A stretch of 64,000 bases of DNA from Marsupella aquatica (taxonomy: Eukaryota > Plantae > Marchantiophyta): contig OZ316893.1 of the NCBI GenBank assembly GCA_973895155.1, forward strand, positions 27,910,210 through 27,974,209, written 5' to 3'. The notes beneath the pieces were generated by a model. That model ran no database searches. It had not been told where the DNA came from and was given only the letters and a program-made list of their open reading frames with translations. This document shows positions 1-64,000 of this stretch, in pieces. The translations under genes were made by a program, and so were the position numbers. How positions within the stretch are numbered: the first letter of the stretch is position 1; every line of letters starts with the position of its first letter.

Positions 1-408
1 TCAAACTCGGGATTGGAGAAACAGTGGAGTACTGAGCTAATAAGTTTCTCAGCGGGAAATAATACCTAGTGATGGGGATTCCGGAGAATGAGAGAATAGT
101 AAGTTAGGCAGACGTAAACGTAGCAACAATTCTTTCTCAGGGGGAATAAAATTATCATCTTCTTAGACCCCAATGCAAAAGGTACAAAGAACACCAAAAC
201 GAAGAGCCCAATGGATGCAACAGTGTGTTTGTCCTGTGTCAATTTCGAGAGTAGAATGCGATGGAAGGCGGGGAGCATTCCCGTGGCACGGGGGCTGTAT
301 TGTCTGGAACTTCTGTTGGACCACAATTCTATCGATTAAGCTAATTGTCAAGAAGTACAACCATGGTTTGGCAAGGAACATATTCGGACTTTGATTTTAG
401 TCACAGAG

Positions 409-3400
409 ATGCAAGGACCCAACGTCCCCTGGTGCGTGGGTTCTGTATTCTTTCCGCCCCAACTTCTAACTTCCGATCGTAAGCCCCCTAACATCTCCAT
501 CCTCTATTCTTCGATTACTTCAGGATAGTGATGAAATTGCTTCATGCTGTGCTCCAAGTCAATGCCGATAAGAGATAGCCTTCTCTAAATTTCGTGGTGA
601 GCACGTCCGAAGATTTTTCGCCGTTATGAAATCAAAGGTCAATTAGGATGTCTTTCGAGTTGGGATGAGAAACCCAGGTGGGTTTTCAGTATAAAATTGC
701 TTTGCATAATAAAAAATGTCAGCTTAGGTTGCGGTTTTGTTCTCAAGAAGATGTGCTCTGGTCCTCTGATTAGACTGAAAAGGGGTTGTGCACGTGGAAA
801 GAATACTTTTTGCGCCAAGATGAGGGAACTCAGAAACAATTTTTGATGGTGCAGTGGGACCATTGATCATCAATCCACTGGGAAAACCTCAGCGTCTGTT
901 ATCGACTGGCCAACGGTTGGATCAATCTGAAACTGCTCTCAGCACGAGAAAGGTAACCTTTGCACCTAATCAAAGTGGTCTTAACTTTGTTTCTAAATTC
1001 CACTTTTGTTGTCAGCCTTCTGATCAGGGTGGGGCCCTCGAAAGAAGTTCTGGCCATCTCGCATCTATTACATCTGACTTGGAGTATCTCTCTTTTCTTA
1101 GCAAACCGAAAGCTTCCTCGACGGAATTAATATCCCTTTCATTCCGAGGGACCTACTTCATGGTCAGCTTGTGTCGGATTCATCTAAAAACCAGAATAGC
1201 CAGTTTTATGGTAATCTGCTCCAAGGCTTGAAGGTAAGAAATCTTCTTTCCACTTGGCAAAAAGTTATCCTTGAAGAAAGCTGCACTCAGAAATTGCATT
1301 GTCTTTTAGTTTTGGCTCTTCTTCGACTGAAGCTAATGTCTGCCTGAAACTTGTCACGTAGGGCAGTGCAGCGATGGCGGTGTTGTTGTGTTTTTCATTT
1401 GCGGGGAAGGTTCCAATCGCATTGCCAGTACTGTTCTCCATCAGGGGAGTAGTGGGAAGTGGTATTCTATACGAGCCTCCTTAAGCTCCCAGTGTTTAGA
1501 TGACTCAGAACAAACTGATTGGTCGCTCTCCCCTTCTCTGCAGTATGCAATTCAGCAGGTAACTCGAACTTGTCTAGCAAATCTTCTGGAATTTCTAATA
1601 ATGTACTCGTACTATGCCTGTACTCTGCAGCAATGTCCTTGCTTCGCCATATAGTTTCGTTGTCTCTGCAGTTCTCGGCATTAATGTTTCTCTGCTTGAT
1701 TTAGGCAAGTGTGCGGCTTGTGTCGTATGTACTCTGTTCTGAATATTGTTTTACGAACGTTGACAAGCAAACCAAGTTTCATATAGTGTGTTGTTTAGAA
1801 TGTGAGCACAGCAAGAACCTTAACATTGAGAATAATCTGCTCAATTGTGGTATAACCTGCTCCTGAATCTTCTTAAGTATGCAGCTTTTTATCAAGCAGG
1901 TCGTTTCCTGATTTGGCATGAAATGATTGTGTGGCACTAACTTTATTAATGAACAGTTGTCAGCAGTTTGGACAGATTCCTCAGGAGGTGGGGGCACAGG
2001 CCTTGCCATTGTTGCAGCTCGCACCGACTATCATGTCTACTTCTGTACTGTCTCAATAGAGGTAGCTCTGCTCCATCCGAGGTGAAACCTTTGCTGTTGT
2101 GTGTGATGTTGAGTTGAATCATAAATAATTCGTATTATTAGTGGGTTTACAACAAATTGAAGCTATTGAGGCAATTTATTACTGAGCTTGCCATTTCAGG
2201 TGTGTATTTGGGGGTTTCTTGCGAACGTGGTCTTGGTTGATTGTTGTTTGAGTTTCTGAATTAGAACGTCGGAGCCACTGGGAAGTTCGATGACTTCACG
2301 GAAGAGCTTCTCATACTCGTTCCCTGGCCTCTGTGTATAATTGTAGGTCAATGCTACGTGGTTAATTATCTACTATTTTACAGGAAGATCGAGTGCAATT
2401 CAACTCAACTTCGAAATCCACGTTTCAAGTTCCCACAGCACACGTGAGTTTTTACATCCTGTGTCTGGGAGGGTGGAGCACCTATAACGAGTTGGCAATT
2501 GAATTTACCATTGGAGTTTATTGGCTGGTTACTGCTCTTGTATCCGTTAGAAGATTAAGCTTTAGTATTATCTTGGCATTTGGTATTTGGCATTCTCAGC
2601 CTTGGCTGTCCCACTGTTCAACAATTCCTCTCAGTACCTTCGAATGGCTGAAGGCAAAAAAACGAATAGGAATGGGATAGAGCCTTGATCAATCCTGATC
2701 TGCATATCCATTGCAGGTGACTTGGAGTCCACATGTTAATGGAAGAGCTGCTGTAATATTGGAAAGTGGGACTCTATTCTTGTTTGAAGTGATACACTCT
2801 CAAAATCGTAACCTTGATGGCGTTGTTGAACTGATACCTACAGCAACAGTAAAATGCCCAATGCAAATACCTTTTGCAAAGCTCTCAAGCCAGTACACTG
2901 CAGTAAGGCAGAACCAGCACCAAGAACATGGTCATATTGAGCCTAACTCTGGTAGTAGCATACAAGACGTGGCTGTGGAAGCTACAGAGAATGTACCAGA
3001 ATTGGACAAGAAATGGTGGTGCTGTGAATTTGGATGGCTTCCACATACGCTGCTTGTTGCCAACTCTTGGGAAATTTTCCTTTTAGATTTGATGGAGAAC
3101 GATTCTACATTAGATTCCTCGAGAAAGACACAGGTTGGTACGAAAACATCTGTGAGTGCCATAAACTTACTGGCAAATGTGGGAGCCCATGAGTATTCCC
3201 GATTTTGCTTATTGAAATCGGGGAAAGAACATATTGTGGCATTTGGTCGAGATTTCAGCGATGGTGTACATGAGTTCAGTGTGGCAACAGAGCTTCATGT
3301 AATCCTATTTGATACACGGCAGCCACAAACTCCGATCCTTCAGGTACTCACTCATCATATTTGTCTTCCCAGTATTCATAAGGAACTGAAATTTATATTA

Positions 3401-6400
3401 GCGAACTACTATTGATTGTTAGCGCTGCCGTATGACTTGATGGACTAGTCATTTCTATGACTTGAAGGAGGAAGGACACACAAGGTATGTGACATTTTGG
3501 TCTTTCCAGCCTGGAGAGGTGCAGCCATCTTGCCGCATCCTTCATAACTGTCGAAAGGGCAAACCGTCAGATAGGGTCTGTTTACTGAGTTAGCAGCTGT
3601 AAGTTCATATTGATGTAATTATCTTGTTTCTCAGTGGGAGCATGCAATGGGACAAGACCCGCCAAGCCTCCTCATAATGTGTCCTCTCTCAGCTCTTCAA
3701 TCTTTCCATGGCAAGGAAAAGTTGGAAGATATTCAAAATGGTACCCTTTTCCTCCACTCCCTGCACCTTTAATTACAATGCGGATGTCTCAACCTTCTTG
3801 ACAGTTTCTTTATTGAAGAGTTGATAATGATGGGAGCTGATTGCTGGTGGACAGGTCGGGTTATTCTAGCGGTTAGCTTCAGGTCAGGTGATATACGTGT
3901 TTTTTGCTATGGCTCTGGAGTCTCCGTAATTGAGTCGCCAATGGATAACAATCCCAAGAAGCAGAAAGTTAAGGGCAATGAGTGGGGTAATGCAACTTAT
4001 GCATGGGATATTCCATCAAGATTATATGCTCCTCTGGCCAAGGTAGATGATTGGAGATATGTCTTGAGCTCATCACAAGGCTTGTATGGTCACGGGTTGT
4101 ACTTGCCAAAGTCATGCAACGGAGGGCAAAATATTGCAGGCATTGTCCTGTTGTCAGAAAATGCTCCAGAATATTTATTTTATGAGAGGAAGAAGGCAAT
4201 CACAATACTGCAGCTGACAGGACAGGGTGAGCTCTTAGCTCAGACATACACGGTGTCTCATGAACTTCAGGATCCAAGTACAGTCGGTCTTTCAAGTATA
4301 GATGACAAGTCAGGTATTCTCACTTTGACATAAGTTCCTTACATTCCAGAGTCTCTTATATTTTCTTGAACTTTGAGCAAGGAGACTCAACCAGGGAGAC
4401 TAGCTGTTGCTTCAAAATTGGTAGACTTCCAGTCTCTTGGAATCCTTTTTTAAGTCCAAACTTTCTTGAACACTTTTGCCGAACCTAAGCATTTATTAAG
4501 CTGTTGACTTCATCTTGCAGATGCTGACGAATCTGAGAGTGTAGAAAGGCCCAAATACCGTGAACTTAAATTCGAAGTTCTCCCAACATTTCTTAAGTGT
4601 ATCCTTGCTATCGACTGCTCTAACTGGCCCATTGTGAACACATATCATAGTCTTAGGTATTGTATGTTTTCAGGATGATGACGTTGTTCATCCTTACGCC
4701 AAGCTTCCTCGCAGAGTAGGTGCCATCAAGACTACTTTAAATTAGAACTTAGGCGAGAAACACTCAGGTGTATCCCGGATATCTTTATCAAACTTGAATA
4801 AAGGTGCGGGCTCTCTTCATAAAATTGGAGTCTCAAGTATCATAGACGGATTCCACATGAATATATTTTCAAGGATATTTTCAGTTTGATCTCTCACAGA
4901 AAAGACCTGTAATGAGAAGCATCTCTGAAAATTCCTAGACTGCTGGAAATATCTTAATACTTACACAGATATACGAACAGGATCGACATTGAATCCTCAT
5001 TCCTCCCGATACTGTGAGAACGAAAGTTTAGTCGAAGACGATGCTGAACAGACACTCAATCCGGGCCATCAAACAAGTGGTGGAGCCACTAGTGAATGGA
5101 TGAATCAGGATCCCCCAGTTTCAAATCCGATTTTGGAGAAGATATTGAGTACAGCAGACCTGGAAAACCAGCTGAGGCTGTTGATGAGACAACTTTCTGT
5201 TCCTCTGAACATGTATGTACGTCACAACTCTTCGAATTTATCTCAGAAACAATGTCACTGGGCTTTGGGTTTCACGACTTTCGTATGGTCTTGATCATGT
5301 TAATTGCACAATGCGGTATATAGTTGTGTCACAGGATATGTACCTGTTTTTCTAGAAATCACGAAGTTTTAAGGAAACAGTCATCGTTTGTGTGAGTGGG
5401 TCTGCGGTTACGTCCCTGGCTGACTTCTTTATTGTATTGAGCAGGTATGAAGTGGCTTGCAAGGTTCTGAGCATGGGATTACCTGAGAGGCTTGCCCATT
5501 TGAATCCGGGTATACCATCAGATTTAAATGCTCACTGGCACAGGGGATATAATTTTTCATCAGTCTCACCGCAATTGAGTTCTACAGGTTTTAGTCCCAA
5601 GTTGGGTGATCCAAGAGGAGAGGGTGAACCTTCAGAAGCTACGTGGTCGAATGGTTTGGCTGCGAAGACAAGTTTTCAAGAGACCATGCCTCGTCCTCTC
5701 CTGCTTGAAATGGGTATTATTGACAAACCCAATACAGGTCCTTCACCAGCAAGTGGAGGGAAATGCCACACAAATCATTTTCAAAGTCGTATCCCTGTCG
5801 ATGGTGAATATCTTACCGATATCAAGGATTGCCGTGAAAGCAAGAATAAAAAATATGCCGTTACATTCGTGGGTGGGCACGAGCTCCTCTCGGAGGGTAG
5901 CCAATGTGTGGACGGTCTCATAGAACAGCTGATCTCGAACAACAACCGCGCGGGTATACATTTGAGTGAGCCGACGCAAGAGTGGCAAGAAAATCCAAAC
6001 GGTGACTTCCAATCAGATTTGCAAATTCTTTCGTACACTGTGCCAGAAAAGGGACTTTTCGCCACTCATTCTAGAACAGCGGGTTCTGATCCACAAAAAT
6101 CAATAAATTCTACGGACACGGCAACTGCCATGTATATGGGCAAGTCTGCTGAAGTAGTTGTCGGGCATGATGCTAAGGCGAAGTCCAGAACTTTTGTGGA
6201 GGATTTGTGTAGTAAATTTGTAGGGCAGAAGGCTAGCTCCGAAAATCAGGAAAGCCCTCTAGCTAAGCGATACTTGGAGATAGACCCAAGTCTCTGCCCA
6301 ATCAAGCTCTGCTTCACAGATCCAGGTAATCTCCATCAGCAAGTCGTTTCTAGTTACGCGTTTAATTATTTGGGATGACATTCTCCAATCACAGAGAGCA

Positions 6401-6549
6401 TGTGGACATACGTCGTTTGCTTGATATTTGTGCCGGTGGTTGCCGCAGATGAAGAATTGGAGCCTGGTGAATTGACTGCATTAGAAGATATGCAAGCGGC
6501 CTTCCGTCAATGGCAACAATCCTTTTCACTGTACAAGACTTTACACTGA
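409..6549 (+). CDS. TAF1C: Multi-exon gene, TATA-binding protein-associated factor RNA polymerase I subunit C (TAF1C)-like
   Basis: ATG at 409 gives MQGPNVPWCVGSVFFPPQLL, and the next exon (~856) reads GPLIINP; both resemble plant TAF1C N-termini as I recall them. WD-like exons follow at ~2718-3343 (VTWSPH, CEFGWLPHTLLVA, VILFDTR), ~3635-3740 (WEHAMGQDPPS), ~3856-4312 and ~5445-6324. The last exon 6449-6549 reads EELEPGELTALEDMQAAFRQWQQSFSLYKTLH*. GT-AG boundaries are visible; internal exon limits are approximate. Confidence 0.75.
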
Positions 6550-8147
6550 TTTCGGATTTATGAAGCAAGATGTGGAAAGCCGTAGATATATTCAATAGTA
6601 CTTTATCAAATGGATTTACATTTTTTAACATTTCCCTCAGATTTTAAAATGAAAGAAAGGAGGACTTTCCCTCAGATTTTAATATAAAAGAAAGGTGGAC
6701 CTGTGATATGCTAGAGGATAATTAGCGAGCGTTTGTCCTCGAGATGCTTTCTTATTTGGCGTTGAGCCACGTTTGGCACCGTGTGCTTAGCTGAGTGCCT
6801 CACGTCTTTCAGTTTTGGAGGTGGTTAGGAGCAGAGTTGAATGAGTTTCCAGAGGGTGGGACAGTATTGAACTGCCCCAGTTTAAGTTAATAGCGTATTT
6901 CTTGTTTTGCTTTGGTACCAACAGAAGTGGGTTCCTTGTCAAGCTTGTTACGTACAGAGGCTTGGATTGAGGATATAAGTTTGATTGCAATAGTCTGACA
7001 AATGAATGTCAAACCGTAGAGGTATTACTGCGCAACTTTCTATTGCCCACTGGTCACAGCATGAATCGGTTAGAGAATGTTACTAGTGATTTGGAACGAG
7101 CTCGAAGTGATTTTCCCCAACGGTTTGAGTTGCCTATGAGCCACATTTGTTGATGTTGGAGTCCAGGCGAAGGCTGTCAAGGAAAGCTTACAGATGGAGG
7201 AACGCGTTCTGATGATAAAGATGAAGAGCTGAAGTGGTAAATTTTGGATATGCTGGTTTTCTTCCCTGGGATATTCTATCTGGATTACAACTGTGACACT
7301 CACGGGCCTTCAATCTTTTCTACTGCCTAAGTCCAATTAGGCTGTGCGGGTTTGACAAGTCATATCGGTAATCTTCCGGCAGGTTAGTCACAAATTTGTT
7401 GGATATCATCTTGTGTATATCAGCAAGCTGCATGTTTTAATCATTCTCCACACTCTCATCTTCCACGGTGCCCCCCAACATGAAAATTTTGGCCTCAATC
7501 AGTTGCATATATTTACCTAAGTACGCATCGCCACGGGGTTTGTTGTATCGGAAATACATTCTGTGTTGACTTCATCCTTTATGACCCTAAGTCGCTTGCA
7601 CAATTGACGGAAGCTTTACAAATTCTCTTCATCCCAAGCAAGGTGTTTCAAATTTAGGGTCTTCTGGTCATGTGAAGGTTTTACATGCTTCTTTGATGAT
7701 GGTCCAAATTAAATCTCAAATAAAATTTGGGGGCTGAGGTATGACACAGGTTCTGCAATGTGGCCGTCAATATAATTCCTGTGTTCGTTGGTTGAACATA
7801 GTTCATCTATGCGATGGGGTTTAAAAAAATGCCCCCAAGAAACTTTTGTCAGAAATACATATGGACTGAAATACTGGACTGAAATACTGGACTGCAATTC
7901 TAGATTGCAATACAGTTTCCCTTGTTCTAAAGAGAACGAAACAAAATCCATGTATTGCATATAGTATTTGTATTCTGGCAAGATCATAATGGCTTGCAGA
8001 GGCAGGGGAAAGAGGTGAGGGGAACATTTAATGATTTGTCTTTTGTGTTAATTTTTTTCCACTTTGTTGAGCTTGTTCCCTAAATGTGACCCAACCCCCT
8101 TTGGTTTCTTTTGATTTTTTCCACTGTGTTGACCAAACCCCCTTTGG

Positions 8148-8375
8148 TCACGGGCCTGGTGTAAAGGTGCAATTCTTGTAAAGGTAGAGATTATGCAAAT
8201 TAGCCCAAGCGTGTCCTCTATTTCCTATAAAGGTAGAGGTTCTGTATTTCGTGTAAAGGTGCATTTCCTGTAAAGGTAGAGGGTATACAAAGTAGCCCAA
8301 GTCGTGTCCTGTATTTCCTGTAAAGGTAGAGGTCATGTAAAGTAGCCGAAGTGGTGTCCTGTATCCTGCACAAGT
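8148..8375. repeat. Degenerate tandem/sub-terminal-type repeats (core CCTGTAAAGGTAGAGG)
   Basis: GTAAAGGT(A/G) and TGTCCT(G/C)TATTTCCT motifs recur several times; probably a DNA transposon remnant. Confidence 0.55.
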
Positions 8376-9306
8376 GTACATGAAGGTTGGCTGGATCACC
8401 AACGCGCAGTGTGTTGCCATCTGGCGGACTAGAAAACTGATATATGAATAACAGGAGGGACCTTTGTTGTGGTATGGAAGAAAACTGTTCAACAAAATAT
8501 TGAGAGCAGCTGGGCCTTGTACTGGGCAACAGAAACTTGCCACCTTGCGCAATGAGTACAGCAAGTTAGCGGCTGCTCGCACCAAGAGTGCGCGGTAAAC
8601 GTACAACAGACTTCTCAGTAAAGTTTCCGTGCAAGAAATAAAAACTAAAACAAAACTACAACAGACTGTACACACGATCACGACAGGTGTTCGATCGAGT
8701 AGCAATGCACTCGGGACACCCAATATCTGGTGTCTTGTCTTTAAATATACATTAGTAAAATACAGAAATCAAAAACATGTGAGGTGTGTCTTTAAATATA
8801 CATTAGTAAAAAAACAGGAATACAAAACATATGGGATACACCTCCCCACCAAATTTCAAAATACTTATTTAATACCCATAGAGAGACGGGAGAATGTAGT
8901 CACTTTTAAATAATTAATTAAATACATATTATAAAAAATACATAATCACACTGGAAATGTGAATTCTGAATCTTGTTCCACCCCTCTTGATTTGTGTACA
9001 GTTTTTTAAATTTGTCCACCCCTTTTAACTAATGCTCCTCTACATATTTTATTTGTCCTTTTCTTTGTATTTTGTGATGGTGTCCCGTCCCACTTGTGTG
9101 TAAACAAAAGCCCAGAACCCAGACATTGTCCTTGCCCATCCACATGGACTGTGTAAAGTTATCATCCTTTTTATATCAAAAAGAAAAAAATTGGTTCCAA
9201 GTAGTCACAGATCATAGTTGACTACTTTCACTACCTTGGCCAAAAAATAGTCAAGAGATCATGGTGACCTCAATAATGACATGATAACATTTTTCAGATT
9301 CAAGTC

Positions 9307-9669
9307 AATGAAGTAGTCAAGTTACCAAGTAAACCTGTTTGGTAATATAATTGAAATCGGCTGCGAATAGTAAGGAGACAGTTTATAGATCATATTTCAA
9401 TCAAAAATGTAAACAGTGTCATCAAAGTTAGTTTAAAGTTCTGAGAGTACATCCAAGCTTTGCCCGTACATCTGGGTTTCATAGACGAATGAAGTAGTCA
9501 AGTTACCAAGTAAACCTGTTTGGTAATATAATTGAAATCGGCTGCGAATAGTAAGGAGACAGTTTATAGATCATATTTCAATCAAAAATGTAAACAGTGT
9601 CATCAAAGTTAGTTTAAAGTTCTGAGAGTACATCCAAGCTTTGCCCGTACATCTGGGTTTCATAGACGA
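9307..9669. repeat. Direct tandem duplication of about 181 bp, followed by short CATCTGGGTTTCATAGA repeats
   Basis: AATGAAGTAGTCAAGTTACC... at 9307 is repeated essentially identically at 9488. Confidence 0.9.
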
Positions 9670-10429
9670 AGTGTAGCTACATCATCTGGGTTTCATAGAC
9701 AAAGTGGAGCTACATTCTGGCTTTAGTTTCGTAGGTTCGACATCGAGGGTTTCATAGATAAAGTGGAGCTACATCCTGGCTTTAGTTTAGTAGGTTCGAC
9801 ATTGATAATCAGTAGACAGTCCAGACAAATATAATGAATCCCTTTTCCTCTAATTTCTCTATGTGTGAGACTTTCATTTTCGTAGAAGAAAGTGGACAGA
9901 AAGATGGTCCGGCTGATGATCTGGCTATTTGAGACGAAAGGCGAGGGAAGACTGGTCGAATTCGCCACGTCTAAAACTGGTTTTCGACTGGCTTCGTTGC
10001 CCCAGTGATCTCGGCAAAGCTCAAATGTCACTTTGATGCTACAAGGTATCTTCATTGCAAGGATACACAAGCATGATGGCGTTCGCAAATGAGAAGATTT
10101 GTGAAGATCTTTTGATACAAGAATGAAATGGAAATTGAGTGAATCTCGTCTTGTCTCAAAATGAATGTGTCAATTAAACATGTACCTTCTCTCTCCGTGC
10201 TTGCAGCTCGTTAGAGTTTCGCAAAAGTGGTCTCCGCTGTACAAGCTGCATTCAAGGACATTTCCACTCTTGAAGTATCTAAAGACCATCAAGTATGGAG
10301 CAACTCTGAATGTTCTGTAAAGATGCACTCACCAAATTCTATCATGAGATGTGGCCTAATCCTATCTTACTAGTTACAATTGCTTAAATCTGATGAACTT
10401 TAGTCCTCCGATGCGACTGGCAAGGTTCA

Positions 10430-11481
10430 TCAAGTCGACTGTAATCGATCTGACTCTGAGATACTCTGGAGTGCCGGCCGCCATTGTCCCGTCCTGGCAA
10501 AGCTTATTGAACGCGTATTCCTTGGCCCCTCTCTGATATTCGATAGTCTATCGTCATCCTGGAATGAATCGGAGAACAAAACGCTTCAATAAACGACAAA
10601 CATGTTGGAGGATTGCATGTCAAAGAACATCAAACAGAAACCGTAAACCGTTACCCTTGTTGTTCGCTCGCAACTTGTTCAGTTTCTACAATCCTTGGAA
10701 TGAAAGGCACATGGCACTAACCGCTTGCGATGGCTCTCGATCATTATTGGGATGAGCAGGGAATTCGGTATTCTGTTCGGAGTAGATACGCTTGGATCTG
10801 GCCCCCAAGCTAGATGATCGTCCTATGACCTTTTGTTCTGAGAGTTCTAGCAACACATCTGCAAAATTTACAGCCGAAAACGTTACCGACATACATGAGA
10901 ACATGTCCGTAAGGTAGAGTATACTAAATGTAGAAAGATCAAGCGTTTTTAGATTCCAATAGCGCTATGCTCGTTAGGTCCCGATAATTCAGAGTACACT
11001 AGTTTCAGCGCCTGAATCCAAACGGAGAGCAAAATCTCGGGATATAACTGACGATTTTATCTAGGCACCAATTCTTGTGTGGAACTGGGAGCTACCGGCT
11101 CACATGCCACCTTCATGAATTCGAATTCCCGTGACTTGACCTCTCCCCAATGAAGCGAATTCAACGGTAAAGTATCTCTATCTCTACAGGATTCATAGAA
11201 GCTTCGAAACATGCCAATCTACCTTCGAAGGAGACAAGACGATAATGGTGGCCAACTAGCAGTGTCGCATCGGGAGGCAGCAACTTCAATTTGCTGCTTG
11301 CGATGCGGAGGGGTGTTTTGTGACCAGGCACAACAGCAGCGGGCACCAAGGCGACATAGTTGCCAGGATATTGTAACATTATTTGCCGAGCCGTCACACT
11401 CCAAAAGAGGCGCTCAACTCGGCCACCCGGATGCTCCACCAAAACGCCAACTACATCAGCCGTAGCCTGACAATTTCCCAT
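10430..11481 (-). CDS. DUF4228 (PADRE) family protein, 3 exons
   Basis: Exon 1 reads MGNCQATADVVGVLVEHPGGRVERLFWSVTARQIMLQYPGNYVALV...KLLPPDATLLVGHHYRLVSFE. Exon 2 lies at ~10860-10720. Exon 3 ends GQWRPALQSISESDRLQST*. The N-terminal MGN and C-terminal WRPxLQSISE are typical of the family. Confidence 0.85.
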
Positions 11482-12054
11482 TATACCTCCACGTTGAGCA
11501 GAAAAGCTTGTAGCCAATTTCTTACTCCAAAGAGACTGGAAAGGAACGCGCCTGGTTTATCAAGTGTTTCGAAATTTCTTCTTTGCCTCGAACCAACCAG
11601 GCCTTGATTGCGAGGTCCGACTGTTCTAACTGGTAACGACGGGTTACAGAATTGACCCCAGGTGCCAGGGAGGATAGCCTGCCACACGGTACAAGGATAA
11701 ATTTCCAACAAGCATCTTCATCGTCGACGTTTCATCGGCAATAGTTCAGCTCGACTGTGAGTAGAAGCCAATCTATCGACTGAACCTTCTACGCTTAAGA
11801 TCTTGGTAGCGCATCGGCAATTTCCCCTGCTCGGGCTAGTCCACTGTCTGTCTAACAAGGACCTGTCGTTTAACAAGGTGTCGGTCTACAGCTTACAAGC
11901 CTCCGCGAGCTAGAGCCTGCACATGCTTTGCGCACTCCTTTGTCACCTTCCAAAGCTTCGAGCAGTAACCTGCACTCCGACCCTGCCTCACGCGATGCCA
12001 CTATCGCTCAAGAAACGCAAGCTCCGTCACTGTCGTTTGCACGGGGATTTTCTC

Positions 12055-12096
12055 AGGTGGTAGCCGAGACAGTGTAAACTGTCTCGGCTACCACCT
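12055..12096. repeat. Perfect 19-bp inverted repeat with 4-nt loop
   Basis: AGGTGGTAGCCGAGACAGT-GTAA-ACTGTCTCGGCTACCACCT. Confidence 0.9.
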
Positions 12097-12736
12097 TGGT
12101 CAAAACCAAAAACGCTCTTTTTGTTGTGTCTCGTTGTCGTCTCTCCGAAAGTGACGCCAGACTCCAAAGTTACATCCCCTAAAAATCATCCACTCGCTTC
12201 TCAAACTCCGCTTGTAATTAAAGAAGATATTTATTTATTTACAAGAGGAAACGTTCAGAATTGGACACGGTCGAATCCGTATCATCAGATAACAAAATTG
12301 GTCCGTAACAAATTACCTCGACCGGCGAGAAGTTGCTTTCAATCATTTTGCAACACCTAAAGAATGAGGGGAGGGAGGCAGGTAGACGATCTTTCCCCAG
12401 TCACTCAGGGCCCCCTCCATCAGTGCCCCCTTTCACCGCCCTCTGTGTGTCTATGTGCCCCTTCCAACAACAACCGGGCAAGCTGCTGGGAGACAGCCAG
12501 CGCAGACGAGAGTGCCGGTAGGCTACCTGCGGACCAAGCAAGCCCCCGGACTCGAAGTTGAAGGAACCCTCCTGGCTCTGTCGCTCGCAGGCACCAACCT
12601 TGCTTTCCGAGCGGCAGGCGCCAGCCGAGTCCACAGCTCCCCTCCACATTACGGAGTTCCGTGGTGGGTGCTCTTCGTTTTCGTAGGCCATGCCTGTCTA
12701 CAGGTAGCTGGGAAGTGCGAACTTACTCACAGGACG

Positions 12737-12958
12737 TCCCCGCGTATCAGGAACTATACTGTTCTGTAGTCTTCTGTCCTATTATCAATGTTCACAACTT
12801 TGAATTTGGTTCGAACGAATGCTTTACTAACTACAGTACTTGAGTCCGTTCGAAACCAAATTCAACGTGGTGGACATCGACGCAGTATAGATCGCACGTG
12901 GACACCACACGACAGGACACAGGACACTACAGAACAGTATAGTTCCGTGATACGCGGA
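12737..12958. mobile_element. MITE-like foldback element
   Basis: Outer arms CGCGTATCAGGAACTATACTGTTCTGTAGT and ACTACAGAACAGTATAGTTCCGTGATACGCG; inner arms TTGAATTTGGTTCGAACG and CGTTCGAAACCAAATTCAA. Confidence 0.6.
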
Positions 12959-13423
12959 CCGGAGCTTCGCGGAGAAAAAAACTCTCCCCAAAATAGCAAT
13001 TTTGGTCTGTTGTAGTCAGGGGTGCGCGGACAAGCATTTCAGTGTCCGAGAGATTTTACGCTACCTGAGACAACACAAAGAGGTTTGAGGTGCCGTACAC
13101 GGGTTTCCACTCCAAGTCTCTATAGTCTTCTTTTGTCATTGTTTTTTTTTTTTTTAATAATTTGAACCTATAAATTTCATTGCAGCATACAACTCATACC
13201 ACGTTTTTAGGGTAAAAACTTCACTCAGCAAAAACAGTAGTTTTACTTCAAAATCAGCTGGTCGTGAGATAGTACCGTCCAATCTTCAGCATGAAGTATG
13301 AGTTCATTTGTGGGGGATATATTTTGCATCCAGGTAATTACATATCAAAATATGATATTTATGTCACTCCATACCATAATAAACTCAATCATTCTGTTTA
13401 AGTTGATATCATTCTTAGATTGG

Positions 13424-13672
13424 GCCTTAGAGAATAGAGTGTACCAAGGAGCAGACCCATTACTAAGCTTGCAGGGCAAGTGAGAGGCTGGGCCTCTGTC
13501 ATTGTAGTGTGGAGTCCATTGCCGTCGGTCTGTTGATTCCCTTTGAAGTTGAGTCAACTTTGTCAACAGGTCCAACGGCAATGGACTCCACACTACAATG
13601 AGGCCCAGCCTCTCACTTGCCCTGCAAGCTTAGTAATGGGTCTGCTCCTTGGTACACTCTATTCTCTAAGGC
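13424..13672. mobile_element. Foldback/MITE-like element with ~100-115 bp near-perfect inverted arms
   Basis: GCCTTAGAGAATAGAGTGTACC...GGAGTCCATTGCCGT is mirrored by ACGGCAATGGACTCC...GGTACACTCTATTCTCTAAGGC. TGG lies on both flanks (possible 3-bp TSD). Confidence 0.8.
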
Positions 13673-14585
13673 TGGGACTCCCCGTACATCATGTGGCTTC
13701 CTGAGCCTGAATCGAAACTAAAGTCTTCCCTGGCTTCTTCCAGGCCAGCATGGGTGTATGCTATGCTATTGAAGCCCATTCCCAGCCCTAAGAATGCCAC
13801 CAACTATCCCTAACTATCAAACCCTTATTGCAGATTTATTTCCATCAGTCTCCAAGGCTGTCCTTGTACATATTTAGGATATATTTGGCCCTTCTCCACA
13901 AGTTTTGCTATCTTGCGCCTCACCTCCTGATTTCTCTATTGAGACTAGCATTGGTTGCGTGAATGAGAGCATTGGAAGCAACTCAAGCTCCTCTTTCCAA
14001 CAAGCTAAGGTCACCCTAACCCGACACCCTCAACATGCTAATCCCCCAGGTAACCCCCAAACCTAGCTAGGCTAAGGTGAGCCCAAACCCAAGCTTATCT
14101 GTGCTAATCCAACTCGCCCAAGCTCAAGCTAACTATGGTGCATTTTCCAATCCTCTAACCACGGAAATTACTATCAATCTGCCGTCTACCATTGGTTTAC
14201 GGCTTGGTGGTATCCGCTTCTACTACTATTGGCCTAGAAAACATGTTAAGCCTCATGTTAAGTCTCATGTTAAGCGTCCTTAGCCACACTTTTTGGAATA
14301 ATTCTTTCACTAGACGTGTGAACAACTGCTGTGCCAACAAATCACCCTTCTCTTTGACTTAATCAAGTATGTTCCCAAGTATGTTTGTATTCCATCCCCA
14401 TGGGCGTCCCACTCTAAAAAATGGAAGTTGCCAAGAAAATCATCATCATACTACTTGTAGAGGAATCTGACAATTTGGATCTCTCCTCTGTTGGAGACTT
14501 TGTGGCTATAGCACTTGTGGATTCCCAAAATTTCAATCACAAGTCCAAAGTAAGTTTTTGGAGGTTTATTTGTGCATGTTTAGTC

Positions 14586-14785
14586 GTTGGATTTGGATAG
14601 TCTCAATCCAAATACTAGTATTGGATTGAGATGGTCCAAATCCAAGAGGGTGGTTTGGATTTGGGCCATCCGAATCCAAGAGTCAGGTTTGGATTCGGAC
14701 CATCCAAGTCCTATATAGCCGTGTTTGGATTTGGACCATCCAAATCCAGGAGGGTGGTTTGGATTCGGATCATCCAAATCCAAGA
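14586..14785. repeat. Array of short palindromic repeats (TTGGATTTGGACCATCCAAATCCAA-like)
   Basis: About 6 degenerate copies; resembles DNA-transposon sub-terminal repeats. Confidence 0.7.
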
Positions 14786-15499
14786 TCCCTCAATCTCACT
14801 TTGTTAGTGGTTTGTTGAAACTAATTTCATGGATTTGAAGTCTAATATGAATTTACACTTTCTGATGCAGGGAGTGACTGGAGAATTCTAGTCAAGCCAT
14901 TTCAACGGCAGACTGCAACAATGGACTCATATTGGAAGACCACGACCTAGGATTTTGATGGGGACTTGAGTTCTCACAAGTAAATTTGTGGTTGCAGTCT
15001 GGACCAACTCACCGTCAAGATCCAATTTTGTGTGCCAAGATCAGGAAAGCCAACAATCAAGCATTGGTCATCAGACCTGCGGTCTTTGTAGGAATGATAG
15101 GAAGATGATTCGAATGAATTCTATCATTGTAGAGGTACCTGACACAATGAGTTGGGCAAAATTTCAGCTCCCATCAAAGGCATTCTCGACCAAGTTCAAT
15201 GTGGAATGGTATGCAAGTGGGGAATTAAGTGTGTTTTAATGGGATTCTTTCCAAAATCCTACACATAGGATTATTGGAGGACTGAAGGGAATGCTTCTAT
15301 TGGACATTCTTTATGGGTTTCCGTATTTGAAACTCAACAAGCTAAACAACCCATCAAAGTTCTTTCCTCCAGCCACATATATGGACTTTAAACAATTTGC
15401 TTGAGAAGCAGGTTTGTTATCACCAGACTCAAATGTTTGGATCGACAAGGCACTAGCCTTTGCAGAAACGCTTGACCTGGAAAAAGCAAATCTATGGGT

Positions 15500-16772
15500 A
15501 CATACAGTCTTTATCGCACGGCTCCAGGCCAAGATTGACGGTTTGAAGGGACAAACCGTCAGTTGGCAAAAGGATCTGGAGGAAGCTGACTCTAGATCTC
15601 AGCGGGACACAGCCGAGATTGACACCCTGAAGATAGAGGTGGCGCGGCTTCAAGGAGAAGCCATGAAACAGGCCCAGTTGGTGGATAAGCTGACGAGCGA
15701 CACCCAACAACTGGAGGAGGCATGCCAGGACGCCGCGGAAGAGGCGGACGCGGCGAAGCGAGAGAACAAATCTCTGCTGGACCAGGTCCAGCTACTCAAG
15801 CAGGACGCCGACAGACTCAGAAGGCAGCGGGATAGCCTCTCCCACTCGGGCGGCTCTGGCAAGCGTGCCAGGCATTAGCGGCGGAGTAGGATTAAAATAG
15901 AGTAGGAGTAGCTAAATTAGGCTATAGGGACAAGCACCTGCCCTAGTTAAAGCAGCACTGCCATGCTGTACAACCTGCATAGATTAGGATCTTCTAATAA
16001 GACAAGCCGTTTTCCGGCCTGACAGCCAGCTTAGTTAGGACCTTAGTTAGCGAATCTTTGGGCGAGAGGGCACTCCGTTCCTCGGCCCTTAGTATTTAGT
16101 GCACCCCTCGGTAGAGGCAGGGGGATTTTTAGTCTCAGTGTTGGACATCCGCGGTATGTGCGGGGAGTCCCGACCTCTGGGAGTGAAAGAGTACCAAGGG
16201 GAGGGTGTAGGACTAAGCTTGTTGGGCGAGTGCGAAGCCGGGCTCCATTGTAGTGTACACCCTCGGCCTCAGACCTGTTCATTCCAGAGCTTTCGGGTCA
16301 ACTAAGTGTACGCATATGTCTCATATGTAGTAAATCCTTTCCCATTATTTCCTTTGTGTAAATCGAGATTGTATGCTTGTGTGTATGTATATGTGTGAAT
16401 CTCGTGTATAGGTGCCAACGCTTGACCGAATGCACTACCCATGCAAGTCGTGCACGGGGTGCAGCTTGCGAGTAAGTGGTTGCGAGCCCGGGTTGAGTAC
16501 CCATACCATCGAATCCGGATCGAAGGCGGACAACATGAAGGCTTAGAAGCCCGTAACCCGGGGTCGATCCTGCTATCGACTGAGGTACGTTCCGGCGGCG
16601 GAACACAAACCATACCTAAGAGGTGTCCGTATATGACAATAGACGCACTTAGCGCTAGTTTATGTGAGTTAGGTGCATTTCGTGCCTCCCTCCCTGCCCG
16701 AACCCTCATTTCTGACGAAGGATGTGCCTGTCTAAGCCGCAGTCCAGTTAAGGCCTAGGCTGACAACGTGAC
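15500..16772 (+). mobile_element. Truncated copy of the ORF-carrying LTR-like unit (same family as 18510-22426, opposite orientation)
   Basis: The coiled-coil ORF end (…WQKDLEEA…GSGKRARH) is nearly identical to 19384-19815. The terminus GGCTGACAACGTGACA is the reverse complement of TGTCACGTCGTCAGCC at 18510. The left boundary is approximate. Confidence 0.8.
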
Positions 16773-17480
16773 ATGTGGGATCTGCATCCCTAAGTAGAGT
16801 GACATCTCTTACTCTGCGTCCAGTGACTGCCTAAGCCTTTGTCACTCTCTTGGTGACAGTGATCAATCTGCGCATACAAGTGTATGCCTCACATAGACTC
16901 TCTCTAGTTGTAAGCTGGAACTCTTGGAGACCTTCAACTTATCAGTTCTCACACCCTGATAGTTCTGCTTCAGTACCTCAAAGAATTCCACCACAGGGTT
17001 GAATGCTGGCGCAACTCCAGTTCCTGTCACAATCACACTGGCAGGAGTAGTGGTGGATGTTGCTAGAGTGCTGTTGGTGGATGGTGTGCCACTCTGGCTA
17101 GTGCTGGTAGAAGAAGTAACAGTTGTGGCAATGGGTTGGGCAGCCGCACTAGTGCCATAAGTGATGGACACGTAATTAGGTGACTATTGCTGTCTCCATG
17201 CCTCAATCTCAACCAAATGAGCCTTCCAAAACTCATGGTAGTTATCCATAGGTGGCCCCTCCAAATGCTGAAATAATCCTTTCCATGCCATGAAAGGGGT
17301 AAACAACGTGGCATTATGCAATGTCTGCATATCGCACCATGTATCAAACTCCTGGATGAAGTCATCCAGATCAATTGTGCCAACTGCACCAGAGTATCGT
17401 CGTGGGCCCTTTGTAGCCCCGTACATCTCGTCCATATTCCACAACAACTCGGGGGGGTCACTATATGGAGGGTCATACAT
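16773..17480 (-). pseudogene. LTR-retrotransposon gag-like remnant
   Basis: YSGAVGTIDLDDFIQEFDTWCD…LFQHLEGPPMDNY resembles the capsid N-terminal region of retrotransposon Gag. It is disrupted by stops/frameshifts and by the 16772 junction. Confidence 0.6.
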
Positions 17481-18509
17481 CGCGTGCGACGTTTTAGGGT
17501 TTGACCCCCCTAACTTTAAAGTGAAAAATATTTTTTTGCAAAGCCCTTTCTTTCTTAAAATTTTGTCATTTTTTATTAAAAAACCCCTAAAAACTTTATA
17601 GAAAGTATTTTTTGCAATTAAATAGGCCTATGTGTTCTTTAAAGTCAACCAATCAATAAAACATGCCCTATGTGTTCTTCCACCAAACTTTGGAAGTCTT
17701 CCGCCACACCCATTTAAATGGGCCTATACTTCGTCGCACGTGATGTGTCACTTCCGTGGAAGTGACCCCCCCGAGCACAACAAAGGTGCAACCACCTGAT
17801 GACGAGGAGAACTGGTCACTAAGTCCTCATCAAAATCACTATCTGAAGCTGCACTGCTAACTGCTACCAATGCCGCTGGCCAAAACTGTGCCCCACTCCG
17901 AGTGAAATCGGTCCGTCGTCCATCGGGTAACCCAACAGCACTATAAGAATCTATGGTGACCAACCTAACCTAATCTATGTGCTAACCCTAAGGGCAATCT
18001 GTCCCTGTTAGCACCACAAGCACTCATCATGGTGTGTTGGGCATCACTCCAACATCACCAGGAGAGAAATACGTAGCACAACTAGAATGTCCGGTTGTAA
18101 ACCCGGATCATTCATATGGAATCAAGCGCCCACGCCAAACTAACATGGCGCATAAACAGGAAGCATATGTGGAGAGGATCCAATCAACAAGAAGAGATCC
18201 ACAATAACTCTCCACATCAAGAGTGATCATACATCAATCAAGCGATGTTCATAATGTTCAATGTAGGGCCTTCATAATAGGCTTCTCAATGTTCAATATC
18301 GTAGCTAAGGACCCATGCACAATTGGTTCAATCCATGCATCTAGGTGGATTCAGAAGTATCAAAAACCCTAAGAGAGCTTATGATTTGGTCCAAAATGAC
18401 AATCTAAACAAACCAGAATGTGTATAAAATGCCTAAATGCTCCTTTCATTAACATCAAAGTGGAAAGGAGTCTGTGTACACAAAAGAATTTAAGAACCAC
18501 ATAGTTAAG

Positions 18510-21500
18510 TGTCACGTCGTCAGCCTAGGCCTTAACCCAGTCTTTGGCTTAGACAGGCACATCCTTTGTGAGTATGAGGGTTTGGGCAAGGAGGGTCGCA
18601 CGAAATGTTCATAATTCACGTAAACTAGCGCTAAGTGCACTTACTGTTATACACCTCCTAGGTATAGTTTGTGTTCCACCGCCGGAACGTACCTTAGTCG
18701 ACACGGGGTTGACCCCGGCTCACGGACTTCTAAGCCTTCGTGTTACCGCCTTCGATCCGGATCCGTTAGTACAAGAGCTCAACCCGGGCTCGCAACCCCG
18801 TACCCGTATCCTGCACCCCGTGCATGGTTGGCATAATGTGTTTGGCTCGGCATTGATACTTGCACACGAGACTCATACATGCATACATAACAGAAATCTC
18901 AATTTACACGAAGGAATTTAAGGAGAAAGGATTTCATTCATTCATGATCATACACTTTATGATTGGTTGACCTGACACCTCGTGAACAACCGGGCCCAAG
19001 GCCGAGGAGTATACACTACAACAAAGCCCGGCTCCGCACTCGCCCAACGAGCTTAGTCGTATACCCTCCCCTTGGTACTCCGGTACTTCACCGAGTTTGG
19101 GATTCCCCGTGCGTACTGTGAATGGCCAACTTCTGAGTCTAAAATCCCCCTCCCTAACCTCTACTAGGGGGGACGCTAAATACTAAGGGCTGAGGACCGG
19201 CCTGGCCTCCTGCCCAAATCTATGCTAACTTATATCCCTACTAAGCTGGTGCTTGCTTGTCCTATTAGTCTAACCTATTCTACACAGGCTGGCTAATGTG
19301 TCAGCGCCGCTATCTTCTGGCCGGCACTTGTCCTACCAACCTGTTTTAGCTACTCCTAAGTCTATTCTAAGCCTAACCCTCCGCTAATGTCTGGTGCGCT
19401 TGCCAGAGCCGTCCGAGTGGGAGCGGCCATCCCGCTGCCTACGGAGTCTGTCGTTGTCCGCCTTGAGGAGCTGGACTTGGTCCAACAGAGATTCATTTTC
19501 TCGCTTTGCCGCGTCTGTCTCCTCAGCTGCCTCCTGGCATGCCTCTTCTAGTTGCTGGGCGTTGCTCGTCAGCTTGTCCACCACCTGGGTCTGTTTCTCG
19601 GCTTTGGCTTGAAGCCGTGCTACTTCGGCCTGCAGGGTGGCAATCTCCGTAGTGTCAAGCTGGGCCTGCTCTTTGGCCTCCTCTAGGTCTTTCTGCCAGA
19701 TGACAGTTTGGCTCTTCAAACTGTCAACCTGGGTCCGGAGCTGTGCAATCTCGGCCTCCTTCCCGGTTTTGGCTTGTTCGGCCAAGGCGGTAAGGGCATG
19801 CGCATTTGCTAACAACTCATCGGTGACTGCAACCTTGGGTCATAGTTGCAGAATCTCCACCTCTTGAGCTGCAACTTCATCCTTTAGGTACACGGATTCA
19901 ACCCGGTACCGCTCTATCCGCTGAAGGGCTTCCGACTGAGCCCGACCTGCTTTTACTACGGTAACCAACTCTTGATTGAAGAAGTAGGCTACCTTCCGAG
20001 CCATGAACTCCCCGGTATCCTGGGCTATCTGTTGGGAGAAATCTCCCAAAAGCCCATTTAGAAATGTACCCGGTACGAAGAGTCCTGGGTGGTCTAGGTT
20101 ATGCCCGTCCGGAGTTGGGCACGGGCAGACGTTAACTCGCGTGGAAGCCGGGGTAGTGACATCCAGCCCTGGGGATGTAGTGTTGGAAGGGGCTGGAGTG
20201 TCCTCCTCCACCATCAGCCGGCCTCTAGAATAGCCATTGGTGGGTCTTATGGACCTTCGGGCTCGGGCAAGGCCTTCACCGCCCCGACTTCTGCACCAGG
20301 CCCGGCCTGGTTGATTGCGTCTAAGGTTGCGATCACTGCCTCTTCCGGTACTTCTTCGGCCACGGCTACCGCTACCTGTGGAGGTTGGATGGGTGAGGCC
20401 TGCGTCACCGCCGAACTTTGGGCCTCGGGTTGAGGCCTTCTCTCAAAGGCCGGGAAGATCCACTTAGTCGGGACCAACTTAGATACGTTGACTCGGGGAA
20501 GGGTTCGTCGATCAAACCAGGCGTACCACTCGAGAATGATCTCGATGTGGCTCGTGAAATACGCTTTCCCACCGATGTATAGCGACTTCCTTCGCCGCTC
20601 CATCTCTTCATGGAACTTCTTAGCGAAGTACGAAGCCCACTTCCTAGGTCGATAGTTCTCAACCTGGATAACCTGGGCAGTGGAGATCTCGCTTCGGGGT
20701 TCCATCATGTGGAGGGCATACCTTTGGAACTCCAATCGCTCAACTATCTTGGGGATGAGGCAGGTCCTCATCACAAACCCGTTGTCCACTGACCCCTCGG
20801 AGGGAAAACTCGAGGATTGGTACTTGGCTCCCTTGCCCCCGGGAGCCCGTGATTCGACTCGGTGATCATCCTGAGCCGTTCCTCTATGAGGGACATATTC
20901 CTCCCCCGCAGCCGAGTATGTTGACGGATGTCATCATAATTCTTGACGAACTCTGCCATATCCTCCCCGTAGTATCTGCAGGTGTTCCAGGGGAGAGAGG
21001 CGAGGTGCTCGAACCCCTGAGTCTTCAAGTACACCGCATGTTTGGGGTGGAGGATGTTCTTATGCATGTTTTCCCCCATGCGGTGCATTGTTACCTTGGC
21101 CGCGGCTACCGTGGCCATGGATAGCCCGGTATAGCTGCGGGTTCCTTCCTCTTCCTTCCCCGAGACTGGCTCGGGGAGGGTGACACCTCCCCATCCTCTC
21201 GATCGTGTGTAGGTAGTGCCACTACCGTTAGTATTGGAGCCGGGGCAGCTACGGTCACCGTGTTGTCCGTTGGAGCCGCTACTCTGGTCCGGGCCTGGGG
21301 AAGGGGCGATATAGTGCCGGCTCCCTGGGTACTTACTCCTCTAGGCTGCCTGAGCAGGGGAAGGTAGCCTCTTTGTCGTTGTTGAGGTCCATAGCGTTGA
21401 TGATGGATCTCACCTATAGGGGCGGGGGTTGGCTAAGCTGAGGCGGAGCCTGAGCCTGAGCTGGTGCTGGTGCAAGCACGGCTGGGCTGGCACCGGTGGT

Positions 21501-22426
21501 CGATGGTGTGGTTGCCATGAAATTCTGTAGGTGTCGGTAGAGGTTTTCTGACGCAAGTGTAGGCGCCCTTGTAGATCGGGTAGCGCTGGACTCGCTGTTG
21601 ATGATGTCTCAGACCCGAGCGGAGATGTGGTCAAAGTGGTGCCGTTGTAAGTCGATCGTGCCCGGGATATTGAAGACCTCATCCGGGAGCCAAAGCAATG
21701 CCTCCCAGAAGCCGATATATTTGCCTCCGTCGAAGAAGTACCCTGATATTTCTTTGGGTCGGTAAAGCTCGCTCTGGGATGGGTAATCAAAGTTAAGGAG
21801 ATAGTGATGGCGGCCTGCTAGGCGGATGGCTCTCTCATACTCGTGTTTGATCTCGTATCGTCGTGGGTTGGCGTGTTTCAACGAGTCGGCCAAGTGCCCT
21901 CCGATAGACAGGAACTACGTCCAAAATTGTATGGCCAAACTAGAAAAGATTGTGTGCGACATTCAGAGGAGATGGAAGGCGACTAAGGATAAGCAAGAGA
22001 ACTGGGGTCAAAGCTGGCGCGTGGTTTGAAGAACTGGTGCACTGCAAAGGATCAGCCCCCTTTTTATACCCTGAGAGCTCGTCGATCGCTCGTCGCCTCC
22101 TCGTTGCTTATAGGTTGAGACTTTCACGCTTACAGTGTACCGGCCACTCCGCCAGTCCGGGTCAGTGCGTGTCAGTGGCCGCCTCCCGAAATCCGTTATA
22201 CGGACCCGAGGGGAAAGAGTGGAGGGCCCATTACATGCTCGCAACCCGAGCGTGCAAATGGCGACCCGCCGCCAGCCTGAACATGAATGCCCCTTATTGA
22301 CTAATGATTTCCTACTCATAATGGCTACCTAAATACTGTCGTTATGCTAATAATTACGGTCTAAGATACCCCCAACGCGCGTGTTAGGCCGAATCACTCA
22401 TTACCCACCGTACCGGTGGCGTCACA
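18510..22426 (-). mobile_element. 3.9-kb solo-LTR-like unit (TG...CA, TSD TTAAG) with internal frameshifted ORF
   Basis: Starts TGTCACG and ends CGTCACA; TTAAG lies at 18505-18509 and 22427-22431. Minus-strand ORF pieces span 21893 to 19384 (PMD/transposon-protein-like segment, then coiled coil). No gag/pol is present. Confidence 0.85.
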
Positions 22427-22470
22427 TTAAGCGCGTGGGGAAGGAATAGCTTTGGGATGGGTGACCTCTC
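22427..22470 (+). promoter_or_regulatory. 5S rRNA-derived internal Pol III promoter-like segment (A box split by the 18510-22426 insertion)
   Basis: Rejoining 18495-18509 to 22432-22470 gives AACCACATAGTTAAGCGCGTGGGGAAGGAATAGCTTTGGGATGGGTGACCTCTC, similar to the 5S A box (AGTTAAGCG) and C box (GGATGGGTGAC). Confidence 0.6.
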
Positions 22471-22639
22471 ACTTGTAGTTATGCACCAAATTGGCCGCTC
22501 CAAAATCAGCAACTTGCAACTACTCCTCACATACCAGCAAGTTGGCTTGCTAGCCCGCCCACTCCTGCTCCGCCCTCACGCCCCTCGTCCTGAGTAACCA
22601 TGAGTTGCCTTGAAGCCTCAAAATGCCGAGATGAGCCAA

Positions 22640-22960
22640 AGAGTGAGCCCTTCACGCCCGCTATGCCAGACCCAACTTCCAGATTCGGCAACATCCACAC
22701 TTTGGCCTCGAGTTTCCTTCACAGAAAGACAGCGCATCGGTGCACTGCCCTGTCGTAACGAATCCGCGATCCAGCCCTCGCAAAATGGGCAACATTCCCG
22801 AGCCCGCAACGCTTCACTACGCCGGACCCAACTTCCACATTCGGCAACATCCACACTTTAGCCTTGAGTTTCCTTTATAGAAAGAGAGCGCGTCGGCGCA
22901 CTACCCTGTCGTAATGAATCCGCGATCCAGCCCTCGCGAAATGGGCAACATTCCCGAGTC
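22640..22960. repeat. Diverged direct tandem duplication (~155-160 bp)
   Basis: GACCCAACTTCCA(G/C)ATTCGGCAACATCCACACTTT…TCCGCGATCCAGCCCTCGC…AATGGGCAACATTCCCGAG occurs twice. Confidence 0.75.
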
Positions 22961-25614
22961 GTTTCACTTCGCAAACATGCACGCGATAGTGCCTCTGACT
23001 GCGCTACTGATCAGCAGCAGCCCGCATCCGCTACCAAACAACAACATTCAAAGTTCTATTTCTTCAACAAAATGCAGAGGTCGACATGCAAGTTCTGCAA
23101 AATTGCTATAGTTGTTGCACGATTCAACAACATCTGTGGCTGTTTCCCTTGCGAAAACAGCAGATCGGCCCAACAGATCTGCATACGACGATGATGCAAG
23201 CCCGATCTATCAACATCCGCACCTCAAGAGGCCCGATCTACTTCACAAAAATGCGAACAGCAGCATACTGTTCGTCGAATGGCAGCACAGATCAGACACA
23301 AACTTCTCAACACCAACTATAGCGAATCAAAATACCGGCAATCCACTCCACGATCCGAGGTACCACAGATCAAAACAACAGCTTCACAGCTCCAATTGAT
23401 TCGATCTACCGCAAATTGTCAATGACAAACTCAGACTGAGCTTCTGTCCGCACAATAGAGTTTGAAGCTCCTGATCGATCTTTCAATGTAATCTTCTCAA
23501 CAATCGGCACAACGATCTCGGTCAACAATACCCCATCAATCCCGCACCGATCCGATCACACATGTATGTCAAGCCAACGCACCTTGCACTACTCAAAGAA
23601 TCCACGTTACACAAGCGGAGCTCACAGCCACCATAGCCACACTCAAGCTCCTCTCTCTCCAAGGCTCAACATTGAAAGATGACCTTTCAATGCCTCACAA
23701 GAGAGAAGTACCCTCTCACTCAAACCTAATGGAACCTTATCGGCTCATATAACACACATACCAAACATACGGATCTAGATAGTACGATACACTCTAACAT
23801 TACCTAGAATGGTGTGACATTGTCGAACCTCCATATGTTCGATTCAAGACATCGGACATCTCTTCCAGCATGTCACTTTCTTCAAGTAGTTGGGTGATAT
23901 GATTGGCAAGGACATCTTCAATGTCATCATCAGACAATGCCCAATCAGCTGTCCACTATTTGAATTGAGCACTGAGCACGTTCCATAAGGAACACAGAGA
24001 ATTTCCAAAAGGACCATAGGATGAAAATTTGTGTTTGACCCTAGAGAGAAGGACAATGAAGCGAGAGTGTGAATTTCTATCTCGAGGCAACATAGATCAT
24101 ATACACATAGTCCAATCAACAATTCCACATTGTTCAAACCCAATATGATTTTGTGCCAATTTCTGAACCCACCCATGGCTTGAAAGAAGTGTGCCATTGA
24201 TTGAACGGAGCAATATCAGCTGAAACTCTCGTGAGATGGACAGATTCAATTGCACAGACAATTGCGTCCAAGAGCAAAATGCCAAGGCCAGGGCACAGAG
24301 GAGCGCAAATTTGTGAAATTGGATGCAATAATTCATGCCAACAAGAGGTCAAGGGAAGTATGTCCAATGCACAAGCTGGTGCAAGCTTACGCAATAATTC
24401 CTTGAGAGAGTAGACTGGAGCAAAAGCACCACAAACGACCATGTGCCTCGCCTATAAAGTAACATGTGTCCATGTCATATAGCTCATGGAAACTATCCTG
24501 TAACGGGTGGGGTTGGGGGTGGGTTCTGACAAACCCCGTGAAGCATATAGCACATCCCAATAATAGCTGGGTCATTGCGCTCTATTAAGGTATAAAGGAA
24601 CCCCGTCAGCGTTGGAGATGCTCTTATGGGAGCACTCAGGAGAACTTGAACGATCATAATAAGGAGGAAGTTCGGAATGACCGAAGCAGGCTTTGCAGGT
24701 TTGCGAAAGTCACAACAAGATTTTTTTTAGTAATTTATCTGTTTCTCAGAATCTGCTGTCGAAGGCCTTGGTACTTCAGATCGGGCTTCGGATTTCGCGG
24801 ACGATGTCGAGATTCCTCGAGGCTTCGCTTCTGCAGAGGAGATGAAGCAATTGCATCGAATCTTCATAGTTCCGCGGGCGGCTCGTGCAGCCCTCGATTA
24901 GCCGTGATCGGATGAAGGCCTCCTGTATTTCAAATTTTACGGACAATGTGAGCTTCCTCGGGGCTTCGTTCCCGAGGAGGAGATGGAGCAATTTCTTTGA
25001 ATCTTCGTAATTCCGCGGGCGGCTCGTGGAGCCCTCAAATTGCACACGACAACTTATTGCACTCTTACACGTAATCAAGTTGTGTATAGCTCGCATCATG
25101 TACTCATTTTGCTCTCTGCCATGTCCTTCCCCTGCCACTGTCGTTCTTCACATCAGCCTCTTCAAGCTCATTTCGTCACTTTGGATACCATCCTCTTGCC
25201 TTGGTTCATCGTACGCACTCTGAGGCGGTTCACCCTCATGCTGGTTAGGTCGTAGTGCAAGGCGAGGCTCTATATTTCTTTGAGTTGTTTTTTGTCATCT
25301 CAGTCGCTGACACTCGATTGTGGGATAGGATCCCTCTGCCAAGCGGTTCTTCCCACTTACGTAGTCTTGATTTGAAGTCACTGTGGAGAGTCCAATCCCG
25401 TGTTCACTTTCTTCTTGTTGATGACAGAGACATTCGATTGATGAGGTTAGGACCCTTGGTTAATCTACCGCTGGGTGTGCCAAATGCCCATATCATCAGG
25501 TCAGTTTGCTTCCGATAGAAGGATATAATCCTGATTGTAGACCCTTCTCTCGGGTAAGTCCGTGCTACTGGGAATTGTAAGTGCACCTCGATCAATTTCA
25601 GGGATTGAAATAAG

Positions 25615-26229
25615 ATGTCAACTTTCGACAAGCGATCTCTGGAGTTCAACATCGTGTCTGCCAATGACCTGAAGAAGGTGAAGAGCTTCGGCAAGCAGAG
25701 CTGTTTTGTTGTGGTCTATGTTAACCCTTCTCAAAAAATGTCCACTAAGGTAGACCGAGTAGGTGGCAGGAACCCGTGTTGGAACTCCAAGCTGATTGTC
25801 ACATGCGACGAGCAGATGTTCATCAAGTCCGGTTCATACATCACCGTGGAGATATACTGCTCAGGGCGTATCACCAACAAACTCGTGGGCACTGTCTCTA
25901 TTCCCTTGCATGAAGTTGGCAGAGATGGAAAGTCCGGTGCCACCAAGCCCCAGGTCATGGCGTACCAAGTGCAGAGGCGTTCAGGAAAGATTCAGGGGGT
26001 GCTCAATATGGCTGTGAAACTCGGGGAGAAGAGAACCGTTTCGACTTTGCCTGCCCCTCGTGTTTATGGTAAGCAGCAGGCCAGAAGCGGTTCAGGTCTT
26101 CCGACTTTCCCTCACTACTCTCAGCAATCTTATGGATCTCAGCAGCAGTACTACGCCTATGGTAGTCTTCAGCCGCACAGCTACGGAGGCCATCAGCAAG
26201 CCATGTGGCGGTCTACTCCTCAGTTTTGA
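25615..26229 (+). CDS. C2-domain protein, SRC2/BAP-like, with Q/Y/G-rich tail
   Basis: LEFNIVSANDLKKV…STKVDRVGGRNPCWN…ITVEIY…KLVGTVSIPL…YQVQRRSGKIQGVLNMAVKLG is a plant SRC2-type C2 domain; 204 aa, intact. Confidence 0.85.
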   Translation: MSTFDKRSLEFNIVSANDLKKVKSFGKQSCFVVVYVNPSQKMSTKVDRVGGRNPCWNSKLIVTCDEQMFIKSGSYITVEIYCSGRITNKLVGTVSIPLHEVGRDGKSGATKPQVMAYQVQRRSGKIQGVLNMAVKLGEKRTVSTLPAPRVYGKQQARSGSGLPTFPHYSQQSYGSQQQYYAYGSLQPHSYGGHQQAMWRSTPQF

Positions 26230-28400
26230 CGGTTAGTTACATCAACGATCGACGACTGAGTGCACCAGTGGATGTCTTTACGGGATGTTAGTCGTTGATT
26301 TGATGGTTTATATGATGGAGGAAGGTCAAGAGGAATTTCACATGCCGTCGAGGTCGGCTTGACTTGTAAGCTTGGATTAAGAGGGCGATCTGGATGGAGA
26401 GGAGAACGAAGGACTATTCGATTGTCATCAAGGAAATTGTTCTGTTCTTGCGAGTGGTGGATGTGATCTGTGGCTGTATTGCACCATTGGAGTCAACTTC
26501 GCGACATCTCGGTGAATCAGGCTGGCGGCCGGGCCACTTTGTAAATAGTGTTGATGACTTAATAGCTGCAAAAAAGAGTAGGCCTTTGGTTGCTGTCCCC
26601 GTTCTATAGTTGCTGGTTGTGGATGGCAGGCATGACGCGGAGGTTCTTGGGCTGCTACAACCCGGCGTTATGTTTCAAGCGTCTCTGTCGGAGACTCGAA
26701 CAGTTTCTAACAAGACAGAGCCTCTACATCTTTTCACTCGAGTAAGCGAATGCTACAAAGGGAGGGACATAGTGACGGATGTCTGGGTCTCATTGTGCCC
26801 GTCTGTCAATAGATTGAAGAGTTAGGTTGTCGCTTAGGTTTAGTACTTCGGTTCAGTAATCGTTGCCCTGGACAATTTTGAGCCCAAGGGGAAAGTCCAA
26901 TTTCAGCTCTAGTCATATACTCATGAAATTCTTTGTACAATAGACACTTGAGCCGAGAGCATTCGAACGCCATTAGGACCGAGTCTTCTGTTATCCACTT
27001 CAGAGCTGGCCATGGTAGTACGTAGGCACTTTTCTCTTTCCGTCAAATACCGCACTGTAAAATGAAGAGAAAAGCAAATATGAAACGTTTGCGAATAACT
27101 ACAAAATAATCAACCCTGATTTGGGTTGTGAGTCCACTTCGCCTTCAGCCGCTTGAATTGAATCTTTGCCTGTCTTGCCACTTTACAAAATACGGAGAAA
27201 AGGTGTCCCATTCAAAGGAAGCCAGTTGTGTGCAGTATATTTGTGGAAGGATTGCAACTAGAGTTTGAGGTAAAATTTTCCATTCGCATGTCTTGCGAAA
27301 ATGGTGGGCCGTTGGAAGCTCGATGACATGCTGAATATTGTTGAAGGATCTCAATTCTATGCGAAAATGGTGGGCCATTGGAAGCTGGGTGACATGAATA
27401 TTATCGAAGGATCTCAATTCTAGTGTGTTCGAGTACGCAGGGTCCTACTAGAATGGTTTGGGTTGTTTTGTTGAATATGTTTTGGGCACACACGATCTAT
27501 TAGAATTGATGTCAGTGAAGAATTGGTATAGATTGAGAATAGACATTACTCCTTCCAAATTGGGTCTGCGCTCCTTTAGGGTAGATCTTCTTGTGCGGGC
27601 TAGCCACTTTGGAGGAAGTCGAGGTCTTCATTCGTGACATGCCAAGTGGACCAAATGCAGTAAACTTGATCTTGCCTGGAGCTTGTAGAACTTACGGTAA
27701 TGCGGAGTTGAGCTAACTTGCCGCCAAAGAGCTTTTCAAGTTGAACCTAGTAAGGCCTCTACATACGTACTTTTCGCGAACATCTGGCAAATGGGTGAAG
27801 GTTTCATTGGTGCGCACTAACATGCAAAAGAGAGGTGTTAACAAGGAGCCACGGCGTAGCTGGAATGAAGTTGATGACAAGATCCATGAATATGTTGTAA
27901 AGGATATTGTCATCAACTTCAATCCATCTTCTGGGGGAGATTTTAGGGTCTTGAATGGATTTTTAGGCCATCCCCTTCAGGTAGTCTCACTGTCAAAACA
28001 ATCGGGAAAATTGTTGGTCACAGTTTGTGTTGACAAACATTCAATTTCGAAGGTAGATATATCAGAAAAGGTATGCGAGTTGCTTCCTGAAGGTCGAAAT
28101 GAACATATGCTAAATGATTTTGGCTTATGTACAAAAGTCCCTCCTCTAAATCAATTTCCTCTCTAGATCAGGAGACGAAGGAATTTTCATAAAGGGCTCC
28201 AGTAATTACCTTTGGTGGACATGGACATTTCATACTTTCACAGAAGGCGGGTGGAAACATATTGCTCCGTTCATTTGTCTAGTTCATATGAGTAAAAGTT
28301 TTCCTTTCAAAGCAAAGGAATGAACATTTGTTATCTACTTTTGTTTTACTGAACCCCTGCTCTCCTTGAACCTGTGGAAGGACAAAATAGTGTACTCTTT

Positions 28401-30992
28401 CTTTCTTTTTTAATTTTTTTTTAAAGGGGAGATCCCCCACATCCCCCACAACTTTATGCCACCGGGAGACCCGGACAAAAGAAAACATCTGCCTGATAGG
28501 AGGAGGCAAGGAAAAAGACCAATTAATGGGGGCCAATGAGAAGAAGCACACCCAGAGAAAAAGGAGGACCCTCCCTACCAGACTGCCGGAGAGAGGGGCT
28601 AGTCAAAGATGGCAGGAGGGGGCCAAACAAAGCCAGATGGCAGAGAGTACCTATAACTAACATAGAACCAGAATGAACCAGAAGCAGCAAACAAATAGCA
28701 TGGAACCCAGCCAGACATCCAACTGATCACCAACTAAGTTCCTTCCTCCCTTGGCAGACCACCCAAATAAACCCTCCTGTCGTCAATGAGAGAACCCCGG
28801 GACCTTGATTACCAGGAACACTGATAAAGCTAGCCGAGGACAGTCCCATATGGTCCGCCAACCGGGACGAACCGCAAACATTGATCTGAGAAACCAACTG
28901 ACCGAGGGGTTGTGCCGAATAGTTGCCATCATTCGATGTTTACTTCCCCCCTTCCCATACTCGCCTTAAGGCATTCCCCGAATACTTCGGTCTCCCAGAA
29001 GACAGATGGTTTGAGATTCCCCTGTGGATGCAATACTCTGCGCCTGCCAGCCAAGGCACCCCAATAACATGTGGGTAGCAATAGATACTCTGCAGGAGAG
29101 GACAGAATAACCTTACTCTGAGCCAGAAGAGATTCCTGATTGTTGAAACCACTCATTGGGACAGAGAATATCTTACTGCCATGGAGCAACCGACCAATCC
29201 GATTATCCCAATAATCCCAATTGTTCTCCAGCATACAAAGTAGCCTGCTCAAAGGAGGATGGATAGCTCAGAGAGAGTCGACCATATTGATTGTCTTGGC
29301 CAGAATCCCTGCGATGAATACTGCCAAAAGCCCACACTAGATTATAAACTCAGACTGCCACTGACTACATTGTGTGATATCTATAGTCAAACGATTCCCA
29401 TAATTATCCAGATGATCATCTTATTCCTGCCTAGAGATCAGACATTATATCTGAATCATAGCTGGATAGAGAATAAGTGAAAAGAAGAATTTCTAATAAT
29501 GCATGCTACGAGAGAAGATTCAAAAGCCAATCCAGGAGAGATTATGCTTCAAAGGAAAAGAAAATACATCTATCACTGCAAATAACAACTTTTTTTTTTT
29601 AACTTTTTGTTTTTGTTTTTGTTTTTGGGTTTCTTTCAGAAGAAAGAAAAAGGAAGCCAATATTGGTTGACAAGCGCCATCAACGAGTCCATGGAAAAGG
29701 GCAAGGTGGAAATCTGCAAGAGAGGGCACCGGAGAACCACACAACCACCTGAATAGTGGGGTTCAACACCCAATAGAAGCAGCCGACAGATGGCTGCAAA
29801 ACGTGACTCCATAGACAAACACATCACTACTTGAGTGACAGAATCAGGGACTATTCGGCTATGGGAATGAACAAGGGTAGACAAAGGAACTTATTAATAG
29901 GGACAATCAGGAACCATCATCGAGGAACAGATGAAAGAAAAGAAGGATACTTATAGTAACCTCAAACAAACAGCGGGGAACAGTACGAAGAAAGTTGTAT
30001 GGGAATATTATAAATAGACGATTGGTACTAAGAACAATGATCAAAAATACTTGGGATAAACAAAATGAGTATCAACGATGAGAACGATGGGCAAGAGGGC
30101 CTGAGATGAATTTTTCTGCGTAGTGCAAACGCATTTTTGTTTCTCAATGTCTGAGCAATAAGCCACCGCGTGGAGATGCTGAACAACGGCAGAAGCGGCA
30201 GCAAAAGGGGAATATACAACAAATATGTTCTGGAACAAACGAAGGTTACGATTTTTCTAGAGAAGCCACACTGTTTCATAAATTACATAGATCCGAGCAG
30301 TGTGCCTTGGAGAATACCCAAGGGCCAAATCCAAGGTACTAGGGAAGGAATGGCCCCCCGGAAGATGAGAGAGAGTTGGTATTCTCTCAAAGAACTATAT
30401 GGTTCTGTTCCAGGCGATAATTGCTTGCTGACAAGAGAAAAAGATGTGTTGATTATCTTCAACTCCTTGTCGGCAAGCTGGGCACCTGCCATTTCCATGT
30501 CCACATTGTTGTGCGCGCTTGCCAGAGAATAGTCCAGCTGCAAGGACTCTCCATAAGAATATCTTTCCATGATTCGAAAGATCAGAACTCCAAAGTCTCC
30601 TCCATCGATGCTGCCAGATGGCACCAGAGTCAGATGTGCCCCATCTGGTATCTAATGCACAGAAGTCACCTTCAGACCTGTCCAATAGTTTGTACGCGTA
30701 TGTGCTACTCATAATACGAGGGGACGGGTGATTCTGGAGACCCTTCCAGAACCATTGAGATTGAACGAAGGATAAAGATCGGGAAGGTGGCAGACCTGAC
30801 TCGAGAAGAAAAATAATTCTAGAAAAGACAGCCAATTCTGAATCACTATACCCTCTCAACCTAGAGATACGGGACGAGAAGTCAATCCATTCAGAAGATT
30901 GCCAATTCCACAAATCCGAGATGGCTCTAATATTTATACGTGAATATGCTGTGATGATCCTTGGTATCCTTGGTATCCATGGTATCCATGGT
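28401..30992 (-). mobile_element. 5'-truncated L1-type LINE with 17-bp TSD
   Basis: AAAATAGTGTACTCTTT lies at 28384-28400 and 30993-31009, with a poly(A)-like tail (T-run on +) right after the left copy. ORF 30395-30913 encodes a zf-RVT segment (GKIFLWRVL…CPAC…EDNQHIFFSC). Confidence 0.85.
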
Positions 30993-32247
30993 AAAATAGT
31001 GTACTCTTTTACTATGCCAAGAACATTATTGACTACTCATGGTAAAATGGATCCACCAGGTTTTGTTTTGGGGACAGTGGTGGGGGCTTAAGTTTTTGCA
31101 CAGGCTATTATTCTGTTAAACAGATGATTTAAAAATTAAATTAAAAACACACATGGGCTCCCTCAGGAGGGGTCAGGGGTAGAGACGGGTACATTTGGTA
31201 CCTGGTTTTAAAAAGCATTGTACATGCATAGGAGCCTTTCTCATTCGGACATGAATTGAATAATGTCCCTTTGGAGCCACATGTACACTGTTTACAGTAG
31301 TTTACTTAATGTAACTACCACAACTACATTATCAGGACTCTTTACGTGTTACATGAAGACGTTAAGCCCGACGTCTCCTTGCCGCTAAAGAAAGGCGTCA
31401 CACTTGACGTGAATGAGGGCACGTTTTGTACGAAGTAATGAAGGTTACAGTTTACATCGTTCTCTACATTGTTACATACGTCTCAATGTACTACGTTACC
31501 TATTAACATCATAAATAGAGTCGTTATTTTGGATGCAGATTGAACAGGAAAATCACCATATAACATCGTTTAAAATGACGTTAAGGTCATATTACGTAGT
31601 TTGTGATGTCGTTAATGATGAGTCTGTCCCAGACGTATGAGTAGTAAGTCGTTTGAGGCTTGGTATAGATGGTGTTAACGAGAACGTTTGAAAATAGTAC
31701 CAAGAATGGAGAGACATGAATGGAGTGCCGTTTAGGGTAAACATTAATCTTGTATGTCACATCCTTCCAGGCTACCTTAGTTGGGTGGGCTTTAGGTTTA
31801 GGTTCATATACACATGGAATACACATAAAATAGACATATGAGTCGGGAATGCCACTATAAATGGGTGGCGTCAAAATTCTTTGCCAAAAATGTACAACAT
31901 GCAGGTGGACGTCCACCTAGTCATGCATGGTATACCCTAATGCCGCTGAGAGCGGCTCCTATCACGTCCAGACCTGCGAACAGAAAAAGCAGGCGGTGCC
32001 TTCGACTATTTGCCTTGGGGCTGCAACTCGTACCGAAGTGGATCCTCCTCTGAACTACTGCTACCAGACACCAACTCCGCAGCTCCACTGCCTCTCCTCC
32101 TCGGGACTACATCTCTAGTGCCACTGGGTCCCCTAGTGGCATCCCTCTCGACACGGCTCCTCCTCCTTTCTCTATGTCTCTCCCTCCCTCCCCCTCTCTC
32201 CCTCTCTCCCTCCCTCCCCCTTCTCTCTCTCTCTCTCTCTCTCTCTC

Positions 32248-33368
32248 AAGAAAAGAGTATGATAAGCCACTAATGATTCCCATGGCTAAGGATCATGATC
32301 TCATCATATGTGGGTAGGTCCCATGACATGCACTACGGACATATACCCCCTGTCACCTGATACAAGGATAAAGTTAAAACTAAAATCCAGAATAACCAGG
32401 AGATAATCATCCGGCCACCAGAGCCATTGATTTATTCCCAAAACATCTGGGCCACACAAAACAACCAGATACCAAAGCCCATGACCTAAAAAGCAAGCCA
32501 AGATAGCGGTGCTACCAAGTCCAGCCATCCAGCCACAGAGCTTACATTTCTCTGAAAACACTCGATAGGTGAAGAAGCACACACCATGTGGGGAGCATAG
32601 GCTGACATGCATGGCAGAGTAAGAGGACACACTGCACTGGCAAGAAGATCGTGGGACCAGCAGCGCAGGCCAAGGATCAGGGACTGCTGAGGCAACACAG
32701 TGACACACAGCCTGTCGTGGCTCAATGGGAACCCCACCAAATCAGGTGCTAAGCTCACATTTTTTTACAGCAGATGTTGCTCCTTCTTTTCTATTCCATT
32801 CACGACATATTGGTATGCATTAATGTGATGTTGGAGTTAATAATAAAAAGGAACATAACAAGGCTTGGGAGACTCGACTTTTTCCGGCCCATGTCTCCCC
32901 GCAGCCGTCTAGACATCGCTGTAGAACATGGGACTAGAAATTGTGCCTATTAAAGCACAATCTCGATCCAATGGCGGGGGCTGAACGAAGACATTGGAAT
33001 TGTGAATGAAAACAGTCCGTCCATTCCTGGTAAAAGAATATGGTCCATGCTCAATGCTGTGGACACAACGTTTGAGTACAGCTGTCACCAAGCAGAGCTC
33101 AGCATCGAAAGATACTCAGCTTTATAGACCTAGTTGTTTTGAAAATGGACAGTTTATAAATAAGAGTCGCTATACAGAATAAGCATGTCTGACTTCCATG
33201 GTTAATAGACGTTCGTAGTACCAAAAACTATATGTGTGAATGTATGTGTGAATGTATGATCGATACTCTACATATGATTGAATGTTGAATCAAGGAATGG
33301 CCAATAGAGAACAATAGGACCTGCTTTAATGTAGGATGTAATATATCTATGGATATCTATATATAATA
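32248..33368 (+). mobile_element. ~1.1-kb non-coding unit bounded by (TC)n tracts; divergent relative of the Penelope-like terminal repeat
   Basis: Begins right after (TC)13 (32222-32247) and ends at (TC)5 (33369-33378). It carries the same structured RNA motif at a similar offset as the 1.37-kb repeats but is otherwise not alignable by eye. Confidence 0.65.
32878..33036 (+). ncRNA. Structured RNA motif, copy A (candidate ribozyme)
   Basis: Stems: CTTTTTCCGG/CTGGTAAAAG (closing), CCCATGT/ACATGGG, GCAGC/GCTGT, ATTGTGC/GCACAAT, TCCAATG/CATTGGA (loop GCGGGGGCTGAACGAAGA), GAATG/CATTC. Pseudoknot TCCCCG/CGGGGG. Confidence 0.7.
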
Positions 33369-34748
33369 TCTCTCTCTCAATACATGAAGATAGAATATGC
33401 CAAGATGTTCAAAACAAAAGATTAGAGCAAGTACAGATAGGCCAGAGAGTACAGTAGAGACGTTACGCAAAATATGTAAAACATAGTAATGTTTACACCT
33501 TATATATGTAATATTAAAGTCCTGTAAAAATATCCCTATTAAACACGTACGCTGCACCAGCACCCTTTGATCACATCAAGTACAATAGGGTACTCCAACT
33601 CTCGTAAGCTCATACTTCACTAGCGGCTACCCTAAACTCTGGACATCCGCTACTTAAGACTCCCCCACACAAACAAATTTTCATCCACACATTTACGCAT
33701 GAGCACATTTTTTGAGTAAGTTCCTAGCTCCTCTGTTCCTAGATCCTCTGTTCACAGCACGACTAGCACTTCTCGCACGACATTTTTAGGACCACTGAGA
33801 ACGGCCACAGCAGCACTACATCACAGCCTGACACACACACGGAAATCGCCCTGCAGCAACAACAAACTCAGCATGGCTCGTACCAATCAGGTATACACTC
33901 ATAAAACATCCATCTTTTTCAATGAATTTTTTCCTCGTTTTTTGCTAGCCTAGTATCGGTTCATGTCTCCCCGTTACCGCCGCGGCTAGAGGTAGCAGAA
34001 ACATGGAACAGGGATTGAATGCAAATAACTTTTAATCCCGCCCCGGGGACGGGGGCTGAAAGACGACCCTGGGGTTTGTGATGCAGAATATGTCTACTGT
34101 ATTCCGATGCTAGTTGAGGGTCCACATCAGGCAGATTGACTTGCTGCTATGATGAACTGCGTAGAATGTCCGGCTTCAAGAATGAAGAGGATCGCCTTAA
34201 CTTTTTTTGTATGCTTCTAACCGTGGCCCCTAATACTGACTATCGACTGTCGGCAGTTAGCATTCCAGAAGGTTTCTTTTCTGAGATTACAGCGACACGA
34301 TTCCGGCACATCTAACTTCCGATAAACTTAGATTTATTGTAGAATGGTTAAATACTGACTTTACGTTGACCATTGCCTAACGTATGAACAATAGTTATTA
34401 ATGGCAGAACTTCATCATTCTATTCTACTCACGACTCTGTTTAGAAAGATCGCGCACGACCTGACCACTTGCCTGGATTACATAACGCTTTTCTGTCAAT
34501 TTCTACTTACGATCTTGTTTAAATATTTCTGGTCTAAATCATTTGGTACGCATGAATAAATTCTTGATTAAGTGTCTATCTATGGTACACCTCGATAACA
34601 TGAATGACTTGGTATGTGGAGTATTAATAGAGACATGACTGGTTACCAAGACTCTATGCTGTGATGACTTTGCCTATGTGTGGTGATTTAGTACAGACTT
34701 GACAGTGGCCTTGACTGGGTGTTTTTTCTATGAAAATTATCTCTCTCT
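33369..34748 (+). repeat. Upstream pseudo-LTR (~1.37 kb direct repeat) of Penelope-like element
   Basis: Nearly identical (scattered substitutions and small indels) to ~39047-40424. Both ends fall in TC tracts; there is no TG...CA and no PBS. Confidence 0.9.
33950..34113 (+). ncRNA. Structured RNA motif, copy B (candidate ribozyme)
   Basis: Stems: CTAGTATCGG/CCGATGCTAG (closing), GTTCATGT/ACATGGAAC, GTTACC/GGTAGC, GGGATTGAA/TTTAATCCC, CCCCGGGG/CCCTGGGG (loop ACGGGGGCTGAAAGACGA), GAATA/TATTC. Pseudoknot TCCCCG/CGGGGG. Confidence 0.75.
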
Positions 34749-35187
34749 AACATATACCACTTCTCCGATTGGGTTCGGAGGACCGCTGTCAATCCTGATA
34801 CTAATATAGACATATGCGCATGACTGTTCACAGAAGAGATGGATACGGGAACTCCAATCTCTTGGATATATGGATGACATACCACGCCCTTGTAATATGG
34901 CCATTCAAGTTACATTGGCTTCCATTTTGGCAGCATGAAATCCATACTGCCATACAGACACATGATCGAGAGGTCATGAGCCGTGGGATAGATGACGAAC
35001 CAGGTCAGTTACTACTTCATGTACTCGGAATCTCCGAATGGTTTACCATTTTCCATGCTGCCGGTTGTGTTGGTACCACTGCCGCACTCGAAAATCTAGA
35101 TGAATATAGTAACTGCCTGTCTAGCTTTGAAATATCGATGAAGAGGAGCTCGAGCAGGCCAGGCTAATCGGACAAAAGATTGCGACG

Positions 35188-36336
35188 ATGCTCTCTTATA
35201 CCCCGAATAGCAATGTCACAAATGATAGTTTCTCATCATCGAACGCCTCTGACGTCGCAACCAAACTTCGCGCCAATCCATTACTTAATACTGAATGGCT
35301 ATCGCCTGAGGAACGTATTGCATTTAATGAGTCTATAGAAGGTGCTCAGTCATCCCAGAGAGAATTAGACGATTCAAAAAAAGATGGTGAACCATTCGTT
35401 CCTAACACTCCACCTAGATTTCTAGAATGGGAGTCCTCTAAGGTTGACTGTTGTATGTGGCGGATTCCAAACATCAACAACCTGGCTCCACTGTCTGTCA
35501 GTATGTGGAAAGCATGGGCTTCCTTATCCCCTGAAGATATCAACAGTTGTCGGGAGAATGCTTTACGTGGTTTCTCATGGATCGAGAAATCTCCCATGTA
35601 TGTTACGCGATGGCCCATGACTGTATTTGGTGCACCTAAATACAAATGCCCTATCGATGCGGGTGTCAAAATTTGAGGTAACTTCGTTACCAACACGTCA
35701 CGCTCAACACAGGAACACAAGACCAAACTTTGGAATTGGCACCGACCATTTCTTCGATGTACCTACAGTGCTTCATCCAAAAATGGGTGCATGGGCCAAA
35801 TCGTGTGGTTTGACCATGCCATATGGTACATGGCTAATCACCTTGAATTATTTTTTAATGCATCGACAGCACAAGGTCGACTGGTACTAATGATGAGTTT
35901 TCTGGGAGGAGATGCACGCCGTATCGTTATGGACCAAGTGGCCTTCATCTTGGTGCAACAATTCATTCTTGACGCTGCTGGAGAGCAACTCGTCGACCCG
36001 AACGCATAGTTACTGGCAAAATACGGTAATGCCTCTGGGGCGCGCATTATCGAGGCTCTTATCAAACCTGGGGAATTTTCTGATCAAACTCCAGCTCCTA
36101 AACGAAAATGGAACCTCAATCAGACCCCTGCTTCTGACCTTGCCAAACAAAAAGGCATATACGCCAATCAAACGCCACAACGAGGACGAGGCCGTGGAAA
36201 CTACTCATGGCAGCCACAGACTCCTAATTCATCTTTAGGTGCTCCTAGCCAATTTGCGGGCCCACAGTCTTGCGCCAGTACCCCATCGTCTGATAACGGC
36301 CAGTCACCACTGCAACGACGTAATCTTCACTTTTAA
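35188..36336 (+). pseudogene. ORF1 of Penelope-like element, unknown function
   Basis: A single frame 35188-36336 with two in-frame stops (35674 TGA, 36007 TAG); W-rich core and a C-terminal RGRGRG/low-complexity tail. It probably extends upstream across a frameshift near 35130. No GIY-YIG motif was seen. Confidence 0.6.
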
Positions 36337-36673
36337 ATAGCTATGGGTACTTAGCAGTAGGCAAATAAACCACTAACGTGTTTAAGTTATGATGCACGTA
36401 TTATGGCTTCTATAGTAGTACATAGAGAACCAGTAAAACGTTACATTACAGCTTTCCATTCCTACTTAGTGTTTGCTGATACTTAAAATGTTTTGATTAA
36501 CCACCATCCTAGGTTAACTTTTATGTTCAGTCTCGTATTCAATCAACCTTGCAATCAACTTAGAGCGGTTATACTTAATGGGTCCAAAAGTTTAGCAGAA
36601 CACATCGTCTAGCATCAATACAGGCAAACATCACTACACCTCCGGATCTAATAGACATCACACTATATATTCT

Positions 36674-38842
36674 TTGTTTGTGTGTTCAGATGATCGGCAG
36701 CTCGTTCAACTTCCACACGGTCGCTTCTCTATTTCCCGGAATCCTGACCATACCGGCATACGATTCATACATCTCTTATACACTAGTAGAGCTTTTGAAT
36801 GGCTACCGCTACGCCTAATCTTTACACAATGCCTGTCACAAATTAATGCATCTGATTCCATTCCCGCGCTAGATTCTATTTGTTTTAGTTGGAGATATAC
36901 TCCCCCGATTTCCACACTGTGCTATCACCCAACCCAAGTCTTCTGCGATTTTGAGTGTATGAACCTTGCTTCTGATCAGACGACATGTTGCTGTCAGACT
37001 AATCGGTTAAAAAAATTCCTTGATCCACTTACACGAAATGAGCACCAACTTCCATCCACCAAATATAACATCCATGTGCGCACCACTGACTTAGGGCTCA
37101 TCCATGACAAGCATCTCAGATCTGCACTTTCCTCTAGACTCAATCACATCATACCACAGGCTACTACTTTTAACGATGCATTCCAGGAAATTGTAAGAGC
37201 TTGGGATAACGTGTGCAACATTTTACAACTATCTGAGATTCTTATCAACTTCGGCACTGAGGCCCTTCACAACATCTGTCACACCTTGTGGTCAACCGGT
37301 AAGCAACGCAATATTGGAAGACATCAACGACACTTACAAGGACAACTATCTACAACGGCCATCTCCAAATACGATATCTCCTCGAGCATCTATATTTTTC
37401 CGGCCTTGATAAGGCTGCTAACAACGTTTGCATCATGTGCATCCACCATATTCGAATACAGGCCCTACATCGACTACAAGGCGAAGACTTCACTCTCGAC
37501 TCACGACTACTCAAAGATGTAGTCAATACGTGCCAAGCACAAATTGAGGAGCTCATCCCCGAAATCGTATTTTGGTATGCTGGTCTTCCGTTCCTTATGG
37601 CGTCATACAAGTTGCACAAACACAAATATCGGTGGATTACCAATGCTGCTTCATGCATTTTTTCAGGACTTACTCGTATCATCACAATGATCCTTGGCCA
37701 AATTTCCATCGAACTCAAAGCCTGGGCATTCAAACAGTCTGAATATCTACGTACTTTCTTTCGAGTAGAGACCACATTTTTTTGGGTTATTGATTCTTTA
37801 TATGAGTTTACGTTGAATCTACCACCCAACATACACTATTTGTATGTTGCGGACATCACTAGATGCTACGAAACCATTCCACTGTCTGGTGACGATAATC
37901 TGCCCGATGCCATTAGCCATGTTGCCAAAATTGCCTTTTCACACCACAACTCCTCTCGACGAAGGCAAGAGAAACTTTGGATAAACATCGACTTGACCAC
38001 GGGTCTTGCCAAAGAAGCTCGTTGGGCATGCCGTATGCCTGGGACATCATGCTGGATTGAATTTTCATTGGAGCGCTTCATACGACTGCAGACATGGCTA
38101 ATACAACACTATTACATTCGACTTGGAGATCAAACTTGGCGACAGTCTACTGGCATTCCCATGGGATTTTCGTGCTCCCCACAATGGTGCAACCTTTACT
38201 TTGTTTCATACAAAATCAGATTCGTCCAAAGGTTAGCTCGACTAAAACAACATACACTACTCAATGACTTTCATTTCACGTACCGGTACATTGACAATTT
38301 CTGCATCCTTAACAATCACAACATAAGTCAATTCTTGGACACGTCAGCACCACGTACACCGGATAATCCATATTGGATATATCCTCTACACATTGTCTCT
38401 ATGCAACCAGAAATTGATACTCACAAGCCTGGACATCCCACTATCGGCACGTCTGGACATTTTCTCAATGTCCATATTGACATACTGAACCAACATAGCG
38501 GCTTCTTTGAAACCACCCAATTTGACAAACGTCACTCCCTTCCATTCCCTTTTCAGCAATACATCCAATTTCGGTCTAATCGACCTGTGAGACAGTCCTA
38601 CAATATTGTCCTTCTCACAGGTGGTCCCTATTTTGCATATGGCTAGTAACGCTGACCTGGCCTTTTGTGAAATTCGTATTGTTGTCAACACTCTAGTAAA
38701 CAATGGCTTTTTTCAGTCCCGCCTAGATCGAATAAGCTTTAAATTTTGTACAACCAAATCCTTCTCGGGAATACGCTTCCCACTAGATAACCTTATTACG
38801 CTTTTACTTGAACACATGAACTGGCGCGCTGTCCACATGTAA
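36674..38842 (+). pseudogene. Penelope-like (Naiad/Chlamys-type) reverse transcriptase, frameshifted, no endonuclease seen
   Basis: Linker CCCQ…FLDP…HVRTTDL…LRSALS, then LDKAANNVCIMC, YVADITRCYETIP, QSTGIPMGFSCSPQWCNLY, YRYIDN (normally YIDD), GHFLNVHI, FDKR and a thumb ending VNNGF. Frameshifts lie near 37360 and 38612. Confidence 0.85.
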
Positions 38843-38875
38843 ACAAATATAGCGAGGAGATGTCAAAAGAGGAGA

Positions 38876-38987
38876 AGTTGTGAGTATGGTATGCACTCCC
38901 CGTCTGGGGTGAGTGCAATGCACTCCCCGTCTGGGGTGAGTGCAATGCACTCCCCGTCTGGGGTGAGTGCATACCGCACTCACTACT
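38876..38987 (+). repeat. Long hairpin whose 27-nt tip is triplicated, in the RT 3' UTR
   Basis: ATGCACTCCCCGTCTGGGGTGAGTGCA x3 (38891-38971), enclosed by AGTTGTGAGTATGGT / ACCGCACTCACTACT. Confidence 0.9.
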
Positions 38988-39023
38988 GATGGGGGTGCCG
39001 CTACCATGGGTATATGGAGGTGG

Positions 39024-39026
<3 letters not shown>

Positions 39027-39059
<33 letters not shown>

Positions 39060-40424
39060 ACATGAAGATAGAATATGCCAAGATGTTCAAAACAAAAGAT
39101 TAGAGCAAGTACAGATAGGCCAGAGAGTACAGTAGACGTTGTGCAAAATATGTAAAACATAGTAATGTTTACACCTTATATATGTAATATTAAAGTCCTG
39201 TAAAAATATCCCTATTAAACACGTACGCTGCACCAGCACCCTTCGATCACATCAAGTACAATAGGGTACTCCAACTCTCGTAAGCTCATACTTCACTAGC
39301 GGCTACCCTAAACTCTGGACATCCTCTACTTAAGACTCCCCCACACAAACAAATTTTCATCCACACATTTACGCATGAGCACATTTTTTGAGTAAGTTCC
39401 TAGCTCCTCTGTTCCTAGATCCTCTGTTCACAGCACGACTAGCACTTCTCGCACGACGTTTTTAGGACCACTGAGAACGGCCACAGCAGCACTACATCAC
39501 AGCCTGACACACACACGGAAATCGCCCTGCAGCAACAACAAACTCAGCATGGCTCGTACCAATCAGGTATACACTCATAAAACATCCATCTTTTTCAATG
39601 AATTTTTTTCCTCGTTTTTTGCTAGCCTAGTATCGGTTCATGTCTCCCCGTTACCGCCGCGGCTAGAGGTAGCAGAAACATGGAACAGGGATTGAATGCA
39701 AATAACTTTTAATCTCGCCCCGGGGACGGGGGCTGAAAGACGACCCTGGGGTTTGTGATGCAGAATATGTCTACTGTATTCCGATGCTAGTTGAGGGTCC
39801 ACATCAGGCAGATTGACTTGCTGCTATGATGAACTGCGTAGAATGTCCGGCTTCAAGAATGAAGAGGATCGCCTTAACTTTTTTTGTATGCTTCTACCCG
39901 TGGCCCCTAATACTGACTATCGACTGTCGGCAGTTAGCATTCCAGAAGGTTTCTTTTCTAAGATTACAGCGACACGATTCCGGCACATCTAACTTCCGAT
40001 AAACTTAGATTTATTGTAGAACGGTTAAATACTGACTTTACGTTGACCATTGCCTAACGTATGAACAATAGTTATTAATGGCAGAACTTCATCATTCTAT
40101 TCTACTCACGACTCTATTTAGAAAGATCGCGCACGACCTGACCACTTGCCTGGATTACATAACGCTTTTCTGTCAATTTCTACTTACGGTCTTGTTTAAA
40201 TATTTCTGGTCTAAATCATTTGGTACGCATGAATAAATTCTTGATTAAGTGTCTATCTATGGTACACCTCGATAACATGAATGACTTGGTATGTGGAGTA
40301 TTAATAGAGACATGACTGGTTACCAAGACTCTACGCTGTGATGACTTTGCCTATGTGTGGTGACTTAGTACAGACTTGACACTGGCCTTGACTGGGTGTT
40401 TTTCTATGAAAATGATCTCACTCT
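39027..40424 (+). repeat. (TC)15 plus downstream pseudo-LTR copy
   Basis: Direct repeat of 33369-34748; ends at ATGAAAATGA|TCTCACTCTC, where the host ORF resumes. Confidence 0.9.
39627..39790 (+). ncRNA. Structured RNA motif, copy C
   Basis: Same as copy B; the C>T change in AATCTC keeps pairing as G-U. Confidence 0.75.
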
Positions 40425-43400
40425 CCCCGTAGTCTATGGCTGGTATGACCCCTAACAGTCTCCACTCCAGGGGAGAGGTCAGAAGAAGACCGACCCTGTG
40501 TACCTAAACTGCCGTAATGCCCACAGTCTACTAGGGCCTCCTCCTGCATATCAGGCTCCTCCCCTCCATGATCTGCCTCCTCATCCTCCGTGATGGGCCA
40601 TGCCACTAACCCCTCCAAAGGAATCCAATCCTCTTGCACATGACATAAGATTTCAGTGTACCTCGTGCAAATAGTGGATGCAAAACCTAGCATAGCAAGA
40701 ACCTAACCTGACTATGTAACTTACCACTGGGTGGTCCTCCGGGACAGAGTTCAGCTTAGCCCATAGGGCCGCCGGGCCATAGCATTTTGAATAGAGCCGC
40801 TCCTGCTCACTTGGCTCGGCGTTGGCTCCAAACTTGCGTTTCTGCAGGAAATTGAAGAACGTCGTCACCACCATCGTTAGTTACAAAGTTCCAAACAACG
40901 TTTTTGACTTAACGTTGTTCAAATCAAGGTTTATGGTTTAGCTGCCATATTAACGACGCAAGAACAACGTTAATTAAATGTAATGTCATGAGAGACGTCA
41001 TAAGGTAGGAAGAACGTAGGATGGGGAGACGTAAATTGGATAATGTACGATGTTAGAGGAGAAAAACAATGTTAATTCTTGGTTCTCACCGCAATGGCCG
41101 AAGCATGAACAAGCTGTGCTTTGAAGAGGGTGGGGGACTTACATAGGTTGCGAGGAAGCCTCGCCATCCTCCCTGGCCCCAGAAGTTGGTCACACACAGG
41201 TGGCCATTTGATTTGCGGGCTGTAGTAGCTTTGTCCCCCATGTGCACTCGCTTGCCTACTAAGGTGTCAGGTGCTGCTTCCAACTCAGCCACGATCAACT
41301 TGAAGTCGGCCTCACTCATTCCTTCTGGTTTCAGGTATTGCTCTGTCCTTGGGCATCTCATTTTTTGAACCTTGTTTCTCCATCTAAACCTCTGATCTGC
41401 AAGGTAGCCTACAATCTTTTGTTTGATGTGCCTGTAGTCTATTTCACGGCCATTCCTAAACCCAGCCTGCACATCATTCAGGAGGAGCTGAAACTTCTTT
41501 GGATTCTGTGCGAGATCCTTCCAAGTTGTCCAACCAGGACAGTGCTTAGCACAACACGTCTGCACTCGATTTGTGAGGGCCTTCTCATCCACAACATCCG
41601 GCCTAGCATCAAACACGTCCAAGGTGATGGTTGGGAGTTTATCTCGACTCACAATAGTAGTTACAAGAGAAGGTCGTCGCTTCTTGTGGGAGTGACGTTC
41701 ATGCTGAGGTGAGTACCTCTCTCTTCTGTTTGCCCTTGCATCTCCCTCTGTTCTTCTTCTTTTGTAGCTGCTTCTACTATGTGTATTTGCATCTCTATGC
41801 TCCTTCCCTTTCCCCTCCCGTCTTCTCATCAAGGCTGCTATTGCTACTGTGTGGTCTATCATGATGCCTCCTCTGCTTGCAAGAGTCCCGATCCTGATCA
41901 GGCTAGAATCTGTCATGTGCTACCCTGACCATGCTCTTGATTGGGGTCCCACTAGGTGCCTGAGAATCAGGCTACATTCCATTGAAGGCAGGATCGTCCC
42001 ACCCATCATCTGGTAGGGATGGGAAGGAGTTGAGAGCATCAATCGAAGGCCCCCCAACCTCCCCCAAGAGTGTTGCATCTTCAGTTTCCACAAGGGTATT
42101 TACAAACGACAAGAACCAGGAAACAGTAACAGTAAACAGTTACTGTTACCAGGAGAAATGAAAAAAAAATGTGATTGAGCTCCATTATTTGGTCAAGAAG
42201 TTTAAAAAACACCATCAATAAACCCCATTTTCAATCGTTTTCAATACCACCATCCAATTGTGAAGGAAAGTAGGGGCCATTAGAACAAAGGTGTTGCCGA
42301 AAACCTAAGATTACCAGCGCCCAACGCTAGTATGCCGGCAGGAAAGCCAAAATTTTGGTATTCCTAAAATAATGAAAATGATGGAGATTGGAGATTCTAC
42401 GTAACGTCAATCGAGAAGAGAACAGGGAACTTAACGGCCATTAGAAAAAGGAGTTTCCAAATTTTGTGGATATTAGCAGCGCCCAGCGCTAGTATGCTGG
42501 AAGATATTGTCTGTCATATCAATTGAGAAGTGAACATAGGAAACTCAATTTGAAGCATTTCCAACAAAGAGAGGCCACGGCAGACGTTGAATATTTTCAG
42601 CGATGGGCGCTACATTAAATGTCAGACTTCAAGAAATCAATGTTAGCGCCTAAACATGGAACAATGAACATAAACAGCGCTCGGCGCTAGCTCAAATCTA
42701 GGAATCAATGAATGACCATGAAAGAACAAGAGAGCCGATCCAAAACTGCATTCCTTACTTCCAAAATTGGTCAAAACATATAACCGGTATTACACCATCC
42801 GCAGATCATCTTCAAATCAACCTGCAGCATAACATGAACATAAGCAGCGCTCGGCGCTAGCTTAAATCTAGCTTAAATGTAAACTAAAACTGGACCTTCT
42901 GTCACTGAAAGCACCCACAGCCCGAGCACTATAATCCTAGCGATTTCCAGTAGTCGTCAAAGCCCGTCGAAGCCCGCCCTGGCCTGTATGTGCTTTTTCT
43001 TGAGCTGAGCCGCACATAATAGGGCCGCTGATCCAAAATGGGCCTAAACATGTAGCCGAAAATACATGAACTTTGAATCAACCATAGGAGAAATCCCACG
43101 GTCCAAGACGAACAAAAGCAGCGCTTGGCGCTAGCTTAAATGGGAAGCCTATGGCCACTGAAGCTTGTGTCACTATAACCACCTCCGTCGTGAACAACTT
43201 TAGCTCTAAGATTGGCAGTCGTCGTCGATGCCCGCCGTGGCTTGTCTGTGGTTTTGCTTGAAACCTAGACCCCTGAGCCGCACATAAGAAGACGAGGGGC
43301 ACCGAAACTCCGCATTCTGATTCCCGAGGTCTAGAACATTTGTATCAAGGAAGTCAACACATCCCAGTCGCTCTTGTACTCGTCGCTGAATAGGCTGAAA

Positions 43401-44044
43401 ACCAATCAGGAACTGCGAGCGGAGTGTCCCGGTCGTCAATCCAAGGTAAGTTCCTCTCCCCGGGACTAATCGCCTCATCATACGGAAGCGCAAAAAAATT
43501 CTGGAAGGTTGAGGTCTCGCTGGAAGTGTCACCATGAACGGACTCGAAGGAGCTGAAGTGACTCTCGTCCGGTCGAACTCTAGAAGGAGCGAGAATGCAA
43601 GCATCTCCTCCAAAGACATGATCTCCTTCTTCTCCATCTAGTGGGCACTGTTAAACAAAATCTAGGCTAAAGACAAGACCGGTGTTGTTGAAATGACCCA
43701 ACTTCGAGAGAGGTTGTGTCTGAAATAACTTGCGAGAGTGACCTAATGGAGAGTTTAGGTTCGGAGATCAGCAAAAATGTATCACAGAAAGGTTCAACGC
43801 AAAAAGGACCATTGAGAAAGAGACGACTATTTTTGGTAACGACAACATATGCGGGGCCAAGGAACGGACGAAGGATTCAAAATTTGCAATTAGAAAAATA
43901 GACGTTTGAGGAGCGCCCGACGCTAGTAAGGGAAATGAGTAATTTGATACATTTTGTTTTCAATGTAACATAAACAAATCATATATGGGATAATAAATAC
44001 ATGTATTATGATAACAGCACCCGACACTGGCAAAATCAAACGCT

Positions 44045-47000
44045 TCAAGAATCGGACGATTCCGATTCAGAGCTCTGTGACCTCTCAATAGAGACCGCCT
44101 CATCATCTACATACTTGCTCCTACAAACGTCGTCTACATAAGGATTTCGGACAAATTTTCTATCAACTCCTCTTCGTAGCCGGAGACCTTTGTTTTCCCA
44201 ACAAAGAGTCCTCTGATTATCTTCCATTCTTGCAGCATTTTCAGCATAAGAGGGTAAAACAAATGGTTTCTCCGAAGTGACAATTTCAAAACGAGCTACT
44301 TTTCTTCTGAGTTTGAAGCGTCTTCTCGTATTCCATTCGGACCTAGGTGAGAATAGAAGTTCGTCAACCGATTGTATGAATGGATAGCACAAAAGCATGA
44401 AGGAACTGGAAAGGAGAAAGAAGCTTATGAGTTTCAGAACATTACTCGGAAGAGTCATCGCTGTCACTCTGGCCAACGGATTGTTCCCGACCCTTCCCCT
44501 CAGGTGTGCCATCCTCATCCTCGTCTGCTGTACCACCACTTGACTCGTCGTCAGAGTCAAAATTAAGTACAGAACGGAGCTTGTCTCTCCTTTTCTTTTT
44601 GGGTGGTTGAATTGGGGGTGGCAAAGTTTCGACTTCCTTTGGAGAAAGTATATCTAAGAACACCTTGGAACCAGTTTCAATGAAATCTTTCCTATTCTCC
44701 ACTCCAATTACAAACCTCCCAGAATAGTCTCCAGCTACAAAAGAGCTACCTGACCCCACTGTCCAATCCATGAAAATATCCCTAGGATGAGTGATGAGCT
44801 CAATGATAGATTGCATGAATCCAACCGACAAACGGGCATTTCCAGCAAATTCCATCTCAGGTGTTGGATCCACTTTGAGAGAGGGAAGTCCAATTAAATT
44901 CGTTATGGAGGGATTTTCCGTGGCAAACAGAGGTCTAAACCTCGAGTCTTTTGGCACCTTCCCTTTTTCAGACACTCGACAGAAGACGTCAAGCCTAAGC
45001 ATGAAGATTGTAGCAAGGTGATAAAGAGATAAATGACTATTTACTCCTTAATAACTCGATTTCATTCCCGTTAGGAGTGGATAAGATCGAAAAGACTGAA
45101 TTAACACAATTTGAAAAGTTTACACCAACATTCTTAGGTTGGAGAGATTTCTAATGATCTCCTTAACATAAGTGTTTAACCACAAACTCAAGTGGGTAAT
45201 CCTTAGGATTAACAAAGATTGAAACTAGAGAGAGTAGGTAGGAGGTTTCAAAGCGCAAGGAAATTGAATTCCGACCATCACCACTCCTTCAATAAGGATT
45301 ATGGCCTAATTTAAGATTCGGAAATCAACATTGTATATGCTTTTTGATTTCTCATAGCAACTCTTCTCCATCTCTTGAATTTAGAAGACAACAATGTAAA
45401 TCAACCCGGGACACTTTTCTGGTCTTGCTTAAGACGGTACTAGGATACTCGAATTGGTTTACTTCTCCTACTATCCTTAAGATTGTTTATTTGAGTTTCA
45501 CGTAAATTCCAATTTCTCTTTGGTGGATCTTCTATATGAATTGGTCACAGACCTTGCTGATCTTCCAATATCATCATAGGCACACGCTAGTATTCATTGA
45601 ATATTGCACAACAACTCAAAGGGTTGCTAATCTTGAAACTTCTCTTTACTTAACCATGGTAAAAAGAAGGGAAGAAAAGACATAGATTTCTCCAAAATCA
45701 AAATGGGGAAATCAAATGCATCTCTCTCTCCCAGGGTTAACTTTGGGTTCTCCTCCTTTTGTACTAAAAGTGGAGATTATGAAAAGACATGCCTCTTCAA
45801 AACCCAAGTCTAAAGAAATATGTAAATAAAAGTGAACTATCCTAGACAAAAATGGAGTAGAGTCTCCAATGGATACACCAACAAAATACTGGAGTCTGCT
45901 TACTCATATACTAGTCTATATAGCTATTTCTAAGTCTAAACCAATGTGGCTCTAACTCTCTAAATATAACTCTATTCTGGTCCTAGCTTTTGGGAAGGAA
46001 CCTCCTCAGGGTTAGCCATGGCAAGGGGTTATAGTCGAAGGAAAACTCCCTGCTGGCCAGTGGTAAAAGGGATGGACGGGTCAATATCCATGTTCTCCTG
46101 ATGGGCACTTGGGTCATGAGAATAAGTGTAAGAATGGGAGTGGAAGTGTGTACTGGGAGTGGGGAAACCAGGAGGGTTGAGGGGTGATGAGGGGCCAGTG
46201 GAAAAGACTCCTTCATGAGGACTAGGAGAGAAAGATCTGGTAGTAAAGGCAGGAATCTCAGTATCAGCTAATAGCTCCTCTGTAATCAAGTCACTCATCT
46301 CCCTTAAGGCTTTACAGGTCTTTGAGAGACCCGTAAGTGCATCATCTACTCTGGCACTCACATCTACCACTAAACCCGGGTATGCAACTCCCCTTTTTAT
46401 AAATCAAGTTTTTAATTCCTTATAATGACCCTATATCCTTAGACCATCTTAGATTTCATTTTAGTTTACTAAAGTCTTGTACCTCTCAACTTAAGGAATC
46501 CAAAAATGTAACTTAAAAAAAATTCTGAATATGTTTTGATGTATAAAAAGTTGATCAAAACCAAATTATATGACTTTTTTTTAATACAGGGGTCTACAGC
46601 CAAACTAGCCAGCTTTTTAGGATTTTTATTAAAATTTTAAAAATCTTTTAATAAAAACTACAACATGTATAGGAATATTTTTTAATTTCATATGGAAAAA
46701 GAGGAGAACCAAACCTTTTATATGACTTGAAATTTTTTAAAAGTGGAAAACCCAGGTTTTTTCAAATTTTAATAATTTTGTATAGCCAACTTTTTAGTCC
46801 ATATAAAAATGTAGACCCCTGCCAATTATACAAGAGTTGCGTACCCGGGCCACTAAATGGTTAATCTTGGAGAAAAGGATGGGTGTGGTGTTCTTGGCCA
46901 AATACTCATAATAAATTTGGGCCTTAAGAAGATCCAGAGAAGCTATCTTAGTCAAAGGCTCAATCAGATCCAAAGATTGAGTGATACTGAGTTGGAGAGT

Positions 47001-50000
47001 ATGCTCAAGCTCATTCTTCTTCTTACTCCTTTCCAACTGTTGTTTGAGTTCAGATATCTTCTTCTTGAGGAACTCATTCTCCTTCTCCAACTTCCTCTTA
47101 TCTGTGGCATCACTCATGGTGGAGATCTTTTCAAGAATCTGCCCTGGTTTCCCTCCTAACTTCTGAGAAATGTCAGTGATGGCCTTCTCCATCACAGTGG
47201 TCTTCCTCTTCACCTTCTGGAATGTATTTGAGATGATCTAGAAATCAGCTAGGGTGTCTAGGGAGGCATGGCCGGGTGCATCCGGAAATTCAGCCGGGTC
47301 GACGAAGGCCGGGTCGGCAAAGTCTGGGTCGAGGTTCCGGGCAGCAGACCGGGTTTTTTGAGGATTTGTCTCTGCTGGTTCCTCATCCTCACTGTCATCA
47401 GAGGTGGCCTGGGTGATATCTGGATCTGCCTCTCCATACTTTATGAAGTTGAACTTGGCCAATAGTAATTTATTCTCCTCTCTGAACAAAACTCCTTCAA
47501 AGCTATATAGATGTACCAGGTAGCAGGAGAGGGGAGTAGGACTCTTATTGGACAGGTTCTGTACCAACTTCCTTATCAAATCAAAGATAAGCTTAGCCTA
47601 GTTGACTTTTCTTTCTCCCTTGTAAGCAGCAACAATGGTAGAGCCAACTCCAACAGTAACTCTTCGTGGCTTCTCTGGATATAGTAGGGGTAGCAGGAAG
47701 CTGAAGACTCGTTTCAAATCAGGATCCAAACACTTAGAAACATTGAACCCGTCCTTATTGTTGATGGCTCCTTTGAAGTAAGGAAGGATTAGATTGACAA
47801 CTCTCCCCACTGGACCTTCTCCTTCATCTTCCAATACAAAAGCTCCTGCAACCATCATCTGAGTCCATCGCTCAGGTCGGCCTCCGAAGGTATCCTTAAA
47901 CTCAGCCGGACACTCCTTGGATCGGATCTCTCTGATCATATCTTCGCTCTGATAACTCCAGGGTAGCTCCATTAGAGACTCACAGCCCATCATGAGCAAA
48001 GACTCCCTCAATTTGACCTTCTCAGCTTCACTGTCCGGAATAGCTGGCCTCAGAATTTTCATGGCAATGGGGACCTCCTTTCTCTTTGATCGTCTCACAG
48101 GAGCTTTAACTGGAGTAGGTGCAGGTGATGTTGAGGTTGAATGCCCCTTAAGAAACGCGAGAAGTGGACATTCCGGCTGGATCCGCCCCTTGCTCCATAG
48201 GATTTCTGGAAGTAGCAAATTGATTTTTGGTAAATGTTCTACCTCCTCTATGGCGAGCTCTACAATGATGCGGCTTCAGAATGTTCAATCTCTTCGGTGT
48301 TGACCACTGGTAGAAATGTCCGGGTTGACCTGGCCGCAGCGTTTTTGATCAACTGACGAGCTTTTTTGAAGAAGTGTATCAAGATTCCGTCAACCAAAAT
48401 ACAGGTGCATCTAACTTGGGGAAAAGCTAGACTCAATCGGGCCTGCAACGGTGATGTCCGGGTCGACCTGGCCTCCCTTCTCACAACCGATGTATCCACA
48501 ATCAAGATCTTAAACTTCCTACCTTCACTTCCAGCGGTGGAGTAGGCATTCCTCTCACAACGAATTAGTCAGTACCCTCATATCCAGGCTCTCATCATGT
48601 AATGCAAGATTGGTCCTATAATCCGGACCCAAGATCCTCTACCAAAAGGGTAGAGCCTCCTCACTCTACTGCTTAAACAGCCTAATGCGCTCGGGAGCTC
48701 AAAACCTACTAAGTTCGGCTTTGAGAGGTGTGAGGTGTGAGAGGCCGGATCGACTCTCCTTCCTTATATTCGGATTCTGCTTTGGTCGTGCCTGTGTTTG
48801 ACTTATGGTTTTAAAAACTTTGGCAATGGACAGCTGTTGTTCAGTAGAGTCGCGTTGTAAGCTTTTATATCTCATCACGGCTTATAGTAAAAAGTTCCGA
48901 GTCGATCATCCTTCTCTAATATCAATCCGGGTTGACCTCTGATGGGCTTGAAAGTCTCATACCACTTCAAAGTAGTCTTCAAGTCCCTCTTCAGCCTCAT
49001 TTGAGATCTTAAACGTAAAAATTCTAAAATTTATGGTTAGTTAACCCTTCTTTCATAAACATCCTTATCTCACAAAGATTTGTAATATAACCCAAGAAAG
49101 GTATGTCAATGGATGTATTCATAAACATTTTTTGAACCGCAAACCAGATGTCACGATGATAAATTTACCTGTCGGTCAGTCTTCGGCGCATACATTGGAA
49201 CTGACATGACAACATTGTGTGACGAGATGCAATGAAATTTCTTCGAATCCTGACAGGCCGATATAACCTAAGACATTGGATCGTACTCCCCGTTATGTAA
49301 AATGGCCAGCATTCCGTCATCAGATAAAAATGGATCCATTCCACGAAAGAAAGAGGTGGCCAAAGTGTGGTCAGGGACATTCCATTTCGGAACTTTTCTG
49401 TCTAGCAGAGATGGTTTAAGTCCAGTCGGAAGGTAAATAAAACCCGCGTGGACTCCAAATGATCTCTCCTTTCCACCACGCACAATGCCCTTCTCTCGGA
49501 AGCCAGACTTCATGAGATCCTTTCCCCATTTCTCTACACCATTCACCCAGTCAGGCTTCTCCCCTTTGTTAAACGTTGAGTCGTAGAATTCTGAGATGCT
49601 AGATTCAACAAGGCAATGCCTTGAAAGTCTACTCTTGAAGTCCCCGACTTTGCGTTGAAGACCTACAGCAGCAGCACTTTCTCGAGAGGAAGATCCACCT
49701 TCAATGGTCCTTTTTCTCTTCTTCCTTGTACTGGTCGCATCCACTGGAGCAATCGCCTTCCCTTTGTCGGCAGGAGTAATTGGATTGGATGGTGCTCCAG
49801 TATTGGCTTCAAAAGCCTTTGGGGTGGCATCTATCTTTGTATCTCCGCTCCCCATGGCGTCTGACTTTCTCCCTGTTCAAATGGATGCCGAGGTGATATC
49901 CGTTAATATTGATACAACGACAATGCTAACGCCCAACGCTGGCCAAACTATCTGTAATACTAGGCCATAAATATACACTTTTGGACTAAAAATACCAACT

Positions 50001-52365
50001 CAGTTTCTGAAATATTGACTCTCATATCAGCTACGGGCGCTAACAATGAAATAGATCTTCACTGCCATAGCAGCGCCGGGCGCTAACCAAGGAAACCAAT
50101 TATACTTACATTTTTTCCAGATCTTGTTGATTCACTTGGGGCCGTAGTATCTGCTTTTGCTTTGGCGCAAGGCTTCCTGCTTTGGTCAACATGAACAATT
50201 GTTGTCTTGCATATTGTTTGCAATCGTGTTGTGGATTGATCCACATCGTCCGGAAGCCCCTGATTCATGTCAGAAACAATGTTGACTGGGATCTGGGACT
50301 TAGACAGCTTATGGAAAGCATCCTTTTCTCTGTGATCAAAGGGCGAGTCCCATCTATCTGTATCTAGGTACCATGGACAATGGGTTCTCTCCCATTCACT
50401 TAAAGGTCTTGCTGGGAAAATTCCCTTGACAGGATACATAGAATACAATTCAGCTAAAGAATCACTCTCCGGTACTACAGTCCACTTGAGGAAGGCGGCG
50501 GGATACGCCCAGAAGTAATCAGGTTTTGTAGCTTCCATGTGGATGTAAAAATGGTAGAGGTACCATTTTGCTCGCTTCTGGTTCTTCAAAGAGTAATCCT
50601 CTTTGTCAGGATACTTCGAGGGCCACATTGTATTAAAAAACTTACCCTTGACAGAGTCACCGTATTTCCTAAAATCATTCGTGTCTATGTCAATGAGAGA
50701 TTCGAATGATTCACATGCCCAATCTTGTAAACGATTCACGGGAATGGTTTGTTGGACCTCTCGCAGAGCACATTGCAACATCCCCACCGCAATCCCTTCT
50801 ACATTATTCCATGTAATCCAAGTGTGACACCACTGTTTTACTGGATCATCATTGACGCTATTCGGATGGAAGAATTGTCTCCAGAGCTCCGGATTGCAAT
50901 GTGCTACAAGCAAAGTACTTTGTAGCTTGGCGTCAAGAGCCAAAACAGCTGTAAAAAGCCTAGCCCGGTCCATGGTACACAATACGGTATCTGGCTTCTT
51001 CTCCCGCTTATTCCTCTCCGTGACAGCATACATTTCTGCGCACATAGACAGAAAGTCCTCAAACTCTGGACTCAACAAAGGAGTGATTTTTGAGGTCTTC
51101 ACTGCCCATTCCTTGGTTGCTTCCTTCATCATAACGGCATGCCTTCTGGAAACCTCCTCGACCGACCAAGGGGAACCGAGGGCCGCAGCGGACTCCATGT
51201 CAATCTTGAACTGGTTCAAATACGACTTAATCTTATCCTGACATAGAATGTACACAAGGGCCTCCTGAGGCATCTTCTTTGTGTACCAGGATCCTTTTCA
51301 CATCTTCATCCTGATCTGCTCAAACTTCTTGTAATTTGCAGGGTCGATGAGCTTACTATAGTACTCCAGGTCATGCATCAAGATCCGCTTAATTCGATCG
51401 GCATCTAGGATCCAGGAGGGTTCCACAACGGCTTGTCCAAGCCTGAAATGCAAGAATGAAATGAGAAGAACATATAAGCAACGTCGGGCGCTCGTAAAAC
51501 ATAGCCTCGGAAAGTTATGCTAGAAAGAATGAACAATTCACAATGACTCACGAAGTTATGCACAAAAGAGTATCTTACTGATTAACGGTATGCATAGCCA
51601 CTTCGATTTCTATCAGCGAACCCTTGTCGCCATTGAAAATAGTACAAAGTACACGCGGGTGGTACTTTGGGTTTCGGGACTCTCCTGAGTGACAAGAGTC
51701 CACGAATAAAGCCTATGGTTCCCGTCAAAAACTGAGAACATTTTGTCCTTCAAAACCAGAAAATCTGGGTCGGCAGCACATTCTTCCTCGAATTTCTCAT
51801 TCTCAGATGTCCATATTGGATCCCAACTCTCACGAATTTCTTGAGTACAGGTGAGAAGCACTCCCTCAGCATCGGTAGGCTGAACGTAAAACCTCATTCC
51901 AATCGAAGAATTGTATCCCATGCTAAGGAAGCAATCTTTGAGCTTGTCGATGGAAGAACTATCTTTCTGTAGAGTTTGGACAACCTCCATATGCACCAAT
52001 CGACATAGTGGAATTCGTGGAGGCTCTTTGTCAAACCCTCTGAAATCCTTCCCAAATGACATGACATGTTTTGAAATAAGATCCGTCTCAGAAAACTAAA
52101 CATCTTGAATCGCAAATGTGTCAAGATTCTCCATCTTCTTTCTCGCTGGCTTGGCAAATGAAATACCAGAGATTGGAACAAGCGATGCGGTGGACCTCAT
52201 TACTCGACGCGTATACACCGAACCAGAGAATGAAGACTCAGAAGACTCACAATATCCATGATCCTGATCCCCAACCACACTATACCCCCTCGACAAGGAG
52301 CGGATTGCATCCATCGTCTTTACGATGAAAGGTGTACGAACAGAATTCTCACGACTGATTACCAA
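44045..52365 (-). pseudogene. Multi-exon gene: ParB/Srx-like N-terminal domain plus C-terminal beta-class N6A/N4C DNA methyltransferase-like domain; split by the 45019-49072 insertion
   Basis: IPLCRLV…IDKLKDCF…VFDGNHRLYSW (ParB-type DGNHR, ~51712-51726); a large middle exon (~51440-50110); FIYLPTG…KWN…FLSDDGMLAIL (degenerate motifs IV-VI); THPRDIFMDWTVGSGSSFVAGDYSGRFVIGVE (motifs X-I-II, ~44700-44790). Several stops and frameshifts. Confidence 0.7.
45019..49072 (-). mobile_element. 4.05-kb solo-LTR-like unit (TG...CA, TSD CAAGG/CAAAG) with internal ORF
   Basis: TGATAAAG…CTTATCTCA; the flanks differ by one base. Removing it restores the host frame (…PKTDRQ, ~87-nt intron, IFATIFMLRLDV). The internal minus-strand ORF 48218-46794 (PLLYPEKPRRVTV…, coiled coil) has stops. 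Confidence 0.7.
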
Positions 52366-53241
52366 TTCTCCGTACTATATTAACAGTTGCGGCCGTATTA
52401 TATCCGATCAATGAGTGCTATTCCCCTCTTTGTAATCGGTTGGAGAGACGTTACTCATTGCGAACGACGAGATTCAATTTTATTTATCCGTGACAGAAAG
52501 CCGACAATTTAGAAATTGCGATAAGTATTAATGTGAATTACGCTAAAATGTTGTCGTGATCATCACGCTAAATATTAGTTACTGTTAAATGTTACCGTTG
52601 TCTCAACACCTTTCAGACAGAATGCAATGCCAGCGTCGGGCGCTAACGAAGAAGTGACTACCAAATTCAAACACTTATTGGTGAACAAATGCTAGCGCCC
52701 GGCGCTAGCCATTTGAATAATTTGATTAACGTTCTATTTTAGTACCAGATATTATCAACAAACTTCCAAATGTACTCGTTTCACCCGTAACTAAACTTTA
52801 CTTGATATTATGGTATTAAGTATATTGTATCAATACTAGCGCCTGGCGCTAGTAACGATTTACTATTTTTGAGCTTTATTTGATCTTGTGATGCAATATT
52901 TTGAAGAAAAAACATTGATATTTCGTGTATGATTATGCTAGCGCTAGGCGCTAGTCACAAGACTTTTCAAAATAAGTCATTGTTTTTTCCAATGATTTTT
53001 AGGTAGCGCCCGACGCTAATGAAATGGATGCACTTGTATAGGCTATTATCTAGTCATATTCATGTAATAAATATTCCTGACACCCGCACTTTCCGGGAAA
53101 AAAGGACAAATGTCTCATTTATGATTTCAACGGACGCAAAGTTGTGCGTGTTCTCTGTCGTATTGGAACGTCTCTTTTAATGGCCGGTGGTCCTTGAAGG
53201 GGTGGTATAAGCAACCAATACGGTCGGGATTGGGTTAGTGC

Positions 53242-54850
53242 ATGAATTTCCTTTGGCCTAAACTTCATTCATCTACAATGTCGCGCTCAATTGTTATTAC
53301 ACGTGCTTGTACCGGGGACGTCGTCAAGGTTCCTGTGCAAGTTTCTGATACTTACAAGCAAGTAAGCAAGACCTACCTGTGCGGGAGATTCGATTTGAGA
53401 ATCAATGACATTGAGTCGATTGTTCTTGAGGAGTCATTGAGTGGAGGACTTGAACCAGCTGCGGCATTTGATGTGGATGACGGAATACGTTTCTGGCACA
53501 TGAATGTAGGACTTCGTTACACGCTTCATGTCAGACCTACTCCTCTTCAATCGGTTGTTCAGGACATTCCGCCCCAGGTTGTTGAAATATCTGAGAGTGA
53601 AGATGAGGAAGTTGCGCCCAATCCTCCTGAGAAGCACAAAGTTCCAGGCTCGAGTTGCCTTAAGAGTGAACCGGTGGCCACTTCCGGAGGTGTCCAGAAG
53701 GTTTACCGGCGGAGTGCAATGGACGCCCTACTCAAGGCCATGGGCCATAGTGAACTGTCAAGATTTATCTCGGTAGGGGACTTCCGACACGATCAAGTTC
53801 CTTGTTTGCCAAACAAGTACAAAGGAAATGTTGTATTTGAATTGCCTCCCATTGTGGGAATGCAGTCCAAAGGATCTAGACTTCGTGACATGGACCGTGC
53901 CAAAGATTGTTACATTTGGACCAGGGATTTTCCAATGACCGCAAACGTGCAACCAAAGAAACACTGGGAGTTTGGTAAAGTCACTTGTACTAGGTTCGTC
54001 GAGTGCGGAAACAAGTCCTGTGAATATTTTTGGCAAAAGAAGAGATGCAATCAAAAGCGTGGGCTGGTACCCCTAAGCTTAGTGGCCAGCATGTGGTGGG
54101 TTCGTTCATTGAAGAGGGTGGTATAGTATGTCACTACTGTGAACAGATTCCTTTCTATGTGGACTCTTGCCCTGCTCGCTTGTTCTATATGTATCCACAG
54201 GTTCTACTTGATACAGAAACCTGTAGACACATGTCTCGGCTCGCAGTTCATATAGGTGAACATAACCATCCGAGTAGAAAAGTTTTCTCGAGGAGCGCTG
54301 AAAAGATGGCCAAGGACTTAATAAAAAGAAATCACGAAGCCAATCCTCTTGCAAAGCCGGCTGGGATTTTGAATTCGACGACTGGTTCGCTTGTGAAAGC
54401 TCTTTGCGAGAACATTGACGACATCGTAGATATTGAAGAAACAGAAATTTGGAAGTCTCTCATGGTTCTCTCTTCTCCTCAGAAATTTGCATCCCTTTGT
54501 CGTAGCGTTTGAATGGACCAAGCTGGTCGTGGTGAGTTAGATTTCCTAGCTTGAATGCAAAGGTCAAATAATATTTCTTTCCTCCAAAGGTATCTTCTGT
54601 CGGGTCAGGGTTGTTTAGCAGATCCGCCCCACATATTCAAAATGTCAGTCAAGGGTCATGGATCTGGTGTAGATCTTCTACGGCAGATGCAACCTAGCGA
54701 AAGACTGGAAGGGGCTTGGGTGAGTTTTGATGTCATGAAGCGAGTGACAACCGACTTTTAGCGCACACGTTTAGCGCACACGTTTACGATCACAACTTTC
54801 GAGCTCTTTGTACAATATTCACATGCGAACTAAAAGCTGAGGATGTAGTT
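53242..54850 (+). pseudogene. Mutator-like (MULE) transposase, degenerate, truncated by LTR insertion
   Basis: A WRKY/GCM1-type zinc finger (CGNKSC…CHYC…CPARLF…HIGEHNHP) is followed by AWVSFDVMKRV…AHVYDHNFRALCTIFTCELKAED, resembling the start of the MULE DDE domain. Frameshift and stops are present. Confidence 0.6.
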
Positions 54851-55759
54851 TGTTATGAAGAACCAAAAACACACTTAAAGGTCCTCAAACTCGGTATTCA
54901 TTCCCGTAAAGAACAAGATGGGGTTGATTTGATACATAAAAACACAAATGAGAGTTTAAGAACTCTCTTTAACACATAGTAATCAGGATTGATTACTTTA
55001 CTAAGGTATTTTGAAGATCGCTCGACAGCGGTGAGTGGTTTTTAATGACAACTCAGCATCATGTAACCATAAATTAATGAAAAGGAAATGATTAACAAAA
55101 CACAAGGAAAAATATCTCAAAGTATGCTAAGGGAGTCTGGAATAGACCAAGGTTACTCCTTAGACATAAGTTAAAATGAAAAGACTTAAGGATTCAAATC
55201 CATATTGCTTTTCAGATCTAAATTGCTTACTAGAGTACTCTTTTAAAATGCCGTCAACATGTCTTATCCTTTCTTTCTAAATGGTACTCAGATAAGATCT
55301 AAAAGGTAGCTACTTCAACATTTAGGTGGTACTAAGCAACATGAAAGAAAATCCATCACTTTCAAATAAGACTTAAACTCAGTGAGTTAACTCTAAGAAC
55401 TCAGGAGATTGTAATGAGTCACCAAAGAGGAATTTGTCATCAGATCTCATAAGATTTACACAATTGGAATTTTACTTCCCATGATTTATTCAAAGGATTA
55501 AACCACAAGAAGGAGGAAAGTCTTCTCCTGGTGTCAAGCTTGATCTCGAACTCTTAACATTCATGATCAACTGGCAGAACACCAAGGAAAGGCAAAAATT
55601 GCTAAACTTTACCATCATCTACACTAGTGGTAGAGGGGTCTTATAGTAAAAATCTACTGAGTGAGAGGTCACAGGGTCGAAGAGACATGCCTCTTCATAC
55701 CCCTCAAAATTTTAAAATGGCGATTCAGTAAGTGAAAAGCCGGAAAAATGGCTAAGTAT

Positions 55760-55866
55760 GAACTCGTAACTAGTAAACTATTAACTCGTAATCGGCTGTC
55801 TATCGGAACTCGTAATCGGAAACTAGTAACTCTTAAACTAGTAAAAGCTAAGTCGTAACTCGTAAT
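55760..55866. repeat. Degenerate heptamer repeats TAACTCG/TAACTAG
   Basis: The same heptamer array recurs at ~63320-63445. Confidence 0.75.
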
Positions 55867-56161
55867 CGCGGTAAAGTAAAGACTTGATGAATTCAACTAT
55901 TTTTAACTTCCTAACTATAAGTCAGAAAACTCTGAGATTTTTCCAGGAGGTTTTCCTAGGTACAGATTATACACTAAAGAAGTATGACAGCTTCCAAAGC
56001 TCTAGAATGCATTTCTAAAAATCAGATAAGATGCACTACTCTAAAAACTAACTAAAAGACTTCTTCAAGCTTGCTGTCGGATGTTGTCGGGTTCCAGCAA
56101 CTCCACAAGGGTAACAATTTGGTTGTGAGTAACCTCCATCAGTTCAGCTTGGCGTGGGGAT

Positions 56162-59100
56162 TGTGATGCCTAGACAGGAATCACTCGGCCGGTTAAGTGG
56201 GTAAAGCAAGAAGGCACCCTAGGAACACCTTAGTATAGTGACAAAACAAGGAAAATATAAACAATTAGGGGCAACCATGGAACCCGGGCAGAGGCCGGAG
56301 GTAAGGCTAAGGGTGAAAACCCGATTAGGGTTAGGGCGCGTTAAGCGTCGGCGGCTAGGAAGGATCAACGGGAAGAAGGACCGGCAGAGGAGAGGGGTAA
56401 GGAGCGCTTGCAGGAGATGGTGGCTCATTTGTGAGCACGAACTAGGCAGACGACTACGGGAGGCCAACTACTGTCAGCTGCTTAGGCAAGCACTCGGGGA
56501 GAGAGTAGATACCGACGATCGACCTAAGGAGGGTATGAGCAACGTCAATCAAGCGGCACATTTCTGGGGATGCCTGTTCGAACGGGCAACTGAGTACATC
56601 AAGACTTACGAGGACGAGGAATCAGAAAGGGCAGCTCGAGAACGGCAGGAGCTCGCTCGATTGTGGGAGCTGCAAAAGACGGCTTTCTTAGGAGGCGAAC
56701 TCATCAAGGACGAGTTCCTGTGGACGCCTACTTCCAATCAACTCGACGATCTTCTGTTTTGCAAAGACAGCGTCGTCGGCATCCGAGAGGCCATCAAGAA
56801 CTGCAACGACATACACTGGGAATTAAAGGGTAGCACGGAAAGGTGGACCCAGGCAACGGTGCTAGGAGAAACCTCCACGGCAGCAGAGATGAAGAGGAAG
56901 GGAGCCGTCAACGATGAAGCCACCCCGGCAAAAAGAACAAGGTCGGCGGCACCAAAGAAGCCAGCCGAGCAGCAGAGCAGGAGGCAGGGAGAAGCCGAAG
57001 AGGAGGAGGTCGATCCCATCAAGGCCATTCCAACCAGGGATGACACCTGGAAGGGCTGGGCGGCAACCCTACCGGTGGAGGTGCAACTACATTTTGCACG
57101 GGAGGAGGATGCATGCTTTACGGCCATGCAGACCAAGAAGTACCAAGGCTTCATGGCCGGATCCGGCTTGGAGGCCTTTGTAAGATTACCATGGCTGAAG
57201 CCGGAGGTACCGGAGTCAGACCTATTAGAATTCGTGGGGTCATGGGAACCCGAGACCAATTGCACGAGGATATATGGGAAGGATTTCTATCTTACTCCCA
57301 AGGTAATTGCCGAAGTGTTTGGCCTGCCGATAGGCAATAAGACCAAAGTTGATACCAGGAAGACCTTGCCTGACAAGGAGTTCCGGTCGTTCCCCGGGCC
57401 ATCAACGAAGAATGGCTTCTTCCGGAACACCTGCACCAACCCGCACATAGGAGAGATGATCGACTTCTTGCGGGTGACCATGCATTGTAACTTGCCGAGG
57501 GCAGAGATCGGCAAGGCACAGGTCTATCTGGCAGAAAGGCCAGACCCAAGCCGGGACTACAACGGGTACCTCCTCAACCAATTGAAGAAGATCTTAAAGG
57601 AGGAGCAGCAGGTAATCGGCATGGGGAGCGTGTCGCGGCTTGGCTATCACATGCCGCTGTTGTGCCGGTATGCCAGAGGTCAGACTTTTGCCCCGGTACT
57701 TCCCCTGCAGGTAAGGGCACCTGAGGAAGCTCCAACGCCGAGGCCGTTGGCTGAGAAGCCTCAACCACCTGTTAGTCCTACGATCGAGCAGGTGTTTAGG
57801 CCCAGGAAGGAAGACTTGCCGATGCAGCAACCAGGCATGCAGAGTCTGCTGAAACTACTGGAGAAAGAAAGGAAATCGGCATCGGCAACAACAACGGCAA
57901 CGGCAACAATGCAGGACACTACTACAGAGGTAGGCCTACACCGGCTCACAAGAGAAAACCCCTTTGCTGGAGACAAGGAGAGAATCAGGCCGGAATCCAA
58001 GCCAGGTGTTCGAATGTACGTGGGAACCTCAAGCTCCGAATCTGAGGCAGAATTGCCTGAAGCTCCTACCGACGAAGAGGAGAGGGAGAAGCCGGACGTC
58101 CAAGAGGTAGAGGAGGCAGTGGAGGACTGCAGCCATGATAATTCCGGCTATGGGTCGGACCATCACGTTCCAGGAGTAAGGACCTGTGGCCGGTTTGTCC
58201 CCACACTTCCAAGGGTAGTGCAAGGGGACCCCAACCAGCAGAGTAGCCCTGAGTCTCCCCCACCAGATGTTGCTCCCCCGAGCTTCGACGGCATAAAACA
58301 GACGGTGCAGGAATTTCAGGAGCGAATCAAGCAGGAGGAAGAGGCCGCCCTGGCTAAGGAAAAGGATTTACCAGGAGGAGATTGGCCGGAGGACATCAGG
58401 TGGCTAGCCGAAAAAGGAAGCAAACCTCTAGCCACGATTGAAGAGATCCGCAGGACGGCTTGGGAGCAGAGGCCACGATGGGCGATGCCGATCACTTCTA
58501 CTTACTCCACCTACGCTAAGAATAGAGCCATGGAGTATGGTGAGATGTGTGGGGAACTTGCGCTCGGCATCTTTGGAGAGGAGTTGGAGGTAGGACCCTT
58601 TTTCCATAGGGAGCAGTTGGAGAAGCACCAATTAGAAGAAGTGGTGGCTTTAGAGAGAAGCAAGAAGGACGAGGTCATTCGGCGGCTTAGGAGGATGGAA
58701 GCCAAGATTGAAGATCTAAGGGCGGCCAAGAAAGCCCAAGATGAACTGCGGATTAAACGACATGAGCTGAACATCATGCAGGGGCAGTTGGACACCGCGC
58801 AGGCTGATAATCAGAATATCAAGGATAAACTGACTCAGACGCAGGAAGAGTTGGCCGACACGATCAAAGAGAGGGAGAAGTGGAAGCAAGAGCTGAAGAA
58901 TACAGAGGAGGCCCACATAACAGCCAACAGCCGGGCCATGGCGGAGACCCAAAGAAAGGAATGGGCGTTGAAAGGGGAGCTCGAGAAAATCCGCGGAGCC
59001 CTTGAGCAGAAGGAGGTCGAGTTAGGGAAATCCTATCAAGGGATTATGGCGCTGCAGCAGGAGCTTGCGTCCCTGACGGCCAGCTTCAAGGCCGACCTAA

Positions 59101-60821
59101 GGGAGAAGGACGAGATGCTCGAATAGACTTACGCCAAGATGAACCAGATGGAGTCTGTCATCATTGCAGAGCTCGACAAGGAGCTAAGAGCAACCCGGGA
59201 GGAGAGGGCTACCTTGAAGAAGGAATTGGAGGAAGCCCACAGGGAGCAGGAGGAGGCCAAAAACGAGCTGGAGGGGGCACGTAAGGACCTGGATGAAACC
59301 CAAGAGGAGTTGGAGGAAATCACGAGGAAGATGGAGAACCTACAGCGGCGGGCCGACAACCAAACAGAGCGGCTGAAGAAACAAGCCGCAGTATTTAAAT
59401 GCTTAGCTGCAGCAGGTCCATCTCCCGTTGGGACAAACCAGTTACCAGGGGTGGTAATTGCCGAAGGACAAGCCGCGTCAACTGCACCAGTGCCGGAAGT
59501 AAGTGGGAAGGGGAAGGGACCAGCTGCCGAGCCACCAACGAAGAAGAAGCGGAAACCTTCAGGGTCAAGGAGTAATACGACTTCACAGGCCGTGGTGATC
59601 AAGGAGGTAGACCCAGCACCGACCCCAGACAGGGTCACGGCTAAGGATCCAACTACCCTAGGGGAAGGGGAGGCCGAAGCCGTGGGAGTGGCTGAGGCCG
59701 AAGCCGTGGGAGTGGCTGAGGCCGAAGCCGTGGGTATTGCCGAGGCCGGTGTCGAGGCTGAAGCCGAAGGTGGACCCAGTCAGGCCGATGGAGAGTTGAC
59801 TCGGTCAAGGGCAGGTAATCTGTCAGTAGGCGGGCCAACGGCAGTGGCTGAGGAGGAAGTGTTGGGGGCGTCCATTGAGGATCCACCACCGGTGTCGTGA
59901 CGGTGCAAGGGCGCCGTTCCTTTTAGGGAGGGCGGACGTGGAGGGAGGAGGCGTGAGTGGGCAGGGCGGGCGCGGATCTCCACGTTTAGGATTAGGATCA
60001 GAACCAGGAGCGGCCCTGACACTTAGCTTAGTGGGATTGCGGTCCCACTGGTAGGAGCAACACTTGTGCTCCTGCCTTGCTGTACATAGGTAGATTCGGG
60101 CAAGTAGATTACTGTCAGGTAGATTAGGCTTACGATGCAAAGAATGGTGGATCCACTACCAGGATAAGTACCTGGGCAGCGGGGAGCTCAGGGCCTCTTC
60201 TTTAGCAAGTTTTTAGTTTGCACCAGCCGGGTTGGGATCAAGTAGTACGAGAAGCTCTCGGTTAGTCATACAGTGACCCTTGTGTATATTCATGTTTCCT
60301 CATGCCTAAGAGCTGAATAGAGTTGGCCTCACGGCTTAGTTCGCAGAACTTGTGTATGAGATGTACTGTTTGTATGGCAAGTGCATGGTATGACTCAGTC
60401 AGAATGAGTCATTTTGCTATTTGTGTGTCGCATTAACTTGTGTGAAGAGTGCCCACATCAACAGAAGGAAGGAAAGTAAGCAGGGGAGTGAGAGTTGGAT
60501 GTGTCGAGCTGAGAGAGGTCTTAGCGGCTTAACCAAGCCTATTGGGGATCATTCCGGCGGCGGAATCCAAACATACCTAACAAGACAGAGGGGAAGACAG
60601 GGGAAGACAGGGGAAGGCCTATATTAGGCCGGCTACGTATCTCATGACCCGATGAAGGATCTGTCCAGTATATGTGTGTAAAATGTTAATAGTAGTAGTA
60701 GAAGGTTAGCAGCGTCCCATGCCGCTAAGCCGCGGAAACGGCCTCGCCAAGCACAAAACCTGCGGGAATCGGCTTGAGCTGGGGGGTTTCTTGGGTTTAG
60801 GGAGCCATGGGACGCACCACA
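56162..60821 (+). mobile_element. 4.66-kb solo-LTR-like unit (TG...CA, TSD GGGAT) with ~1200-codon ORF
   Basis: TGTGATGC…GCACCACA; GGGAT lies at 56157-56161 and 60822-60826. It shares TTCCGGCGGCGGAA…CAAAC(C)ATACCTAA with the 16772/18510 family. Confidence 0.88.
56238..59900 (+). CDS. LTR-enclosed ORF: PMD/plant-transposon-protein-like domain, acidic linker, long coiled coil; one in-frame TAG at 59124
   Basis: 56238-59126 and 59139-59900 are in the same frame. SGLEAFVRLPW…LLEFV…IYGKDFYLTPKVIAEVFGLP; 24-bp repeats encode AEAEAVGV. The true start codon is uncertain. Confidence 0.7.
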
Positions 60822-63789
60822 GGGATCCTCTGGAGTATGGTAGGCACCTCAGTTGTCTCTCAGGATACATCAAAGGCATCCTCTTCATCAAATAACATGA
60901 ATCAATACGAAGGGCTTCTCTGTATATCCCGATCACATCATAGTTGTTGCAGGTAGCAGCATATACTTGGGGATAATGGTACAGGAACTCATCACTACTC
61001 ATCATCCTGGAATAGAAAGGTCGAAGTCTCCATTTGACATCTCTGAAATATCGGTTGAATTCAGCTAGAGTCTGAGAAGTGACATTATTCCAGATCCTCT
61101 GTTTCTCAGCCAATGTACTGGTTAAAACAAGGGTAACCTTAGGTCTTTGTGGTATGTAATCGTGTTGTAGAGTAGTAGACTTCTTGCTCTGCATCAGGAA
61201 GGAAACCACAAAATCCAAGGCATAGGCTGCAAAGTTTCCAAAGTATGCCAGAACTAAGTCTGAATCCTCTACCTCTACATCACCTTGGAGTAGCATCATA
61301 GCAAGAATAGGCCGAAAGTATATTGAGTCAATCCAGAACTCATCAAATTGTGTCATTTCCACTCTAGAAGTACCAAGACACCTAAGATCGAAGATGTAGC
61401 TTGCCTCAGTCTTCTTTAGATAGGAGTATCTCCAGAACTCTCCAACCGGTGGTCTGTTGGCCTGCATTATTTTGCAAGTGGTGGCATACCTATGCACTTC
61501 TGACTCAGGACGTCTAGGGTACCTGCTTTCGATAGTAGCATTCCGAGGTGTTTGAGTAGATGAAGTGACAACTGCTACAAAGTCTGGATTGGATCTTAAG
61601 GCAGTATCAACATCTTCAAATCCTTGCCTTGGGGATGACTCAAGAGAATTATCATAAGATCTTTAAGTTTCACCATCTGAGGGTGGATCAGAGTCTTCAG
61701 GTAGATCTTTTCTGTCAAAAGGGTGCTCATATTGTGACCGATTGTAGGTGGGTCCTTCTGTGGGTTCGTAGTTAGAATCAGGGCTGTAAGGTTGCAAACC
61801 TAGGCTAGGAGTAGGACTAGCAGTTGGACATTGTTGGATCAAGTTGCGGACCACAAATGCCATCTGTTGAGGTTCACACTGTAGTAGTTCTAACAAGTCA
61901 TCCACAATGGCCACACAGCTGATACTATCTGTTACTGGAATAGGCTCACTTGTTTCTAGGGGAGGGGGGTGTACAGTGACAAGAGTACAGATCACAAATT
62001 CCATTGGTGCTGGTTCTCTTGGGGGAGAGGTCATTCTGACAGGACTTAGCTGATCATGAAATGGTGATCTCAAACTAACAGCCTCCATTCTCAAATTATT
62101 AACAGCGTCGTATAGTCCATCATTACTGCAACTGAGGAGAGATGTCAACTTATCAATAAGTTGCTGATTCAACTCTGCCTTCGAAGGAGTGGAGGAGTTG
62201 GTCCTTAGGTTGACAGTTGCAAGAGCCAGTTCAGCACCGTCGGCTGATTGCTCAGGAGAATCTCTGTCTTCTCCAGCTCCAGGTTGATCTCTCATATTAA
62301 CTCTTGGTGAATACACCACGTTATGCAGAGGGTGTCGAACCAGCTCTAAGTTATGAGCAGGTGTCCTATCTAATTCCATCTCAGCATCCACATTCTGATC
62401 ATGAGAATCCAGGGGAACAGCATCCACTGGTTCTTCCATACTTAGGTCTTCTTCAATGCCTAACTCAATCAGGAGCAGCCCTCTTTCCGTTTTCTCCTCT
62501 GGATATAAACAATCATAAGCATGATAGAGTTGAGACAAATAAATCTGCAGACGAGTGGGTCTACCTGCCTTCATGGTCCTCACCTGATCCTTCATCACAT
62601 TGAAAATTAGTAGGGCCCAATTCACCTGGACAGATCCACTGTGTGCGGCTACAATTGTATTCACCAAAGCCACTGGACAGATGGTTGGCTTCTTCGGGTG
62701 TAGAATGGGTACTAGAAATTCCAGAAGCACTCTCAAATCTGGATAAATACACTGTGTTAAATTCCAACCATTGGTGAGATTGCGAGTCCCAGAGAAGTAA
62801 GGTGTAGATAAATCTTTCTTCTTCGAATACAATCCTTCTCCTTCTGAAGGGCAGCGGAAGGCATAAGCAATTTGTTCCACAGTCCATAAGCTGGGTCGAG
62901 CTCGAATAGTTTGTCAAAATTCAGGAGCAAGCACTGACCCCTTTACAAAATCCTGCAAATATGTGTCGAGCTCTACTTCCCAAGGAACGGCAAGTAGATG
63001 CTGCAAACCTAGCTGCTGTAAGGAAGTCCGTAAATTTGCATAGCTATCGGGCGCTGGTGGAATTCGGGCGACTATGCTCTTAGGAATTGCCAGAGTGTCA
63101 ACTCGGTACTGTTCATCAATGCCGAGGTTTGCCATAGCTCTCATCCGATATGTTGAGTGCACTAAGGAGTGGGGGAGCTGGTAGAATCAACAGAGGTGGC
63201 AGGAATTAAGTTAGGAGTGAGTGCCCAAAGTCTAATTTGCCTTTTCTTTGATTCGCCTTTGCCATCCCGTTGCTAAGTCCCGTTGGAAGTAGCCGTAAGA
63301 CGTCGTGATCATCGATCGCCAACTCGTAAGGCACAACTCGTAAAGCCCTAACTAGTAAGTCGTAACTAGTATACTCGTAACTAGTATACTGTCGCAACCC
63401 CGTAACTCGTAACTCGTAACTAGTAACTCGTAACTAGTAACTGGAGTTTACTCGTAAACTTACTTTAAACTTGGGAACCGTAACTTGTAGACAGAATGCT
63501 ATCTCCATTCTGTTATCAACAATTAGAGGTTAATGTTGAGCATAGACGACGATCGCAACGGCAAGCCCATGAACCATCCAACGCACAATAGTCGACACAA
63601 GAGATACGTGGTTCACCTCCTTGAGGCTACGTCCACGGGAACACACAAGATAACTTTACTGAACTCTAAGCCCGTCGGCTATACCGAGTCTCCACAGTGT
63701 AAGCTCTCCCTATCTCTCAAGTGGCTCCATAACAATGAGCCTTGGTTCTACCTCTCCAAGCACACATGCCTCTTATGATATAGTGTGCA

Positions 63790-63918
63790 ACTTAGTTGTA
63801 CCTAACCACATAGTTGTACCTAATCACGTAGTTGTACCTAACCACATAGTTGTACCTAATCACGTAGTTGTACCTAACCACGTAGTTGTACCAACCCACG
63901 TTGTTGTACCAACCACGT
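63790..63918. repeat. 18-bp tandem repeat (TAGTTGTACCTAACCACA-like), about 7 copies
   Basis: Directly visible. Confidence 0.9.
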
Positions 63919-64000
63919 CATACCTAACCTAGACGTAAGAGTAAATACCCAACAATCTTCCCCTTGACTCTGGTCTAGGGGAGAGTAATACTGCCAATGT

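Follow-up and report, generated by a model that had tools for sequence, protein, structure and literature searches.

A candidate hammerhead variant of type SGC order in the pseudo-LTRs of a Penelope-like element from Marsupella aquatica

A Penelope-like element of Marsupella aquatica carries in each of its pseudo-LTRs, once and on the sense strand, an RNA motif in which the parts of a hammerhead core stand in the order site-GAAA-CUGA (type SGC), and we regard this, with a probability of roughly 60%, as a candidate self-cleaving hammerhead variant, predicted from its sequence to cut after C33967 and C39644. What remains new here is an opened stem II, a fixed extra A, the size of the motif and its genomic retrotransposon setting. 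That these add up to a new hammerhead architecture, with an SGC core, a stem II opened into a branch-migrating four-way-junction folding switch and a 160-nt five-way scaffold, is a bolder proposal, to which we would give somewhat less than even odds.

If true, this would be the first hammerhead of non-circular permutation to be linked to a plant genome and to a known job. It would explain why canonical searches have missed ribozymes in the Naiad/Chlamys branch, and would bear on the published report that most Naiad/Chlamys elements are without canonical hammerheads. Type SGC has hitherto had neither a known host nor a known role, and a cleaving example with an opened stem II would break the assumption that blocks C and G bring their stem II with them, and so widen the search space for ribozymes.

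The host element and the three copies of the motif

All positions refer to the window, that is, the whole stretch of 64,000 nt that was analysed (GCA_973895155.1, contig OZ316893.1, 27,910,210-27,974,209, forward strand), and all features located below lie on its + strand. Pseudo-LTR 1 (33369..34748), which begins within a (TC)n tract, holds copy B (33950..34113), and pseudo-LTR 2 (39047..40424) holds copy C (39627..39790). These repeats of about 1,380 nt are 98.8% identical, with 17 mismatches over 1,377 aligned positions, and copy C equals B save for a C>T change at 39715, which turns a G-C pair of P3 into G-U. Copy A (32878..33036) is a worn representative of a second subfamily, in which one A of the GAAA is deleted and four pairs are broken, three of them being paired in other contigs. 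The initial annotation had placed the three copies at exactly these coordinates, and each of the cuts that it predicted, at 32895, 33967 and 39644, does fall on the C of a CATGTC. All three copies are indeed present, although the near identity of the B and C repeats means that the window holds two independent sequences rather than three. The surroundings of A and B, said not to align, show 49% and 53% identity, where random pairs show 51%, and the motif itself reaches 64%.

The element encodes an N-terminal ORF (35131..36336), interrupted by two stops, and a Penelope-like RT (36596..38842) spread over three overlapping frames with CxC, DKA, GIPMG and RYIDN motifs. The DKA and the upstream CxC, which mark a Chlamys/PLE-X RT, can be read in the translations, and Pfam GIY-YIG finds no match in seven ORF pieces of the window or in five relatives. 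A homologue of the N-terminal ORF lies upstream of the RT in 6 of 14 related loci, and this shared extension goes together with the missing endonuclease as in Chlamys/PLE-X. By these motifs, and by a likeness to PLE-X proteins judged by eye, the host of copies B and C is likely a broken member of PLE-X (Chlamys), a Penelope-like type that lacks the endonuclease. A conserved element common to the RT relatives (39003..39056) lies immediately 5' of the (TC)n tract that belongs to the element itself.

Searches of the 14 RT-relative loci, of viral contigs and of prokaryotic genomes gave no homologue of the motif outside Marsupella aquatica. In the 14 loci it was absent by pattern, by de novo block search and by a covariance model, the last having little reach, as it was built from three sequences in an imperfect automatic alignment; the viral contigs held no RT relatives by RT alignment. 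Pattern matches, 2 and 34 in viral contigs and 10 in prokaryotic genomes, were put down to chance, all 46 scoring at most 8.7 bits, as were two AU-rich minus-strand block matches near 6520-6656 and 51960-52096.

Fold, covariation and conservation

The motif consists of blocks set on a nested scaffold (P1, stem III, Px, P3, P4 and P5), and it is conserved across diverged contigs. In copy B, P1 (33950-33959/34104-34113) closes a five-way junction. Block S (33960..33973) comprises a stem III strand (33960-33965), U16.1 (33966), C17 (33967) and a stem I strand (33968-33973), with the predicted cut 3' of C17, numbered by analogy with hammerheads. Hairpin Px (33973..33996; 33973-33978/33991-33996) is inserted between stem I and the GAAA of block G (33997..34007), in which A33997 is followed by G12-A13-A14-A15.1 (33998-34001) and the other stem III strand (34002-34007). 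Beyond hairpin P3 (34011..34039; 34011-34019/34031-34039), whose loop is variable, comes hairpin P4 (34041..34074; 34041-34048/34067-34074), with block C (34050..34066, its numbering inferred) in its loop. This block has the second stem I strand (34050-34055), C3-U4-G5-A6 (34056-34059), the extra A (34060), a variable N7 (34061), G8-A9 (34062-34063), N34064, G34065 as candidate G10.1, and A34066. Hairpin P5 (34080..34103) takes a corrected register, 34080-34086/34097-34103. Inspection by eye for a kink-turn gave no conserved one.

Parts of the fold first proposed have had to be redrawn. It had four arms only, while P3 is a further covarying arm and the junction is five-way; its fourth arm in B, GAATA/TATTC, takes C34104, which already belongs to the closing stem, and all three variants that fall on this arm disrupt it; and TTGTGA, described as invariant, varies at 34076, 34077 and 34080. 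The GAA of copy A, noted at the outset, is a one-base deletion private to that copy: an extra A stands behind 32924 in 4-5 contigs in each of four runs, and 5-8 further contigs per run stop at 32926 with loose letters that start with that A.

The central claim, that stems stay paired while their letters change, holds up well, since 46 of 50 hand-matched pairs are kept between A and B (23 unchanged, 8 altered in one partner and 15 in both partners), with the four broken ones all in A; slid-register controls give 8-16 of 50. P4, which links stems I and II along their outer flanks as a helix does in type SGC, covaries with three of its eight pairs doubly changed. Folding energies have a z of -3.59 for B and -1.62 for A, and for copy A the minus strand gives the better fold (-50.9 vs -45.9). 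Stem I, identical in A and B, shows almost no covariation as a pseudoknot. A change of U.G to U-A, present in 2 and 1 contigs, is all that supports it, and its fifth pair is lost with G34051>A, which makes up 11-18% of depth.

Conservation can be read from the contigs that lie on B, 71 per run, of which only 9 and 8 are at least 99% alike. Among the 40 of 42 variants listed, none of the 14 core positions varies, whereas 13 of the 33 in loops do (Fisher p 0.005), and one of the varying sites is the N7 position. Stem variants, again among those listed, keep their pairs in 11 of 19 cases vs 8.8 expected (P 0.12, not significant); two others would keep theirs only if a partner change that is also seen is linked to them, and six break pairs. 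Summed depth relative to the flanks is highest over A and B, and loose ends gather at the 5' edge of the motif.

One might of course ask whether such a structure is simply an unselected by-product of repeat evolution, as could be argued from the non-significant stem-variant test and from there being only two independent full sequences. This has already been largely refuted, and we consider it very improbable, given that 15 of the 50 pairs are doubly changed while the flanks stay at random identity, and given the difference between core and loops. The shuffle tests point the same way. Stems I and III of at least 6 bp, with the blocks in any order, appeared in 0 of 20,000 shuffles of B (1 of 20,000 at 5/4), and 30 shuffles of the window at 6/6 gave no match, where the real window yields only B and C. 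Block S occurs three times in the window against 0.28 expected, a count reached in 1 of 100 shuffles, and block C has three exact occurrences and one match with two mismatches, against 0.12 expected.

The core and its opened stem II

The mapping onto a hammerhead core in the initial annotation holds: in copy B, stem I lies directly against C3 and C17, and stem III against A15.1 and U16.1, with six pairs in each stem and U16.1-H17 in register between stems III and I. G12-A13-A14-A15.1 leads into stem III in B and C, and A-type contigs carry GAAA. After stem I every letter of C3-U4-G5-A6-N7-G8-A9 is there and invariant, plus the one extra nucleotide already remarked upon, an A behind A6. The lack of a canonical stem II is likewise borne out: between A9 and G12 no stem of at least two pairs can be drawn, and there is at most G34065-C33996, with flanking mismatches and in competition with Px.

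Could this be a different self-cleaving ribozyme altogether, reusing GUC, AGAAACA and CUGA in another active site, for example by hairpin-like docking at a multiway junction? A multiway junction and a size of 160 nt are unlike known hammerheads, the invariant A33997, A34060, A34066 and junction UGU (A and B) have no hammerhead role, and RT relatives, at five loci, bear a different RNA in the same slot. AGAAACA and N-GUC are also reminiscent of hairpin ribozyme loops. However, helix 2 and the second loop B strand of a hairpin ribozyme cannot form, as judged by eye against its consensus, and Rfam ribozymes go unmatched even at E 10, the hammerhead model among them, as expected from a block order that is not nested. 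Indeed, the comparison with Rfam called for at the outset gave no family at gathering score and a single chance match (E 0.74). Since both hammerhead stems adjoin the core in exact register, we think a different active site, or the unrelated new motif once considered, quite unlikely.

On the preferred reading, that of a hammerhead variant, the internal loop above stem III would pair with the P4 loop to form stem I as a pseudoknot of 4-6 bp, bringing CUGA-A-N-GA to the GAAA and GUC strands with no full stem II. Its likeliest substitute would be the single pair G34065-C33996 (G10.1-C11.1), flanked by N34064.A33997 and A34066.G33995. A single step of branch migration would lead to it from the ground fold, G33973-C33996 and C34050-G34065 giving way to G33973-C34050 and G34065-C33996, while Px and P4 brace stems I and II. 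In the A-type the same G-C pair comes with a C at 32922, as seen in most of the depth (714 of 913 in run X1). The ground fold accommodates the variants at 33973/33996 and 34051/34064 better than the migrated fold does, and these variants may reflect methylation decay; in each run, 2 contigs have G34065>A. Cuts after C33967 and C39644 would release a unit-length RNA of 5,677 nt, and by analogy with other Penelope-like elements the role may be to trim read-through tandem transcripts to the unit.

A more serious challenge, though still one that we would bet against, is that the fold derives from a hammerhead and has little or no cleavage activity of its own, depending on a protein, on splicing or on a second copy, or that its present function is in packaging or in binding the RT. 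The extra A and the missing full stem II fit this, as do competing folds in a longer context: adding 50-150 nt of the upstream flank, or 150 nt of the downstream one, depopulates the nested fold, by up to 3.8 kcal/mol when the pseudoknot is left unscored. There are precedents too: metazoan PLE hammerheads have low activity in vitro (PMC4209133, in the part available), and in an anole element hammerhead cleavage is not needed for insertion in vitro (PMC11167929). Nevertheless, all 14 core positions are invariant over the diverged B-family contigs listed, as expected under selected catalysis, and stem III is long, as it is in the fungal PLE hammerheads that cleave as monomers (PMC4209133, same part).

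Comparison with known systems

The jumbled block order is truly non-circular, as first proposed, but it is not new, having been published as type SGC and shown to cleave (Eckert 2023, PMC10085705). This was the only paper on such a permutation that our literature search found, and none placed such a permuted hammerhead in a retrotransposon, with subscription papers thinly covered. In the available part of that paper, type SGC (HRIMA-1 and variants) is known from metatranscriptomes only, with no known host or role. It shares with our motif the S-G-C order, a stem I pseudoknot of about 5 fixed pairs, and a block C in the loop of a hairpin whose stem begins just 5' of the stem I strand. Type SGC molecules have at most 104 nt, CUGAUGA, a real stem II, which SGC-3 required in full, and short linkers, and the permutation scheme takes blocks C and G to keep their stem II strands. 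In contrast, the present motif has 164 nt, about twice the size, CUGA-A-N-GA, at most one canonical stem II pair, two helices that enter the core, Px and P3 as linkers, a five-way junction closed by P1/P5, and a genomic retrotransposon as host. Compared by hand, it fails the published search pattern (CUGAUGA(U)G, CGAAA, 2-6 more stem II pairs, linkers of at most 8 and 15 nt) at the core, at stem II and at both linkers, which exceed 20 and 40 nt.

The extra A and the opened stem II have precedents among natural hammerheads. The A6a insertion, which reduced activity in its one natural case, and a stem II of one pair that a pseudoknot braces are both described in the accessible text of Perreault 2011 (PMC3088659), where they are rare, separate and circularly permuted, whereas here they are combined and fixed in two subfamilies. 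The hammerheads of Penelope-like elements (Cervera and de la Pena 2014, PMC4209133; Craig et al. 2021, PMC8557442; both in part) likewise occur once in each pseudo-LTR, in sense orientation, and have an extra nucleotide after A9, but are of type I and nested, with a hairpin stem II. By eye, the canonical hammerhead of the Chara element PLE-X1_cBra has the same GA-C-G and C-A-GAAA flanks, with the same C and A beside the first stem II G-C pair (PMC8557442, available part of the supplement); a string search of that supplement, whose line breaks may conceal matches, gave no copy of our blocks. The host element, finally, resembles Chlamys/PLE-X, as portrayed in the available part of PMC8557442, in its DKA and CxC, the absence of GIY-YIG, an N-terminal extension with a WFDHAIWY-type stretch, the partial tandem with pseudo-LTRs and the association with a microsatellite; it differs in its use of (TC)n, where those families use (CA)n or 28S rDNA, in the broken ORFs of the present copy, and in its non-canonical candidate ribozyme.

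Motif copies and their diverged relatives

The three copies of the roughly 160-nt RNA motif, A (32878-33036), B (33950-34113) and C (39627-39790), are all present where the initial annotation put them. They amount to only two independent sequences, however, because B and C lie in near-identical direct repeats (33369-34748 and 39047-40424; 17 mismatches over 1,377 aligned positions, with a B-to-C distance of 5,677 measured at the motif) and so count as one. Copy A is placed 330 nt 5' of the first repeat, and it remains true that the A and B repeats do not otherwise align, flank identity being 49% and 53% against 51% for random DNA. By eye, 33891-33948 could be a short intron, with CAG/GT, a pyrimidine tract and TAG, that ends 2 nt 5' of B's closing stem, P1; the same CAG/GT context is found upstream of A, at 32746.

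Hand matching of the stems gives 50 pairs, of which A and B both form 46, 15 of these with both letters changed between the copies; when the 3' side is shifted by 1-3 bases, only 8-16 pairs remain, a control biased towards structure because the structure was derived from those same sequences. The fold z-score is -3.59 for B and -1.62 for A. An Rfam search with the motif, the comparison the initial annotation had envisaged, matched no family.

Diverged family members were sought in four public runs from two studies, which contain 79-85% of sampled words and one of which is possibly the source sample. With run contigs placed on the window at 80% likeness, summed contig depth, which is no copy number, climbs steeply over A and B (up to 1,868 and 1,686 in one run, X1, against 70-308 in upstream bins), and loose contig ends gather at the motif's 5' edge. 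Together, these peaks and ends show that the motif, but not its flank, is common to many diverged repeats. For B alone (71 contigs per run, two runs), 40 of the 42 variant rows at a level of at least 5% were examined, and variable positions number 0 of 14 in the core and 13 of 33 in the loops (p 0.005). Among 19 stem variants in B, 11 keep the pair, six break it, and in two pairing would require a change in the partner, one that does occur among the variants; compared with a matched null, this pair-keeping does not reach significance (P 0.12). The variants also correct the register of B's arm 4, which is 34080-34086/34097-34103, and contradict the supposed invariance of TTGTGA among B-type contigs. 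The best 40 of 298 variant rows for A show both partners of 32971/32994 changed, supply letters that restore pairing at three of A's four broken pairs, and contain the A missing from its GAAA; A is therefore a worn copy belonging to a second subfamily, and the reported GAA is true of the window copy, the missing A being present among A-type variants.

A probable hammerhead core and two compatible folds

A search for the hammerhead blocks in any order, with six pairs each for stems I and III, finds only B and C across the window, in the order site-GAAA-CUGA; B was shuffled 20,000 times and the window 30 times, and no shuffle reproduced this. The mapping onto a hammerhead core is borne out, although the order itself had already been published, as type SGC. 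In B, the helix Px is a local pairing of the strand 5' of GAAA, and only three letters lie between A9 and the closure of P4. The pairs G33973-C33996 and C34050-G34065 form in the ground fold. Were these to exchange partners, G33973-C34050 would become pair six of stem I, a predicted pseudoknot, while G34065-C33996 would take the place of the canonical first stem II pair, G10.1-C11.1 (numbering by analogy), carrying one extra letter on each side. Both readings fit, and the variant data, though not decisive, tilt slightly towards the ground fold.

The motif is a real RNA under selection and, judging from sequence, most likely hammerhead-like in its working, a candidate ribozyme; we would put such a working at roughly 60%. 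If a tandem transcript were cut in both repeats, a unit of 5,677 nt would be freed, and freeing such units is the role proposed for the hammerheads of Penelope-like elements (PMC4209133). That role is weakened by an anole element whose insertion in vitro is reported not to require cleavage (PMC11167929) and by A6a, an extra A after A6, which reduced hammerhead activity in the one natural case (PMC3088659). It is weakened, too, by the pseudoknot's almost complete lack of covariation and by longer sequence contexts, in which alternative nested folds are preferred by as much as 3.8 kcal/mol; the stem I duplex by itself contributes -9.7 kcal/mol, loop costs not included.

The element and the slot beyond its (TC)n tract

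The repeats enclose an N-terminal ORF, which is broken, and an RT spread over three frames, the best of whose 120 relatives share 43-47% identity across most of its length; the moss Ceratodon is the only named organism among them, so a plant host is likely. In having DKA, CxC and an N-terminal extension and lacking GIY-YIG, the element matches the PLE-X families, which belong to the Chlamys clade (PMC8557442), protein likeness being judged by eye. A conserved segment (39003-39056 in the window; L003:4178-4228, L005:3503-3530, L006:3870-3924, L008:5370-5422 and others among loci with related RT) abuts the (TC)n tract of the element itself, and may allow this endonuclease-less element to prime on (GA)n ends. 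Upstream of the tract, at 38876-38987, stands a 27-nt hairpin unit in three tandem copies, and L004, L005 and L007 each have a single unit resembling it.

The motif is absent from all 14 RT-relative loci searched, and in six of them a different conserved RNA lies 390-1,150 nt beyond the (TC)n tract, B and A standing at +572 and +631 (L004:6280-6426, L007:2119-2267, L008:420-545, L012:8390-8545, and 9125-9280 in the almost identical L009 and L010). This other RNA has conserved blocks GACATNGATAACAA and ATGGGCNNAGGTGAGG, double changes in 9 of 21 predicted pairs across five aligned loci and no hammerhead core, its L004 copy has no meaningful match in Rfam, and we regard it as a separate ribozyme candidate. 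What seems to be conserved is the slot rather than its occupant, and the window's motif may be limited to one lineage. Direct repeats at the termini of L004 and L008, and an RT divided between the contig ends in L007, suggest that these three are complete elements of unit length (5.4-6.7 kb), either tandem or circular.

Elsewhere, the window contains a long diverged inverted repeat (15600-19662, segments 75-92% complementary), an ORF with a C2 domain (25609-26229, plus strand), a zf-RVT (LINE-type) fragment (30395-31036, minus strand) and, in GC-rich sequence at 56223-59900, long ORFs of 967 and 257 aa with only a weak, coiled-coil-type Pfam match under the cut-off.

Comparison with known hammerheads

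Type SGC (Eckert et al. 2023, PMC10085705), demonstrated to cleave and ascribed there to no known organism's genome, has the same site-GAAA-CUGA order as B and C, but these depart from its published pattern, compared by hand, in the core, stem II and both linkers; the motif has SGC order yet falls outside the published SGC definition. The Chara PLE-X1 hammerhead has the same flanks as the G34065-C33996 region, there around a normal stem II (PMC8557442). Nature offers precedents both for insertion of A6a and for a stem II of a single pair (PMC3088659). Our literature search found no paper describing a permuted hammerhead within a retrotransposon, and a 2026 preprint (10.64898/2026.07.22.740005) mentions hammerheads of types I and III. 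Craig et al. (PMC8557442) report 'half core' cases in Naiad, with the second half 35-50 nt off, and these might be permuted hammerheads like the motif described here.

Follow-up and report, generated by a model that had tools for sequence, protein, structure and literature searches.

A dead Penelope-like element without a GIY-YIG endonuclease, almost certainly of the PLE-X group, at an internal (TC)n microsatellite of Marsupella aquatica

Introduction

How a Penelope-like element (PLE) devoid of a GIY-YIG endonuclease could enter an internal microsatellite is the question raised by a locus of the liverwort Marsupella aquatica. This locus was analysed in a window of 64,000 nt (contig OZ316893.1, positions 27,910,210 to 27,974,209; coordinates below are those of the window and all features lie on its + strand). 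In the introduction of Craig et al. 2021 (PMC8557442), Athena and Coprina elements are described as using reverse-complement telomeric repeats at telomere overhangs. The initial annotation regarded endonuclease-less elements of the present clade as not known or only telomeric, a view contradicted by the PLE-X families of the same paper: EN- PLE-X occur genome-wide in Chara, where PLE-X1_cBra prefers (CA)n, target an exact site in the 28S rDNA of Selaginella and have BLAST matches in mosses. The main text leaves open how PLE-X, lacking an identified endonuclease, enters its target, and contains none of the words 'anneal', 'liverwort' and 'quadruplex'. Outside subscription journals, the post-2021 literature on PLE-X yielded only PMC13159263, which reuses the 2021 sequences.

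Results

The 8.2-kb block at this locus is composite, with a 1.1-kb piece (segment A, 32248..33368), likely of terminal-repeat type and derived from a sister PLE-X family, followed by a repeat (1.36 kb), a core (4.3 kb) and the repeat again. The initial annotation had treated the block as one element, a reading ruled out because segment A differs from the rest: it is non-coding with TC on both sides, lacks any match to the core, has only a 125-nt motif in common with the remainder (E 4e-6 to repeat B) and shows another read depth (191-662 in run X1). The flanks of the block are a multi-copy repeat, whose contig had a depth of 830-1227 in run X1 as compared to about 33 for the core; the core was a single unbranched 4.3-kb contig of low depth in both runs X1 and X2.

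The observed layout is TC-B-TC-core-TC-B-TC, with both outer ends within a host TC tract. The claim that every junction lies in such a tract was accurate as to their presence, but two of the tracts (i.e. 34740..34748 and 39026..39056) are internal to the element. The left insertion boundary is a host (TC)13 tract (32222..32247), which ends a TC/C-rich stretch starting at 32169 within a multi-copy host repeat, and a (TC)5 tract (33369..33378) joins segment A to the first repeat. A fifth tract was found at the right boundary (40416..40424), in an imperfect form that reads TCTCACTCT (one mismatch in 9 nt). This is likely a host tract, because a run X2 contig from 40416 onward is preceded by (TC)7, as an empty site would be. 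The proposal that the block interrupts an ORF encoding RERERE was weak; joining the flanks opens frames no longer than about 107-117 aa, any (GA)n tract translates as RERERE and the right-flank frame had no credible Pfam match. The insertion site is internal, flanked on either side by host genes and repeats, and a search of the element for a telomeric array found none.

The sequence 33369-34748 recurs at 39047-40424 with 98.5% identity over 1381 nt (17 mismatches), the similarity stopping at the point at which the internal copy has TCTCTCTCT, as the initial annotation had noticed. The two copies, B1 (33379..34739; non-coding, no ORF of 100 aa) and B2 (39057..40415), are upstream and downstream direct repeats of the pseudo-LTR type with 98.7% identity (about 1.2% divergence), and the unit length is 5.68 kb. 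A short TC tract (34740..34748) at the border of B1 and the core is likely the priming tract; (CT)4 was present 5' of the conserved ORF1 in two relatives (L002 and L003), with only (CT)3 in a third (L006). An unrelated insert as the source of B was ruled out, as sequence beyond the tract is common to relatives and present in the published Chara consensus.

Downstream of these features lies a Penelope-like reverse transcriptase (RT) of the Naiad/Chlamys type (36690..38842). All of the proposed motifs were found, namely the CxC linker (CCC, 36986), DKAANN (37408), GIPMG (38152) and YRYID (38281), and the RT does end after the thumb (38842). The gene is dead, with frame changes near 37300-37400 and 38614, and its last motif reads YRYIDN as compared to YIDD in relatives. 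RT matches were topped by Chara, Selaginella and Ceratodon proteins, and among the best long matches are proteins of Chara and Selaginella bearing an extension of the ORF1 type; RT relatives were not found among viral contigs. In an RT tree built without the published PLE-X consensus proteins, EN+ Chlamys, Athena, Coprina or TERT, and with long branches flagged, all nine extension-bearing rows fell on one side and all four GIY-YIG-bearing rows on the other (support 100/100), and the window RT grouped with the extension-bearing Chara P0001 and Selaginella P0004 (100/100). These best long matches and the split in the tree support a place for the element in PLE-X.

In agreement with the initial annotation, no GIY-YIG domain was found in the window element by tblastn, by a profile search (best E 0.95) or by Pfam; the probes were of Naiad type, and a very divergent EN could escape them. 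Six relatives of the same ORF1+RT layout (L001-L006) were also negative by tblastn with one Naiad-type probe, a probe that detected GIY-YIG in L012, L015 and L016 (E 4e-14 to 7e-19); absence from the window copy is thus not due to deletion from it. Among 126 RT relatives there was one GIY-YIG annotation, which was Naiad-like. The initial annotation was thus right about a GIY-YIG-less, Chlamys-related PLE that sits in an internal (TC)n tract, and the window element almost certainly belongs, as a dead member, to PLE-X, the endonuclease-less group among Chlamys-related PLEs. The kind is already published (PMC8557442) and the copy itself is ordinary.

ORF1, initially listed as unknown, is homologous to the CxCX1-8C extension of PLE-X. 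The window copy (34861..36336) is broken by two frame changes and two in-frame stops; it was matched by Chara P0001 (tblastn, E 1.7e-15) and by L001-L006 (E 1e-14 to 6e-49), and P0129 aligns to it from 34861. ORF1 lies 5' of the RT in all six of these relatives, with intact frames in L002 and L003, and its homologs form 180 clusters. The CxCX1-8C motif (35758..35790), RCTYSASSKNGC, is followed by WFDHAIWY, which is identical in PLE-X1_cBra, a published sequence with motifs in common with ORF1. The motif cysteines were present in 63, 61 and 63 of 65 rows, with Tyr at the second Cys in the window copy. The spacer between ORF1 and RT (36320..36689) is a predicted intron with an uncertain donor. 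Its phase-1 AG acceptor (36688-36689) is conserved, the signature occurring in all 13 RT frames long enough to include it (a loose pattern used without a control), and the donor is not. A conserved motif precedes the ORF1 stop in 19/51 sequences as compared to 1.2% in shuffles, and ORF1 may consequently be made as its own protein.

The 231-aa core of ORF1 was predicted to adopt a mostly helical fold with high confidence (pLDDT 94.7, pTM 0.91). At least 80% of aligned rows retain four Cys and E214, N231, K296, N315, R318, D341, H342 and R390 (numbered as in L003), with D341 replaced by N in 5/81 rows and H342 by Q in 13/80. Searches with the full-length fold gave best E values of 0.055 (Foldseek, PDB) and 0.1 (BFVD), and a best VIA Z of 4.6, on helical bundles; for the core domain the best values were E 2.4 (Foldseek) and Z 3.6 (VIA; rmsd 5.2 over 135 residues). 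A sequence search of the PDB had a best E of 0.2, Atlas matches were unnamed clusters or below 0.9, a comparison of the ORF1 profile with a Naiad protein gave a probability of 0.1 and no Pfam nuclease occurred among the 25 families listed for 99 ORF1 members. As the domain folds confidently and no significant match to a solved structure was found, it is a candidate new fold; going by the model, the core has no known structural relative and may be the missing nuclease.

The RT is followed by a structured 3' region (38882..39025) comprising a long hairpin, a conserved helix and a G-rich box that abuts a (TC)15 tract (39026..39056; 184 nt past the RT stop). The hairpin contains three 27-bp repeats (38891-38971), the fold z-score of 38935-39035 was -6.0, and the helix (6-9 bp) was present with changing pairs in 7/7 sequences. 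TC tracts occur at a like position in L001-L006 (147-534 nt past the RT stop); tracts of at least 8 units were found in five of these six, as compared to 0/372 background windows of 600 nt. The G-box and TC were detected 3' of the RT in 11/17 loci with one pattern and in L002 with a looser one, i.e. in 12/14 PLE-X-type loci versus 0/3 GIY-YIG Naiads; L010 has no G-rich box, L007 has no 3' sequence, and L008-L017 count as one old family with shared flanks and not as independent cases. The combination of helix, G-rich box and (TC)n is conserved across four RT subclades. The tract is internal to the element, as sequence beyond it is common to relatives (L001/L003, E 8e-7; L002/L003/L006, E 4e-7 or better), and an inverted partial copy present in the family of L011, L013 and L017 ends at the TC tract (one ancestral event). 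In both published Chara consensus sequences the RT is followed by a G-rich box and then (CA)n; by eye, PLE-X1_cBra has a G-rich box and (CA)17, a long 3' region and a short terminal CA run, (CA)n being its listed target, while in PLE-X1_sMoe a box and microsatellite 3' of the RT were not seen (PMC8557442). The element carries the same repeat as its insertion target.

The motif common to A and B is hammerhead-like in a permuted S-G-C order. In segment A (32885..33005) it consists of GUC, GAA and CUGA with a non-canonical core and stems I and III of 7 and 6 bp; in B1 (33957..34081) of GUC, GAAA and CUGA with stems of 8 and 6 bp and no stem II found; B2 carries it at 39634-39758. A pattern tuned on these copies matched 0/1000 shuffles of each and nothing in 223,810 nt of background, and compensatory changes separate A from B in stems I and III. 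The core reads CUGAACGA and CUGAAAGA instead of CUGAnGA, with a stem II of only 0-1 bp. Rfam returned neither a hammerhead nor anything else above chance in 31500-41500 or in L001-L006, a relaxed pattern scan for the canonical form gave no credible core, the A/B motif was absent from L001-L017, and its 1 viral and 22 bacterial matches are about the chance level for 20 specified bases. Hairpin- and HDV-type readings were ruled out by eye, the pairing register being unfit. The S-G-C order, GUC site and stems I and III resemble the Type-SGC hammerhead of Eckert et al. 2023 (PMC10085705), from which the present motif differs in its core (CUGAAnGA versus CUGAnGA), undetected stem II, greater length and, in segment A, a GAAA one A short. 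From its sequence, the motif is a permuted hammerhead-like candidate, with a cut predicted after 33967 in the B1 copy; that paper, in the parts consulted, does not report this type from a plant genome. Hammerheads are reported for three of four PLE-X families, two marked as deviating, and since none is listed for PLE-X2_cBra, the lack of a canonical one does not exclude the window element from PLE-X (PMC8557442).

Discussion

In its lack of GIY-YIG, CxC linker, N-terminal CxCX1-8C extension set off by a predicted intron, 5-7 kb unit and microsatellite insertion, the element resembles PLE-X1/X2_cBra of Chara braunii and PLE-X1_sMoe/sTam of Selaginella, and the G-rich box and microsatellite after the RT match the Chara consensus sequences (PMC8557442). 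It differs from these families in its TC target (CA or 28S rDNA there), its bryophyte host, the lack of a canonical hammerhead here and in L001-L006, and the conserved C-terminal motif before the ORF1 stop. EN+ Naiad/Chlamys elements share the RT type (CxC, DKA), pseudo-LTRs and microsatellite bias, but have an N-terminal GIY-YIG where ORF1 lies here (PMC8557442).

The overall explanation that fits best, held to be reasonably probable, is that of a dead PLE-X inserted through annealing. Where a TC microsatellite is broken or nicked, the (UC)n tracts of PLE-X RNA likely pair with the free 3' end of (GA)n DNA, an idea that gains support from the (TC)n tract being a conserved part of the element; priming of this kind is slightly favoured. 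A read-through RNA would span B-core-(UC)15-B-(UC)4. The (GA)n 3' end of the right flank would anneal to the short UC tract ending B and prime cDNA; the RT would then proceed through B2 and the long tract into the core and B1, and on reaching the next long tract the cDNA would join the left arm by (GA)n/(TC)n microhomology. Segment A would have arrived from the sister family in the same way, by switching of templates at a UC tract or through a separate event. In this scheme the break would come from the host, with ORF1 as the partner that binds RNA and DNA. By analogy, the element likely works as proposed for Athena and Coprina, which also lack an endonuclease and whose carried repeats, complementary to the DNA end, are thought to prime; those elements belong to a different RT lineage and use telomere overhangs in place of intrachromosomal TC tracts (PMC8557442). 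As the core is one unbranched contig and the relatives are short or circular contigs, no insertion end of a second copy of this family was seen, and the target preference is drawn from this one site and the Chara analogy.

Some observations count against annealing at host breaks with a binding-only ORF1: the exact 28S target of Selaginella PLE-X (PMC8557442) is poorly explained by spontaneous breaks, and the ORF1 core conserves residues (D, H, N, R, E) in the manner of an enzyme. Both agree with a rival account in which ORF1 is itself a nuclease, its fold as yet undescribed, and makes the nick in the target, with the internal (TC)n guiding or stabilizing priming at the nick. This is a possible but less probable account, to which the confident core fold, the conserved Cys, E, N, K, R, D and H residues and the position of ORF1 upstream of the RT in all six relatives lend weight; the absence of Pfam nucleases from the families listed, the substitutions at D341 and H342 and the mostly helical core speak against it.

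Recombination in place of target-primed reverse transcription, by which B+core would have entered a TC tract, or an earlier solo B, as a circle or tandem, appears improbable. It agrees with the end repeats of the L002 and L003 assemblies, as expected of circles or tandems, with an L006 RT split over its two ends and with the low divergence of B1 and B2, but pseudo-LTRs are normal PLE products, collapsed repeats also yield circular contigs, and homologous recombination would have little to work with in an imperfect tract of 9 nt. Nicking of TC tracts in trans by a GIY-YIG of an EN+ Chlamys in the same genome is very improbable: it would agree with the (CT)n preference listed for Chlamys-5_cBra of Chara (PMC8557442), but no EN+ Chlamys protein appeared among the 126 RT relatives found.

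A wider reading joins these elements into a telomerase-sister PLE-X clade in which a helix-bounded RNA repeat template would set the target, CA for Chara and TC for bryophytes, ORF1 would be a zinc-binding nuclease of new fold replacing GIY-YIG, and the terminal repeats of the present lineage would carry a permuted hammerhead variant; taken as a whole, this is unlikely. With about 120 RT clusters and 180 ORF1 clusters, the clade extends well beyond four families, and its ORF1 is a candidate new nuclease or nucleic-acid-binding fold. A repeat carried behind a conserved RNA structure bears on the question, left by Craig et al. 2021 (PMC8557442), of how PLE-X inserts.

A (TC)n variant of PLE-X

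The block is delimited and subdivided by TC repeats, with every segment boundary falling within such a repeat. On the forward strand, a (TC)13 tract (32222-32247) at the left edge is followed by segment A (32248-33368), (TC)5, direct repeat B1 (33379-34739), the tract TCTCTCTCT (34740-34748), the core containing ORF1 and the RT (34749-39025), (TC)15 (39026-39056), direct repeat B2 (39057-40415) and, at the right edge, the tract TCTCACTCT (40416-40424). B1 and B2 were 98.5% identical across 1381 nt, tract ends included. Segment A exhibited no match to the core or the flanks and shared with B a single 125-nt motif (66%, E 4e-6). RT motifs were located at the positions given in the initial annotation. 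The RT is disrupted by two frame changes and reads YIDN instead of YIDD, ORF1 (~34861-36336) has two frame changes and two stops, and this copy is dead. This level of damage fits neutral decay after insertion, with the repeats ~1.2% apart.

RT searches detected 6 long and 120 near-length relatives, including proteins of Chara, Selaginella and Ceratodon. The Chara protein P0001 also matched ORF1 (E 1.7e-15), for which homologs formed 180 clusters. Craig et al. 2021 (PMC8557442) describe PLE-X from Chara and Selaginella, and from mosses through BLAST hits. Its families retain the CxC motif and have no GIY-YIG, and their N-terminal extension contains CxCX1-8C and is likely separated by an intron; a (CA)n preference is listed there for PLE-X1_cBra. 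The PLE-X1_cBra extension and ORF1 of the window share WFDHAIWY after the cysteine motif, whose cysteines were kept in 63/65, 61/65 and 63/65 aligned rows. An RT tree of 39 rows, which contained no EN+ (GIY-YIG-bearing) Chlamys, Athena, Coprina or TERT, placed the nine extension-bearing and the four GIY-YIG-bearing rows on opposite sides (100/100; long branches flagged). The published description, the shared extension motif and this split indicate that the premise that such elements are undescribed was wrong: the element belongs to the already known PLE-X, to which it adds a (TC)n variant.

Absence of GIY-YIG

In L001-L006, six relatives among the 17 loci retrieved, ORF1 precedes the RT as it does in the window. 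A Naiad GIY-YIG query matched the three Naiad loci (L012, L015 and L016) and none of these six, and a profile built from the three Naiads reached a best E of 0.95 in the window element. The proposal that GIY-YIG is absent, and not through deletion in this copy, was thus upheld for Naiad-type probes, within whose reach its absence is a clade trait.

ORF1 protein

The 231-aa ORF1 core of relative L003 was predicted with 90 aligned homologs as a mostly helical structure (pLDDT 94.7, pTM 0.91); a 437-aa form was predicted at pLDDT 90.9. Conserved positions among homologs include four cysteines and several polar residues. Structure searches of the predicted models returned no significant match, which does not establish a new fold and leaves room for a nuclease. 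An [RK]x[LIFV]x[FWY] motif lay ≤6 residues from the end in 19/51 homologs as compared to 1.2% in shuffles, and ORF1 therefore seems to terminate naturally. The predicted phase-1 acceptor 5' of the RT is conserved and the donor is not; production of ORF1 as a protein of its own would be compatible with splicing of the RT. The C-terminal end in the window (36300-36336) and in homologs reads SPxxRxLxF/W, which we take to resemble a CDK site with a cyclin-docking RxL motif; if so, the protein would be linked to the cell cycle.

A repeat internal to the element

In relatives L001-L006, a (CT)n tract begins 147-534 nt past the RT stop and comprises, respectively, 13, 21, 14, 5+9, 4 and 17 units; the window has 15 units at 184 nt. 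Among background 600-nt windows, at least 8 units occurred in 0/372 and at least 4 in 14/372. A G-rich box sits directly 5' of the tract. It contains four G runs in six of these seven sequences, and (at 39008-39024 in the window) could form a two-tier G-quadruplex adjoining the tract. A helix of 6-9 bp precedes the box, with an outer pair of A-U, C-G, U-G or U-A and a sixth pair of A-U or G-C in a comparison of three RT subclades only, using script-chosen pairs. Box and TC were found by one pattern in 11/17 loci and 0/3 Naiads; addition of L002 gives 12/14 PLE-X-type loci, the exceptions being L010 and L007, whose 3' sequence amounts to 4 nt. As L008 and L009 are duplicates and L008-L017 represent one old family with shared flanks, the window and loci amount to four independent subclades.

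Sequence beyond the tract is common to relatives, indicating that the tract is internal to the element. By eye, both Chara PLE-X consensus sequences published in PMC8557442 have a G-rich box and then (CA)n just past the RT, and PLE-X1_cBra runs on for ~2.5 kb to terminate in a short CA run. This is the layout of the window with CA replacing TC, identifying B as the pseudo-LTR. Within the parts of this paper covered, the text does not discuss the post-RT tract, and 'anneal' is absent from the main text.

Two further features were observed in the loci. A non-coding conserved motif of ~110 nt with two hairpins, common to L002 (post-tract region), L003 (~416-520) and L006 (~2100-2370), ends in a splice-donor-like CAG/GTGAG, has no Rfam match and is distinct from the A/B motif. 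In L011, L013 and L017, a decayed PLE-X RT is preceded by inverted partial copies of the post-tract region (8042-9240, 717-841 and 649-1845, respectively) that end at the TC tract, the whole unit being dispersed within a larger repeat.

A hammerhead-like motif

No canonical hammerhead was found in the window element or L001-L006. In the permuted S-G-C order of Eckert et al. 2023 (PMC10085705), A, B1 and B2 contain GUC, GAA(A) and CUGA, with a stem I of 7-8 bp and a stem III of 6 bp. This pattern, with thresholds set on the A/B copies themselves, passed in 0/1000 shuffles and at 0 sites of 223,810 nt of background. By eye, stems I and III exhibited compensatory changes between A and B, of which there are only two distinct sequences; the core has one extra base and stem II is missing. 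The motif is a candidate S-G-C hammerhead, not a member.

Genomic context

Depths were obtained from contigs of four public runs, for which summed contig depth does not equal copy count. In run X1, the core formed one 4303-nt contig (depth 33, one difference) with low and even coverage, and depths were 70 for B1, 191-662 for A and 653-1227 for the flanks. Run X2 contained the core as one contig of 4202 nt, and another contig that begins at 40416, preceded by (TC)7, and resembles an empty site. These data locate the insert within a TC tract that belongs to a multi-copy host repeat; the depths indicate that A derives from a family more abundant than that of B and the core. After in silico removal of the insert, the open frames measured only ~107-117 aa; they contain RE repeats and matched no family credibly. 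Interruption of a host (GA)n-encoded RERERE gene was not established.

Elsewhere, the window contains a TAF1C-like host gene (2699-6375; weak Pfam) with one match, a Calypogeia fissa (liverwort) protein (61%), and a gene for a C2-domain protein (25609-26226). The single Calypogeia match points to a probable bryophyte host. Repeats include an exact 181-bp tandem duplication (9307-9670), a near-perfect MITE-like hairpin with 73-nt arms at 100% (13424-13672), a 1.28-kb inverted repeat, 76% alike, flanking a 1.7-kb spacer (15516-16773 and 18510-19746), and a zf-RVT fragment of a non-LTR element (30398-31036, minus strand; E 1.3e-9). Long open frames at 56223-59123 (plus; 967 aa), 60709-62913 (minus; 318+416 aa), 50086-51297 (minus; 404 aa) and 41089-41919 (minus; 277 aa) matched no Pfam family above threshold. 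They probably represent genes that belong to other repeats; for the last, the host element is a possible source.

Proposed mechanism of insertion at the TC tract

The element bears the same repeat as its target site. We lean modestly towards insertion by annealing and joining: a (GA)n DNA 3' end would pair with a UC tract of the element RNA and prime reverse transcription, and the cDNA would be linked to the opposite arm where it reaches the next tract. Comparable priming is thought to occur at telomeres for Athena and Coprina, according to PMC8557442. The internal repeat and an ORF1 fold without a match make the question of how PLE-X inserts testable.

Follow-up and report, generated by a model that had tools for sequence, protein, structure and literature searches.

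Palindromes around a ParB-like gene in a liverwort Mutator-type transposon as putative, family-specific binding sites for the element's own protein

The stretch of DNA analysed here (hereafter the window; 64,000 nucleotides of Marsupella aquatica contig OZ316893.1) contains a decayed, multi-copy Mutator-type transposon in which a gene for a ParB-like protein lies head-to-head with the transposase gene. Short palindromes crowd around the ParB-like gene, and they probably serve the element's own ParB-like protein as binding sites specific to its family. A sequence-only reading of the window had proposed cognate sites of a parS-like or VANC-like kind. The proposal of cognate sites is supported by a word that is element-specific within the window, non-coding and constrained in its arms, by co-divergence of word and protein among related elements, and by predicted ParB folds. 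The Pfam and fold matches of the protein (PF01555 with trace matches, and ParB and methylase folds) revealed no homology to VANC.

The palindrome word is AGCG-N5-CGCT, with the consensus AGCGCC-S-GGCGCT. There are 13 exact copies in the 64 kb, all within 42316-53017, and none in the remaining window sequence (approximately 55 kb); with any other spacer length from 0 to 12, the AGCG and CGCT arms are paired only 0 to 2 times each in the window. The earlier description was of about 14 dispersed 17-bp palindromes, absent from a nested insertion and from the rest of the window. That absence is confirmed for exact copies of the word, and the clustering itself greatly exceeds what chance would give: the 17-mer occurs at three window sites when two mismatches are allowed and at 13 when three are, of which 12 lie in 42314-53019, against a mean of 0.1 and a maximum of 2 sites in 100 dinucleotide shuffles at the latter threshold. 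The invariant part is the shorter word, however, and with C as the left flank base at 10 of the 16 sites, most fall short of a perfect 17-bp palindrome. These 16 are the element's share of 24 window sites found at up to five mismatches, where 8.1 are expected by chance, so that about one of the three five-mismatch sites in the element may be fortuitous. Folded over the axis, the 16 sites preserve the arm bases A, G, C and G in 32, 30, 32 and 31 of 32 cases, respectively, while the two inner bases that follow are C in 24/32 each and the centre base is C or G in 13/16.

The sites fall into four regions, none of them coding, even though inferred exons make up 64% of the element (0/16 sites). Five palindromes, at 52630, 52692, 52836, 52938 and 53003, lie between the two divergent genes (52630..53019), exactly the number previously assigned to the divergent promoter, and the three best copies are among them. 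The introns contain four sites, one more than the three already noticed at 50027, 50070 and 51478: a single decayed palindrome (51478..51494) in a GT-AG intron that homology places at 51443-51578, after the ParB exon, and three, including the additional one at 49926, in the intron before the methylase exon (sites at 49926..50086, intron at 49873-50109). The cluster downstream of the gene, at 42314..43926, is likewise confirmed, with seven members instead of six, five of which belong to two locally duplicated groups. A nested multi-copy insertion (45019..49072), skipped by contigs of two sequencing runs, is without a palindrome.

Local duplication has contributed to these numbers. The sites at 42674, 42844 and 43118 have flanks in common over 32-38 bases, the flanks of 42314 and 42476 are alike at 77% over about 70 bases, and those of 50027 and 50070 resemble each other. 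In total 7/16 sites share a flank with a neighbour, so that the 16 sites represent about 12 independent groups and the cluster has partly grown by duplication; the previous statement that the flanks differ fails for those seven sites. Tandem Repeats Finder reported no array covering the palindromes, and the spacings within clusters, from 43 to 274 bases, have no common period that could be found by eye. The palindromes might be neutral relics of local tandem duplications, given the shared flanks, and given that any tandem unit repeats whatever palindrome it happens to contain and that the contigs from sequencing runs include joints that skip or repeat units. This is nevertheless highly improbable, because one word joins four separate regions with unrelated flanks, because the arms have outlasted both flanks and centre, and because in three related loci (L120, L148 and L150) the word dispersed upstream is also the one repeated in a 51-base intron array.

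The arms resist change more than the bases between them. Across the 16 sites, the CpG bases of the arms show 0/64 transitions and the inner C/G bases 14/64 (Fisher p 5.5e-5); with one site per flank group, the counts are 0/48 and 10-11/48 (p 0.0005-0.0012). For calibration, two repeats of the window that are 99% identical were compared: transitions are commonest at CG (6/190), followed by CHG (4/224) and CHH (2/729), while a second, more diverged pair has neither a CpG excess nor a CG>CHG>CHH order. The two arms of a site show no co-variation within sites. A hairpin accounts for the arm pattern less well than does either selection on a fixed sequence or shielding of the arms from methylation.

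A reading without a specific protein, in which the inverted repeats act structurally (as a cruciform in DNA or a hairpin in RNA) or owe their symmetry to template switching, is very unlikely. Core pairing in the window is 77/96 against 80.4 in shuffled controls, and pairing in the near flanks 41/112 against 39.2; the arms are only 4-6 bases long and separated by a fixed 5-base spacer. In the related elements described below, the palindrome of some units extends to about 40 bases, and flanks pair above partner-shuffled controls in four families (CAACTTT, CATATG, GTACTTT and L092; p 0.003-0.009), a signal in favour of structure that is confounded by the relatedness of the copies.

The ParB-like/helical/beta-class methylase gene occupies 44045..52314 of the minus strand (start codon inferred) and is a pseudogene in this copy, with stops near 52097 and 51299, a frameshift near 51671 and the nested insertion. 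Its first domain (51579..52095, minus strand) has a predicted ParB/Srx fold with a DGNHR motif, in which D, G and N are invariant across 27 sequences, H is nearly so and R is common. The Atlas classifies this piece as DUF3723/ParB_N (0.91-0.94). In ParB proteins the canonical CTP-binding motif is GxRRxxA, and DGNHR, which departs from that form, presumably stands where bacterial ParB has GxRR. The central, all-helical region (50110..51442, minus strand) corresponds to a 404-residue piece with 87 relatives at E up to 0.001; the ten of these that were looked up include four Riccia sorocarpa and two Calypogeia fissa clusters, and Riccia sorocarpa has annotated full-length proteins with the same domain order. 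In a Riccia model, the first half of the central region aligns weakly with ParB DNA-binding domains.

Pfam ParB and PDB sequence or profile searches gave no meaningful match for the protein, and the case for a ParB relationship comes from predicted structure. A model of a Riccia protein (P0075), built on 67 sequences that include the window's own pieces, reaches a pLDDT of about 90 in the N-terminal ParB/Srx fold. Its top structural match is the KorB N-domain (Z 7.9, rmsd 2.6, 95 aligned residues), followed by PadC (Z 7.2) and by pNOB8 ParB, which aligns over both domains (Z 7.0, rmsd 4.2, 223 aligned, model 156-539). Below these come unrelated helical proteins (Z 6.3) and Spo0J (Z 5.5), and the parS-bound ParB DNA-binding domain 6s6h gives Z 5.0 (rmsd 7.2, 138 aligned). 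Foldseek ranked pNOB8 ParB and Noc first, at E above 0.2. The scores are middling, with no Z reaching 8 and no Foldseek E below 0.001, and a ParB-like architecture, that is, an N-terminal ParB fold followed by a ParB-like helical region, is likely at that middling level of support.

The methylase domain (44445..49872, minus strand) is split by the insertion into a motif IV region (49271-49872, minus strand) and a motif I region (44445-45018, minus strand), the latter matching PF01555 at E 6.6e-5, below the curated cut-off; Pfam otherwise returned only trace matches for the accessory protein. In a second Riccia model (P0102) the helical centre is predicted with confidence, and the methylase part is closest to beta-class amino-methylases (CcrM, E 4.3e-4; M1.HpyAVI, M.BceJIV and MboIIa), and since such matches fill the list, a fold search with the whole protein says little about the central region. 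Both the beta-class fold and the order of motif IV before motif I are present. The catalytic motif of beta-class DNA amino-methylases is (D/N/S)PP(Y/F). Here, 17 Riccia proteins have D-(L/M)-P-(T/S) as motif IV, several related loci have D-(V/I)-P, and the window copy has Y-L-P-T, with Y where Riccia has D. As the motif is non-canonical in all relatives seen, methylase activity of the fused domain appears doubtful from its residues. No ParA was detected among the 22 window ORFs scanned, in an element that is itself incomplete.

On the plus strand, the gene starting at 53278 matches transposases in the related loci. Its first part (53278..54850), with a zinc-finger-like region and the region of the first catalytic Asp, is broken, and the gene is cut near 54851 by another repeat. 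The class is taken from two relatives, L105 and L145, whose transposases are DDE-type with CxFH and SWIM-like motifs as read by eye, signatures that we take to be those of Mutator. Mutator elements (MULEs) are marked by terminal repeats and a 9-base target duplication; an end-to-end inverted repeat was not found in the window, where the element is truncated on its right. An Atlas search with the transposase piece returned nothing above 0.75, word-indexed protein searches found no longer relatives of the central ORF or of the transposase, which is weak evidence, and an ORF at 41086-41919 has no match among the 80 related loci. Contigs from four runs of two studies cover 30/30 bins of 40800-55200 in many variants, pass over the insertion by joining 45003 to 49075, and lack agreement with the window copy at a stop and a frameshift. 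The family is thus multi-copy and the window copy decayed.

Relatives were sought by scanning metagenomes with the ParB domain, an earlier scan with the central domain having found none. Of 139 confirmed stretches the best 80 were kept, forming 46 clusters, and their introns, decay and plant retroelements suggest bryophyte hosts. A methylase match lies downstream of ParB in 16 clusters (there is none in the CATATG clade), and a transposase lies on the opposite strand in 6/16 clusters with at least 6 kb upstream. The window's own word is absent from all 46 of these clusters. Other palindromes take its place: at least three exact copies of one palindrome occur in 11/23 upstream 2-kb segments, from clusters that are not independent, compared with 2/52 control tiles and 0/69 shuffles. 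Among clusters with at least 1.5 kb upstream, 17/26 carry the word of their own clade and 9/26 none. The words include GGTGCC-N6-GGCACC (L092), TTCGGCGCCGAA (L106), GCCGT-N2-ACGGC (L134), TGAAGAAC (L161), CATATG-N8-CATATG and AACTTT-N8-AAAGTT in six clusters each, and TACTTT-N8-AAAGTA, with at least three sites in two clusters. The clade counts exclude three further repeats whose connection with the ParB gene is unclear: ATGG-N9-CCAT arrays (L095 and L138), a 25-base array (L099) and an AGCT-centred word. By eye, several words have a GGCGC-like, transition-prone centre. Two apparent occurrences of the window's motif elsewhere were rejected as chance: a 15-base word in 85 viral stretches, none homologous to the window, of which 79/85 had one site and 6/85 two at up to three mismatches, and locus L001.

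Each word is confined to a single clade of the ParB tree, so that the co-divergence of motif and protein for which the sequence-only reading suggested looking is seen. On this tree (FastTree, one domain, about 167 columns, all 53 rows kept), the word labels of 19 tips require 7 changes, the minimum for 8 classes, whereas shuffled labels require 11.2 on average and never fewer than 8. That the words follow the ParB tree makes it likely that they are docking sites for the ParB-like protein, with the caveat that kin share words by descent. Clustering around a promoter would also be expected if the palindromes were bound by a host factor of which the element makes use. This is an improbable explanation, however, given the absence of the word from the window outside the element and the different words of sister families from the same contig sets.

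In 18 clusters, 131 sites were located, 95 of them within 3 kb upstream of the ParB exon and 35 within 3.5 kb downstream. Because the words were derived from upstream DNA, there is some circularity in the upstream counts, and only the 35 downstream sites are free of it. The approximately 135 kb of more distal DNA contains one site in 70 kb further upstream and none in 64 kb further downstream. In L120, L143, L148 and L150, an array lies just before the methylase exon, the same place as in the window.

The element's other protein must also be considered, as the palindromes could be subterminal or regulatory sites bound by the Mutator-type transposase. Both genes travel together on one element, which keeps the transposase a rival: word and protein are inherited jointly, and concordance with clades is expected equally of either protein. 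The downstream cluster may adjoin an element end, and the AtMu1 transposase alone activates its own copies, according to the part of the report consulted (10.64898/2026.08.24.746577). Against this reading, nine of the 16 sites are in the introns and the promoter, 6-10 kb away from the downstream cluster; members of the CAACTTT family share sequence that extends beyond their arrays by at least 5 kb upstream and 7 kb downstream, and no site occurs in it; and the distal DNA of the 18 clusters is practically empty. Binding by the transposase is unlikely on balance, and the structural, host-factor and neutral explanations are weaker still.

If the ParB-like protein does bind the palindromes, it would do so as a ParB-type dimer whose helical domain reads both arms. 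ParB-family proteins bind clustered short palindromes, and a dimer is suggested by this precedent, by the match between symmetric sites and a symmetric protein, and by the crowding of sites around the ParB gene and not in distal DNA. Several sites around a shared promoter and in introns would concentrate the protein on its own family, with control of the two divergent genes or shielding from host silencing as the likely outcome. CTP-gated sliding and a methyl mark from the fused methylase would be the least secure steps and are speculation. The window copy is dead; palindromes of this kind would do their work in intact copies, or would be recognised in trans.

Among the systems already described, Arabidopsis VANDAL elements are comparable in logic. 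VANC binding and demethylation are proven there, and its motifs, of 8-9 bases and non-palindromic, lie in introns and intergenic DNA, are family-specific and grew by tandem duplication (PMC5735166, in the part consulted). A Mutator-like element, an accessory gene and family-specific non-coding motifs grown by duplication are shared with the window, but here the motif is palindromic and the accessory protein has predicted ParB and methylase folds. Bacterial ParB/parS, KorB and Noc (8qa8, 5k5d, 7ol9, 1vz0, 6s6h) share the predicted N-fold followed by a helical region, and groups of palindromes, each about 16 bases long, close to the gene; the protein described here differs in its large helical insertions and C-terminal methylase, in the lack of a visible ParA and in being encoded by a eukaryotic gene with introns. 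The window system thus follows the logic of VANC with parts that are predicted to resemble those of ParB, and under the definitions of the two systems it belongs to neither. The liverwort beta-class amino-methylase MpDN4MT1 of Marchantia, which writes 4mC, is a host gene with a TSPPY motif, and the portion of the report consulted (10.1101/2021.02.12.428880) does not mention ParB; the motif of the window element is non-canonical.

Two algal transposons resemble the element in architecture. Ectocarpus Sola1-1_Ec32 has an accessory gene of approximately 1100-1200 aa with ParB-like and N4C/N6A methylase parts, on the strand opposite the transposase, for which self-binding and self-modification were proposed (PMC12477816). 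The ParB-like N-terminus, the PF01555-type C-terminus and the position opposite the transposase are as in the window, but that is a Sola element of a brown alga with no sites described in the sections consulted, while here a Mutator-type element has a defined word. In Bostrychia, the Plavaka protein PAG3 is ParB-like, with inverted-repeat arrays beside its gene, as here, and with self-binding proposed; homologues also occur in Chondrus Mutator elements (10.1101/2025.02.11.637652). It differs in having a 2OG-oxygenase and a separate methylase gene, in its red algal hosts and, in the text consulted, in the lack of a clade-by-clade word analysis. The element itself is not described in the consulted parts of PMC4738411, PMC12973397 and 10.1101/2021.02.12.428880.

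The idea of a self-binding ParB-like transposon protein is thus already in print for algal transposons (2025), and what is added to this recently proposed kind is the clade-wise switch of the word. Neither a land-plant Mutator case nor such a switch was found in the literature searched; similar proteins reportedly occur in green algae (work of Iyer from 2011, which may extend to land plants). A more ambitious version can be offered only tentatively, and we consider it unlikely as a whole: bryophyte Mutator elements might run a captured bacterial clamp, with nucleotide-switched loading and sliding, and an amino-methylase that marks their own DNA or shields it from 5mC silencing by the host. Within each family, word and protein would then change in step, in a VANC-like manner with unrelated parts.

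Candidate sites for eight word classes are now matched to a protein tree and to full-length Riccia sorocarpa proteins, which makes a swap test possible. Should the proteins prefer the words of their own families, plant transposons would be shown to have reached sequence-specific self-recognition twice, by independent routes, and a CTP-switched clamp might be at work in the nucleus of a eukaryote.

Downstream of the palindrome cluster, a 277-residue ORF (window 41086-41919, minus strand) is present in multiple copies across the sequencing runs. This ORF has no match in Pfam, and resembles CACTA accessory proteins. Because a contig joint links window position 42152 to 42668, it may be part of the same element as the palindromes.

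The remaining ORFs include a C2 domain ORF (25609-26229, plus strand; PF00168, E 9e-14), possibly a host gene fragment amid repeats, and two coiled-coil-rich ORFs of 967 and 257 residues (56223-59900, plus strand), for which no family was found, and which sit within repeats interrupting the Mutator-type transposase. A reverse-transcriptase ORF (37303-38646) is flanked by direct repeats of about 1.4 kb (33369-34748 and 39047-40424) that are 99% identical and begin at a TC microsatellite, with no plain TG..CA ends seen. A long inverted pair (15600-16773 and 18510-19662), about 80% complementary, encloses 1.7 kb of other DNA. Outside the palindrome-bearing Mutator-type element, an array of 34-base units (14585-14786) holds internal palindromes of the GGATT-N11-AATCC type.

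Among metagenome loci with a related ParB domain, a second class of palindromes, centred on AGCT, is interspersed with the clade word (the repeated palindrome confined to one clade) at a spacing of about 63 bases. This class is present in more than one clade, occurring in L110 (9111-9586), L133 and L129 and, by de novo search, in L150, L152 and L162. Further palindrome-bearing arrays lie downstream of the ParB exon in L095 (12475-13016), L138 (10071-11028) and L099 (4870-6132), all from one subclade, which has no upstream word.

In the CATATG clade (L105, L110, L117, L129, L132 and L133), named for CATATG-N8-CATATG, no methylase match was detected, the downstream DNA covered being about 10 kb each in L110, L117 and L132. 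This clade may have lost or replaced the methylase while keeping the palindromes.

Follow-up and report, generated by a model that had tools for sequence, protein, structure and literature searches.

To our knowledge, how transposons escape DNA methylation has been worked out in detail for no more than a few Arabidopsis elements. One of these systems is VANDAL with its accessory protein VANC, which binds short motifs in introns and in intergenic and terminal non-coding regions, and for which anti-silencing has been demonstrated (PMC5735166). The giant DNA transposon Sola1-1_Ec32 of Ectocarpus encodes, on the strand opposite to its transposase, a 1,104-aa ParB-like and N4C/N6A methyltransferase protein that has been suggested to bind its own element and to modify it (PMC12477816). 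For the Plavaka elements of Bostrychia, a PF01555 methylase and a ParB domain (PAG2 and PAG3) were described together with inverted-repeat arrays beside the ParB gene, and homologues were reported in Mutator elements of Chondrus (bioRxiv 2025.02.11.637652).

The window, a stretch of 64,000 nucleotides from the liverwort Marsupella aquatica, contains a fusion gene of about 1,210 codons in five exons (52314-44045, minus strand) that lies head-to-head with a truncated transposase gene. Its product combines a ParB fold and a methylase fold in one protein, whereas Plavaka has two separate genes, one joining ParB to a 2OG oxygenase and the other joining the methylase to a SET domain (bioRxiv 2025.02.11.637652). 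Compared by description only, the window family differs from Sola1-1_Ec32 in its land-plant host and in a transposase that is Mutator-like by motifs and not Sola; the available portion of that account mentions neither a degenerate motif IV nor palindromic sites (PMC12477816). VANDAL is a Mutator-type element, as the window element appears to be by its motifs, and both have an accessory gene and, mainly in non-coding DNA, a short motif specific to the family. VANC motifs are non-palindromes of 8-9 bp (PMC5735166); that of the window is palindromic and 15 bp long, and the accessory protein combines a ParB with a methylase fold. Since ParB-methylase transposon genes have been published for algae, the window family is a land-plant variant of these genes and no new class. 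A previous sequence-only reading of this DNA had recognised the gene fusion and its linkage to a transposase, which stand, and had missed both the palindrome array and the algal precedent. The algal genes are a proposal without target site or test; the window family adds a candidate 15-bp palindrome, and other families contribute other palindromes.

Fusion gene, transposase gene and extent of the element

All exons are on the minus strand; in our gene model exon edges are shifted by a few bases and the start codon is a guess. Exon 1 (51579..52314) encodes a low-complexity N-terminus and the ParB/Srx-fold domain with IPLCR, DGNHR (51726-51712) and the MHTVN helix, and is followed by exon 2 (50110..51442) with a helical middle region of about 440 aa without family match. 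Exon 3 (49169..49872) contains a linker and the N-terminal half of the methyltransferase fold, with FIYLPTG (49441-49421) at the position of motif IV and FLSDDGML in the same exon. The C-terminal half of this fold, motif I (DWTVGSG) and an acidic tail are encoded by exon 4 (44446..45008), which was matched by PF01555, 5HEK and tblastn and harbours THPRDIFMDWTVGSGS...GRFVIGVE (45008-44446), so that all motifs quoted previously were recovered. Exon 5 (44045..44342) is the spliced last exon with the conserved C-terminal motif LPxYAExA...RNPYVDD, common to the Riccia protein P0017 and to P0142. A reading of 44045-44653 as a frameshifted tail was rejected, since this segment is a spliced exon.

The Riccia proteins P0153 and P0017 matched the pieces of the window gene in order and on one strand in tblastn (E values 4e-47, 2e-6 and 2e-8; 0.03 for the last exon), and the gene is collinear with full-length proteins of Riccia sorocarpa. 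Both domains are also fused in Riccia P0153, P0017 and P0155 and in the fern protein P0136. This supports the view that a single spliced gene carries both domains. No Pfam family was matched by the N-terminal and middle parts of the fusion protein, and a word-based protein search, which gives weak evidence, found no match among longer proteins for the middle region or the transposase.

The window copy is a pseudogene, as had been stated before. Its reading frame is interrupted by stops at 52098 (exon 1), 51300 (exon 2) and 49270 (exon 3), the last of which is private to this copy, and by a frameshift near 51675 in exon 1; in addition, the splice acceptor at 45009 is impaired and the phases at intron 2 do not match. 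Intron 3 contains an unrelated high-copy insertion with TG...CA ends (45019..49074; 3/4 flank match; no palindrome inside), which is skipped by the contigs of other copies. The insertion had been seen previously with an end at 49072, 2 bp short of its actual end. All copies viewed at the DNA level were decayed.

The transposase gene (53278..54845, plus strand) is the 5′ part of a DDE-type gene with a Cys/His zinc-finger region, FDVMKRV and HVYD. Two stops and two frameshifts interrupt it, and a further insertion truncates the gene near 54845, upstream of the codon for the second catalytic Asp. The region 54846..64000, by which the transposase is truncated, is made up of further high-copy insertions, one of them starting with CACTA at 55624, and the right end of the element lies outside the window. 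The MULE signature is a D...D...CxxH-like spacing. Such a spacing was seen in decayed relatives of the transposase when judged by eye, while no Pfam or PDB match was obtained for the transposase; the earlier label "MULE-like" may thus be kept by motifs only.

Linkage of both genes is supported elsewhere: the same transposase was found head-to-head with the fusion gene in 7 of 15 testable related insertions from other genomes, the other 8 being without it. The methylase half lies downstream in 16/18 related insertions, and the same layout recurs in families that are only about 25-50% alike. Shared TIRs and TSD around both genes were not found: the search for TIRs in the 64-kb window and in 25 related loci gave none, and no TSD, which measures 8-11 bp in MULEs, was found. 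Summed contig depth over both genes, a rough guide, was tens of times that over the flank 38000-39267 in 4/4 runs, which indicates a dispersed multi-copy family, and contigs covering both genes include many variants of 90-99% identity. Taken by its sequence features, the locus appears to be one decayed member of a multi-copy family of plant DNA transposons with two genes, Mutator-like by motifs. A spliced multi-copy gene at 40418..41919 (minus strand; no Pfam match), which we take to resemble CACTA TnpA-type proteins, could belong to the element as its third gene or be part of a flanking element; no match to it was found in 80 related loci.

ParB/Srx fold and methylase fold of the fusion protein

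The ParB-like domain was predicted with high confidence (AF2 pLDDT 92), and the predicted structure of the window domain aligned to ParB CTPase domains with Z 6.4 and an rmsd of 2.1 over 70 residues. For a Riccia relative, comparison of the predicted structure to Caulobacter ParB (7bm8) gave Z 8.6 and an rmsd of 2.3 Å over 99 residues. Among 48,161 chains compared in a wide structure search, 13 had Z values of at least 2, the best 8 being members of the ParB/Srx superfamily. Sequence profiles did not detect the domain: Pfam did not detect ParB in the window and 78 relatives (E 0.1), apart from two weak DndB matches and one to DUF1015, the PDB profile search was blank, and Foldseek returned nothing with E < 0.001. 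The ParB-type domain that had been read from the DGNHR motif is thus supported by structure prediction, according to which the N-terminal domain has a ParB/Srx nucleotide-binding fold. The pocket residues (R, GY, DGNHR, M-x-x-x-N) are 79-99% conserved among the 78 relatives. A phosphate-binding motif of the G-x-H/R-R kind is conserved in them, with G in 95%, N in 99%, H in 96% and R in 87%; the Arg upstream of it is present in 90% of the relatives and replaced by Gln in the window copy.

The bacterial ParB motif is GExRxRA, and in its place the window family has DGNHR. With the bacterial ParB/Noc/KorB CTPases and parS it has in common the fold of the nucleotide-binding domain and clusters of a palindrome of similar length. 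It differs by a helical insertion of 40 residues, the lack of a recognisable HTH and of ParA, and an identity of 10-12%. Downstream of the ParB domain the predicted structure showed no identifiable HTH, and the middle region gave no clear fold match. The helical region following the domain has pLDDT values of 50-90, and two Noc chains align to it with poor rmsd (7.8 and 12.8 Å).

The C-terminal part of the protein forms a methyltransferase domain of the beta class (N4C/N6A), in which motif IV precedes motif I, in line with the earlier assignment. PF01555 matched the window with E 6.6e-5, below the curated cut-off, PDB entries 5HEK and 5HFJ matched the methylase half (E 4e-5), and both methylase halves aligned to a profile built from relatives only; Atlas clusters gave 0.94-0.95 for P0154. 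The methylase fold rests on sequence evidence because the methylase half of a predicted 906-aa model was of low confidence. The same motif order is found in bdelloid N4CMT (PMC10406627) and Marchantia MpDN4MT1 (bioRxiv 2021.02.12.428880). These are host enzymes of shown activity that keep SPPY, while the window family is transposon-borne and lacks the motif. A prokaryotic origin of the gene had been suggested as well; scans of viral and prokaryotic genome contigs with one narrow peptide pattern revealed no relative, and tblastn against phages gave weak matches only (best E 0.01 among those listed; all 12 listed are methyltransferase genes).

The degeneracy of motif IV noticed in the window copy holds beyond it. 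Instead of (D/N/S)PP(Y/F/W), the family has a non-canonical D-L/M/V/I-P-x. Motif IV is D-L/M-P/S-x in Riccia, where the aromatic residue is missing in 19/19 proteins, as it is in all 28 moss-like fragments; one fern protein has DVPF. In this host the motif reads YLPT, with Asp replaced by Tyr across copies. That the Tyr is private to the window copy or due to a 6-bp deletion was rejected, as no variant at this codon occurred among the best 40 of 69 and no gap was listed. Asp/Asn-x-Pro is retained in most Riccia and moss-like copies. Of the SAM-binding motif I (D-x-F-x-G-x-G), which is DWTVGSG in the window, DFAGGWG in Riccia and DWNASTG in the related locus L022, the Asp and the last Gly are kept and the rest has drifted; the following acidic residue is also retained. 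In the methylase-like exon with motif IV, 33 of the 40 best-supported variants (of 69) are synonymous, and judged from these the exon is under purifying selection. Between the active enzyme and the altered reader that had been offered as options, the data favour the latter, and the methylase fold is probably inactive. Some weak catalysis may persist, because most families keep Asp-x-Pro and motif I.

Palindromes in the non-coding DNA of the element

The element contains 14 copies of a 15-bp palindrome whose core is AGCG-N5-CGCT, compared to a mean of 0.07 after shuffling. Six copies of the form (C/T)AGCGCYNGRCGCTA are clustered at 42315..43133 (starting at 42315, 42477, 42598, 42675, 42845 and 43119), and a single one (43911..43925) is located directly downstream of the fusion gene. 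Intron 2 contains three (49927..50085; at 49927, a weaker one, 50028 and 50071) and intron 1 a weaker one (51479..51493), while five lie in the divergent spacer between the genes (52631..53018; at 52631, 52693, 52837, 52939 and 53004). Including the weaker ones, 16/16 sites are outside of exons, and 9/16 are internal to the element, in introns and the promoter spacer. Half-sites were completed in 18 of 28 cases within the element and in 0 of 44 elsewhere. The palindromes are CG-rich (41 CG in 240 bp versus 110 in 3,047 bp), and their flanks are unrelated to each other.

Other families have different palindromes, also in introns and upstream DNA. Enrichment of palindromes other than (TA)n was observed in 20/80 related loci and was absent from 48/80, many of which are short or decayed. 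Tandem amplification alone could explain the sets in loci L004, L012 and L013, because the flanks are almost as conserved as the palindrome. Several palindrome sets occur in tandem arrays.

Proposed function and rival explanations

We consider the fusion protein to be a self-binding, VANC-like accessory factor with a methylase fold lacking the catalytic motif, which is predicted to bind the palindromes of its own element for element control; we assign this reading a probability of roughly 50%. The palindrome would be recognised by a dimer of the fusion protein, and the conserved nucleotide pocket may gate loading, and perhaps spreading, as in ParB. The methylase fold would act as a SAM- or DNA-binding module and not as a canonical enzyme. 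Occupancy could then protect the CG-rich divergent promoter region from host 5mC, or regulate both genes, as VANC does for VANDAL; anti-silencing, demonstrated for VANC (PMC5735166), is only a predicted role in the window family. A more far-reaching version is doubtful: transposons of liverworts, mosses and ferns would possess a functional ParB-parS system within nuclear chromatin, with a nucleotide-gated clamp that loads on family-specific palindromes and spreads over the element, and a dead methylase fold shielding or reading cytosines, in a self-specific escape from 5mC that co-evolves with the sites.

An active, non-canonical N4C/N6A methyltransferase, loaded at the palindromes by its ParB part and writing 4mC or 6mA on its own element, could block host 5mC at CG-rich sites. 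The Asp/Asn-x-Pro of most Riccia and moss-like copies, the DVPF of a fern copy, the retained motif I with its acidic residue and the CG-rich palindromes are consistent with such an enzyme, as is the mutual exclusion of 4mC and 5mC at CG in Marchantia (bioRxiv 2021.02.12.428880). However, the 19 Riccia and 28 moss-like sequences lack the stacking aromatic residue with which (D/S)PPY holds the target base in N4CMT and CcrM (PMC10406627), and in this host the Asp has changed to Tyr across copies while the exon is under purifying selection. We therefore regard activity as unlikely. Equally improbable to us is a structural helper of transposition without any effect on silencing, namely a clamp by which the large element is tethered or compacted and its ends are joined, like CACTA TnpA, the palindromes serving this helper, the transposase or the TnpA-like protein. 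The position of one palindrome cluster close to the presumed left end would fit, as would the condensation and bridging of DNA by ParB and the similar genes on giant algal elements of unrelated superfamilies (PMC12477816; bioRxiv 2025.02.11.637652); yet the 9 internal sites of 16 resemble the VANC pattern, and a purely mechanical role does not explain the retained methylase fold. That the gene is passive captured cargo without function for the element, with palindromes as by-products of tandem repeats, is very improbable and largely refuted already: decay of every copy viewed at the DNA level and the palindrome sets within tandem arrays would fit, but the layout is constant in diverged families, 33/40 variants are synonymous, and the window palindromes have unrelated flanks and avoid exons.

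With a full-length Riccia sorocarpa protein, an intact one being KAL3677308.1, and a candidate site, the idea of a VANC-like accessory factor is directly testable in a liverwort or moss; the window family also gives a warning that the methylase is probably not catalytic. If true, a bacterial centromere-type clamp would have found a use in eukaryotes, and sequence-specific epigenome editing might gain a tool. Other candidate binders of the palindrome are the transposase, with its own zinc-finger region, and the nearby TnpA-like protein.

Structure, linkage and relatives of the fusion gene

The ParB-like and methylase-like gene on the minus strand consists of five exons (52314-51579, 51442-50110, 49872-49169, 45008-44446 and 44342-44045; about 1,211 codons), the edges of which were refined by eye on translations. 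Translation of both strands recovered all motifs quoted in the sequence-only reading, which had also called this copy a pseudogene. This is borne out by three stops (52098, 51300 and 49270), by a frameshift near 51675 and by damage to an acceptor site: the feature is real, but the copy is dead. The stop at 49270 was missing from every host contig spanning the site. Intron 3 contains a high-copy 4-kb insertion (45019-49074) that has TG...CA ends and low CpG; its termini show weak inverted similarity, and its 4-bp flanks match at 3 of 4 bases. Its Gag-like or coiled-coil ORFs matched no Pfam family. In contigs from two sequencing runs (X3 and X4), position 45003 is joined to 49075, as is 45008 to 49163 in X4; other copies therefore lack this insertion.

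A search with the N-terminal ORF among 1.84 billion representatives found 203 relatives (best 150 listed). Species names were attached to 12 of the 30 looked up, all of them Riccia sorocarpa or Adiantum. The Riccia protein P0153 (1,207 aa) carries the ParB-like, middle and complete methylase-like regions, and the ParB-like region occurs together with motif IV, the catalytic position of beta-class amino-methyltransferases, in P0017, P0155 and the fern protein P0136. The window pieces align in order to P0153 and P0017. These fusions and the collinear alignment strongly support one fused gene, as first proposed, rather than two separate genes. The spliced genes on either side mark the host as a plant, and because the window ParB-like domain falls into an 18-row clade with a Riccia-named protein (support 100/96), this plant is likely a liverwort. 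Many Riccia members, including P0153 and P0154, are automatically named "Trimethylguanosine synthase" in UniRef, which looks like a misannotation of a transposon protein.

The head-to-head transposase gene on the plus strand, starting at 53278, is broken and ends abruptly near 54845. It is putatively Mutator-like (MULE), judged by MULE motifs; Pfam and PDB searches with it were blank. Of the 127 loci confirmed in a metagenome scan, 80 were returned; they form 53 distinct groups and look like moss DNA. The window transposase directly matched 8 loci; the search was then profile-iterated, with E-values that are circular. The proposed linkage recurs in other genomes: among the 15 groups whose upstream sequence spans 5 kb or more, 7 have the transposase, on the opposite strand every time. 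The first methylase half lay on the same strand in 16 of the 18 groups with at least 3 kb downstream, and all three parts were present in 4 groups; the second methylase half and C-terminal motif were legible by eye in most of 14 loci displayed. Summed contig depth, a rough measure, was alike for the two genes and exceeded the flank value tens of times over. Element ends were not found in the window or in the related loci examined. Five moss-like loci (L029, 17900-20534; L078, 15100-19600; L056, 14245-16314; L067, 7300-9900; L075, 5812-7213) share another gene, decayed but conserved, on the opposite strand downstream of the fusion gene; the three of them scanned against Pfam gave no match.

ParB-like and methylase-like domains

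Sequence profiles (Pfam, PDB) gave no name for the ParB-like domain. A language-model search led to clusters in which 14-47% of members are annotated as DUF3723 and 11% as ParB_N. The AlphaFold model of this domain (pLDDT 92) gave no Foldseek match with E < 0.001, most top rows being ParB/Srx proteins. In VIA-align the window domain reached Z 6.4, and a Riccia relative aligned to Caulobacter ParB 7bm8 with Z 8.6 (rmsd 2.3 A, 99 residues), while sulfiredoxins scored lower (Z 4-6). A wide structure search over 48,161 chains yielded just 13 at Z 2 or above, and the top 8 belong to the ParB/Srx superfamily. Nucleotide-pocket residues are strongly conserved among 78 relatives, and the predicted models lend structural support to a ParB-type pocket. 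The middle region is predicted to be helical; structure comparison gave no clear match and identified no HTH in it.

Exon 4 matched PF01555 (E 6.6e-5, short of the curated cut-off) and PDB 5HEK/5HFJ (E 4e-5), and the Riccia methylase-like domain matched N6_N4_Mtase clusters at 0.94-0.95. Both window exons align to a profile built without the window sequence, which places the Tyr of FIYLPTG on the family Asp. All 19 Riccia proteins have D-L/M-P/S-x as motif IV, the moss-like locus L022 has DIPE and one fern protein DVPF; the fourth residue of the motif is aromatic in none of 28 moss-like fragments, which were picked by pattern match. According to PMC10406627, the aromatic residue at this position stacks the target base in N4CMT and CcrM. 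Among the best 40 of 69 host-copy rows the Tyr codon showed no variant, and no gap was listed; 33 of these 40 best-supported variants in the exon with motif IV were synonymous. Because motif IV is altered and variants are mostly synonymous, the domain, judged from sequence, has been kept by selection but is probably not a canonical enzyme.

A palindrome array and a possible self-binding regulator

Overlooked in the sequence-only reading, a 15-bp quasi-palindrome occurs at 14 sites from 42315 to 53004 (up to 3 mismatches), with one site in the other 42 kb leftward and none in the nested or right-hand insertions. The mean in 60 shuffles was 0.07, for a consensus derived from the counted sites themselves. 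A blind scan for spaced inverted 4-mers ranked AGCG-N5-CGCT first (13 versus 0.14 expected) and gave nothing in four control stretches. Including two weaker sites, 16 of 16 lie outside exons (3,287 non-coding versus 5,199 coding bases). When one half-site was anchored, the partner half was present in 18 of 28 cases within the element and in 0 of 44 elsewhere, with unconserved flanks. Other palindromes occur in related loci, for example ones with a CTCG-N4-CGAG core (L004, L010, L013, L028) and longer ones (L040, L062). Enrichment was seen in 20 of the 80 loci, only (TA)n in 12 and nothing in 48; in L004, L012 and L013 the entire repeat unit is conserved, not the palindrome alone. The palindrome is a defined candidate binding site.

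Beyond the established fusion, gene layout, selection and motif, we infer, with a probability of about one half, a self-binding regulator with a non-canonical methylase fold. A dimer would bind the palindromes via the ParB-middle region, with loading or spreading gated by the nucleotide pocket. The methylase fold would bind SAM or DNA without canonical catalysis, so that the CG-rich divergent promoter would be protected or regulated. The palindromes mirror the site pattern of VANC as described in PMC5735166. An active non-canonical methylase is distinctly less probable, and we consider it similarly doubtful that the protein is a mechanical helper or that another binder occupies the palindromes. 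That the fusion gene is passive cargo is very improbable.

In Ectocarpus, the element Sola1-1_Ec32 encodes, opposite its transposase, a 1,104-aa protein that combines ParB with an N4C/N6A methylase; the authors of that study refer to comparable proteins from green and red algae (PMC12477816). In Bostrychia, Plavaka elements carry ParB and methylase domains on different genes and have arrays of inverted repeats (bioRxiv 2025.02.11.637652). Chlorophyte fusions of ParB-HTH with a methylase are listed in PMC4738411, as are DIRS1 elements with inactive methylase domains. No land-plant element of this kind was found in the main texts of non-subscription papers. The feature in the window is a land-plant variant of a type of accessory gene that was described in transposons only recently; it adds a candidate binding site, structural support for the ParB-type pocket and a methylase fold apparently kept without the catalytic motif.

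Neighbouring features

Two overlapping short minus-strand ORFs (43206-43650) between the fusion gene and the palindrome cluster matched no family and none of the 80 loci. A spliced, multi-copy gene resembling CACTA TnpA-type proteins (40418-41919, minus strand) has a depth like that of the element and may be its third gene; its first intron is skipped in some contigs (joint 40845-41136). Near it, X3 shows one joint 42152-42668, and one contig departs from the window sequence at 42092. The TnpA-like gene is cut by what looks like a recent element (33369-40424), in which direct repeats of about 1.4 kb (99% identity) flank a reverse-transcriptase-like ORF (37303-38646; RVT_1, E 3.6e-4). Stacked high-copy insertions fill 54846-64000, one beginning with CACTA at 55624; within them, 55740-63440 has related short-repeat ends and convergent long ORFs (56223-59900, plus; 60706-63186, minus). 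Further left, an inverted duplication (15600-19662) with arms of about 1.1 kb and about 80% complementarity encloses a retroelement fragment.
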